Source: Nitrospirota bacterium | Lineage (GTDB): Bacteria > Nitrospirota > UBA9217 | Reading direction: 5' to 3' | Assembly: GCA_013334545.1 (NCBI GenBank) | Contig: JAAXXJ010000007.1 | Coordinates: forward strand, 3,319 to 27,318 | DNA length: 24,000 bases | Translations under genes and position numbers: made by a program | Notes under the pieces: model-generated | Seen by the model: only the letters and a program-made list of their open reading frames with translations | Databases searched by the model: none | Told to the model about the DNA's origin: nothing | In this document: in pieces, positions 1 through 24,000 of the stretch | Layout: every line of letters starts with the position of its first letter | Position numbering within the stretch: position 1 is the stretch's first letter

Positions 1-84
1 GGAGAACTTCTCCACCACGAAGCCGAAGGCCATGATGGAGATGCTCGTCCGTATCCACGCCAGGAATGTCCGCTCGTTCGCCAT
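1..84 (-). CDS. DUF202 (YidH-like) membrane protein, N-terminal 28 codons; gene continues off the left edge
   Basis: The reverse complement of 1-84 reads [31 protein letters not shown]. The [10 protein letters not shown] stretch followed by a hydrophobic helix is the hallmark N-terminus of the DUF202 family. The ORF is open to the window edge and absent from the ORF track because it is truncated. Confidence 0.6.
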
Positions 85-153
85 GTGAACACGGCGGTCC
101 CGTGCTTTGGTCGTTGAAATATCCCTCACGGGACCTTCCCTCACGTTCCTCTC

Positions 154-741
154 CTATCCTTCGATCAGCTTGAACATCCCGCTCCGGATCAGCTTGACCG
201 CGATGGCGGCGAGGAGGAGCGCCGCGACCTTGGCAAAAGCGCGCGTGCCGCCGATGCCCATGAATTTGATGATGCGCTCGGCCTGGGCGAAAATGAGCCA
301 GGCAAGCAGGATGTTGGCGATCAGCGAAAGGATGACCGGCGTATACCCGTAGCTCCCCACGAGCACCAGCGTGGTGGTGAGGGTGGCGGGGCCGGCGATG
401 AGGGGCGTGCCGAAGGGCACGACGCCGAAGGTAGGGGAAGCGGCGTGCTTCTTCTCGGCCGCCTGGACGATGTCCTGGATGGCGATGATCAGGAGCACGA
501 TGCCGCCGGCGATCATGAAATCCTCGACCATGATGCCGAGCGCCCGAAACACCGCCCTTCCCAGAAAGACGAACCCGATGGTCACGAGGAACGCCGTGAT
601 GATGGACTGGCGGATGATGGTCCGGCGCTCGTGCTTCTTGATGCCTTCGGTCATCGCCACGAAGAGCGGGAGCGTCGCCGGCGCGTCCAGCGCGACCATG
701 ATGGGAATGAGGCAGACCAAGAAATCGTTCAGCAGTTCCAT
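154..741 (-). CDS. marC: MarC family (UPF0056) integral membrane protein
   Basis: 195-aa ORF that is hydrophobic throughout, with about 6 TM segments. Size and layout are typical of the MarC/UPF0056 family (N-terminal ...LIPIMVALDAPATLPLF..., central charged loop, C-terminal ...PLIAGPATLTT...). ATG start; it lies downstream of the terminator at 829-878, so it is probably transcribed separately. Confidence 0.75.
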   Translation of the reverse strand: MELLNDFLVCLIPIMVALDAPATLPLFVAMTEGIKKHERRTIIRQSIITAFLVTIGFVFLGRAVFRALGIMVEDFMIAGGIVLLIIAIQDIVQAAEKKHAASPTFGVVPFGTPLIAGPATLTTTLVLVGSYGYTPVILSLIANILLAWLIFAQAERIIKFMGIGGTRAFAKVAALLLAAIAVKLIRSGMFKLIEG

Positions 742-828
742 GGATCGTGTCCTGGTGAAGAGGGGAGATAGGGTATGGAGAGAAGTATATCGGATGGCGG
801 CCGTTCTGTCCAGCCGGATGCGCCGGCA

Positions 829-878
829 TCAAAAAAGAAAAGGGCCGCTTGCCTTCGGGAGGCGGCCCGTGTTGTTTC
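829..878 (-). terminator. Rho-independent terminator ending the cytochrome/radical-SAM operon
   Basis: The minus strand reads GGGCCGC-ctcccgaaggcaa-GCGGCCC followed by TTTTCTTTTTT. The 7-bp GC stem is at 872-878 / 842-848 and the T-run corresponds to plus-strand 831-841. It sits 46 nt after the stop at 924. Confidence 0.75.
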
Positions 879-923
879 AAGGTGTGCTCGTTGGTCCATA
901 CCTGCCACCATGGTTCGCGCAGG

Positions 924-2426
924 TCAGACCTTGATCTTTTCCAGCATCTGATGGATCTCCTTCGGCATGACGCCCCTCATGGTCTTGGCGAGGTACGAAC
1001 TGGTGGCTATGATGTGGACCACCTTGATCATGAACTCTCTTTTTCTCGGGCTCATGGCATCGAGGGTGTTCATCTTGTGCATGTAGAAATCCCGTGCCGC
1101 CATGCCGAGCTCCTTTGCCACCTCCTCCAGGGTCATGTTCTTTGGCTTGACGACCGGTTCGACAAGGTTATACCTGCGGTAATCAAAGACCGCCACGTGC
1201 TCCCTGAGCGTGGGGTAGATCTCGGAATAGGGCCAGGGCGCGATCGCCAGAAAGAATGCGAGGTCGGGATTATAGAACTTGGCCAGTTCCACGGTCTTCC
1301 GCATTCCTTCCGCTGTATCATCGGGCATACCGAGCACAAAGGATGTTTCGGAAACGATGTCGTGGGCATTGATCAGATCAATAGCCCGCTTGGACTCCTC
1401 AACCTTGATGTTCTTGTTGAACAGGTCGAGCATCGCCTGATCCGTGGCCTCGACGCCCACGTAGATATGATCGACATGGGCTTTTTTATACTTCTCCATG
1501 ATATCCTCGTCACGGAGGATATCATCAACGCGGGTTTCCATAAGGATCCTGGTGCCCAGGTCCCGCTCGATCAACAGGTCGAGGATCCTTTCCCATCGCT
1601 TGCGGTCAAGCGTCGGCGTCTCGTCGGCGAACATGACCACGTTCACACCGTACCTGCCCCGCAGGTGTTCGAGCTCCGCAACGACGTTCTCGGGGCTCCG
1701 GCCCCGCCAGTTCCTCTGCCAGAACAGCTGCTGGGAGCAGAAGCTGCACCGCTGACTGCATCCGCGCGAGGTGCTGACAATGGCCAGCACCGAGTGCTCC
1801 ATGGGCTTGTACGTATAGATCGGCCAGTCCACGAGGTCCCATGCCATGGGCAGGCTGTCCAGGTCTTTGATGAAAGGCCGGGGAGGCGTGACGCTGACAG
1901 AGCCATTCCGGGCAAAAGCGATGGACCGCACCGAGGAGGGATCGCCATCGTTGGATATACAGTTGATGAGATCGACGACCGTTTCCTCGCCTTCACCCAT
2001 GACGATGTAGTCAACGGGATTGCCCTTCGCCGTCAGGATCTCGTCATAACAGTAGGTCGGGTGCACATTCCCGATGATGGTAATGATCCGGGGATCGATC
2101 TCTTTGGCCAGGGTGAGGACCTTGAGGGCATCCACGATCTCAGCGGTAAAAGCCGTGGTCCCTACCACATCAGGCTTCTCTGCTTCGATCCTCCTGCGGA
2201 TGTCATCATAGGTGTGCCAGTGGCTCATGGCATCGTATATGACCGGCTCATATCCGGCTGCCCGAAGGCTGCCCGCAAGATAGACAAAGGCGACATTCAT
2301 CCATACGCCCGCCGATTCAACAACACCGGAATGGTAGGGCGGGGTGATGAGCAGTATTTTCTTTATTCGATTTGTCATGCAATCCTTCTGTAAATACCCG
2401 ATGCTGTTTCTTGTGAGGCTGTTCAT
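924..2426 (-). CDS. B12-binding domain radical SAM protein (class B rSAM, DUF4070-like C-terminus)
   Basis: 500-aa ORF. The N-terminal Rossmann-like segment KKILLITPPYH...VGTTAFTAEI...IIGNVHPT fits a cobalamin-binding domain. The radical SAM cluster motif is present as STSRGCSQRCSFCSQ (CX4CX2C). The ATG at 2426 overlaps the upstream stop as ATGA. An alternative ATG at 2378 (MTNRIKKILLI...) is preceded by GAAGGA. Confidence 0.85.
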   Translation of the reverse strand: MNSLTRNSIGYLQKDCMTNRIKKILLITPPYHSGVVESAGVWMNVAFVYLAGSLRAAGYEPVIYDAMSHWHTYDDIRRRIEAEKPDVVGTTAFTAEIVDALKVLTLAKEIDPRIITIIGNVHPTYCYDEILTAKGNPVDYIVMGEGEETVVDLINCISNDGDPSSVRSIAFARNGSVSVTPPRPFIKDLDSLPMAWDLVDWPIYTYKPMEHSVLAIVSTSRGCSQRCSFCSQQLFWQRNWRGRSPENVVAELEHLRGRYGVNVVMFADETPTLDRKRWERILDLLIERDLGTRILMETRVDDILRDEDIMEKYKKAHVDHIYVGVEATDQAMLDLFNKNIKVEESKRAIDLINAHDIVSETSFVLGMPDDTAEGMRKTVELAKFYNPDLAFFLAIAPWPYSEIYPTLREHVAVFDYRRYNLVEPVVKPKNMTLEEVAKELGMAARDFYMHKMNTLDAMSPRKREFMIKVVHIIATSSYLAKTMRGVMPKEIHQMLEKIKV

Positions 2427-2770
2427 TTGTACACCATGACATATTGCCAGAAGATGCCGGCGCTGAATACCGCAGACAGCAGGAGATGCTTGATAACGAG
2501 CATGCGTTTTCTCAGCTTTTCGGCATCATCTCCGTAAATATTTCCCACATAGGAGTAGGTGAACATCCTTCCGGCGCCTGCGGCAAGCACCGTCGTGACA
2601 CAGACGAGACCGATAAAGAAGAATTGTTCCTTGAGGCCGAAGAGCAGTCCACCGATGCCTTTTTCCTGTTCTATGCGGTGCACCCAGTACACGGCCAATA
2701 CCGAAGCGGCCCAGCATCCGGCGGCAAAGTCGTGGAGAAATCCGATGAATATGGTAAAGGCCTTTTTCAT
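2423..2770 (-). CDS. small integral membrane protein, unknown function (about 3 TM)
   Basis: ORF 2423-2809. I prefer the ATG at 2770 (MKKAFTIFIGFLHDFAAGCWAASVLAVYW...); the longer form starts at a TTG at 2809. It has three hydrophobic segments and I recognise no family. Its stop overlaps the rSAM start (ATGA), implying translational coupling. Confidence 0.55.
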   Translation of the reverse strand: MKKAFTIFIGFLHDFAAGCWAASVLAVYWVHRIEQEKGIGGLLFGLKEQFFFIGLVCVTTVLAAGAGRMFTYSYVGNIYGDDAEKLRKRMLVIKHLLLSAVFSAGIFWQYVMVYK

Positions 2771-2839
2771 GCACTCGTTCGTTGGAGCGCTCGTTCGTAA
2801 CGGTTTCAACCCGTGATCCGAGAAGCGGGCCGTTGGAGC

Positions 2840-3322
2840 TCAACGTTGTGTATCAGTACCTTCCTGGTCCAGGAAAATATTTTCAAGCACCTTCACCTTC
2901 ATTACTTTCCAGGCGGCCCCAACCCTCACGCATTCATACTGAAGTTTCATTGCAGCCTGAATGATCTGACCGGGATTGCCGCCCGGTTTCAGAGGACGGT
3001 CATAATATCGCCATTGCTCCATGGTTTCAATGAGTTGGGAATCGGGACCGGTTGTCTGGGCGCTCACGATTTCAAGGCGTTCGAGCGTGGCTTCCAGCAC
3101 TAGGCCGCTGCCCCTTTTCGTTGTTACCAGCACGCCGACAATGCGCGCCTCCCGTTCGCCTGCAACATCAGCGAGCCTGGCCGTATCTCCTGTCCTGTGC
3201 GCCATAATGACGGCGCTGTTGTAGGAACGAACGATCTTTAAAGGGTCATCGGCTCGCGTGCAGGCAAAGTCTGCCAGGACAAACGCCGCACTGATCAGAA
3301 TGAATGTCCTGAGCTTAATCAA
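2840..3322 (-). CDS. secreted or lipoprotein of unknown function (160 aa)
   Basis: A TTG start directly abuts the ccsA stop (TAATTG). The N-terminus MIKLRTFILISAAFVLADFAC|TRADD looks like a signal peptide ending in Cys. The rest is soluble with mixed alpha/beta character and no motif I can name. The next in-frame Met is at codon 40 and would remove the signal peptide. Confidence 0.55.
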   Translation of the reverse strand: MIKLRTFILISAAFVLADFACTRADDPLKIVRSYNSAVIMAHRTGDTARLADVAGEREARIVGVLVTTKRGSGLVLEATLERLEIVSAQTTGPDSQLIETMEQWRYYDRPLKPGGNPGQIIQAAMKLQYECVRVGAAWKVMKVKVLENIFLDQEGTDTQR

Positions 3323-4144
3323 TTATCGACCTACCATGTAGGAATTATGAATCGTCGGAACCAGCAAGGTGACGATATACAACACCATGATCGCGAAACC
3401 GAACGCGACAAGCGTGAGATAGGCCATAGGGCGTCCGGACCAGCGATGGATAACCCGTAAGTGCAGGATTACGCCGAAGGCGATCCAGGCCGCCAGAGAA
3501 CTCGTTTCTATGGGATCCCAGGCCCAGTATCTCCCCCACGATTGGTGCGCCCAAAGCGATCCTGCCGCGATCATCACCCCGAGAAAGAAGAACGATACCA
3601 ACAGGAACTGGTGGCTGTAGCGGTCAAGTTTCTCTGCAGAAGGCAGCATGGACAGTCTCCGGTCTGCGCCCCTTTTTATCAGGTAGGCGACAGCGCAACC
3701 GGCAGCAAGCACGATCGTTGCAGCGAAGGCTTTTGCAAATCCGATATGCAGCAAAAGCCAGTAGGACTTGAATATGATGGGAACTTCATACTTGAGACCA
3801 TAGGCGCTGACCGCCCATCCCATGAGAAGAAACACCGCGGGCAGCACCATGGCTCCCAAGCCTTTCAACTCTTTTCTAGCCTGAACCACCCCGACAAACA
3901 TTGCAACCAGGACGAATGCGTTCGCGGACAGGACTTCGTAGCGGCTGCTGTACGGCCCGTGTCCCACCTCGACCCATCTCATTCCGAGCGAAACCGCGTG
4001 CGGGACAAGGGCCAGGAGGGTCAATCTGAAACCCCAGGCGCCGGCCAATTCCCGCTTAAATGCCGCCCAGATAAAAAAACTTGCCGTGGCGAGCGCATAC
4101 AGGGTCACGGCGGTCCAAAAAGAAATCGATTGGGCTATCATCAT
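3323..4144 (-). CDS. ccsA: cytochrome c biogenesis System II heme-handling protein CcsA/ResC
   Basis: 273-aa polytopic membrane protein carrying the tryptophan-rich WWD signature (LWAHQSWGRYWAWDPIETSS) and flanking conserved His residues (VPHAVS..., ILHLRVIH). It lies directly downstream of resB. Start is ATGATG at 4144/4141 after GAGAGGA. Confidence 0.9.
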   Translation of the reverse strand: MMIAQSISFWTAVTLYALATASFFIWAAFKRELAGAWGFRLTLLALVPHAVSLGMRWVEVGHGPYSSRYEVLSANAFVLVAMFVGVVQARKELKGLGAMVLPAVFLLMGWAVSAYGLKYEVPIIFKSYWLLLHIGFAKAFAATIVLAAGCAVAYLIKRGADRRLSMLPSAEKLDRYSHQFLLVSFFFLGVMIAAGSLWAHQSWGRYWAWDPIETSSLAAWIAFGVILHLRVIHRWSGRPMAYLTLVAFGFAIMVLYIVTLLVPTIHNSYMVGR

Positions 4145-4207
4145 TCCTCTCTCATGCGGTGCAGCTTGAACTCAGCGCAATGACGTACTATGAATGCCGG
4201 TACATTA

Positions 4208-5446
4208 TCAGGTTTTACGGTTCTTAAAGCGATACCAGTCATCTGCAAGATTATTCTCATCCTGCGTAAGGTATATCCGCATTGTTCCGGTCGTGTCTTC
4301 CTCAGCGGCAATTCCCGCAGGAATCAGCATGACAGCAGTGCCCGCCACTAAAAGCACGAAACCGAAGAATACCATTGAAACACCGGGGGATCGAGAATAG
4401 GTAAAGCCAGCCCAGTGGCTCAAGGAAACAATTCTTGCTGTCTTGCCACCGAATGCGAAGGGCCGGCCAAGCGTTAGTTCCGTTTTCACTTCTTCCCGAA
4501 GGTGATAAACGCGGAGCTTGCCGGTCCCGAGCGGATCGCTGATATCACGCTCAGCGTCAACGGAAAAGAGTATTGATCCTCCAGAGGGGTCTTTGAACTC
4601 ACCTGCCGATCGTCTTAGTGATTCCTGTCTGAGATGAAGGCTGCGCAGACCCAACCCTTGAATCTCGACATTCAGTGCAAGGCCGAAAGGGATGGCTTGA
4701 TAGATCGATACTCCATTGATGCTCACACCCTCGGATCGGTCCAAAATGGTCCGCTGCTCGCTGTCTTGCGTTCGGATCACCACCGTGCTCGCCCGGTCGG
4801 GCGCATAACCCTCCTGGTGGAGATAGGGATCGAACTGTTCAAGAGCGAGCTGAATAGGGGGTAGAGCAGATGCGGCGAAGAGGCCTGCATTCCGGTCGAA
4901 AATCACGCCGCGATCGGACAAGCGGACAATTTCACCTTCACCGATCTCGAACGAACCGGCATCATGATAGGCCTGTTGCACCAGTATTCCCAAAATCAGC
5001 AGCACGAGCCCGACATGGAAGAGCCAGCCCCTGGTCAGCGCGAAGCGGTTTCTAAAATAGGGTGGGCTGCTTTTCGTGCGGAAACCCTGTTCTTTCAGAA
5101 ACGTGGTGAAATCGCGTTCCGTTTTGACTGCTAGAACTTTTCCGCGCTGGGGGATGTTTCCCTTTAGGAGCGTCCATGCACGGCCCGTACGTTCGATCGT
5201 GCAGGCGAGGGTATTTGCGAGGAGCAAAAAAACGGCGACCAGGAACGGCGCCGAGCTGAATGGCCGGTCAAGACCGGCTGCCAGGGCCCAGCTCGGGGCT
5301 TTTACGGATCGATCAAGGTTCCAGGGAAGCCAGGAGACCACGCCGATGAAGGTCGCCAGAATGATGAGAATTGAGAGAGCAAGGCGCGGCGAAGAAAGGA
5401 AGCTCCCAATCCTTTTCCGCCGCGCCTGATCGTCCATTAACGTCAT
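4208..5446 (-). CDS. resB: cytochrome c biogenesis System II protein ResB/CcsB
   Basis: ORF 4208-5452 (TTG); I prefer the ATG at 5446. It has an N-terminal basic stretch then a TM (RRKRIGSFLSSPRLALSILIILATF...), a second TM pair, a large soluble (periplasmic) domain and a C-terminal TM (VFFGFVLLVAGTAVMLIPAG). This is the ResB topology, and the gene pairs with ccsA. It starts 7-13 nt after the cytochrome stop. Confidence 0.8.
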   Translation of the reverse strand: MTLMDDQARRKRIGSFLSSPRLALSILIILATFIGVVSWLPWNLDRSVKAPSWALAAGLDRPFSSAPFLVAVFLLLANTLACTIERTGRAWTLLKGNIPQRGKVLAVKTERDFTTFLKEQGFRTKSSPPYFRNRFALTRGWLFHVGLVLLILGILVQQAYHDAGSFEIGEGEIVRLSDRGVIFDRNAGLFAASALPPIQLALEQFDPYLHQEGYAPDRASTVVIRTQDSEQRTILDRSEGVSINGVSIYQAIPFGLALNVEIQGLGLRSLHLRQESLRRSAGEFKDPSGGSILFSVDAERDISDPLGTGKLRVYHLREEVKTELTLGRPFAFGGKTARIVSLSHWAGFTYSRSPGVSMVFFGFVLLVAGTAVMLIPAGIAAEEDTTGTMRIYLTQDENNLADDWYRFKNRKT

Positions 5447-5459
5447 GCCCAATGATACG

Positions 5460-7940
5460 TCAGTGGCCCGAGCCGTTGCAGCCGCAATTACTTCGGGTCC
5501 AGTTTGTCGTATTATTCGCCGGATAGCTATTTATGTACAGCCTGTCGCCAGTGGCCGCTCTCATGTAGGGCGCGGAATTCACCGCTGTCGGAGGAGGAAC
5601 TCCCGCGCCCCGGCCAGCCGCAGAATGGAGAAGTCCTGGATGTTCACTGCCATGCGGTATCATGACGTGGCATTTCGAGCAGGCGATACTGTGGTCGCCG
5701 CGCGAGTGTTCCGGGAAACGGCCATTGCCGTCGTTGTTTGCGTGGCAGTTCAAGCAGAAGGTCCCTGCTGGCATCCATGCATTATTCGACAAACTCGCTA
5801 TTGTGGCATTCCATGTTGTGTTCGGGCCCTTCAGGATGAAGTTAGCGGCCGAACCATGCGGTCCGTTCGGATCCGTGATTGTATCCGAAGCGTGGCAATC
5901 TGAACAGGTCATGAAGCTCGATGTTGTCCAAGGTGCGATAATATTGTTTGTTCTACCGAGGTTATTCGTGGCTGCAGCCAAAACAGGATGGAATGAACCG
6001 GCTGTCTCGCCGCTTGCCCAAGCACCTGCATAGCTGCCGACATTATTCGGATTGAACTCCCGTGCCACGTCGGTCATGGCATAACTGCCGGATGGGGAGG
6101 TGGTGTTGTACGTTCCCGAATACACGGTATGGCACTTGAAGCACAGGGTCGCCTCAGGATCGGTACCGGAAACGATCGTTTTCTGCGTAAAGTTACCCGC
6201 TGTGGGCGCAATCCAGAAGCCCGGGTATGTTGTGAATGCAGCGCCGGTGGCTCCATTCAGAACTCCTCCCGCGGCATTTGTCTGCGCAGTATGGTTGCCT
6301 GCCTTGGCCTGGTGTGCACTATGGCAGTCACTGCATTTCTCGGAACTGTGCTTTCTCGTTTTTCCGAACTGCGTCTGGATATTGCTGGTCGCGCCGTTAG
6401 CCACCGTGGTCCCATGACAGTTGTAGCAGAAGTTACCCGCGTTCGTGGCAAGATATGCAGCGATCGTTGTATCGTAGGTGAACCGCATCATCTTATATTG
6501 GCCGGAGCCGTGGGCATTCGCAGTGCCTGCATTGCCATGACACGCCAGGCAGCCACCATATACACCATTCACACTATGCGCCTGCTGCGCCGCTGTCCAG
6601 CCGATGTTCGCGGGAGACGTGTTGTCTCCGGCCACACTAAAGGGTGAAAGCGCGTTGCCGCCGAGCCTAGTTGCTCCCGTGCCGTCGTGACAGCTGGAGC
6701 AGACCTGTTCTATCCCTGCAGGCGTGGTTGCGACATAGTTCCCCGGCGTTTTGGGGTCTCTCAACTGAACATTCGGCGATGCAGGTGCGCCTGCCGGATG
6801 TCCAAAATCGGTCACCAAGTCGCCATGGCAGACTGCGCAGGCATCTCTGTTCACGATCTCCGCCGTCGTTCCATCGGTCACATGGTGGTAGGTCTTTACG
6901 AAATCTCCGCTCGATCCGGTTACGACCCTGCGTCCATTCCGGGAAGAGCGGTGACAGGAGACGCAGTCTCCCGCCTGGCCATGGCAGAGCGTATTGTTGA
7001 AGCATCCCGGATTAGCTCCCGGTGGAAGTGGAGCATAGACAGGAGTCGGTGGATTTCCCAAGTGACAAAGCCCGCAAGCCGGGGCATTGGTCTCATCAGT
7101 CGTTGGGTGTTTCCTTGTCGACGTCGACTGCCACGGGAAGGCGTGGGGAGAATCCACTCCGGCGCCATGACAGCCGCCCGTGTTCAGGCAGGTGGGCGCA
7201 ATACCAGCACCGGCGAAATTATCCCCGTGGCAGCCCTGGCAGGAACTGAAGCCTGTCGCGGCCTTTGCGGCTGCTCCGTGAGCAGCAGGGTCGTTCCAGC
7301 CGGGAGCGTGCCCTACCTGGCCGTGGCAAAGGGTATTATTGAAGCAGCCCGGCGTCCCGGCTACAAGATTCGTTGGAACGGGGACCGACGTCAAGTTGGC
7401 ACCAAGTGCATGACAATCGGCGCAAACTGCTGCATTTCCTGTATTCGTGTCTGTATGCGTTCGTGCACTGCCCGCACTTGTACGCCAAGGCGTCGGCGAA
7501 TGCGGAGAATCGACCGTCGCGCCATGACAGCCGGCCGTGTTCAAACAAGTGATCGCGAAGCCTCCGGAAAAATCCGCTCCATGGCAGTGCCCGCAGTCGG
7601 CGAATCCCGTGCTTGAGGAGGGGGCTGCTTTCGCTTCAGCTCCATGCTGTGCTGGATCGTTCCAGCCTGCAGGATGCGCATGGCAGGATATACCATTAAA
7701 GGAAGCTGAATAACAGCTTACCCCGGATATGCCGCCCGTAAGGTCGGAACCGTGGCATTCTGTGCACTGGCTCGCGTCCGAGAGAAATACCGCCGGGTGG
7801 TCCGCGACCCAGTTGTCAGGGTGCTTCCCTGTTTTGGAATCAAATATCGCGCCGCCCTTGCGCGCATCGGTGCAAGCGCCGGCCAGCAGCAACAGCCCGA
7901 TGCTCAGGGTGAAGCCAATTCGCACGCTTATCGATGACAT
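5460..7940 (-). CDS. large multiheme c-type cytochrome, probable lipoprotein (15 CXXCH plus 4 CX5CH plus 1 CX9CH)
   Basis: ORF 5460-7949 (GTG); the ATG at 7940 is preceded by GAGAGGTG. Signal peptide: ...TLSIGLLLLAGAC|TDARK. I counted 15 CXXCH motifs by eye: CTECH, CGHCH, CADCH, CQGCH, CGLCH, CVSCH, CAVCH, CSSCH, CLACH, CYNCH, CSDCH, CFKCH, CSDCH, CLNCH, CSKCH. Also present are CLNTAGCH, CFNNTLCH (twice), CLNTGGCH and CYSASFNGISCH. The remaining sequence is Gly/Ala/Thr/Asn-rich and not hydrophobic. Confidence 0.9.
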   Translation of the reverse strand: MSSISVRIGFTLSIGLLLLAGACTDARKGGAIFDSKTGKHPDNWVADHPAVFLSDASQCTECHGSDLTGGISGVSCYSASFNGISCHAHPAGWNDPAQHGAEAKAAPSSSTGFADCGHCHGADFSGGFAITCLNTAGCHGATVDSPHSPTPWRTSAGSARTHTDTNTGNAAVCADCHALGANLTSVPVPTNLVAGTPGCFNNTLCHGQVGHAPGWNDPAAHGAAAKAATGFSSCQGCHGDNFAGAGIAPTCLNTGGCHGAGVDSPHAFPWQSTSTRKHPTTDETNAPACGLCHLGNPPTPVYAPLPPGANPGCFNNTLCHGQAGDCVSCHRSSRNGRRVVTGSSGDFVKTYHHVTDGTTAEIVNRDACAVCHGDLVTDFGHPAGAPASPNVQLRDPKTPGNYVATTPAGIEQVCSSCHDGTGATRLGGNALSPFSVAGDNTSPANIGWTAAQQAHSVNGVYGGCLACHGNAGTANAHGSGQYKMMRFTYDTTIAAYLATNAGNFCYNCHGTTVANGATSNIQTQFGKTRKHSSEKCSDCHSAHQAKAGNHTAQTNAAGGVLNGATGAAFTTYPGFWIAPTAGNFTQKTIVSGTDPEATLCFKCHTVYSGTYNTTSPSGSYAMTDVAREFNPNNVGSYAGAWASGETAGSFHPVLAAATNNLGRTNNIIAPWTTSSFMTCSDCHASDTITDPNGPHGSAANFILKGPNTTWNATIASLSNNAWMPAGTFCLNCHANNDGNGRFPEHSRGDHSIACSKCHVMIPHGSEHPGLLHSAAGRGAGVPPPTAVNSAPYMRAATGDRLYINSYPANNTTNWTRSNCGCNGSGH

Positions 7941-8371
7941 GTTCTGCACCTCTCATTGTTCTGATACCCGTGGCAGGGGAAGCAGGACGCGGGGTCCAGC
8001 TTGCCGTCGATCTTGTGCTGGTTCAGGTAATCCCCACGGTGCGGCATCGTTCTCTGCGGGGCATCCTTGTACTTATCACTGGGCTTCAGCTCTTCCTTGT
8101 TCGCGTGGCAGTCCGCGCAGAAGGCCTGCGTGTGGCAGAGCTCGCAGGTCCGCTTCTGCTGGGCGGCCGAGAACTGGTGCCGGCTGGCCCAGTTCTCCCG
8201 GTGGTCCATGGAGGTGCGCCAGTCGGTGTGGCAGTTGCTGCAGACCGGCATGCCCTGCACCTCCATGGGGTGCTTCGCCGGGAGGCTCTGCGTGGTCGCG
8301 CAGGCGAACAGGATGCCGGCGATCATCATTGCCATACTGCCGAGGATCAGGGTCTTTGCTGTTCCGCTCAT
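7928..8371 (-). CDS. small pentaheme c-type cytochrome, probable lipoprotein
   Basis: 147 aa. Signal peptide MSGTAKTLILGSMAMMIAGILFAC|ATTQS. Five CXXCH motifs (CSNCH, CELCH, CADCH, CFPCH, CRTCH) fall within about 120 mature residues. ATG at 8371 after AGGAGAGG. The 3' end overlaps the next cytochrome start by 13 nt. Confidence 0.9.
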   Translation of the reverse strand: MSGTAKTLILGSMAMMIAGILFACATTQSLPAKHPMEVQGMPVCSNCHTDWRTSMDHRENWASRHQFSAAQQKRTCELCHTQAFCADCHANKEELKPSDKYKDAPQRTMPHRGDYLNQHKIDGKLDPASCFPCHGYQNNERCRTCHR

Positions 8372-8394
8372 GGCCTCTCCTGAATGGTGCTGCC

Positions 8395-9708
8395 CTAGGG
8401 CTTCTTCCCGCCGGGCTTTGCGGCGCCGGCGGACGGCGCAGTCTTGGCCGCTCCGCCGAGCTTTGCATCGAAGTTATAGACGAAGTTCAGCATGCCGCGT
8501 ACTTCCCGGATGACGTCGGGATTCGAGACGTACTCCACATCGGCGACGACACGGGTCCTTGGTGAGAAGGTGTAACCTGCGGCAGCGGTCCCCGTGTAGG
8601 CATCTGACACGCCGTTGACCGGCTGATCGTAGGACACATGGACGAAATCGAGGGTTATATCCGCTTTGGCGATCTTCTTGAACACGTACACGCGCTGATC
8701 ATCGTAGCAAAGGTCGTCGGACGGCCCGTTCATGCGATGCAGGGCGACCCCGGCGCCGAAGCCGGCGCCCGTGTACACGACGCTGCCTCCCCCATAGGTC
8801 GCCGAATCGTTCAGGACCTGGTAATCGTAGTTCCGATAATCAGCAATGACCGTGACCGGCCCGCCGATGGTTATGGCGATGCTCCCGCCGGCCATGGTGA
8901 CGATCTCGTTCGGATCGATGTTCGTGAACGAGAAGGCGCTCATCAGCATGCTCTGCGTGGTATTGACCGCCGAGAAATATTCTTTATACCAGGTCTTTGA
9001 GGCGTTGAGGTTCAGGCGGAACCATGCAAACGGGCCGATTGCTGCGTGATACTGGTGCTGCATCCAGTTCTTGGACGAACCGTTATAGGACGATGTGCCC
9101 ATGAGCTCCAGCTTGCTCAGCGGCCTGATCCACAGGTCAAGGCCCTCTTCCTTGCGGAAGTCCTTTCCGTCGTTCTTTTCCTTCAGGTAGGACACGCCGA
9201 TGGTGTAGATGCCGGGCAATCCCTGGGAGACCCTGCCGCCGTACGCTGAATCCCCAGAACGCGTGTCGCCGTCGGTCTCGACGGGATTGCCGCCATATGC
9301 CGCGATGGTGAAACCGCCCTTGAGGTCCGTGCGGGCATAGGCACCGTCGATCTGCGCTGAGGCGACCCCCTCATTTACCCGGAGCCTCCCGAAGCTCAGC
9401 GCCGAGTTGCCGGTTTTCCTTTTCAGGGTCACATAGGCGTACTGGAGGTCTCCGGTGGATGTTGAGCCAAACTGCTCGTTCTGCAGATCATACCGGTACC
9501 ATCCTCCGAAATGGAATGAGACGGCATCAGAGCCTGTTTTGCCGGCTGTGAAGCTGAGATATTCATACAGCGGCAGGTACCGCGTGCCATCTGTGGCCTG
9601 GCTGGACTGAAGATAGGTGCGTGACTGCCCCGCAAGGTCGACGGCTGAAGCGGTAAGGGGGAGCGAAACAAGGAGGGACAATGATGCGGCGACGCGAAGT
9701 GATCTCAT
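8395..9708 (-). CDS. outer-membrane beta-barrel (porin-like) protein
   Basis: 437 aa. Sec signal MRSLRVAASLSLLVSLPLTASA|VDLAG. The sequence is rich in alternating aromatic/polar beta-strand patterns (YEYLSFTAG, VSFHFGGWYRYDL, YAYVTLKR, FTIAAYGG, YTIGVSYLK, ADITLDFVHVSY, AAAGYTFS). A beta-signal-like ...GMLNFVYNF is followed by a 24-aa Lys/Ala/Gly/Pro tail. It is the first gene of the operon. Confidence 0.75.
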   Translation of the reverse strand: MRSLRVAASLSLLVSLPLTASAVDLAGQSRTYLQSSQATDGTRYLPLYEYLSFTAGKTGSDAVSFHFGGWYRYDLQNEQFGSTSTGDLQYAYVTLKRKTGNSALSFGRLRVNEGVASAQIDGAYARTDLKGGFTIAAYGGNPVETDGDTRSGDSAYGGRVSQGLPGIYTIGVSYLKEKNDGKDFRKEEGLDLWIRPLSKLELMGTSSYNGSSKNWMQHQYHAAIGPFAWFRLNLNASKTWYKEYFSAVNTTQSMLMSAFSFTNIDPNEIVTMAGGSIAITIGGPVTVIADYRNYDYQVLNDSATYGGGSVVYTGAGFGAGVALHRMNGPSDDLCYDDQRVYVFKKIAKADITLDFVHVSYDQPVNGVSDAYTGTAAAGYTFSPRTRVVADVEYVSNPDVIREVRGMLNFVYNFDAKLGGAAKTAPSAGAAKPGGKKP

Positions 9709-9767
9709 GCTTTCATGCTCCTCGGGAGGGGAGTTTTCACCACAGATACCGCATCTATTGCAAAACT

Positions 9768-9796
9768 ATTGTATAGATTCTTCCTGGCCGTGTCAA
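9768..9796 (-). promoter_or_regulatory. sigma70-type promoter of the barrel-cytochrome operon
   Basis: The minus strand reads TTGACA (9796-9791), a 17-nt spacer, then TACAAT (9773-9768). It lies about 60 nt upstream of the ATG at 9708. The 7-bp inverted repeat ACTATTG/CAATAGT (9765-9771 / 9794-9800) overlaps both hexamers. Confidence 0.65.
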
Positions 9797-9851
9797 TAGT
9801 GCTCACGGTGATCCTGATCACAAAAATGATTCCAGCCGGGTGTCCACGGAC

Positions 9852-9969
9852 GAATCCAGGAGCGAGTGCATTCCCCATTGCTTGCTGCGGGGTTAGCGAG
9901 CAATTAGAATAAATAGTAACTACCTTGAGGATCGAAGATTTCCTGCAGCTTGCTGCAGGGAGCTTCAAT
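9852..9969 (+). repeat. interspersed ~117-bp repeat element, copy A
   Basis: By hand alignment it is about 90% identical to 13000-13116 in the same orientation (roughly a dozen differences including one indel). It contains the direct repeat AGCGAGC (twice), an AT-rich core AGAATAAATAGTA and a terminal hairpin CCTGCAG-cttg-CTGCAGG. Sequence beyond both ends is unrelated. Confidence 0.85.
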
Positions 9970-10158
9970 TGCCCCGTGAGACGTCCGCTCTCGGCACATG
10001 CCTGGGCTCACTGGCCGATCCGGCGATGGGGAAGTCGTCCCTTGATTTCTCCCTTCGGCTAGTGTACCTTTTACCTATATCATCCCTATCGTGGCCTGGC
10101 TGATCGCAGAGGACATGTGAGGGATGAGGAGTTCTGCATATTTCCCAAGGAGGAGCCT

Positions 10159-10722
10159 ATGGACCTGTTCGAAGCGATCAAGACCCGGAGGAGCATCAGG
10201 AAGTATGCCGACAAGCCCGTGGAGGACGAGAAGCTTGAGGCCGTGCTCGAGGCAGTGCGGCTTGCGCCGTCGTGGGCGAACATGCAGTGCTGGCGCATGG
10301 TGGTGGTCAGGGACGCGAAGGTGAAGGAGACGCTGAGCGACCTGTCCTATGTCGAGTCCTACTTCTCCCCGAAGGGGTACAAGGCGAATCCGTCGAAGAA
10401 GGCCCTCGCCGAGGCGCCAATGGTCATCGTCCTGTGCGCCGAGCCGCAGCAGTCGGGGGCGATCTGGGGCCAGAACTACTACCTCGTGGATGCCGGCATT
10501 GCATCGGAAAACCTCATGCTCGCCGCCCGTGCCCAGGGGCTTGGCACGGTCTTCGTGGGCGTCTATGACGAGGTGAAGGTCAAGGGCATCCTGAACATCC
10601 CGGTGAACGTCAGGGTCGTGGGGCTCTTTCCCCTCGGCTATCCGGCAGCGGAGCCGACGACGGGACCTCCCCGCAAGCCGATGCAGGAGATATGCTTCCA
10701 CGGCATGTGGGGAGAGCAATAA
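10159..10722 (+). CDS. nitroreductase family protein (FMN-dependent)
   Basis: ORF 10117-10722. I prefer the ATG at 10159, which follows AAGGAGG by 5 nt. [50 protein letters not shown]... is the canonical nitroreductase N-terminus (RRSxRxY ... APS..N.Q.W). 187 aa. Confidence 0.9.
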
Positions 10723-11036
10723 CGCGATAGGCCCCGGCGGAACCCGAGCACATGGTCCCCATCCTGGTCTTATGAGGTGTCCAGGGACGGCTGTCCACGT
10801 AACAGCAATATTCGCCACGTATCGCGGCCAAGCGCCGCATATTCCTACCCCCGGTCTCGTTCATTTTCCTCGATACCCTGAAAATACCCTGCCCGGGTTA
10901 CGTCGGGGTATGGACTCCCAACACAAAAAAGCATATTGTACCAATGCGCCGTACCTGCGAGGTGGGATCGCAGCCCATTTCAATGGAGTGCGGTCCTTGT
11001 CGAGCCGGCAGGATCGGAAGATCGCGACCTACGAGC

Positions 11037-11408
11037 ATGGGCGGTCAAATGAATTCAGGCAAAACGGTTCTTGTTGTCGATGATGATGCCGCAGTACGCG
11101 ATGTGCTTCGCCGATCTTTGGAAAACAATGGTTATACGGTAACCTGTTGTGCTAATGGCGAGTCAGCGCTGCTCATAGCCCGAGAAAGGTCCTTTGACGC
11201 CATCATTATCGACTATCGCATGCCCGGGATCAATGGGGCCATTGTCGCGGCTACGATCCGTGTCCTGATCCCCGGGGCGATTATCATCGGCATAAGCGGC
11301 AGCGATGATGGCAGAAATCTGCTCGCAGCAGGAGCTCATGTGTTCCTAAGAAAACCGGTCGATTTCGACCACCTCCTATCGATCCTCCGAGGAAACCGAC
11401 CGGTCTAG
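11037..11408 (+). CDS. single-domain response regulator (CheY-like receiver)
   Basis: Receiver motifs are present: VLVVDDD (acidic pocket), AIIIDYRMPGING (phospho-acceptor Asp), GISGS and FLRKP (conserved Lys). There is no output domain. The start is uncertain (ATG 11037 or 11049); the track ORF from 10944 adds an implausible Cys/Arg-rich leader. Confidence 0.8.
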   Translation: MGGQMNSGKTVLVVDDDAAVRDVLRRSLENNGYTVTCCANGESALLIARERSFDAIIIDYRMPGINGAIVAATIRVLIPGAIIIGISGSDDGRNLLAAGAHVFLRKPVDFDHLLSILRGNRPV

Positions 11409-11627
11409 ATTCGGACCATGTCCAATCACGGTCTCGCACGGTCTTGTGCCCTGTCAGTGACCAACCGAAGCGACAGCCCACCAAAATACTTGCCAATCAT
11501 TTCGTCTTATAGTACTCTTATCGGCGGGTATCGTGCTGAGGGCTTTCCCGTCGTTCGGTCCTGTCCATCTGCGCTGCGGCAGTGACCTTGTGGCCGGAAC
11601 ACAGGGTTTTCCTGTGAGGAGGAAGCA

Positions 11628-12467
11628 ATGAAAATAACCTGCTGGGGGGCCAGGGGCTCCATCGCGGTGTCCGGGAAGGACTACGTGAAGTACGGCGGGG
11701 ACACGACGTGCGTTGAGGTACGAAGCAAGAACAACGACATCATCATCCTCGACGCGGGCACCGGCATGCGGCGTCTCGGGAACCAGCTCCTCGCCTCCAA
11801 TGAGCGCGACCTCAGCATCCTCTTCACGCACGCCCACTGGGATCACCTCATGGGATTTCCCTTCTTCAAGCCGATCTATATGAAAGGGACGTCGATCGCG
11901 ATGTATGGCTGTCCGTACGCGCAGAAATCCGTCAAGGCCATGATCGGCAACACAATGGTGGCGCCCTATTTCCCGGTGGACTACGGCCTGTTGCAGGCGG
12001 AGATCTCCTCCCACAGTGTGTGCAAGGAATCGTTCCAGATAGGGCCGGTTACCATCACGCCCATAGCCCTGAGCCATCCGAACATGGGGATCGGGTACAG
12101 GCTCGCCGAGGACGGCAAGAGCTTTGTTTTCCTGACGGACAACGAGCTGGCGCACAAGCACCATGGCGGCCTCGGCTATGATGATTACCTCCGGTTCTCC
12201 GAAGGTGCCGACCTGCTGGTCCACGACGCGGAATATACACCGGACCAGTATGCGATGACCAAGGGGTGGGGGCATTCCCTCTATACCGATGCCCTGCGCC
12301 TGGCCATGGAGGCGAAGGTGAAGCAGTTCGGGCTTTTCCATCACAATCAGGACCGTACGGACGCGCAGCAGGACAAGATCGTTGACGACTGCAGAAGCAT
12401 CGCCAAAGAGAAGAAGGCGCAGCTCACCTGCTTTGCCCTCGAGCCGCACATGGAGATTTCGCTGTAG
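11628..12467 (+). CDS. MBL-fold metallo-hydrolase (COG1235/PhnP-like)
   Basis: 279 aa. ATG follows GAGGAGGAAG. It carries the metallo-beta-lactamase signature LFTHAHWDHLMGFPFF and downstream metal ligands (ALSHPN, LVHDAEY, GHS, LFHHN). Confidence 0.85.
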   Translation: MKITCWGARGSIAVSGKDYVKYGGDTTCVEVRSKNNDIIILDAGTGMRRLGNQLLASNERDLSILFTHAHWDHLMGFPFFKPIYMKGTSIAMYGCPYAQKSVKAMIGNTMVAPYFPVDYGLLQAEISSHSVCKESFQIGPVTITPIALSHPNMGIGYRLAEDGKSFVFLTDNELAHKHHGGLGYDDYLRFSEGADLLVHDAEYTPDQYAMTKGWGHSLYTDALRLAMEAKVKQFGLFHHNQDRTDAQQDKIVDDCRSIAKEKKAQLTCFALEPHMEISL

Positions 12468-12669
12468 CCCGGCCCTGCAATTCCCGGATCCTTTCTCCCG
12501 CCTGTTTTTTTCCGGACCCTGCAACGCATGATGCCTTGGATCGCCTGGAGGACAGGGCATGTCCTCCCGAAGAGCGCAGCGCCGCAGGGGCCGCGCACGC
12601 ATGCGGAACAGAACGCCATTCTCTTCGGGCGTCTTCAGACGAAAAATGCGTCCGGGGAACAAATGCCCC

Positions 12670-12714
12670 TTGACAAAAGAAGGCTCGCCTGCTAATGTTA
12701 TGTGCATATGCACA
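12670..12714 (+). promoter_or_regulatory. sigma70-type promoter plus palindromic operator of the DUF134 operon
   Basis: TTGACA (12670-12675), a 17-nt spacer, then TAATGT (12693-12698). It is immediately followed by the perfect 14-bp palindrome TGTGCATATGCACA (12701-12714) over the expected transcription start. AGGAGG at 12719-12724 and the ATG at 12730 follow. Confidence 0.65.
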
Positions 12715-12729
12715 ATATAGGAGGTGTTC

Positions 12730-13044
12730 ATGTCGCCACGGTGCAAGAAACCGCGGAACTGCCGATGCACCTTTAAGGGCAAGGCCTTCAAGCCTACCTG
12801 CGTCCCTATGGCAGAGGTCGAGCAGATCCCCCTCCTGCGGGAGGAACTCGAGGCCTTAAAGCTCTGCGATCTGGATGACCTCACACAGGCGGAAGCCGGC
12901 ATGAAGATGAGGGTGTCGCGAGGGACCGTTCAACGAATACTTGCTGTTGCACGGAAGAAGGTTGCGAAAGCGCTGAGCAAAGGCCAGGCCATCGTATTTG
13001 AATCCAGGAGCGAGCGCATTCCCCGTAGCTTGCCGCGGGATTAG
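12730..13044 (+). CDS. DUF134 (UPF0251) family predicted DNA-binding protein
   Basis: MSPRCKKPRNCRCTFKGKAFKPTCVP...IPLLREELEALKLCDLDDLTQAEAGMKMRVSRGTVQRILAVARKKVAKAL matches the DUF134 pattern: a Cys/basic N-terminus, FKP, then a sigma-70 region 4-like HTH. The last ~15 codons and the stop lie inside repeat copy B. Confidence 0.85.
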   Translation: MSPRCKKPRNCRCTFKGKAFKPTCVPMAEVEQIPLLREELEALKLCDLDDLTQAEAGMKMRVSRGTVQRILAVARKKVAKALSKGQAIVFESRSERIPRSLPRD

Positions 13045-13116
13045 CGAGCGATGAGAATAAATAGTACAACCTTGAGGATCGAAAATTCCCTGCAGCTTGC
13101 TGCAGGGAGCTTCAAT
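13000..13116 (+). repeat. interspersed ~117-bp repeat element, copy B
   Basis: Same element and orientation as 9852-9969. It spans the 3' end of the DUF134 CDS and most of the spacer before the NifX-like gene. The terminal hairpin is CCCTGCAG-cttg-CTGCAGGG (8 bp). Confidence 0.85.
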
Positions 13117-13152
13117 AATCGTCGAAGAAACCATCCTAAGGAGGAACTGCAC

Positions 13153-13533
13153 ATGAAGATCTGTTTTCCCGTCCAGAATGACAAGGGGGTCGAGAGCGCG
13201 GTGTATAACCACTTTGGCTCAGCGCCGGTATTTGTCGTTGTCGATACGGACACGAACGGTATTGCGTCGATCAACAATCGGGACCAGCACCATACCCATG
13301 GCGCATGCAACCCGATGAAGGCGCTTGATGATCAAAAAGTAGACGCGATCGTCGTTGGCGGCATCGGAGCGGGCGCGCTCACAAGGCTGAACCAGATGGG
13401 CATTACGGTGCATCGCTCACAGGGAGAGACCATCCGGGAAAATCTCTCGATGTTCAAAGCGAACAGCCTTCCGGTGTTGACGGTCCAGGGGTGTTGCGGC
13501 GGACATAGCAATGACGGGGGCTGCGCTCATTAG
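13153..13533 (+). CDS. NifB/NifX-family (dinitrogenase FeMo-cofactor-binding fold, Pfam Nitro_FeMo-Co) protein
   Basis: ATG at 13153 follows AAGGAGG. MKICFPVQNDKGVESAVYNHFGSAPVFVVVDTDT...VDAIVVGGIGAGALTRLNQMGITV is the typical NifX/NafY-like core. The Cys/His-rich tail QGCCGGHSNDGGCAH is unusual. The track ORF from 13051 begins inside the repeat and I do not believe that start. Confidence 0.8.
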   Translation: MKICFPVQNDKGVESAVYNHFGSAPVFVVVDTDTNGIASINNRDQHHTHGACNPMKALDDQKVDAIVVGGIGAGALTRLNQMGITVHRSQGETIRENLSMFKANSLPVLTVQGCCGGHSNDGGCAH

Positions 13534-13568
13534 GCGTCACCGTCAAGAGCAAAAAGGAGAAGAGGAAG

Positions 13569-13937
13569 ATGGAAAACAAGGAATTCGTCTTCGTGATCAC
13601 GCATTCGTATGATGCCATTGAACGCGCAGCGGCGGCGCTGCAGCTTGCCACCAACATGGCGGCGTTCGATGCCAAAATAGATTTTTTTCTCATGAACGAA
13701 GGCGTGCATCTGGCGCGAAAGGGATTTGCCGAGTCTGTTACGTGGCAGAAGGGATTTTCTCCCGTCGCGGAGCTCATGAAAAGCCTGGTTGAAGACTTTG
13801 ACTGCAAGTTCTATATTTGCGCTTCGTGCGTGAAACCGTACGGTCTTGAAGGCGCGCAATGGATAAAGAACGCAGAGGTCAAACCGGGGTCCCATCTTGG
13901 GGAACTTCTCATGACGCGTCAGAACGTGACATTTTGA
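13569..13937 (+). CDS. DsrE/DsrF-like (DrsE_2 / sulfur-relay-like) family protein
   Basis: 122 aa. ATG follows AAAGGAGAAGAGGAAG. The pattern FVFVITHSYD...RAAAALQLATNMAAFDAKIDFFLMNEGVHL...FYICASCVKPYGL...VTF fits the DsrE-like fold with its conserved Cys. Confidence 0.7.
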   Translation: MENKEFVFVITHSYDAIERAAAALQLATNMAAFDAKIDFFLMNEGVHLARKGFAESVTWQKGFSPVAELMKSLVEDFDCKFYICASCVKPYGLEGAQWIKNAEVKPGSHLGELLMTRQNVTF

Positions 13938-14126
13938 TCCATGCAAGGGCCGCGAAGGCTGTTACGCATGTTATGGGACAGCCATAGGTGTACGGAGACA
14001 CGAACAGCGGCCCGTAGGAACTGAGCGGTCTGATCACCGCGCGTATTATTGGGTCTATCAGTGGCGCTTTTTTTTGAATAAATGTGATAGTAGCCCAGCA
14101 CATCCAGCCCGCCGATAAACTACATG

Positions 14127-14155
14127 TTGCTTTATCATGCCTCATGATTTATAAT
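14127..14155 (+). promoter_or_regulatory. probable sigma70 promoter upstream of gyrB
   Basis: TTGCTT (14127-14132), a 17-nt spacer, then a perfect TATAAT (14150-14155). This would give a leader of about 110 nt that contains the G-rich motif GCAAGGGTCAAGGG (14168-14181). Confidence 0.5.
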
Positions 14156-14270
14156 CTGCGCCGATTAGCAAGGGTCAAGGGTCCAGGAACATCAAACCCC
14201 TGAATTCGGCTGTTCCCGGTGATCTCGGTGCCCTCGGTGGCGAGATTGTTGCTTGATCAGGAGGTCTTGC

Positions 14271-16166
14271 TTGGCAGCTACGTACACCGCAAAGGACATC
14301 ACCGTTCTCGAAGGGCTGGAGCCGGTCAGGAAGCGGCCGGCCATGTACATCGGCTCGACGGACTCGCGGGGGCTCCACCATCTCGTGTGGGAGGTGCTGG
14401 ACAACGCCGTTGACGAGGCATTGAACGGCTACTGCACCGCCATCACGTTGCGGATCGAAAAGGACGGGGGCGTGACCGTCACCGACAACGGCCGCGGCAT
14501 CCCCGTGGACATCCACGCGAAGACGAAGCGGCCGGCCATCGAGACCATCCTCTGCACGCTCCATGCGGGAGGCAAGTTCGACCACACAGCCTACCGGTCA
14601 TCGGGCGGCCTGCACGGCGTGGGCGCCTCGGTCGTGAACGCCCTCGCTGACGTATTCACCGCCAGGGTGTGGCGCGACGGATATGAATGGAACCAGGAGT
14701 TCTCCCGCGGCAAGCCGAAGGGGAGCCTGAAAAAAGGCAAGCCCACCAAAGCCCACGGCACGGAGATCTATTTCAAGCCGGACCCCGACATCTTTTCCAA
14801 GACCACCTTCAACGCCAAGACCATCCTTGACGTCGCCGAGAGCAAGGCCTTTCTGAACAAGGGCCTCAAGATCACCGTCGAGAACGCGCGCGACAACGAA
14901 AAGCCGGTCACCTTCAAGTATGACAACGGGATCCAGGACTATATCAAGCGGATCGTTGCGGGCACGACCGTGGTGAACGCCGAGCCGTTCTATCTCGAGA
15001 AAGTGGACGACTTCAAGATCGAGTGCGCCGTCCACTGGACCCTGGCGACGGACATGGAGATCCATTCCTACGCCAACTCCATCAACACCACCGACGGCGG
15101 CACCCACGAGCTGGCGGTGCGGTCCGGCCTCACCAAGGCGGTGCGCGCCTACGCGGAGCGCAAGAACCTGATTCCCAAGAACATCAAGACCCTGGCGCCC
15201 GAGGACGTGTACGAAGGCCTCTACGGCATCGTGAGCGTGCTGGTCAAGAACCCGCAGTTCCAGGGCCAGACCAAGGAGAAGCTGAACAACCCCGAGATAT
15301 CCACACCCATCGAGAACTCGGTCAAGAACGCCTGCGAGGCCTACCTGCTTGCGAACCCGACCATGGCCGACGCTGTGGTGAAGCGCGTGCTGCTGGCAGC
15401 CGAGGCGCGGATGGCGTCGCGCGCGGCCAAGGACAGCGTCACCCGGAAGCTGTCGTCGCTCAAGCTGAACCTGCCGGGCAAGCTCGCGGACTGCTCGTCC
15501 AGCAAGGTCGAGGAGTCTGAGCTCTTCATCGTGGAAGGGGACTCGGCAGGCGGGTCGGCCAAGATGGCCCGGGACCGGAAGACCCAGGCCGTGCTGTCGC
15601 TCCGCGGAAAGATCCTGAATGTGGAGCAGGTCGCATCGCTCGAGCGCATCCAGTCGAACAACGAGATCAAGAACCTCCTGGCCACGCTAGGTTGCGGCGT
15701 GGGCAGCCACTTCGACCTCGCCAAGCTCCGGTACAACCGCGTCATCCTCATGACCGACGCGGACGTGGACGGTGCGCACATCAGCGTCCTCCTCCTGACC
15801 TTCATCTACCGGTATATGCCCGAGCTGATCAACAAGGGCCATGTGTTCCTCGCCATGCCGCCGCTGTACCGCATCGAGGCGGGCAAGGAAGTGTTCTACG
15901 CCATGGACGAGATGGAGAAGGACAAGATCCTGGCGAAGATGAACGGCAAGAAGTTCGAAGTGGGCCGCTTTAAGGGACTGGGCGAGATGAACCCGGAGAC
16001 GCTCAAGGAGACCACCATGAACCCCAGGACCCGCTCGCTCATGAAGGTCCAGGTCCTCGATCACAAGGCTACGGGCGACACCTTCGAGCGGCTCATGGGC
16101 AAGGACCCTAAGGCGCGGTTCGCATTCATCCAGGAGCGGGCGGAATACGCGGAGCTGGATATTTAG
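14271..16166 (+). CDS. gyrB: type IIA DNA topoisomerase ATPase subunit B (DNA gyrase B; ParE not excluded)
   Basis: Matches seen: LEGLEPVRKRPAMYIGST, GLHHLVWEVLDNAVDEA (GHKL N-box), DNGRGIPV, GGLHGVGASVVNALA, the Toprim block ELFIVEGDSAGGSAK, ILMTDADVDGAHI and the C-terminus ...AELDI. The short ~630-aa form lacks the proteobacterial insert. I prefer the TTG at 14271, 6 nt after AGGAGG; the track start at 14253 is also TTG. No A subunit is adjacent. Confidence 0.85.
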   Translation: MAATYTAKDITVLEGLEPVRKRPAMYIGSTDSRGLHHLVWEVLDNAVDEALNGYCTAITLRIEKDGGVTVTDNGRGIPVDIHAKTKRPAIETILCTLHAGGKFDHTAYRSSGGLHGVGASVVNALADVFTARVWRDGYEWNQEFSRGKPKGSLKKGKPTKAHGTEIYFKPDPDIFSKTTFNAKTILDVAESKAFLNKGLKITVENARDNEKPVTFKYDNGIQDYIKRIVAGTTVVNAEPFYLEKVDDFKIECAVHWTLATDMEIHSYANSINTTDGGTHELAVRSGLTKAVRAYAERKNLIPKNIKTLAPEDVYEGLYGIVSVLVKNPQFQGQTKEKLNNPEISTPIENSVKNACEAYLLANPTMADAVVKRVLLAAEARMASRAAKDSVTRKLSSLKLNLPGKLADCSSSKVEESELFIVEGDSAGGSAKMARDRKTQAVLSLRGKILNVEQVASLERIQSNNEIKNLLATLGCGVGSHFDLAKLRYNRVILMTDADVDGAHISVLLLTFIYRYMPELINKGHVFLAMPPLYRIEAGKEVFYAMDEMEKDKILAKMNGKKFEVGRFKGLGEMNPETLKETTMNPRTRSLMKVQVLDHKATGDTFERLMGKDPKARFAFIQERAEYAELDI

Positions 16167-16213
16167 TCGTTGGTGCAGGAAGTGACTCGACGGTGAGAAC
16201 GGAAGAAACAGCG

Positions 16214-16245
16214 GAGGCAGGCCAAAGGGCCTGCCTCTTTTTATT
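16214..16245 (+). terminator. Rho-independent terminator after gyrB
   Basis: GAGGCAGGCC-aaag-GGCCTGCCTC (10-bp perfect stem, 16214-16237) followed by TTTTTATT (16238-16245). Confidence 0.85.
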
Positions 16246-16363
16246 CGGCTACTTCAAGGTTTGCGTGAGATGAAAGGAGAATGAGGACCAATGAGCAGGA
16301 GGGGGCGATTCGCTCCCGGTAAGAGTAGAGAATCTTAATTTTCAAGTCGGATTCAGAGTCGCC

Positions 16364-16570
16364 TTAAATGAAGACCTCGATCTGGCGAATTGTCACGGTT
16401 AACGGTATGCCCTTTTCCGCCCGTACTTCGAAGCACTCTTTTATCGCTTCCTGGATGTTCTTCTCCGCCTCCTGCTCGGTCGCCCCCTGGCTTACACAGC
16501 CGGGAATGGCAGGACATTCGGCAATATACACCCCGTCCTCATCCTGAGATATTGTTATGGTGAACATCAT
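16364..16570 (-). CDS. HicB-like antitoxin-fold protein (UPF0150), no DNA-binding domain
   Basis: 68 aa. FTITISQDEDGVYIAECPAIPGCVSQGATEQEAEKNIQEAIKECFE is the classic HicB N-terminal / UPF0150 signature (...PGC.sqG.T.eEA..n..eAi...). Confidence 0.8.
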   Translation of the reverse strand: MMFTITISQDEDGVYIAECPAIPGCVSQGATEQEAEKNIQEAIKECFEVRAEKGIPLTVTIRQIEVFI

Positions 16571-16584
16571 GCGACGGCATCTCT

Positions 16585-16794
16585 TTAAGCGGGAATCAGG
16601 TCAGCAATCAACGGTTTTTCCTTAGACAAGCGGCTAACGCCCATTACAGTAAAACCCAAAACATTTCCCTGTTCGTCCACACGCTCCATCACTGCTTCGT
16701 TATTTGTTTCCTTCATATAGCCGGCCTTATCGGAGAACTGGACCTCCAAGAAATCCCCCTCTGGATCAAACCAAACTTTTATTTGCTGGGCCAT
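16585..16794 (-). CDS. DUF2283 family small protein
   Basis: 69 aa. IKVWFDPEGDFLEVQFSDK...VDEQGNVLGFTVMGVS matches the DUF2283 pattern (YD.e.D.l.i......vd.d..G.ivGiei). ATG follows AGGGGGGT. It overlaps the upstream gene by 16 nt. Confidence 0.75.
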   Translation of the reverse strand: MAQQIKVWFDPEGDFLEVQFSDKAGYMKETNNEAVMERVDEQGNVLGFTVMGVSRLSKEKPLIADLIPA

Positions 16795-17090
16795 AGCTGT
16801 ACCCCCCTTTTCGGCTTATCAGTCAGATACGCGGTAAGCACAAATGCATCCTCTATTCCATACTTTACCACAGCGCATAACCACTTGTCACCAACCAAGG
16901 TACCATAATAGTAGCGATAGTTCAGGTTCGCCGACGTATCGGCTCCGGATCGTATGACCAGTTGAGGTTTGAGTAGTGTTTCCTCAAGTGCAGCTTCCAT
17001 ATCGACCATTTCAGGGTGCTCCTTGATGTGTGCTAATCGTTCATCGGTTAATCGGACAGGCTTGCCTTGATAATCCCTGAGCACCTTCAT
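16779..17090 (-). CDS. small conserved hypothetical protein, candidate toxin partner of DUF2283 (function unproven)
   Basis: 103 aa. It contains LTDERLAHIKEHPEM...LLKPQLVI...KWLCAVVKY...AFVLTAYLTDKPKRG. This His-rich 'H-I-x-x-HPE' N-terminal motif with a 'TAY' C-terminal strand recurs in small proteins found next to DUF2283 genes. Its ATG overlaps the RM gene stop (ATGA). Confidence 0.55.
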   Translation of the reverse strand: MKVLRDYQGKPVRLTDERLAHIKEHPEMVDMEAALEETLLKPQLVIRSGADTSANLNYRYYYGTLVGDKWLCAVVKYGIEDAFVLTAYLTDKPKRGVQLWPSK

Positions 17091-19960
17091 TGATGAGACG
17101 CCTCCACGATCTTGATCTCCTCCTCCGTCAACCCGTACAACTCATACACCAACTGATCGATCTGCCGATCGGTGGCGTCGATCTGGCGCTGGAGGACAGT
17201 TGTTTCGTGGTCGGTCTTGGCTGTAGGCAGTTGCTTGTTGAGCGAAAGCATCTGGTCGACAAGAGAAACCAGTTTTTCTTTTGCTTGGTTACCTGATGTC
17301 ATGACGGATATTTGAGACAATTGATTTGACGCTATATGGTTGTTTCCCGAGAAATGATTCCGAAAGAAAAAATTTATCAGTGTACTGTTCAATATACCCA
17401 ACAAGTATTTTAAAGGCCAGTCACTCTTTGCTTCCGGTTTTAGATTAACGACGTTGGTCGATTGTAAGCAGAAATATTGTCTGTTGTCATAGGTAGCGAT
17501 AATTCTACGCGACAATGTTATGTTTCTTATCTCCTGAACGACCAGTTTCTCGTCCGATTCGAATATTTCTCGCTTACGAGGAGCGTCCAATACTGAAGGC
17601 TCATAATATACATACATTCCTTCTTTAACGGGTTCATACCTTCCAATCTCGCTACCGCCTGCTGCTCGCATCCACAGACCCGATTGTTTCTTCATAGAGA
17701 TATATTTATCATTGTCCCCTGTACGAAGACCTTGGTTGATCGTACAAAGGTCGCCCAGATGTGTTTTAGCTTTTGCAAGCTTGCTAAGAACACCCAGTTC
17801 GCTCGGAGATATCTTAACTTGCCATGCCGCGCGGTGATTATTTGCCCAGACACTTTGGTCAATCTTATATTCACGATTTGGAGAGGGAAAAGTTTGCGAC
17901 GTCGTCAGAATTACTTCACACGATCTACACTCGGAATGTGTCGATCTCCTTTTCTCAACGACAAAAACCATAGTCTCGTTTTTCGCATTTACAAATACTC
18001 CCGGTCCAATATCAATGACCTTAATCAGACATGACGCGTCAAGAAGATATCGCCTAAGCTTTTCAAATGAGTCATTGCTCAGCAATGTATGAGGAATAAT
18101 AAAGGAATGCAAACCAAGAGGCCGCAAGAGTTTTTTCACTGACAGCTCTATGAAGAGCCCATAAACATCAAATCGATATTCGCACGTGTGGTATGTTTTG
18201 CTGAAATACTTTTTTTCAACTTCGTCAAGCTCGGTAATGAATAAGTATGGAGGATTTCCTATTATGGCATCAAAACCTCCAGATTTTATTATTTCAGAAA
18301 AGCCATCCTCCCAGTCGAACATATTGATCTGAAATTTATCTGCGCTATCAAGCATGTTTTGTTGAGCTTGAAAGTCATACCCGATAAGTGAATTGCCGCA
18401 CTTTATATTGTCACCGAGGTCGGGAAGGGCGCGTTCGTGAACGAAGGTGCTTTGAAGGGTCTGATTGTTCTCGCCTTCGAGGACTTTGAGCAGGAGCGAT
18501 AGCTTCGTTACTTCCACGGCCTGGGAGTCGATGTCAACACCGTAGATGTTATTCAGCAGGATACGCTTTCGTTCTGTGGTCGTCAGCCGATAGTCTCCGC
18601 CCTGAGCCTGGTAGAGTGTAGGGTTCTTGCTGGTCGCCCACTTCTTCGGATCGTCCTTCATATACCATTCCTGATGCCAGTCGAGAAGATATTGATACGC
18701 GCCGATCAGGAACGAGCCGGACCCGCAGGCAGGGTCGAGGATTCTCAATTTCTCGACATCCTTCGGTTTTTTATCCGCCACCAACTTACCAACAGTATTT
18801 CTTACTATGTAATCGACAATGTACTTCGGCGTGTAATAGACCCCGCCGGCTTTCCTGACCTCTGGCTTCTCCTCCACCTTCGCCCGATGCCCGGCGGTGA
18901 GGCTAATGACCTTGCCCAGGAACTGCTCGTACACCTGGCCCAGAATGTCTGCGGAGAGGACGGAGAATTCGTAGGGGCTTTCAGGATAGTAAAGCCGCTT
19001 AATGATGTCCTTGAGCGGCTTGTCGTCGATCTCGATCTTTGTGGTGAGGGTGTCGGGTTCTTCATGGCGGTCTTTCTCTTTCTGGAAATGGAAGAGGCCG
19101 GAGTTGTACCGGTCGTCCGCCTGGGAGAAAAGCTGGACGAGCCGCTTATAGGCATTGGTCCCGTTCTGGAGGGCCTGGAGCCTGCCGTATTCCTCGATGC
19201 CCCGGTCCTCGCAGATGCGCAGGAAAACGATGCGGTCGATCGTCCGCTGGACGGAGAAGTTCAGCTCCCGCTGGGTAAGGTCCGGATTCCGGAGGGCGAT
19301 ATTCCGGGCAAGGAGCTCGCGCCAGTCCTCGATCTCGGTGAGAAAAGCATCGTCGACCGTTGCCGTTCCTTTCTTGAGACGGGTTGTCTCGGCGTACTTG
19401 TCGAAGGAACCCCTGAGAACGGCGTCCCTGGAGAAGATGGAGACGATCTCGCCCCATTTCTCTGCATAGTCTTGGTAAGTGAAGTAGTTGATGCGGGCGG
19501 TGGATGCTTTGTCGTTCCGGTCGGGCTTGATGCGGGTGTCGTAGACCGCGAATTCCTCGAAGTCGCAGAGGATGCTGAGCGGGAGTTTGGCTGACCATGC
19601 ATATCTGCGGAGCTGGAAGGCAGCTGGGATGTCCTCTTTTATGAAAACCGACGGCTTCTTTGCTTCAAGGAAGAACTTGCGGGTCCCGCCTATGCGGAAG
19701 CAGTAATCAGGCGCCTTGGTCTCCTGCCCGATCTTGATGGCATCCTCGTGGACCACATCCTTGTACGCCTCGGCATTGCCCGCCCTGTTGGCCATGTCCC
19801 AGCCGAGGGCTTCGAACAAGGGATTCAGAAATTGCTGCCTGAGCTGTGCTTCGTTGTACTGGCCCGATTTGTAAGCGTCACGGTTCCGCTCGTAGTGTTC
19901 GACTAGCGTGAGGACTTCAGGAGGGCAGGGGATGCCGGGCTTGGCCGCTGGTTTGTTCAT
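17087..19960 (-). CDS. type IIG restriction-modification fusion enzyme (N-terminal PD-(D/E)xK nuclease, gamma-class N6-adenine methyltransferase, TaqI-like target recognition domain)
   Basis: Nuclease motif APDYCFRIGGTRKFFLEAKKP (D...E-x-K), preceded by QLRQQFLNPLFEALGWD. SAM motif I is ILDPACGSGSFLIGAY and catalytic motif IV is AIIGNPPYL. The C-terminal TRD-like segment is DLCTINQGLRTGDNDKYI...GSEIGRYEP. The ATG at 19960 gives 957 aa; the track start at 19996 is a TTG. Confidence 0.85.
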   Translation of the reverse strand: MNKPAAKPGIPCPPEVLTLVEHYERNRDAYKSGQYNEAQLRQQFLNPLFEALGWDMANRAGNAEAYKDVVHEDAIKIGQETKAPDYCFRIGGTRKFFLEAKKPSVFIKEDIPAAFQLRRYAWSAKLPLSILCDFEEFAVYDTRIKPDRNDKASTARINYFTYQDYAEKWGEIVSIFSRDAVLRGSFDKYAETTRLKKGTATVDDAFLTEIEDWRELLARNIALRNPDLTQRELNFSVQRTIDRIVFLRICEDRGIEEYGRLQALQNGTNAYKRLVQLFSQADDRYNSGLFHFQKEKDRHEEPDTLTTKIEIDDKPLKDIIKRLYYPESPYEFSVLSADILGQVYEQFLGKVISLTAGHRAKVEEKPEVRKAGGVYYTPKYIVDYIVRNTVGKLVADKKPKDVEKLRILDPACGSGSFLIGAYQYLLDWHQEWYMKDDPKKWATSKNPTLYQAQGGDYRLTTTERKRILLNNIYGVDIDSQAVEVTKLSLLLKVLEGENNQTLQSTFVHERALPDLGDNIKCGNSLIGYDFQAQQNMLDSADKFQINMFDWEDGFSEIIKSGGFDAIIGNPPYLFITELDEVEKKYFSKTYHTCEYRFDVYGLFIELSVKKLLRPLGLHSFIIPHTLLSNDSFEKLRRYLLDASCLIKVIDIGPGVFVNAKNETMVFVVEKRRSTHSECRSCEVILTTSQTFPSPNREYKIDQSVWANNHRAAWQVKISPSELGVLSKLAKAKTHLGDLCTINQGLRTGDNDKYISMKKQSGLWMRAAGGSEIGRYEPVKEGMYVYYEPSVLDAPRKREIFESDEKLVVQEIRNITLSRRIIATYDNRQYFCLQSTNVVNLKPEAKSDWPLKYLLGILNSTLINFFFRNHFSGNNHIASNQLSQISVMTSGNQAKEKLVSLVDQMLSLNKQLPTAKTDHETTVLQRQIDATDRQIDQLVYELYGLTEEEIKIVEASHQ

Positions 19961-20051
19961 GCAGAAAAGACTATTACAATTGATGAAAAATGGCAAGCGA
20001 TGAATCCGATGTGGTTCGCTGTTAGGTGCGTTTCCCGGCCGGTTTTTCTGA

Positions 20052-20080
20052 TTGCAGTCCTATCGCCTATTTGGTATAGT
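20052..20080 (+). promoter_or_regulatory. probable sigma70 promoter of the trp operon
   Basis: TTGCAG (20052-20057), a 17-nt spacer, then TATAGT (20075-20080). It lies about 28 nt upstream of the trpE ATG at 20109, leaving too short a leader for a leader peptide or T-box. Confidence 0.55.
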
Positions 20081-20108
20081 AAAAACTCTTTTATTAGCAA
20101 GGGGTTTT

Positions 20109-21593
<1,485 letters not shown>

Positions 21594-21607
21594 ACGTCTG
21601 AATTGAA

Positions 21608-21686
21608 CCGCCAAGGCGCGAAGGACGCAAAGGACGTCAAGAGTGTTTATTGGTGTGCCGTCCTCGCGCTCTTCGCGCCTTCGCGG
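21608..21686. repeat. long imperfect inverted repeat (hairpin) in the trpE-trpG spacer
   Basis: Left arm CCGCCAAGGCGCGAAGGACGCAAAGGACG (21608-21636). Right arm CGTCCTCGCGCTCTTCGCGCCTTCGCGG (21659-21686). About 23 of 29 positions pair by hand alignment, with a 22-nt loop. Confidence 0.8.
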
Positions 21687-21706
21687 TGAGAAACTGAGGT
21701 TTGCTT

Positions 21707-22270
21707 ATGCTTCTGATGCTCGACAATTACGATTCCTTCACCTACAACCTGGTCCAGTACCTGGGCGAACTGGGGCAGGACCTGAAAGTGTACCGGAACG
21801 ACAAGATCACCATCGCAGAGATCGAGGCGCTCAAACCGGAGCGCATCGTGATCTCGCCGGGGCCCTGTACGCCGAAGGAAGCAGGCATCTCCATCGACGT
21901 GATCAAGCACTTCTCGGGCAAGGTCCCCATCCTCGGCGTCTGCCTGGGCCATCAATCCATGGGCGAGGCCTTCGGCGGCGACGTCATCCGCGCGCCCTAC
22001 CTGATGCACGGCAAGACCTCGCTGATCCATCACGACGGCAGGACCATCTTTGCGGGCCTTCCGAACCCCTTTGAGGCCACGCGGTACCATTCGCTCATCA
22101 TCAGGAAAGAGACGCTGCCCCCGGTGCTCGAGATATCGGCCTGGACCGATGACGGCATCATCATGGGGGTGCGGCACAAGAAGTTCAAGGTGGAGGGTGT
22201 TCAGTTCCATCCCGAGTCGATCCTGACGGGCGCGGGGAAGGACCTACTCAGAAACTTCTTGAAGTTATAG
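21707..22270 (+). CDS. trpG: anthranilate synthase component II (glutamine amidotransferase, TrpG/PabA type)
   Basis: Matches seen: [23 protein letters not shown], the catalytic GVCLGHQ, and YHSL...[11 protein letters not shown] at 21707 lies 7 nt after GAGG. Confidence 0.93.
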
Positions 22271-22286
22271 AAACAAGAATAGTTTT

Positions 22287-22437
22287 ACCACGGAGGCACA
22301 GAGGGCACGGAGGACGGCAACAGCAGCAATTTTAATCCTGAAGATGCGAAGAGGCTTTGATTATACTATTCTTTATGACTCCACCGACGTAGTGCATCGT
22401 CCTTTGATTTCTCCGTGTCTCCGTGCCTCTGTGGTGG
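22287..22437. repeat. long imperfect inverted repeat in the trpG-trpD spacer
   Basis: Left arm ACCACGGAGGCACAGAGGGCACGGAG (22287-22312). Right arm CTCCGTGTCTCCGTGCCTCTGTGGTGG (22411-22437). About 22 of 27 positions are complementary, with ~98 nt between the arms. Confidence 0.75.
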
Positions 22438-22465
22438 ATTCTTTTCTTACTATCATGGTGAGTCT

Positions 22466-23479
22466 ATGATCAAAGAGGCCATTGCAAAGGTCGTTACCGG
22501 CGCGAGCCTCACCGAAGCAGAGGCCGAGGGCGTGATGCGCGAGATCATGCAGGGCGAAGCAACGGATGCCCAGATCGCCGCGTACATCACGGCACTCCGC
22601 ATGAAAGGCGAGACCGTAGAGGAGATCACGGGTTCGGCGCGGGTGATGCGCGAGAAGGCCGTTCACATCAAGCTCGACGCGCCCTTCCAGGTGGACACCT
22701 GCGGCACCGGCGGCGATCTGTCGCATACGTTCAATATCTCGACCACGGTCGCCTTCGTGGTTGCCGGGGCAGGCGTGGCGGTCGCCAAGCACGGCAACCG
22801 GTCCGTGTCGAGCAAGAGCGGGAGCGCCGACGTGCTTCAGGCCCTGGGCATCAACATCGAGATGCCTGCCCAGCGCATCGAAGAATGCCTGAACGAGGTC
22901 GGCATTGCGTTCCTCTTCGCACCCATGATGCACCAGGCCATGAAATACGCCATCGGGCCGCGCCGCGAGATCGGCATCAGGACCATCTTCAACCTCCTGG
23001 GGCCGCTCACGAACCCTGCCGGGGTGAAGGCCCAGATCATGGGCGTTTACTCCGCCAACCTCACCGGGCTGCTTGCAAAGGCATTGGGCAACCTGGGCCT
23101 CACGCGCGCCTATGTGGTGCACGGCATGGACGGTCTGGACGAGATCACTGTCGCCGACCGGACCAAGGTCTCCGAGTACAAGGACGGGACCGTGACCGAC
23201 TATTTCATCCATCCATCGGACTTCGATCTGCCCATGGGCAAGCCGGAGGACCTGAAGGGCGGCGATGCCAGGGACAACGCCGCCATAACGCTCCAGGTCC
23301 TGAAAGGACAGCTGGGCCCCCGCCGTGACATTGTGCTCGTGAACGCTGCCGCCGGGCTCACGGCAGCAGGCAAAGCGAAGGATTTCCGCGACGGCATCCT
23401 GCTCGCCGGCGAGGCCATCGATTCAGGCGCGGCGCTGCAGAAGCTGGAAGAACTGAAGAAGTTCACGAACAGACCTTAA
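22466..23479 (+). CDS. trpD: anthranilate phosphoribosyltransferase
   Basis: Matches seen: ATDAQIAAYITALRMKGET, DTCGTGGD, FNISTTVAFVVAGAGVAVAKHGNRSVSSKSGSADVL, GPLTNPA and VVHGMDGLDE. ATG at 22466 follows GGTGAG (337 aa). The track start at 22415 lies inside the inverted repeat. Confidence 0.95.
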   Translation: MIKEAIAKVVTGASLTEAEAEGVMREIMQGEATDAQIAAYITALRMKGETVEEITGSARVMREKAVHIKLDAPFQVDTCGTGGDLSHTFNISTTVAFVVAGAGVAVAKHGNRSVSSKSGSADVLQALGINIEMPAQRIEECLNEVGIAFLFAPMMHQAMKYAIGPRREIGIRTIFNLLGPLTNPAGVKAQIMGVYSANLTGLLAKALGNLGLTRAYVVHGMDGLDEITVADRTKVSEYKDGTVTDYFIHPSDFDLPMGKPEDLKGGDARDNAAITLQVLKGQLGPRRDIVLVNAAAGLTAAGKAKDFRDGILLAGEAIDSGAALQKLEELKKFTNRP

Positions 23480-23487
23480 CGTAAGGT

Positions 23488-23556
23488 TCAAGGGGCAAGG
23501 GTCAAGGGGCAAGGAAGTCGAAACATCCCGGACCCCGGACCCCGGACCCCGGACCC
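23488..23556 (+). repeat. G-rich 14-mer tandem (two copies) followed by a (CCCGGAC) heptamer tandem (about 4.3 copies) in the trpD-trpC spacer
   Basis: 23488-23515 reads TCAAGGGGCAAGGG TCAAGGGGCAAGG. 23527-23556 reads CCCGGAC four times plus CC, followed by TTTTT (23557-23561) and the trpC ATG at 23563. Confidence 0.85.
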
Positions 23557-23562
23557 TTTTTC

Positions 23563-24000
23563 ATGATCTTAGATGAAATCGTTGCATACAAAAAAGAAGA
23601 GCTGGCTGAAACGAAGCGCGGCTCTTCGCTGGCTGATCAGAAAAAGCGGGCCGCTGACGCCGGCCCCCTGCGGGGGTTCGGGGCAGCGCTGACCGCGACA
23701 CACGGCATCAAGCTCATCGCCGAGGTGAAGAAGGCGTCGCCCTCGAAGGGAGTGATCCGCGAGGACTTCGACCCGGTCAGGATCGCCGCGACGTACGGGG
23801 AGGCCGGGGCAACATGCCTGTCGGTCCTGACGGAGAAGCGGTATTTCCAGGGCAGCCTTGCATACCTGGGAGCCATCAGGAGGGCCGTCGGACTCCCGCT
23901 CTTGCGGAAGGACTTCATCGTCGACGAATACCAGATATTCGAGGCCCGTGCGGCAGGGGCGGACGCCATCCTGCTGATCGCTGCCTGTCTGGACAGGCGC
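23563..24000 (+). CDS. trpC: indole-3-glycerol phosphate synthase, N-terminal 146 codons (runs off the right edge)
   Basis: Hand translation from the ATG at 23563: [14 protein letters not shown]...[22 protein letters not shown]...[18 protein letters not shown]...[28 protein letters not shown]. These are the canonical TrpC motifs. It is absent from the ORF track because no stop falls in the window. Confidence 0.9.

What the first reader, a model, noticed from the sequence alone, without database searches (positions are those of the whole stretch)
924..9796. Candidate porin-cytochrome electron conduit operon that carries its own maturation genes
Eight co-directional genes are packed with minimal spacing, between one strong promoter (TTGACA-17-TACAAT) and one clear terminator.

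Spacing seen in the sequence:
- 23-nt gap with an RBS at 8372-8394.
- 13-nt overlap at 7928-7940.
- 7-13-nt gap at 5447-5459.
- TAA/TTG abutment at 3322/3323.
- ATGA overlap at 2423-2426.

The first three products are a 437-aa signal-peptide beta-barrel, a 5-heme small cytochrome and an 826-aa 15-20-heme probable lipoprotein. They reproduce the logic of known outer-membrane electron conduits (Geobacter Pcc OmbB/OmaB/OmcB, Shewanella MtrCAB). Their sizes and heme counts match neither.

I am not aware of a described conduit operon that also encodes ResB, CcsA, a secreted 160-aa protein, a small membrane protein and a B12-radical SAM enzyme. The set looks like a self-contained 'build and install' module for extracellular or periplasm-spanning electron transfer.
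Basis: partly seen in the sequence, partly recalled or inferred. Interest (0 to 1): 0.82.

Follow-up and report, generated by a model that had tools for sequence, protein, structure and literature searches.

The report
Electron-conduit operon with dedicated haem-attachment genes
An uncultured Nitrospirota bacterium carries one operon for an outer-membrane barrel and two haem-rich lipoproteins that probably pass electrons across the cell surface, plus a specialised haem-attachment enzyme pair whose presence in other genomes tracks an unusual, conserved C-terminal Cys-Gly-Cys…His tail on the large cytochrome.

Summary
Eight co-directional minus-strand genes lie between a TTGACA-17-TACAAT promoter and a hairpin plus T-run terminator. 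The source is Nitrospirae MAG GCA_013336065.1.

The operon joins two separately conserved modules.

Module A is a 22-strand barrel, a 5-haem lipoprotein and a multihaem lipoprotein. It is syntenic in about 60 genomes, including Geothrix fermentans and Geobacteraceae. Its architecture is that of Geobacter ExtBCD, not OmbB/OmaB/OmcB or MtrCAB.

Module B is the C-terminal third of the large cytochrome, then ResB, CcsA and an NTF2-like lipoprotein (p160). In some lineages a CopD-like membrane protein (p128) and a BchE-like B12-radical SAM enzyme follow. Module B also occurs without any barrel.

The large cytochrome ends in N-C-G-C-N-G-S-G-H. Fifty of the best 150 representative relatives have this tail, and His is the last residue in 42 of them. 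Some relatives have an ordinary CXnCH at that position.

ResB/CcsA follows the cytochrome in every CGC-tail locus examined. It does not follow it in the four loci with a CXnCH tail. I infer a dedicated System II synthase for an atypical haem site. The role of the radical SAM enzyme remains open.

Dedicated ResB/ResC pairs beside cytochrome genes were already proposed for Geobacter in 2009.

The parts
9768..9796 (-). Sigma-70-type promoter, TTGACA-17-TACAAT
   Evidence: 11 of 12 matches, the best site in 11 kb. It lies 60 nt upstream of the barrel start codon.
8395..9708 (-). Outer-membrane beta-barrel, 437 aa, with a signal peptide and 22 predicted strands
   Evidence: AlphaFold model with pLDDT 83 and 22 strands. 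No Pfam or NCBIfam family matches. More than 311 homologues were found, all unnamed. In the loci examined the next gene is a pentahaem cytochrome.
7928..8371 (-). Pentahaem c-type cytochrome, 147 aa, probable lipoprotein (ILFAC lipobox, Cys24)
   Evidence: 5 CXXCH. Every homologue has exactly 5 CXXCH, and nearly all have a [LF][YFA]AC lipobox.
5460..7949 (-). Large multihaem lipoprotein cytochrome, 829 aa from GTG or 826 aa from ATG 7940. It has 15 CXXCH, 4 CX5CH and 1 CX9CH, and it is a mosaic of two domains.
   Evidence: One search gives the motifs. One search shows the family is annotated 'CxxxxCH/CxxCH domain-containing'. One search shows that residues 1-327 match the third gene of barrel clusters, while residues 508-829 match the cytochrome upstream of ResB-CcsA-p160 in L013 and L014.
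5463..5489 (-). C-terminal tail N-C-G-C-N-G-S-G-H (residues 821-829; His is the last residue). Proposed atypical haem-attachment site.
   Evidence: In the alignment it occupies the place of CXnCH in some relatives. Of the best 150 representative relatives, 50 carry C-x-C-X4-9-H, and His is terminal in 42 of those. It co-occurs with ResB/CcsA.
4208..5452 (-). ResB/CcsB-like subunit of System II cytochrome c synthase, 412-414 aa, divergent
   Evidence: Pfam ResB at 7e-16; no NCBIfam hit. Orthologues follow every CGC-tail cytochrome examined.
3323..4144 (-). CcsA/ResC-like subunit, 273 aa, with the WWD motif WGRYWAWDPIE
   Evidence: Pfam Cytochrom_C_asm at 7e-27. TIGR03144 scores 136 bits, below the 187.6 cut-off. 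The orthogroup is at least 56% identical across CGC-tail loci, against about 32% to other CcsA paralogues.
2840..3322 (-). p160: NTF2-like lipoprotein, 160 aa, with an invariant Cys21
   Evidence: The word-indexed search found 26 close relatives, with Cys21 invariant in all of them; more distant relatives (32-51% identity) appear in metagenome and encoding-contig loci. AlphaFold pLDDT is 87. The best PDB matches are the ARC6/PARC6 intermembrane-space domains (TM 0.67-0.83) and the Tim44 C-terminal domain.
3002..3030 (-). Internal promoter-like site, TTGAAA-17-TATTAT, inside the p160 gene and upstream of p128
   Evidence: 10 of 12 matches. It could give p128 and the radical SAM enzyme their own transcript. 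This was not tested.
2423..2809 (-). p128: CopD-like small membrane protein. The likely true start is ATG 2770 (115 aa). I read three transmembrane helices from the sequence. His/Asp in GF[LIV]HD and His in KH are invariant.
   Evidence: All 7 family members weakly match Pfam CopD, best E-value 2e-6. In 5 of the 8 loci where the gene before the radical SAM enzyme can be seen (window/L005, L009, L013, L014, L001/L028, L017), it is p128; in L006, L011 and L012 p160 precedes the enzyme directly.
924..2426 (-). BchE-like B12-binding radical SAM enzyme, 484-500 aa, with CX3CX2C in GCSQRCSFC
   Evidence: B12-binding and Radical_SAM domains at about 1e-28 each. TIGR02026 BchE scores 400 bits, below the 481 cut-off; the next family scores 140 bits. 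The enzyme sits after CcsA-p160 in L006, L009, L011, L012, L013 and L014.
831..868 (-). Intrinsic terminator: GGGCCGC / GCGGCCC stem followed by a T-run

Best explanation
The operon encodes an outer-membrane multihaem electron conduit. It also carries a specialised maturation cassette for one atypical site in the conduit's largest cytochrome.

**Shown.**
- A 22-strand barrel, a pentahaem lipoprotein and a 20-21-haem lipoprotein form a module that is conserved from Nitrospirota to Geobacteraceae and Geothrix.
- The large cytochrome is a fusion. Its N-terminal CXXCH/CX5CH repeat region is typical of such modules. Its C-terminal domain ends in N-C-G-C-N-G-S-G-H.
- Wherever this CGC tail occurs in the loci examined, the cytochrome gene is followed by a divergent ResB/CcsA pair and an NTF2-like lipoprotein (p160).
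- Syntenic relatives whose tail is an ordinary CXnCH lack ResB/CcsA.

**Inferred.**
- The barrel houses the small pentahaem protein as the trans-membrane wire, and the large lipoprotein is the surface-exposed part.
- The ResB/CcsA pair is a dedicated System II synthase that attaches haem to the C-x-C-X4-His tail. This would parallel NrfI for CXXCK and CcsA1 for CX15CH in Wolinella.
- p160 binds or presents the His-terminated tail, as ARC6 binds the PDV2 C-terminus.

**Weakest step.** The CopD-like membrane protein and the BchE-like B12-radical SAM enzyme form a conserved pair. They may prepare or hand over a modified tetrapyrrole, or modify the precursor protein. They may equally be a neighbouring unit with a separate function.
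For: **Synteny of barrel, 5-haem and multihaem genes.** It holds in the roughly 60 barrel-family loci that extend past the barrel, including cultured metal reducers. Both cytochromes carry lipoboxes.

**Mosaic cytochrome.**

**Tail.** Its alignment with CXnCH in relatives is shown. Its conservation (50 of 150 representatives; His terminal in 42 of 50; Gly between the cysteines in 47 of 50) is shown.

**Presence and absence of ResB/CcsA.**
- CGC tail with ResB-CcsA-p160: window/L005, L009, L006, L013, L014, L080 and L083.
- CXnCH tail with no ResB/CcsA following the cytochrome: L081, L082, L084 and L007b.
- L080-L082, and separately L083-L084, share flanking genes, so they are natural with/without comparisons.

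**Orthogroup.** CcsA of CGC-tail loci is 56-100% identical to the window's. Other CcsA paralogues near barrel clusters are about 32% identical. The window's ResB and CcsA fall below the NCBIfam equivalog cut-offs.

**Precedents.**
- Dedicated lyases for CXXCK and CX15CH, and a contracted CKCH haem motif (PMC7096707).
- ResB/ResC pairs proposed to be dedicated to nearby multihaem cytochromes in Geobacter (PMC2700814).

**p160 fold.**

**Radical SAM adjacency.** The enzyme keeps its place after CcsA-p160 down to 50% identity.
Against: - There are no experimental data of any kind. Localisation, complex formation and haem occupancy of the tail are all untested.
- In c-type haem sites the His normally follows the second Cys directly (PMC7096707). 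Here it lies 4 residues further on.
- Most other relatives have C-X3-6-C-X2-4-H. The site could therefore be a metal site or a disulfide plus His rather than a haem site.
- The presence/absence correlation rests on about five independent CGC lineages against four CXnCH loci. It is confounded by shared descent.
- L017 has its own ResB'/CcsA' pair after a cytochrome with no CGC tail. Dedicated pairs are therefore not exclusive to this tail.
- The operon encodes no soluble periplasmic multihaem cytochrome (an ExtA or MtrA equivalent).
- The roughly 900-aa decahaem lipoprotein that accompanies most barrel clusters is missing here.
- The radical SAM enzyme and p128 are absent from the CGC-tail loci L080 and L083. 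In L001 and L017 they sit among other radical SAM and LuxE-like genes.
- The barrel matches only generic outer-membrane barrels in the PDB.
Confidence: 0.55

Rival explanations
1. The conduit reading is right, but ResB/CcsA is simply this organism's general System II machinery, or a copy kept for high expression. On this reading the CGC tail is not a haem site. It is a Cys2-His metal site, a redox-active CXC disulfide, or a C-terminal recognition tag bound by p160 for export or assembly.
For: - Most relatives of the C-terminal domain have a non-adjacent Cys...His spacing, C-X3-6-C-X2-4-H. This is unlike known haem c motifs (PMC7096707).
- p160 resembles NTF2-like domains that bind C-terminal peptides.
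- p160 persists in L081, which has no ResB/CcsA.
- p128 is CopD-like, which hints at metal handling.
- Aklujkar et al. proposed that such pairs serve 'efficient expression' of nearby cytochromes in general.
Against: - ResB/CcsA is lost in the syntenic loci whose tail is a canonical CXnCH (L081, L082, L084). Those cytochromes still carry 17-19 ordinary haem motifs.
- The pair is divergent and scores below the equivalog cut-offs.
- Some homologues have a bona fide CXnCH at the aligned position.
Confidence: 0.25
2. p128 and the BchE-like radical SAM enzyme are a separate unit, for example lipid or cofactor biosynthesis. It merely abuts the cytochrome operon and has its own promoter. Only six of the eight genes would then belong to the conduit system.
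For: - There is an internal promoter-like site at 3030..3002.
- In L001 and L017 the orthologous pair sits with other B12-radical SAM genes and a LuxE-like acyl-protein synthetase.
- The pair is absent from the CGC-tail loci L080 and L083.
- The radical SAM enzyme is 96% identical between the window and L017, although the genes between it and the cytochrome differ.
Against: - CcsA-p160-(p128)-radical SAM adjacency is kept in L006, L009 and L011-L014, down to 50% radical SAM identity and 32% p160 identity.
- No terminator lies between p160 and p128.
- In three Nitrospirota genomes the pair is always beside the barrel cluster, although the arrangement differs.
Confidence: 0.4
3. The barrel is an ordinary porin or substrate channel, and the cytochromes are periplasmic electron carriers or stores. 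On this reading no trans-outer-membrane conduit exists.
For: The barrel has no specific family assignment. Its PDB fold matches are generic barrels such as FimD, AlgE and Occ, with TM-scores of 0.54 or less. No soluble periplasmic multihaem partner is encoded in the operon.
Against: - The barrel gene is followed by the pentahaem lipoprotein gene in the roughly 60 loci examined that extend past it, across four phyla.
- The taxa are enriched for known extracellular electron-transfer organisms: Geothrix, Geobacteraceae and Geomesophilobacter.
- The architecture equals ExtBCD, which has genetic evidence as a conduit in G. sulfurreducens (PMC6148476).
Confidence: 0.1

Closest known systems
Geobacter sulfurreducens ExtABCD, and the ExtE-ExtF pair of ExtEFG (outer-membrane conduit clusters; PMC6148476)
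   Same: - The gene order is barrel, then pentahaem lipoprotein cytochrome, then a larger multihaem lipoprotein cytochrome.
- Contiguous extBCD loci without extA are documented.
- A Holophaga porin-cytochrome cluster was assigned to the ExtB/E family (PMC7399161), and the barrel family here includes Holophagaceae.
   Different: - Sequence homology to ExtB or ExtC could not be tested, because no G. sulfurreducens sequence was available.
- The large cytochrome has 20-21 haem motifs against ExtD's 12.
- The barrel has 22 predicted strands against 18 for ExtB and 21 for ExtE.
- There is no ExtA-like periplasmic dodecahaem cytochrome.
- The description of the Ext clusters read here does not mention ResB/CcsA, an NTF2 lipoprotein or a radical SAM enzyme.
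Dedicated cytochrome c haem lyases: Wolinella NrfI (CXXCK) and CcsA1 (CX15CH of MccA); Shewanella SirEFG
   Same: A paralogous synthase is encoded next to a cytochrome that carries one non-CXXCH site. Presence of the synthase tracks the atypical motif.
   Different: - The motif here is C-x-C-X4-His at the extreme C-terminus, with His not adjacent to Cys. This motif is not in the list of described motifs.
- The synthase is a split ResB plus CcsA pair.
- It is accompanied by a lipoprotein and, in some lineages, by a radical SAM enzyme.
- There is no genetic proof.
Geobacter ResB/ResC pairs co-transcribed with multihaem cytochrome genes (Aklujkar et al. 2009, PMC2700814)
   Same: System II pairs sit inside cytochrome operons and were proposed to be dedicated to the neighbouring cytochromes.
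   Different: That proposal named no target motif. It did not involve a barrel, p160, p128 or a radical SAM enzyme.
MtrCAB (Shewanella) and OmbB-OmaB-OmcB (Geobacter Pcc)
   Same: The general logic is shared: a barrel plus multihaem cytochromes, with a surface lipoprotein cytochrome.
   Different: - There is no Pfam MtrB_PioB match.
- The barrel has 22 strands against 26 for MtrB (the MtrB figure is from my own knowledge).
- The small cytochrome is a 5-haem lipoprotein, not a soluble 8-10-haem periplasmic protein.
Contracted CKCH haem motif of a Kuenenia tetrahaem cytochrome (Ferousi et al. 2019, cited in PMC7096707)
   Same: It shows that two cysteines separated by one residue can make a functional haem c site.
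   Different: In that motif His follows Cys directly. Here four or more residues intervene, and His is the C-terminal residue.
BchE (anaerobic Mg-protoporphyrin IX monomethyl ester cyclase)
   Same: It is by far the best family match (400 bits, against 140 for the next family), with the B12-binding and radical SAM domains covered. BchE acts on a tetrapyrrole (my own knowledge).
   Different: The score is below the equivalog cut-off of 481. No photosynthesis genes are nearby. The context is haem c maturation.

Membership tests
Porin-cytochrome conduit, generic (MtrCAB / Pcc type) | An outer-membrane beta-barrel gene lies next to multihaem c-type cytochrome genes in one operon | tested here: met
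   The arrangement is conserved in about 60 genomes.
Porin-cytochrome conduit, generic (MtrCAB / Pcc type) | The barrel belongs to the MtrB/PioB or OmbB sequence family | tested here: not met
   No Pfam match (including MtrB_PioB) or NCBIfam match at E <= 0.1. No PDB sequence match. MtrB is not among the top 50 fold matches. OmbB itself could not be compared.
Porin-cytochrome conduit, generic (MtrCAB / Pcc type) | A soluble periplasmic multihaem cytochrome (8-10 haems) is inserted in the barrel | tested here: not met
   The only small cytochrome has 5 haems and a lipobox. No other cytochrome gene lies in the 24-kb window.
Porin-cytochrome conduit, generic (MtrCAB / Pcc type) | A physical trans-membrane complex forms and transfers electrons | not testable with these tools
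   This needs biochemistry. No multimer modelling tool was available.
ExtBCD-type conduit (G. sulfurreducens) | The barrel gene is followed by a pentahaem lipoprotein cytochrome gene | tested here: met
   5 CXXCH and a lipobox in the window and in nearly all homologues. The definition comes from PMC6148476.
ExtBCD-type conduit (G. sulfurreducens) | A second, larger lipoprotein multihaem cytochrome lies downstream | tested here: met
   829 aa, LLAGAC lipobox, 20-21 motifs. The haem number differs from the 12 of ExtD.
ExtBCD-type conduit (G. sulfurreducens) | Sequence homology to ExtB, ExtC and ExtD | not testable with these tools
   No G. sulfurreducens sequences could be retrieved. The only evidence is indirect: a Holophaga porin-cytochrome cluster was assigned to the ExtB/E family.
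System II cytochrome c synthase (ResB/CcsB + CcsA/ResC) | ResB domain, plus a CcsA domain with the WWD motif and flanking histidines | tested here: met
   Pfam ResB at 7e-16 and Cytochrom_C_asm at 7e-27. WGRYWAWDPIE and flanking histidines are seen in the sequence.
System II cytochrome c synthase (ResB/CcsB + CcsA/ResC) | Scores as an equivalog of housekeeping CcsB/CcsA | tested here: not met
   TIGR03144 scores 136 bits, below the 187.6 cut-off. ResB has no NCBIfam hit.
Dedicated haem lyase for an atypical motif (NrfI / CcsA1 class) | A paralogous synthase is encoded beside a cytochrome with a non-CXXCH site, and its presence tracks that site | tested here: met
   Seven CGC-tail loci have it. 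Four CXnCH-tail loci have none following the cytochrome. The sample is small and phylogenetically structured.
Dedicated haem lyase for an atypical motif (NrfI / CcsA1 class) | The synthase is genetically required for haem attachment at that site only | not testable with these tools
   This needs knock-out or heterologous maturation experiments plus mass spectrometry.
BchE | Reaches the TIGR02026 equivalog score and lies among bacteriochlorophyll genes | tested here: not met
   400 bits, below 481. No bch genes lie in the window.
Class B (B12-dependent) radical SAM enzymes | An N-terminal B12-binding domain, a radical SAM core and a CX3CX2C motif | tested here: met
   PF02310 at 2.5e-28 and PF04055 at 5e-28. 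The motif is GCSQRCSFC.
NTF2-like fold (ARC6/PARC6 intermembrane-space domain, Tim44 C-terminal domain) | An alpha+beta cone: three helices packed on a curved antiparallel sheet | tested here: met
   Model pLDDT 87. Foldseek against ARC6 5had gives E 6e-7, target-normalised TM 0.81 and rmsd 2.2 A. Peptide binding was not tested.
CopD | Matches the Pfam CopD domain above the gathering score | tested here: not met
   All 7 family members hit CopD, but only weakly. The best E-value is 2e-6, and the window protein scores 14.6 bits against a cut-off of 32.1.

The most novel reading that the evidence does not exclude
N-C-G-C-X4-His-COOH is a previously undescribed type of covalent haem c attachment site. 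It closes the C-terminus of a large family of giant extracellular multihaem cytochromes. It is made by its own ResB/CcsA subfamily with the help of a tail-binding NTF2-like lipoprotein. In Nitrospirota and some other lineages, a BchE-like B12-radical SAM enzyme with a CopD-like membrane partner supplies a modified tetrapyrrole, or modifies the precursor protein, for this site.
Probability: 0.3. Interest if true: 0.85.

Novelty: new variant of a known kind. Interest (0 to 1): 0.68.

Why it matters
**The conduit family.** Outer-membrane cytochrome conduits drive microbial iron and manganese cycling, corrosion and bioelectrochemistry. Only a few families, from Shewanella and Geobacter, have been studied experimentally. 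The barrel plus pentahaem-lipoprotein family here is unnamed in Pfam and NCBIfam. It spans Nitrospirota, Desulfuromonadia and Acidobacteriota. It includes cultured organisms in which it could be tested, namely Geothrix fermentans and Geomesophilobacter sediminis.

**The tail.** The analysis also yields a concrete, testable hypothesis about cytochrome maturation. A strictly conserved C-terminal Cys-Gly-Cys...His tail occurs on cytochromes of up to 3111 residues and 63 CXXCH motifs. Its presence predicts a private ResB/CcsA synthase.

**If the tail binds haem.** That would extend the known rules of haem c attachment, in which His is normally adjacent to Cys. It would also give a sequence marker for a whole class of extracellular cytochromes and a handle for expressing them heterologously.

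**The radical SAM link.** A BchE-like radical SAM enzyme sits next to a haem exporter-synthase. This is an unexplained lead on possible tetrapyrrole or protein modification.

Tried and rejected
- **CX5CH motifs as the reason for the dedicated synthase: rejected.** L020, L022, L026, L047, L055 and L061 have CX5CH-bearing cytochromes in barrel clusters with no adjacent ResB/CcsA.
- **All eight genes as one conserved synteny block: rejected.** A relative with 80% barrel identity lacks the five downstream genes, and module B occurs without a barrel.
- **p160 relatives in species-representative genomes.** None were found. The word-indexed search returned only 26 close relatives, and eight more loci came from metagenomes.
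- **Solved structures.** PDB sequence searches for the barrel, both cytochromes and p128 found nothing useful.
- **AFDB fold search.** The library was unavailable. It might have linked the barrel to named Geobacter proteins.
- **Direct comparison with ExtB, ExtC, OmbB or MtrB sequences.** This was not possible. Supplements of PMC11492766 are not held, and Shi et al. 2014 does not mention the relevant loci.
- **Literature searches.** Searches for BchE-like radical SAM enzymes linked to cytochromes or ResB returned nothing.
- **The 969-aa ORF at 17087-19996 as the missing decahaem lipoprotein: rejected.** It is an Eco57I-like restriction-modification enzyme.
- **RNA genes.** Rfam and tRNA scans of the window found nothing.
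- **Terminator between p160 and p128.** None was found.

Full report
**1. What is in the sequence**

Eight minus-strand ORFs fill window positions 924-9708.

Profile searches give the following assignments:

| Protein | Result |
|---|---|
| 437 aa | no family |
| 147 aa | weak cytochrome c7 / MtrC-domain hits |
| 829 aa | multihaem families (Paired_CXXCH_1, c7, c3) |
| 414 aa | ResB (7e-16) |
| 273 aa | cytochrome c assembly domain (7e-27); TIGR03144 at 136 bits, below the 187.6 cut-off |
| 160 aa | nothing |
| 128 aa | faint CopD |
| 500 aa | B12-binding plus radical SAM; best family BchE at 400 bits (cut-off 481), next family 140 bits |

- The promoter TTGACA-17-TACAAT (9796..9768) is the best site in 11 kb.
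- The terminator is a 7-bp G+C stem followed by a T-run at 868-831.
Homologues and the GenBank annotation start the radical SAM enzyme at Met17 and the small membrane protein at MKKAFT. The ATGA overlap is therefore doubtful.
- Haem motifs: the small cytochrome has 5 CXXCH. The large one has 15 CXXCH, 4 CX5CH and 1 CX9CH.
- The window is identical to contig JAAXUJ010000044.1 of Nitrospirae MAG GCA_013336065.1.

**2. Module A: barrel, pentahaem lipoprotein and multihaem lipoprotein**

- The barrel has more than 311 homologues, all unnamed.
- AlphaFold with a 52-sequence alignment gives a 22-strand barrel with mean pLDDT 83.
- In the PDB the model resembles only generic outer-membrane barrels, with TM-scores of 0.54 or less. 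There is no sequence match to any solved structure.
- A scan of species-representative genomes returned 63 loci. They come from Nitrospirota, Geobacteraceae and other Desulfuromonadales, Geomesophilobacter sediminis, Geothrix fermentans DSM 14018, G. alkalitolerans, other Holophagaceae and a Solibacteraceae MAG.
- In every locus that extends past the barrel, the next gene is a 146-157-aa cytochrome with exactly five CXXCH. After it comes a cytochrome of 140-1152 aa that mixes CXXCH with CX3-5CH motifs.
- Nearly all pentahaem proteins carry a lipobox, [LF][YFA]AC. The large cytochrome has LLAGAC.

This is the architecture described for G. sulfurreducens ExtB (barrel), ExtC (pentahaem lipoprotein) and ExtD (multihaem lipoprotein). 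Contiguous extBCD without extA is documented (PMC6148476). A Holophaga cluster has been assigned to the ExtB/E family (PMC7399161). I could not obtain Ext sequences, so sequence-level membership is untested.

Two things are missing from the window. There is no soluble periplasmic multihaem partner. The roughly 900-1060-aa decahaem lipoprotein that accompanies most of these clusters elsewhere is also absent.

**3. Module B and the mosaic cytochrome**

A relative with 80% barrel identity has this order: nitroreductase, barrel, 147-aa cytochrome, 321-aa cytochrome, MarC. These are the window's own flanking genes. The long cytochrome extension and the five downstream genes are missing there.

Conversely, full-length relatives of the large cytochrome are followed by ResB-CcsA-p160 with no barrel upstream (L006).

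tblastn over all loci splits the large cytochrome into two parts.
- Residues 1-327 match the third gene of barrel clusters: 72% in L017, 50% in L001 and 40% in Geothrix.
- Residues 508-829 match the cytochrome that precedes ResB-CcsA-p160-p128-radical SAM in L013 and L014 (51%).

The window's cytochrome, and the operon as a whole, is therefore a junction of two modules.

L017 belongs to a closely related lineage: barrel 90%, pentahaem protein 97% and radical SAM enzyme 96% identical. Between those anchors it carries different genes: a different cytochrome C-terminal half, a different ResB'/CcsA' pair (32%), an extra radical SAM enzyme, a LuxE-like gene and a 53%-identical p128. This looks like a cassette exchange.

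**4. The C-terminal tail and the dedicated synthase**

An alignment of the C-terminal domains shows that several proteins end in ...SYP..N.T.W...N-C-G-C-N-G-[ST]-G-H, with His as the final residue. These are the window protein, L006, L009, L013, and P0121, P0123, P0125 and P0127. Some homologues have an ordinary CXnCH at the same aligned position:

| Locus | Tail |
|---|---|
| L081 | NCTTGGACH |
| L007b | NCSGAICH |
| L082 | CLTGAGCH... |
| L084 | CWTISGGVCH... |

I searched 1.84 billion representative proteins with residues 501-829. This gave 695 relatives. Of the best 150, 50 carry C-x-C-X4-9-H.
- His is the last residue in 42 of the 50.
- The spacer is 4 residues in 34.
- Gly lies between the cysteines in 47.
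- Asn precedes the first Cys in 43.
- These proteins range up to 3111 aa and 63 CXXCH.

Neighbourhoods:
- All seven CGC-tail loci have ResB-CcsA-p160 directly downstream. They are window/L005, L009, L006, L013, L014, L080 and L083.
- The CXnCH-tail loci L081, L082, L084 and L007b do not.
- L080, L081 and L082 share flanking genes (Na+/H+ antiporter upstream, NifS/NifU downstream).
- L083 and L084 share UbiD-ABC-CBS upstream and come from the same sample.
- These are close to natural with/without comparisons.

The CcsA of CGC-tail loci forms a group 56-100% identical to the window's. Other CcsA paralogues near barrel clusters are about 32% identical.

CX5CH motifs do not explain the synthase. 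Six barrel clusters have CX5CH cytochromes with no adjacent ResB/CcsA.

Relevant precedents:
- dedicated lyases for CXXCK and CX15CH, and a contracted CKCH haem site (PMC7096707);
- the 2009 suggestion that Geobacter ResB/ResC pairs serve neighbouring cytochromes (PMC2700814).

I therefore infer that this ResB/CcsA pair attaches haem to the C-x-C-X4-His tail.

Caveats:
- His is not adjacent to Cys, which is unlike the described haem c motifs listed.
- Most other relatives of the domain have C-X3-6-C-X2-4-H, so a metal or redox site is a serious alternative.
- The correlation rests on few lineages.

**5. The accessory genes**

*p160.*
- The word-indexed search returned 26 close relatives. Cys21, the lipobox cysteine, is invariant in all of them.
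- The model (pLDDT 87) is an NTF2-like cone. Its best matches are the ARC6/PARC6 intermembrane-space domains and the Tim44 C-terminal domain. From my own knowledge, the ARC6/PARC6 domains bind the C-terminal peptides of PDV2 and PDV1.
- p160 is present wherever the cytochrome ends at or shortly after the tail His. This includes L081, which lacks ResB/CcsA. It is absent where the tail runs on 10-13 residues past the His (L082, L084).
- A tail-binding role is a reasonable but untested guess.

*p128.*
- I read three transmembrane helices from the sequence.
- His/Asp in GF[LIV]HDFAAGCW and His in KH are invariant.
- All seven family members weakly match CopD.

*The radical SAM enzyme.*
- It follows CcsA-p160, with or without p128, in L006, L009 and L011-L014, down to 50% identity.
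- It is missing from L080 and L083.
- In L001 and L017 it lies among other radical SAM and LuxE-like genes.
- A promoter-like site inside the p160 gene could transcribe p128 and the radical SAM gene separately. No terminator precedes them.
- Its substrate is unknown. Its strong similarity to BchE and its position beside a haem exporter-synthase make a tetrapyrrole, or the cytochrome precursor, the most attractive candidates. That is speculation.

**6. Verdict**

- The conduit interpretation is supported. It should be re-framed as ExtBCD-like.
- The 'own maturation genes' idea is supported and can be sharpened. It is a specialised synthase cassette tied to a conserved atypical C-terminal tail.
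- The general idea has a precedent in Geobacter.
- The system is a new variant of known kinds. The barrel family is unnamed in Pfam and NCBIfam. The literature searches I ran found no description of the tail motif, or of its link to a CcsA subfamily, an NTF2-like lipoprotein and a BchE-like radical SAM enzyme.

Noticed in passing
window 16364-19996 (-): A low-GC island (44-48%, against about 58% elsewhere). It holds an Eco57I-like type IIG restriction-modification enzyme (969 aa), a PBECR2 nuclease-like gene, a DUF2283 gene and a HicB-like antitoxin gene. It is probably horizontally acquired.
   Followed up: partly
L017 11764-21311, compared with window 924-7949: Cassette exchange between close relatives. 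The barrel (90%), pentahaem protein (97%), N-terminal third of the large cytochrome (72%) and radical SAM enzyme (96%) are conserved. Everything between them is replaced. L017 has a different cytochrome C-terminal half, a ResB'/CcsA' pair (32%), an extra B12-radical SAM enzyme, a LuxE-like gene and a 53%-identical p128.
   Followed up: partly
loci L002, L030, L033-L036, L042 and L046 (upstream of the barrel); L039-L041, L048, L053, L056, L058-L060, L063, L064, L066, L069, L071, L073 and L079 (downstream): A 750-1065-aa lipoprotein with exactly 10 CXXCH accompanies most barrel clusters. Its haem density is low, and it gives weak hits to MtrC/MtrF domains II/IV. It is absent from the window. It may be the terminal surface reductase of the family.
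   Followed up: no
proteins P0267-P0412 (relatives of window residues 501-829): Outside the CGC-tail group, most relatives end in C-X3-6-C-X2-4-H, followed by about 8-12 residues that end in W or WP. Only about 10 of the 150 have a canonical CXnCH. The whole domain family may carry a non-canonical terminal Cys2-His site.
   Followed up: partly
L007 1-7818: A Geobacteraceae contig has two large cytochromes of this family flanking a ResB'/CcsA' pair. The upstream one ends in ...GCGSHQNCN, another atypical tail. The downstream one ends in a canonical CSGAICH and is followed by a 32-residue remnant of p160.
   Followed up: partly
L001 1733-8655 and 15329-17137: In another Nitrospirota genome the barrel cluster is embedded among four B12-radical SAM genes, a LuxE-like acyl-protein synthetase and a methyltransferase. 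This suggests a larger biosynthetic neighbourhood of unknown product.
   Followed up: no
window 849-2393 (+), 11454-12902 (-), 20121-21614 (-): Long ORFs lie antisense to real genes: the radical SAM gene, the metallo-beta-lactamase-fold gene at 11628-12467 (+), and trpE. I take them to be shadow ORFs of a G+C-rich genome, not genes. Of the three, only 20121-21614 was scanned; it has no family hit, while trpE on the opposite strand does.
   Followed up: partly
window 9709-10116: A 400-nt intergenic region lies between the divergent nitroreductase gene and the barrel gene. It contains repeated GCAGCAAGC-like words (ctgcagcaagctgcag and ccgcagcaagcaatgggg). It could be a regulatory region. No Rfam match was found.
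   Followed up: no

Follow-up and report, generated by a model that had tools for sequence, protein, structure and literature searches.

The locus studied here raises the question of which protein a ResB/CcsA gene pair serves when it lies inside a cytochrome operon, and whether unusual heme-binding motifs in the adjacent cytochrome account for its position. The window, a stretch of 24,000 nucleotides from a Nitrospirota bacterium (contig JAAXXJ010000007.1), carries such a pair just 3′ of a cytochrome with CX5CH and CX9CH sites, an arrangement reported in a first-pass annotation of this DNA and confirmed here by open reading frames and Pfam matches. System II CcsB/CcsA pairs export heme and attach it to cytochromes. 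The genes in question are:

4208..5452, minus strand: ResB/CcsB-like subunit P0002, 414 aa (from TTG 5452), with a PF05140 match and the TM3 histidine
3323..4144, minus strand: CcsA subunit P0003, 273 aa, with a WWD heme-handling domain and a PF01578 match
5460..7949, minus strand: large multiheme cytochrome P0001, 829 aa, with 15 CXXCH, one CX9CH and four CX5CH motifs

Both open reading frames of the pair are intact, and the four heme-handling histidines and the WWD domain are all kept. ResB matches PF05140 at 58.5 bits (cut-off 24.6) and CcsA matches Cytochrom_C_asm (PF01578) at 94.8 bits (cut-off 29.9). Alignment of CcsA to the H. hepaticus CcsBA structure 7S9Y (E 1.7e-15) places the WWD stretch at W198-E213 and equates H133, H228 and H266 with P-His1 (H761), TM-His2 (H858) and P-His2 (H897), respectively; these three histidines and the WWD residues are invariant in the CcsA family alignment. 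On the ResB side, the TM3 histidine in ‘WLFHVG’ is invariant over the 16 ResB types aligned (canonical, clade A, clade B and uet-type). A crude scan finds four hydrophobic spans in a TM-TM-TM-periplasmic domain-TM layout, with a periplasmic domain that is short relative to that of the 505-aa housekeeping ResB, and a search of solved structures with the ResB sequence gave no match. Its counterpart at locus L142 is 41% identical and that on metagenome contig L058 is 71% identical. In System II synthases, heme awaiting attachment is held by the periplasmic WWD domain together with the two periplasmic histidines.

The neighbouring genes bear on what the pair does, and are read from the same strand:

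8395..9708, minus strand: porin-like outer-membrane protein P0006 (437 aa, signal peptide), encoded by the operon's first gene
7928..8371, minus strand: pentaheme cytochrome, 147 aa, with five CXXCH by motif scan, flanked by the porin-like gene and the large cytochrome
2840..3322, minus strand: P4, a 160-aa lipoprotein (lipobox Cys21) with an NTF2-like fold, by AlphaFold2 and synteny
2423..2809, minus strand: small membrane protein, 128 aa, about 3 TM, in the cassette described below (ORF list, crude hydrophobicity)
924..2426, minus strand: BchE-like B12-binding radical SAM enzyme (PF02310 and PF04055), at the operon tail and outside the cassette

The whole set is likely a single operon, because there is one strong promoter-like site (9796-9768, 11/12 matches), upstream of the porin-like gene. 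The first-pass annotation had further proposed that the pair is translationally coupled to the cytochrome, which is plausible at one junction and fails at the other. The cytochrome TGA is separated by 7 nt from the first possible ResB start, TTG 5452, and coupling by re-initiation is plausible there on sequence; inspection of this junction found no clear Shine-Dalgarno sequence before ResB, and the true start may instead be ATG 5446 or ATG 5437, giving a spacing of 7-22 nt from the cytochrome stop depending on the start. ResB and CcsA, on the other hand, are uncoupled, as 63 nt lie between the ResB stop and the CcsA ATG, and CcsA has its own GAGAGG ribosome-binding site. The CcsA TAA directly abuts the TTG start of P4.

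P4 is modelled by AlphaFold2 at a pLDDT of 90, with the ARC6/PARC6 intermembrane-space domain and the Tim44 C-terminal domain as best folds. Its homologues adjoin CcsA in most clade members, and at locus L153 P4 is fused to the ResB C-terminus; it is a conserved partner of this CcsA clade and probably an accessory subunit. Similar N-termini to that of the small membrane protein occur at the loci of genomes G002, of the same genus, and G005. The BchE-like enzyme scores 400 bits against TIGR02026, under the cut-off of 481; it is 95% identical in G002 and recurs downstream of the window's CcsA clade in many loci. The pentaheme cytochrome corresponds to C539:11246-11689 in our genome-wide motif scan, and in relatives similar pentahemes of 146-155 aa precede cytochromes that share the N-terminal module discussed below. 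The porin-like protein has no Pfam match and is 90% identical in G002. Our literature search found nothing specific on a BchE-ResB-cytochrome cluster.

The first-pass annotation held that the pair would have to be the general lyase if it were the only maturation system of its genome. It is not: a canonical ResB (342 bits, PF05140) and CcsA (TIGR03144, 284.8 bits against a cut-off of 187.6) are encoded on contig C364, making the window pair an extra copy. Against the same housekeeping equivalog the window CcsA scores 136.2 bits, under the 187.6 cut-off, and it is 32% identical to the genome's own canonical CcsA over about 100 residues. Contamination as the source of the C364 pair was considered and rejected, since it is 90.6% identical to its orthologue in G001, also of this genus, and groups with those of G002 and G005; the C364 CcsA lies 0.02-0.04 substitutions from same-genus orthologues in our trees. 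As the genome is a 550-contig MAG (93.5% complete, 7.3% contamination), gene counts are lower bounds, and at least four CcsA-family genes are present: the window CcsA, the canonical C364 gene, a hemA-adjacent HemX-like gene and a 233-aa type on C113. A CcsA fragment on C344, considered as a missing clade-B copy, turned out to hold the 5′ part of C545's HemX-like gene; the two overlap identically.

CcsA trees were built from 116 and 78 sequences under LG+G4 and LG+C20, with SH-aLRT support values from quick searches. In these trees the housekeeping, HemX and C113 types are split from cluster-associated CcsAs with a support of 99. The window CcsA falls within the cytochrome-cluster-associated radiation, apart from housekeeping and HemX-like genes, in a clade (support 100) whose members adjoin ResB, P4 and undecaheme-type cytochromes.

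The genome has CcsA-family proteins with non-lyase roles, such as the hemA-adjacent copy, and the operon contains a tetrapyrrole-cyclase-like radical SAM gene, which could suggest that the pair derives from CcsA/ResB but works as a HemX-like heme exporter or regulator, supplying heme to the BchE-like enzyme or another process. We consider this very improbable, given that the pair retains the periplasmic WWD domain with both periplasmic histidines as well as a ResB partner with its TM histidine, and that the trees set the window CcsA apart from the HemX-like group. Moreover, a crude scan of the BchE-like enzyme found no signal peptide or membrane span, and it would therefore act in the cytoplasm, before heme export. 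P0002 and P0003 instead appear to make up an additional System II cytochrome c synthase with separate CcsB and CcsA polypeptides, belonging to a large radiation carried in extracellular-electron-transfer cytochrome clusters, while the C364 housekeeping ResB/CcsA would serve the cell's remaining cytochromes.

Comparison with locus L024 of G002 points to a client. By blastn, the two loci share 88-96% DNA identity at positions 1-2366 and 7058-9855 of the window, with no match between. This gap defines a swapped cassette, and its boundary falls inside the cytochrome reading frame:

2367..7057: swapped cassette (blastn gap), holding the C-terminal ~530 residues of the cytochrome, ResB, CcsA, P4 and the small membrane protein
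6969..7949, minus strand: N-terminal repeat module, residues 1-327, with the CX9CH and all four CX5CH sites (motif positions)
5460..7073, minus strand: UetJ-like undecaheme core, residues about 292-829, the likely client (heme-site alignment)

At the cassette position G002 has unrelated sequence with a CcsA of another clade, 32% identical to that of the window. GC content is 0.52-0.58 in the cassette versus about 0.60 in the flanks at 1-1000 and 7001-9000, with 0.57 at 1001-2000. Judged from these boundaries, the pair and the 11-heme half of the cytochrome are inherited as one block, and for that reason the pair most likely serves this adjacent outer-surface cytochrome. The direction of exchange between this genome (G000) and G002 is one that we infer.

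Heme-site columns were taken from an alignment with undecahemes of uet-like clusters and Nitrospirota loci. The aligned heme sites of the core are all CXXCH; they occupy 10 of the 11 core columns, leaving column 328 empty, a further site falls at column 222, and the CX5CH at 316-322 within the core span matches none of the 11. The core matches the 11-heme protein of L085, a locus with uet-cluster make-up by Pfam, over residues 266-823 (BLASTP E 7e-16), a C-domain profile picks up the 11-heme proteins at uet-like loci with 130-180 bits, and the core is 43% identical to the C-terminus of the L142 cytochrome. The window cytochrome ends in ...NCGCNGSGH. A hidden heme site at this C-terminal Cys pair was rejected as the main explanation, as the spacing of the pair ranges from 1 to about 25 residues and whole clades have no following His (e.g. 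the uet ending ...CGG..W..C.NPP); a disulfide in the undecaheme domain is the simpler reading.

By analogy with Wolinella, the first-pass annotation proposed that the pair may be a lyase dedicated to the long-spaced sites and not the housekeeping system. The C364 pair, the TIGR03144 score and the trees bear out the non-housekeeping part of that proposal; the link to the long-spaced sites found no support. A motif-specialised lyase needed for the CX5CH/CX9CH sites of the N-terminal module, like NrfI or CcsA1 of Wolinella, would be in keeping with the established encoding of specialised System II lyases beside their own substrate (PMC12285233), and the pair does adjoin the genome's only CX5CH cytochrome in a genome with a separate housekeeping system. 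Cytochromes in view in the window's CcsA subclade (the window, L048, L059, L056 and L142) carry at least one CX3CH, CX4CH or CX5CH, and sister-clade cytochromes have CX12CH, CX13CH or CX16CH at core heme site 6, so whatever matures these proteins tolerates odd spacing. Nevertheless, the CX5CH/CX9CH module belongs to the portion of the operon conserved between the two genomes: it is 72% identical in amino acids to the cytochrome of G002, where the same module is paired with the other CcsA clade, while the window lyase is co-inherited with the canonical CXXCH core. The module is typical of the bacterial family (present in 23/64 family genomes), yet CcsA or ResB was found in the flanks of none of the 13 loci fetched. 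In G001 (97% complete), the cytochrome has two CX5CH, two CX4CH and one CX9CH, but the CcsA genes are of canonical, HemX-like and C113 type only, and G023 and G020 look alike. The genome's other CX4CH cytochromes are on contigs without a lyase and, conversely, related CcsAs in uet-type clusters adjoin undecahemes with eleven canonical sites. Lyase clade and CX5CH/CX9CH motif therefore do not co-occur across genomes as expected of a motif-specialised enzyme, and our literature search found nothing specific on a described CX5CH site. We find no support for the odd sites as the reason for the pair's placement, and a role of the pair at these sites, while conceivable, is likewise unsupported. The natural cassette swap and the lyase-free relatives together make motif specialisation of this pair unlikely. 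More generally, motif specialisation should not be read from a second lyase adjoining an odd-motif cytochrome without comparative or biochemical support.

The association with the undecaheme domain, on the other hand, recurs widely. The order of a cytochrome with an undecaheme C-domain, ResB and CcsA, mostly followed by P4 and the BchE-like enzyme, was found in several sets of loci: most of 13 further loci from other Nitrospirota families have the cytochrome-ResB-CcsA order, and comparable synteny is seen in about 20 metagenome contigs (CcsA identity 57-85%) and in MAGs labelled delta proteobacterium, Acidobacteriota, Actinomycetes, Anaeromyxobacter, Lentisphaeraceae and Geobacter. ANME-2/Methanoperedens MAGs also have the ResB/CcsA pair, with the BchE-like gene in Methanoperedens; in the MAGs examined, no cytochrome with an undecaheme C-domain was detected beside it. 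Over 46 loci in many phyla, CcsA and undecaheme C-domain distances are correlated (Mantel r 0.79, reached by 0 of 999 permutations), and the three loci closest to the window in CcsA (60-63% identity) are also the three closest in the C-domain (58-62%). The window CcsA is 64% identical to that of a ‘delta proteobacterium’ MAG versus 36-40% to those of Nitrospirales MAGs, whereas the housekeeping HemA is 44% identical to the former and 52-54% to the latter.

Our preferred reading, to which we assign a probability of about 0.62, is that P0002/P0003 are a second System II synthase linked to the undecaheme core as client, and that synthase, core and P4 arrived as one cassette. The conserved client would be the UetJ-like undecaheme domain, which occupies the last ~540 residues of the 829-aa cytochrome; this domain, the synthase, P4 and the small membrane protein would have entered the operon jointly, and the nearest relatives of the cassette lie outside the host's bacterial family. 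The pair may act preferentially on the adjacent cytochrome, probably at all its sites as the chain emerges. Such a client preference is suggested by synteny and co-inheritance, both of which also partly track organismal descent.

A core with only canonical CXXCH sites should in principle suit the housekeeping synthase, which speaks against the need for a dedicated enzyme. The standard catalytic residues and canonical client core would suit a general-purpose synthase without client preference, which travels so that any recipient can mature the cassette; the cassette is horizontally mobile, co-expression would add heme-attachment capacity for the 20-site and 5-heme cytochromes, and mtrCAB clusters have been reported with maturation-gene passengers (PMC8805035). 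We give this reading a minor though appreciable chance. The radiation is old and far diverged from housekeeping CcsA (32% over about 100 residues), the same cytochrome domain stays linked to it across phyla, even in hosts that already have System II, and a clade-specific lipoprotein partner has been gained that is sometimes fused to ResB, all of which fits co-adaptation better than spare capacity. A bolder extension of the client-linked reading, which we regard as doubtful, is that ResB/CcsA, P4 and the BchE-like enzyme form a self-contained mobile kit, which would operate in at least seven bacterial phyla and have its synthase pair also in ANME archaea, and which would act on UetJ-like undecahemes in ways beyond a generic synthase's ability. 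It might, for example, put in a tailored heme or make an unusual linkage where the C-terminal Cys pair is conserved (NCGCNGSGH in the window's subclade).

Extracellular electron transfer is wired through giant multiheme cytochromes, whose production in other hosts is a practical bottleneck. The undecaheme family seems to be accompanied, wherever it moves, by a synthase and accessory proteins of its own. In that case, making this family in a foreign host may require the synthase and accessory genes, and these genes would mark mobile electron-transfer modules in metagenomes.

[quoted passage not shown] In the Tenderiales cluster, the gene for the undecaheme UetJ has ccsAB as its neighbour, and the proposed role of ccsAB is maturation of the Uet cytochromes (bioRxiv 10.1101/2022.05.06.490989). 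In our comparison, uet-like loci of metagenomes and MAGs stood in for Tenderia. Both systems place a divergent System II pair beside an undecaheme outer-surface cytochrome while the cell keeps a general maturation system as well; the core of the window cytochrome aligns with the UetJ type at 10 of 11 heme sites, and the CcsAs share the cluster-associated region of the tree. They differ in that the window and uet-type CcsAs form separate clades, each with a support of 100, that the window's undecaheme is fused to a CX5CH/CX9CH repeat module, that its host's general system is System II and not System I, and that its pair is accompanied by the NTF2-like P4 and the BchE-like enzyme. A Pfam scan of six proteins of the window's operon found no uet triheme c7 or NHL proteins.

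For W. succinogenes, the System II isoenzymes NrfI, CcsA1 and CcsA2 are described as serving CXXCK, the CX15CH of MccA and CXXCH, respectively, and the odd motif alone is reported to be insufficient for NrfI or CcsA1 (Kern et al. 2010, in PMC12285233), which fits recognition of the client protein beyond its motif. In that organism, as here, there are several CcsA-family synthases per genome with an extra one encoded beside a particular cytochrome; the Campylobacterota enzymes, however, are fused CcsBA proteins with demonstrated motif specificity, while the window subunits are separate, the conserved part of their client is canonical and no motif link was found. With the H. hepaticus CcsBA (7S9Y/7S9Z), the window pair shares the WWD domain and the three aligned histidines of the CcsA part, and its ResB TM histidine would correspond to TM-His1 by its TM3 position; it differs in being two polypeptides with a much shorter periplasmic domain and a ResB too diverged for a structure match. 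Finally, mobile mtrCAB clusters carry System I ccmA-I as passengers (Baker et al. 2022, PMC8805035), and in both cases maturation genes move horizontally with an electron-conduit cluster, but the window has System II genes joined to part of a cytochrome gene.

The window appears to carry one operon on its minus strand at 900-9800. Ahead of the porin-like gene, at 9796-9768, is a strong promoter-like site that matches the consensus at 11 of 12 positions. In operon order, the genes are as follows:

8395-9708, minus strand, porin-like gene (first)
7928-8371, minus strand, 147-aa pentaheme cytochrome
5460-7949, minus strand, 829-aa cytochrome P0001
4208-5452, minus strand, ResB-like gene (PF05140, 58.5 bits, above the Pfam cut-off)
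3323-4144, minus strand, CcsA gene (PF01578, 94.8 bits, above the Pfam cut-off)
2840-3322, minus strand, 160-aa lipoprotein P4
2423-2809, minus strand, small membrane protein
924-2426, minus strand, BchE-like B12 radical SAM gene (last)

The reading frames and domain matches bear out the first-pass annotation in placing a ResB/CcsA pair inside a cytochrome operon, just downstream of the 829-aa cytochrome. The translational coupling it described is plausible at the cytochrome-ResB junction only, where 7 nt separate the cytochrome TGA from the earliest possible ResB start and no clear ribosome-binding site is seen; it does not extend to ResB-CcsA, where the gap is 63 nt and a GAGAGG site belongs to CcsA itself. 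The start of the next gene abuts the CcsA stop. The pentaheme ORF, overlapped by a plus-strand ORF of slightly greater length (7934-8383), is easily overlooked; similar pentahemes of 146-155 aa stand ahead of CX5CH-module cytochromes in five related loci.

Domain models and catalytic-residue alignments gave no signs of degeneration in this ResB/CcsA copy. In an alignment with the solved structure of H. hepaticus CcsBA (7S9Y, E 1.7e-15), the CcsA keeps the WWD stretch, and its H133, H228 and H266 map onto the essential P-His1, TM-His2 and P-His2; the histidine positions of the WWD-domain CcsA are invariant in aligned cluster-type, uet-type and family-specific CcsAs. The third-membrane-span histidine of ResB is present in all ResB types aligned, including that of the window, whose periplasmic domain is shorter than in housekeeping ResB.

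A whole-assembly search with PF01578 and PF05140 returned four CcsA-family genes: the window copy, one on contig C364, a HemX-like copy adjoining hemA, hemC and cobA (split across C344 and C545, whose overlap is identical), and one on C113. Contig C364 holds a canonical ResB (342 bits) and a 415-aa CcsA that passes the NCBI housekeeping equivalog model at 284.8 bits (cut-off 187.6), which the window CcsA fails at 136.2. With this second resB/ccsA locus found, the window pair is an additional maturation system and not the sole one. Contamination was ruled out for the C364 pair, whose CcsA is 90.6% identical to its orthologue in the same-genus genome G001 and 0.02-0.04 substitutions from those of two others, G002 and G005, in the tree. 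The PF01578 search turned up no System I genes in this fragmented MAG assembly, although it does detect them in control genomes. The gene on C113 (C113:2885-4328, locus L003), a third CcsA-like gene of 233 aa, scores 158.9 bits with TIGR03144, under the cut-off, and is followed by a 241-aa short ResB-like gene, with no cytochrome near them. This CcsA type is kept across the family (orthologues in G001, G002, G005 and two further genomes, G014 and G021) and makes up a separate clade on a long branch.

A notable detail of the window pair is a recombination boundary inside the cytochrome gene. DNA identity to the G002 operon is 88-96% at 1-2366 and 7058-9855, with no DNA similarity whatever across 2367-7057, a block that comprises the C-terminal ~530 residues of the cytochrome, ResB, CcsA, P4 and the small membrane protein, and whose GC content is 0.52-0.58 versus about 0.60 outside. 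The BchE-like gene, 95% identical in G002, lies outside the swapped block. Every non-canonical site, five in total (CX9CH at 79-89; CX5CH at 135, 202, 254 and 316), falls within residues 1-327 of P0001, which are 72% identical to the G002 cytochrome. In G002 this N-terminal module precedes another C-terminal part and a CcsA of a family-specific clade, 32% identical to that of the window. Because the odd-site module is kept while the C-terminal part and CcsA both differ, the lyase goes with the C-terminal half of P0001 and not with the odd motifs. A repeat of ~117 bp occurs at 9852-9969 and 12999-13118 of the window and in the G002 operon (L024, 7647-7718 and 9173-9270), where one copy adjoins the CcsA gene, close to an edge of the exchanged block.

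That C-terminal half is of undecaheme type. Residues ~292-829 of P0001 align with 11-heme cytochromes, whose full-length members have eleven sites in a common column set; the window core matches 10 of the 11 columns plus one alternate. For the window and the Pseudomonadota type, all aligned core sites are CXXCH, while site 6 is CX12CH, CX13CH or CX16CH in one Nitrospirota group and site 3 is CX3CH in some members. Direct BLASTP against a uet-like undecaheme cytochrome gives E 7e-16 over residues 266-823, and residues 361-829 are 43% identical to a 2488-aa cytochrome of an 'uncultured delta proteobacterium' MAG, with which P0001 has the C-terminus NCGCNG(S/T)GH in common. This terminus (...SNCGCNGSGH, window 5460-5489) hardly differs in the closest relatives (loci L048, L059 and L142), and a CGC pair at the very C-terminus is unusual. 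In the wider family the Cys pair is kept at a spacing of 1 to about 25 residues, with a His 1-5 residues on in many clades; it is probably a disulfide.

CcsA trees of 116 sequences (LG+G4) and 78 sequences (LG+C20 mixture) both set the housekeeping, HemX-like and C113 types apart from the ~275-aa CcsAs of multiheme cytochrome clusters (SH-aLRT 99). Three cluster-type clades each have an SH-aLRT support of 100. The clade of the window CcsA otherwise contains metagenome contigs and the delta MAG, at 57-66% identity (85% to one partial contig); the second is limited to the bacterial family of the window, its genus included, and the third comes from Pseudomonadota. Members of the family-specific clade (L024 of G002, L023, L025-L029) lie beside giant CX4CH/CX5CH-rich cytochromes wherever the cytochrome is in view, with a different B12 radical SAM gene close by.

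The first-pass annotation had proposed, by analogy with Wolinella NrfI, CcsA1 and CcsA2, that the window pair may be a motif-specialised lyase dedicated to the long-spaced CX5CH/CX9CH sites, which we consider improbable given that the module in G002 is served by a CcsA of another clade. The module occurs in 23 of 64 family genomes, and the cytochromes of 13 module loci fetched (mostly with ~7 kb of flank per side) have one to six CX5CH each, often plus CX9CH and CX4CH; none of these 13 loci contains a gene for CcsA or ResB. The 97% complete G001 encodes a cytochrome of 603 aa that has two CX5CH sites, two CX4CH and one CX9CH; beyond the canonical pair, the hemA-adjacent copy and the C113 type it has no CcsA-family gene, and thus no cluster-type CcsA. 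Two further genomes (G023 and G020) appear to repeat this pattern, the hemA-adjacent one alone of their copies having been fetched and confirmed, and other cytochromes of the window genome that have CX4CH sites are on contigs without a lyase. Although no absence from a MAG is certain, the pattern is consistent with odd motifs being made in cells with general System II alone. Weaker support for a motif-specialised lyase comes from the cytochromes adjoining the CcsA subclade of the window, all of which, where in view, have some CX3-5CH site, and from core site 6, whose CX12-16CH variants imply that unusual spacing is tolerated by the synthase concerned. The better candidate for a lyase tied to CX4CH/CX5CH motifs, should there be one here, is the family-specific clade, not found in the window genome.

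Linkage to the undecaheme-type C-terminal domain is widespread. The order of such a cytochrome, ResB and CcsA, usually followed by P4 and a BchE-like enzyme, recurs in most of 13 further loci from other Nitrospirota families, in ~20 metagenome contigs, and in MAGs labelled Acidobacteriota, Actinomycetes, Anaeromyxobacter, Lentisphaeraceae and Geobacter. The ResB/CcsA pair is also present in MAGs of ANME-2 and Methanoperedens (with a BchE-like gene in Methanoperedens), where no cytochrome bearing the domain was detected next to the pair. Across 46 loci, CcsA distances correlate with those of the last 300 cytochrome residues at r 0.79, a value reached in 0 of 999 permutations and part of which must be shared organismal descent; the three nearest neighbours of the window are the same loci by either measure. 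The CcsA is 64% identical to that of the delta MAG and 36-40% to those of Nitrospirales MAGs, versus 44% and 52-54%, respectively, for HemA, and the cassette is thus incongruent with housekeeping genes by sequence identity. The HemA values agree with the assignment of this MAG to Nitrospirota. The BchE-like B12 radical SAM gene lies downstream of cluster-type CcsA in many phyla (L021, L034-L046, L143-L156; a Methanoperedens MAG included), and a relative of tetrapyrrole cyclases so close to genes for heme attachment may point to a tailoring step, as yet undescribed, that acts on the cytochrome or the heme.

We propose that the pair is a functional CcsB/CcsA synthase that is expressed together with the undecaheme-type cytochrome, is adapted to it and moves with it from genome to genome; heme would be exported by the pair and attached to the long cytochrome chain as this emerges. 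Odd motifs are insufficient by themselves for NrfI and CcsA1 (Kern et al. 2010, as cited in PMC12285233), which shows that recognition by System II isoenzymes can reach beyond the motif of a client. P4 probably belongs to the enzyme as a subunit, since it is conserved beside CcsA, in some loci separates ResB from CcsA, is fused to the ResB C-terminus in a Lentisphaeraceae MAG (L153:5342-7009; 555-aa frame, ResB 1-353, P4 381-518) and has a predicted NTF2-like fold (pLDDT 90), with best matches to the ARC6/PARC6 and Tim44 peptide- or membrane-binding domains.

The closest described case is the uet cluster, whose ccsAB lies next to the undecaheme cytochrome UetJ and has been put forward as the maturation system of the Uet cytochromes (bioRxiv 10.1101/2022.05.06.490989; PMC10734462), and our Pseudomonadota loci have its published make-up of three triheme c7, two NHL proteins, undecaheme, ResB and CcsA. 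Comparison with uet-like metagenome and MAG loci shows an undecaheme neighbour common to both; however, the window CcsA falls in a different clade, the other uet genes are lacking from its operon (no c7 or NHL match among six proteins scanned), P4 and the BchE-like enzyme are extra partners, and the cytochrome joins a CX5CH module typical of the family to a probably imported undecaheme core. Maturation genes are also reported to travel with mtrCAB electron-conduit clusters (PMC8805035). Given these two precedents, the window pair adds one more case to a known class of cluster-carried maturation genes.

What the first reader, a model, noticed from the sequence alone, without database searches (positions are those of the whole stretch)
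6930..7775. Modular array of CXXCH sites alternating with non-canonical CX5CH / CX9CH sites
The N-terminal third of the large cytochrome is built from five consecutive pairs: a canonical CXXCH followed 12-22 residues later by a longer-spaced Cys...Cys-His site.

The five pairs are:
- CTECH ... CYSASFNGISCH (CX9CH)
- CGHCH ... CLNTAGCH
- CADCH ... CFNNTLCH
- CQGCH ... CLNTGGCH
- CGLCH ... CFNNTLCH

Two module flavours alternate. One reads PxGWNDPAxHGAxAKAA...C-x-G-CHG-x-(D/N)-F-(S/A)-G...TCLNTxGCHGAxVDSPH. The other reads ...PGCFNNTLCHGQ. This indicates internal duplication.

The exact conservation of the CX5CH spacing and of its flanks (CLNTxGCHG, CFNNTLCHGQ) argues that these are functional sites, not chance cysteines. 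If they bind heme, the protein carries about 20 hemes. The arrangement is reminiscent of the Geobacter 'CxxxxCH...CXXCH' repeat and of doubled-CXXCH domains, but the spacing here is five residues.
Basis: seen in the sequence. Interest (0 to 1): 0.72.

Follow-up and report, generated by a model that had tools for sequence, protein, structure and literature searches.

The report
Unrecognised CX5CH haem sites in cytochrome
A surface electron-transfer protein of an uncultured Nitrospirota bacterium carries five extra, perfectly conserved Cys-X5/9-Cys-His sites that almost certainly bind haem, so it is a 20-haem rather than a 15-haem wire, and standard haem-counting rules miss a quarter of its cofactors.

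Summary
ORF 5460-7949 (minus strand, 829 aa, lipoprotein signal) has 15 CXXCH sites plus one CX9CH and four CX5CH sites, arranged as five CXXCH/CXnCH pairs.

Residues 93-214 and 215-328 are two copies of a ~120-aa, four-site super-module. That module was found 459 times in 119 homologues.

Three lines of evidence support haem binding at the long-spaced sites:
- Every Cys and His of these sites is invariant in 88 aligned homologues.
- At the same aligned positions other homologues, including the closest orthologue, carry canonical CXXCH, or CX3CH, CX4CH, CX7CH and CX14CH. The second Cys and the His stay fixed while the first Cys slides.
- The 302-residue array has no Met and exactly ten further conserved His for ten sites, which fits bis-His ligation.

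The protein is therefore best read as a 20-haem cytochrome, the outer component of a conserved cluster of porin-like protein, pentahaem cytochrome and lipoprotein cytochrome.

TIGR01904 and Pfam models do not recognise the array, no solved structure matches it, and a full-text search found no paper naming CX5CH.

The ResB/CcsA pair downstream tracks the C-terminal domain, not the CX5CH array. Covalent haem attachment remains unproven biochemically.

The parts
5460..7949 (-). Gene for the 829-aa lipoprotein multihaem cytochrome. It has 15 CXXCH, 4 CX5CH and 1 CX9CH sites.
   Evidence: ORF and translation; motif map. It has 495 homologues and is identical to the NCBI MAG protein HGB21_00870 (Nitrospirae bacterium), which is annotated in N-terminally truncated form.
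7872..7949 (-). Signal peptide with a lipobox (LLLAGA-C26).
   Evidence: Hydrophobic segment at aa 4-22. Cys26 is conserved in 87 of 88 homologues.
7674..7832 (-). Module 1 (aa 40-92). It holds H43, H51, C62TECH, C79-X9-C89H and H92.
   Evidence: The second site is CX9CH in 70 homologues, CXXCH in 4, CX5CH in 2 and CX6CH in 1.
7680..7715 (-). The CX9CH site, CYSASFNGISCH (aa 79-90).
   Evidence: It is conserved in 77 of 77 homologues that have this region.
7308..7673 (-). Super-module 1 (aa 93-214). It holds H102, C119GHCH, C135LNTAGCH, H150, H165, C176ADCH, C202FNNTLCH and H214.
   Evidence: An HMM of this unit finds 459 near-full copies in 119 proteins. The Cys and His columns are invariant in alignments A1 and A2.
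7524..7547 (-). CX5CH site CLNTAGCH (aa 135-142).
   Evidence: It aligns with CFTCH in the closest orthologue, P0001.
7323..7346 (-). CX5CH site CFNNTLCH (aa 202-209).
   Evidence: This position is CX5CH in 404 of 459 instances, CXXCH in 12 and CX14CH in about 43.
6966..7307 (-). Super-module 2 (aa 215-328). It holds H224, C237QGCH, C254LNTGGCH, H269, H281, C292GLCH and C316FNNTLCH.
7167..7190 (-). CX5CH site CLNTGGCH (aa 254-261).
   Evidence: It aligns with CFTCH in P0001.
6981..7004 (-). CX5CH site CFNNTLCH (aa 316-323).
5463..6965 (-). C-terminal domain (aa 329-829) with 10 CXXCH sites and a conserved NCGCNGSGH tail. It is a separate evolutionary unit from the array.
   Evidence: It carries the Pfam Paired_CXXCH_1 hit at aa 465-515. 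In other proteins the same domain is fused to CX4CH-type repeats instead of the CX5CH array (L094).
7928..8371 (-). Upstream 147-aa cytochrome with five CXXCH sites. It is the presumed periplasmic or in-pore partner.
   Evidence: A homologue lies next to the array cytochrome in 61 of 86 loci.
8395..9708 (-). Upstream 437-aa secreted protein, the presumed outer-membrane porin of the conduit.
   Evidence: It has a signal peptide and no Pfam, NCBIfam or PDB hit. A homologue is adjacent in 57 of 86 loci. The porin role is inferred from synteny and from analogy with known porin-cytochrome clusters.
4208..5452 (-). ResB-like protein (system II cytochrome c synthase subunit).
   Evidence: Pfam ResB, E = 7e-16. 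It is syntenic in L003, L087, L088, L089 and L090.
3323..4144 (-). CcsA-like haem lyase subunit with the motif WGRYWAWDPIE. It is linked to the C-terminal domain, not to the array.
   Evidence: Pfam Cytochrom_C_asm hit. TIGR03144 scores 136 bits, below the 187.6-bit cut-off.
2840..3322 (-). 160-aa protein of unknown function with an N-terminal hydrophobic segment. It travels with the ResB/CcsA pair.
   Evidence: No family hit. Homologues follow CcsA in L003, L087-L090 and many metagenome loci.

Best explanation
The four CX5CH sites and the CX9CH site are covalent haem c attachment sites. In each, the second Cys and the His keep the canonical geometry, and the first Cys sits on a longer loop.

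Together with the five neighbouring CXXCH sites they make the N-terminal 302 residues a ten-haem, all bis-His wire. The wire is built from one two-site starter module and two copies of a four-site super-module of about 120 residues. With the ten CXXCH sites of the C-terminal domain, the mature lipoprotein carries 20 haems.

The protein is the cell-surface component of a three-gene conduit: a porin-like protein, a small pentahaem cytochrome and the lipoprotein cytochrome. The conduit moves electrons across the outer membrane to or from extracellular substrates.

Shown here: the motifs, their invariance, their interchange with canonical sites, the His stoichiometry and the synteny.

Inferred: that haem is attached, that ligation is bis-His, the direction and substrate of electron flow, and that the 437-aa protein is a porin.
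For: - All Cys and His of the extra sites are invariant in 88 full-length homologues with 34-85% identity.
- In 459 copies of the super-module, the conserved columns are H10, CxxCH, C-x5-CH, H59, H72, CxxCH, C-x5-CH and H120.
- The first long-spaced site of the super-module is CX5CH in 261 copies and CXXCH in 133, plus about 35 misaligned CSSCH copies. It is CX4CH in 13, CX3CH in 10, CX7CH in 4 and CX9CH in 2.
- The second long-spaced site is CX5CH in 404 copies, CXXCH in 12 and CX14CH in about 43.
- The alignment shows a clean 3-residue indel between invariant cysteines: CLNTAGCHGAGV against CFT---CHG--V.
- The closest orthologue, P0001, has CFTCH at both CLNTxGCH positions.
- The array has 0 Met and 21 His. 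Ten His are proximal, ten are conserved non-motif His (43, 51, 92, 102, 150, 165, 214, 224, 269 and 281), and only H121 is variable.
- CX3CH, CX4CH and longer spacings are accepted haem motifs elsewhere (PMC11492766).
- AlphaFold places short helices over CFNNTLCH, as it does over the CXXCH sites, with pLDDT of 65-86 across most of the array.
- Homologues of the porin-like protein and the pentahaem cytochrome are adjacent in 57 and 61 of 86 loci.
Against: - There is no biochemical evidence for any member of the family.
- No solved structure or curated family model covers the array.
- No paper in the searchable library mentions CX5CH. The spacing itself therefore has no experimental precedent there, although subscription-journal literature was not searched.
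- The AlphaFold models are only moderately confident and contain no cofactors. Coordinates could not be inspected, so site geometry was not measured.
- Conservation of Cys-Cys-His would in principle also fit a different metal site.
Confidence: 0.82

Rival explanations
1. The CX5C and CX9C cysteines do not bind haem. They form structural disulfides or coordinate another metal together with the following His, and the protein has 15 haems.
For: The protein is exported to an oxidising compartment where disulfides are common. CX5CH has no documented precedent as a haem site in the searched literature. Cofactor binding cannot be read from sequence.
Against: - A disulfide does not explain the invariant His after the second Cys.
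- It does not explain the ten extra conserved His.
- It does not explain the replacement of these sites by canonical CXXCH at the same aligned position, including in an orthologue with 83-85% overall identity.
- With only five haems, the 302-residue array would hold 15 unexplained invariant His and 10 unexplained invariant Cys.
Confidence: 0.08
2. The long-spaced sites bind haem, but only with the help of the specialised ResB/CcsA synthase encoded directly downstream. This would parallel Wolinella CcsA1, which serves the CX15CH site of MccA.
For: - A ResB/CcsA pair lies immediately downstream, and the CcsA scores below the equivalog cut-off: 136 bits against 187.6 for TIGR03144.
- The block is syntenic in L003, L087, L088, L089 and L090.
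- Dedicated lyases are documented for CX15CH and CXXCK (PMC12285233).
Against: - Only 8 of 86 loci encoding CX5CH arrays have a CcsA gene nearby.
- L088 and L092 come from the same metagenome with the same upstream synteny, and both encode CX5CH arrays, but only L088 has the lyase genes.
- The lyase orthologue in L094 sits next to a cytochrome that has the same C-terminal domain but CX4CH/CX3CH repeats instead of the CX5CH array.
- Of 29 CcsA-relative loci with enough upstream DNA, 24 encode the C-terminal domain upstream.
- The lyase therefore tracks the C-terminal domain, not the array.
Confidence: 0.08
3. The extra Cys...CysHis sites are chance occurrences or decayed relics of former CXXCH sites with no present function.
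For: Repetitive, low-complexity, Cys- and His-rich sequences can generate motif-like strings.
Against: Shuffle tests give 20 CH dipeptides against a mean of 2.45, and 11 of 20,000 shuffles reach five CX3-9CH sites. The sites are invariant across 88 homologues and 459 module copies.
Confidence: 0.02

Closest known systems
TIGR01904 / PF09698 GSu_C4xC__C2xCH (Geobacter CxxxxCH...CXXCH repeat domain)
   Same: Both are tandem repeats that pair a long-spaced Cys...CysHis site with a canonical CXXCH in large extracellular cytochromes of Geobacterales. Many homologues of this protein carry true TIGR01904 repeats in their C-terminal halves and are named after them. A profile-profile alignment puts CX5CH..PW..CXXCH onto CX4CH..W..CXXCH, with 64% probability and E = 6e-5.
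   Different: The spacing is 5 (or 9), not 4. The repeating unit is a four-site module of about 120 aa with four conserved distal His, not a two-site unit of about 40-70 aa. The TIGR01904 and PF09698 models do not detect it at E <= 1.
CX3CH/CX4CH sites of tetrahaem cytochrome c3 and CX14CH of Geobacter OmcZ (accepted non-canonical haem c motifs)
   Same: The second Cys and the His are retained, and the first Cys sits on a longer loop. In this family the same aligned site occurs as CX2, CX3, CX4, CX5, CX7, CX9 and CX14. These motifs are listed as known in PMC11492766. That OmcZ carries a CX14CH site is recalled from memory; the paper opened here did not contain the term in its main text.
   Different: CX5CH and CX9CH are not on the published lists and had zero full-text hits. 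Here the long-spaced form is the majority state and occurs 4-12 times per protein. No sequence or fold similarity to c3 or OmcZ was detected.
Wolinella succinogenes MccA (CX15CH) with dedicated lyase CcsA1; NrfA (CXXCK) with NrfI
   Same: An unconventional haem motif lies in a multihaem cytochrome, with a system II synthase gene next to the cytochrome gene.
   Different: The linked ResB/CcsA here co-varies with the C-terminal domain and its Cys-containing tail, not with the CX5CH array. About 90% of CX5CH-array genes have no linked lyase.
Porin-cytochrome conduits (Geobacter OmaB-OmbB-OmcB/Ext clusters, Shewanella MtrCAB, PCC3 of iron oxidisers)
   Same: The gene trio encodes a secreted porin-sized protein, a small multihaem cytochrome and a large lipoprotein multihaem cytochrome. 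The trio is conserved across Nitrospirota, Geobacterales, Desulfuromonadaceae, Deferrimicrobiaceae and Geothrix.
   Different: The periplasmic partner is a 147-aa pentahaem protein, whereas OmaB has 8 haems (from memory) and the PCC3 periplasmic cytochrome has 21-27 (PMC10734462). The porin-like protein matches no known family. Homology to the named systems was not tested.

Membership tests
c-type multihaem cytochrome | Export signal and multiple CXXCH motifs | tested here: met
   Lipoprotein-type signal with conserved Cys26 and 15 CXXCH motifs. Pfam Cytochrome_C7 and Paired_CXXCH_1 score above their cut-offs.
c-type multihaem cytochrome | Covalent thioether-bound haem at each Cys...CysHis site, including CX5CH and CX9CH | not testable with these tools
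   Only comparative evidence is available: invariance, interchange with CXXCH and His stoichiometry.
TIGR01904 / PF09698 (CxxxxCH...CXXCH domain) | HMM score at or above the curated cut-off (27 bits) | tested here: not met
   No TIGR01904 or PF09698 hit at E <= 1 for the whole protein, or at E <= 10 for the array alone. The model does hit homologues, but only at their true CX4CH sites.
TIGR01904 / PF09698 (CxxxxCH...CXXCH domain) | Four residues between the cysteines of the long site | tested here: not met
   The spacing is 5 at four sites and 9 at one.
TIGR01904 / PF09698 (CxxxxCH...CXXCH domain) | Detectable remote homology to bona fide repeats | tested here: inconclusive
   hhalign of A1 against A4 gives probability 64% and E = 6.4e-5 over 44 columns.
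PF09699 / TIGR01905 Paired_CXXCH_1 | HMM match over the region in question | tested here: not met
   The whole protein scores 53.9 bits, but the best stretch is aa 465-515 in the C-terminal domain. The array alone gives no hit.
Porin-cytochrome outer-membrane conduit | Adjacent genes for a periplasmic multihaem cytochrome and a surface lipoprotein multihaem cytochrome | tested here: met
   The 147-aa protein with five CXXCH sites lies immediately upstream, and the big cytochrome has a lipobox. The partner is adjacent in 61 of 86 loci.
Porin-cytochrome outer-membrane conduit | Adjacent outer-membrane beta-barrel porin | tested here: inconclusive
   The 437-aa protein has a signal peptide and is conserved in 57 of 86 loci.
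Porin-cytochrome outer-membrane conduit | Sequence homology to OmaB/OmbB/OmcB, Ext or MtrABC components | not tested
   No reference sequences were compared. There is only a sub-threshold Pfam MtrC/MtrF-domain hit for the small cytochrome.
Unconventional haem motif served by a dedicated system II lyase (MccA/CcsA1 type) | Lyase paralogue genetically linked to the cytochrome that carries the motif | tested here: not met
   The lyase is linked in this window, but across the family it follows the C-terminal domain and not the CX5CH array.
Unconventional haem motif served by a dedicated system II lyase (MccA/CcsA1 type) | Motif is not matured without the dedicated lyase | not testable with these tools
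   This needs genetics or heterologous expression.

The most novel reading that the evidence does not exclude
CX5CH, with CX9CH and CX14CH at equivalent sites, is a genuine and so far unlisted haem c attachment motif. It is the majority state in a four-haem building block used by hundreds of extracellular cytochromes of Nitrospirota, Geobacterales and relatives. One fold therefore offers a natural series of first-Cys spacings (2, 3, 4, 5, 7, 9, 14) that general maturation systems can handle.

Separately, the C-terminal domain, with its conserved Cys-containing tail (here NCGCNGSGH), has its own co-inherited ResB-CcsA-lipoprotein maturation module. This would imply a second, still unidentified unconventional cofactor attachment in the same protein.
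Probability: 0.3. Interest if true: 0.7.

Novelty: new variant of a known kind. Interest (0 to 1): 0.55.

Why it matters
**Haem counts.** Haem counts drive how extracellular-electron-transfer cytochromes are classified, modelled and compared. Current surveys count CXXCH plus a short list of alternatives: CX2-4CH in PMC10734462, and CX3CH, CX4CH, CX11CH, CX15CH and CX17CH in PMC11492766. If CX5CH, CX9CH and CX14CH sites bind haem, members of this family are undercounted by 25-40%. Examples are 15 against 20 haems here, and 20 CXXCH against 36 Cys...CysHis sites in P0009. In AlphaFold-plus-haem models their haem chains would appear broken.

**Scale of the family.** The family has 495 representatives at E <= 1e-10 among 1.84 billion cluster representatives. 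It occurs in cultured Geomonas, Oryzomonas, Pelotalea, Geobacter argillaceus and Geothrix strains, so the prediction can be tested directly by mass spectrometry.

**Lyase specificity.** The series of spacings at one homologous site is also a ready-made substrate panel for studying the specificity of cytochrome c synthases.

Tried and rejected
1. I first took the downstream ResB/CcsA pair as support for haem binding at CX5CH, by analogy with dedicated lyases. I rejected this. Only 8 of 86 array loci have a linked CcsA. The L088/L092 comparison, the L094 orthologue and the CcsA-centred metagenome scan all show that the lyase follows the C-terminal domain.

2. Membership in TIGR01904 or Paired_CXXCH for the array is not supported by the HMM scans.

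3. Solved-structure searches gave nothing usable:
   - phmmer with the whole protein: no hit
   - profile of the super-module: best E = 0.09
   - C-terminal domain: no hit
   - porin-like protein: noise only

4. AlphaFold2 of the full protein was poor overall (pLDDT 51; C-terminal domain below 50), with only the array at 65-86. The array alone gave pLDDT 66 and pTM 0.49. Foldseek of that model against the PDB found nothing (best E = 2.6).

6. Co-loss analysis, meant to pair each distal His with its haem, failed. The apparent site losses were alignment shifts of CSSCH sites.

7. I considered the C-terminal CGC...H tail as a 21st haem site. This remains undecided. The first Cys is conserved family-wide, but the His is not.

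8. Literature searches for CX5CH in several spellings returned nothing relevant.
Full report
**1. What is in the sequence**

The finding lies inside a minus-strand ORF, 5460-7949, that encodes an 829-aa protein.

The protein begins with a hydrophobic signal and a lipobox (LLLAGA-C26). It contains 43 cysteines:
- Cys26 of the lipobox
- 30 in 15 CXXCH motifs
- 10 in five longer sites
- 2 in a C-terminal CGC

The five longer sites are C79-X9-C89H, C135LNTAGCH, C202FNNTLCH, C254LNTGGCH and C316FNNTLCH. The coordinates 6930-7775 cover all five pairs.

The pattern is not a composition effect. There are 20 Cys-His dipeptides, against a mean of 2.45 (maximum 10) in 20,000 shuffles. Only 11 of 20,000 shuffles reach five CX3-9CH sites.

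**2. Repeat anatomy**

Residues 93-214 and 215-328 are two copies of a super-module of about 120 residues, with 69 identical residues over 125 aligned columns. Each copy has an 'A' half and a 'B' half:
- A half: PxGWxxPxxHG..AK...CxxCHG..F.GG...CLNTxGCHG..V.SPH
- B half: PW...(T/K)H(T/P).T...NA..CxxCH...GCFNNTLCHG..GH

Residues 40-92 form a starter module holding CTECH and the CX9CH site.

An HMM built from the two copies and iterated over the homologues found 459 near-full-length copies in 119 proteins. The near-invariant columns are H10, C27xxC30H31, C44x5C50H51, H59, H72, C83xxC86H87, C108x5C114H115 and H120.

**3. Evidence that the long-spaced sites bind haem**

(a) Invariance. In an alignment of 88 full-length homologues (34-85% identity), every Cys and His of the four CX5CH sites is invariant. 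Those of the CX9CH site are present in all 77 sequences that have the N-terminus.

(b) Interchange with canonical sites.
- Across the 459 module copies, the first long-spaced site is CX5CH in 261 and CXXCH in 133. About 35 more CSSCH copies were shifted by the aligner. It is CX4CH in 13, CX3CH in 10, CX7CH in 4 and CX9CH in 2.
- The second long-spaced site is CX5CH in 404, CXXCH in 12 and CX14CH in about 43.
- The starter-module site is CX9CH in 70 homologues, CXXCH in 4, CX5CH in 2 and CX6CH in 1.
- The MAFFT alignment shows a clean three-residue indel between invariant cysteines: CLNTAGCHGAGV against CFT---CHG--V.
- The closest orthologue, P0001 (83-85% identity overall), has CFTCH at both CLNTxGCH positions.
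- So the second Cys and the His are fixed and the first Cys slides. This is the behaviour of the accepted non-canonical haem c motifs CX3CH, CX4CH and CX11-17CH, which are listed in PMC11492766.

(c) Ligand stoichiometry. The 302-residue array has no methionine, 20 Cys and 21 His. Ten His are the proximal His of the ten sites. Ten more (43, 51, 92, 102, 150, 165, 214, 224, 269 and 281) are conserved. Only H121, inside CGHCH, varies. Ten sites with ten extra conserved His is what ten bis-His haems require. With five haems there would be a large unexplained surplus.

(d) Structure prediction. AlphaFold2 models give the array moderate confidence (pLDDT 65-86 for most blocks). They place short helices over both CFNNTLCH sites, as they do over the CXXCH sites. 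This is weak support only. The models carry no cofactors, and I could not read coordinates.

I put the probability that these sites carry covalent haem at about 0.8-0.85. That makes the array a ten-haem wire with about 30 residues per haem, and the protein a 20-haem cytochrome.

**4. What it is not**

- NCBIfam TIGR01904 and TIGR01905 and Pfam PF09698 do not hit the protein. The Pfam Paired_CXXCH_1 and Cytochrome_C7 hits lie in the C-terminal domain.
- The array alone gives no hit above threshold.
- TIGR01904 does hit several homologues, but at true CX4CH sites (CSNVSCH, CAATYCH) in their C-terminal halves. That explains why NCBI and JGI name them 'CxxxxCH/CxxCH' proteins.
- A profile-profile comparison of the super-module with true CX4CH...CXXCH segments gives a weak match: 64% probability and E = 6e-5. 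It aligns CX5CH..PW..CXXCH onto CX4CH..W..CXXCH. The array is plausibly a distant, expanded relative of that repeat, but it is not a member by the curated test.
- No solved structure matches by sequence, profile or fold.
- Full-text searches for CX5CH, CXXXXXCH, CX9CH and spelling variants found no paper that uses them for haem binding. Subscription journals are not covered by that library.

**5. Genomic context and distribution**

The minus-strand gene order in the window is:
- a 437-aa secreted protein with no family hit (8395-9708)
- a 147-aa cytochrome with five CXXCH sites (7928-8371)
- the big cytochrome
- a ResB-like protein (4208-5452)
- a CcsA-like protein (3323-4144)
- a 160-aa protein and a 128-aa protein, both of unknown function
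- a B12-binding radical SAM enzyme
- MarC

A pattern scan of 185,579 species genomes found 204 confirmed loci encoding the super-module. They come from Nitrospirota and Thermodesulfovibrionales MAGs, Geobacterales (Geobacter argillaceus, Oryzomonas japonica, Geomonas silvestris and G. limicola, Pelotalea chapellei), Desulfuromonadaceae, Deferrimicrobiaceae and Geothrix oryzisoli.

In 86 loci examined, homologues of the 437-aa protein are adjacent in 57 and homologues of the pentahaem cytochrome in 61. The array cytochrome is therefore the lipoprotein member of a conserved three-gene cluster of the porin-cytochrome type. The porin assignment rests on synteny and analogy, not on a family match.

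An exhaustive HMM search of 1.84 billion cluster representatives found 891 proteins at E <= 1e-3, 495 at E <= 1e-10 and 195 at E <= 1e-30.

**6. The linked cytochrome c synthase does not belong to the array**

I first read the ResB/CcsA pair as a dedicated lyase for the odd motifs, as in Wolinella, where CcsA1 serves CX15CH and NrfI serves CXXCK (PMC12285233). The evidence goes against this reading:
- Only 8 of 86 array loci have a CcsA nearby.
- Every checked protein whose C-terminus ends in NCGCNG[ST]GH-like sequence has ResB, CcsA and a ~160-aa protein immediately downstream. These are the window, P0001, P0003, P0004, P0007 and P0008.
- L088 and L092 come from one metagenome and share upstream synteny, and both encode CX5CH arrays. 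Only L088, the one with the CGC tail, has the lyase genes.
- A metagenome scan with the CcsA protein found a close clade (at least 57% identity). Every member with enough upstream DNA follows a cytochrome that ends in a CXC tail.
- One of these, L094, has the same C-terminal domain fused to CX4CH/CX3CH repeats instead of the CX5CH array.
- Of 29 CcsA-relative loci with at least 2.5 kb of upstream DNA, 24 encode a homologue of the C-terminal domain upstream, typically about one ResB-sized gene away.

The synthase therefore co-inherits with the C-terminal domain. Most CX5CH arrays have no linked lyase gene, so they are presumably matured by the organism's general system, as CX3CH and CX4CH sites are elsewhere.

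What the dedicated synthase does in the C-terminal domain is unexplained. The first Cys of the tail is conserved family-wide. The second Cys lies at a variable distance, and a following His is not conserved in distant members.

**7. Verdict**

The feature is a new variant of a known kind: a non-canonical CXnCH haem c motif with n = 5 or 9, as the dominant state of a previously unmodelled four-haem repeat. It is not a new category.

It matters mainly because current haem-counting conventions (CX2-4CH plus a few long motifs; PMC10734462 and PMC11492766) undercount this family by a quarter or more. Cultured carriers also make the prediction easy to test by mass spectrometry. The decisive experiments are listed separately.

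Noticed in passing
window 5463-5486 (minus strand), aa 822-829: The cytochrome ends in ...NCGCNGSGH. This CXC...H tail is conserved in the close homologues P0001, P0003-5, P0007, P0008 and P0010, and in metagenome loci L094, L098, L101, L105 and L110. More distant homologues have CX4CH, CX5CH, CX8CH or CX9CH at the same place, or a C...WM...C-x-N-P-P tail without His. It may be an odd 21st cofactor site, a Cys ligand or a disulfide.
   Followed up: partly
window 2840-5452 (minus strand); loci L003, L087-L090, L093-L172: The trio of ResB-like, CcsA-like and 160-aa proteins is co-inherited with the C-terminal domain (aa ~600-829: CFKCH...SFHPV...CSDCH...GPHGS...) of this cytochrome family. Of 29 CcsA-relative loci with enough upstream DNA, 24 encode that domain upstream, down to about 30% CcsA identity. 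This points to a dedicated maturation system whose special substrate site has not been identified.
   Followed up: partly
L094:2-3301: An orthologue of the C-terminal domain (59% identity, CGC tail, same linked lyase genes) carries CX4CH/CX3CH repeats at its N-terminus (CASTYCH, CSANWCH, CATYCH, CVTMCH) instead of the CX5CH array. Haem-repeat arrays are therefore swapped as cassettes onto a constant C-terminal domain.
   Followed up: partly
homologues P0090 (aa 576-592), P0064 (aa 570-586) and about 43 module copies: At the position of CFNNTLCH, some Geobacterales homologues have CFSTTFTN......CH, which is a CX14CH site. This is the same spacing as the unusual site reported for Geobacter OmcZ (from memory). 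No homology to OmcZ was tested.
   Followed up: no
window 924-2809 (minus strand): A BchE-like B12-binding radical SAM gene (TIGR02026 at 400 bits, below its 481-bit cut-off) and a 128-aa membrane protein follow the lyase genes. The same gene order occurs in the closest relative's contig, L090. Their function in this cluster is unknown.
   Followed up: no
window 17087-19996 (minus strand): A 969-aa fused restriction-modification enzyme (Eco57I, MmeI, N6_Mtase and TaqI_C domains) sits in a low-GC island (GC 0.44-0.48, against about 0.58 elsewhere), between gyrB (14253-16166) and trpE (20052-21593). It is probably horizontally acquired.
   Followed up: no
window 5460-7949, compared with NCBI protein HGB21_00870 (P0002): The public annotation of this protein is 644 aa. 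It is 100% identical but covers only 78% of the ORF, and so lacks the signal peptide, the CX9CH site and the first CX5CH site. Public haem counts for it are even lower as a result.
   Followed up: no
window 7928-8371 (minus strand): The small pentahaem cytochrome has an N-terminal hydrophobic segment ending in ILFAC. This could be a lipobox, in which case it would be membrane-anchored rather than soluble in the periplasm.
   Followed up: no
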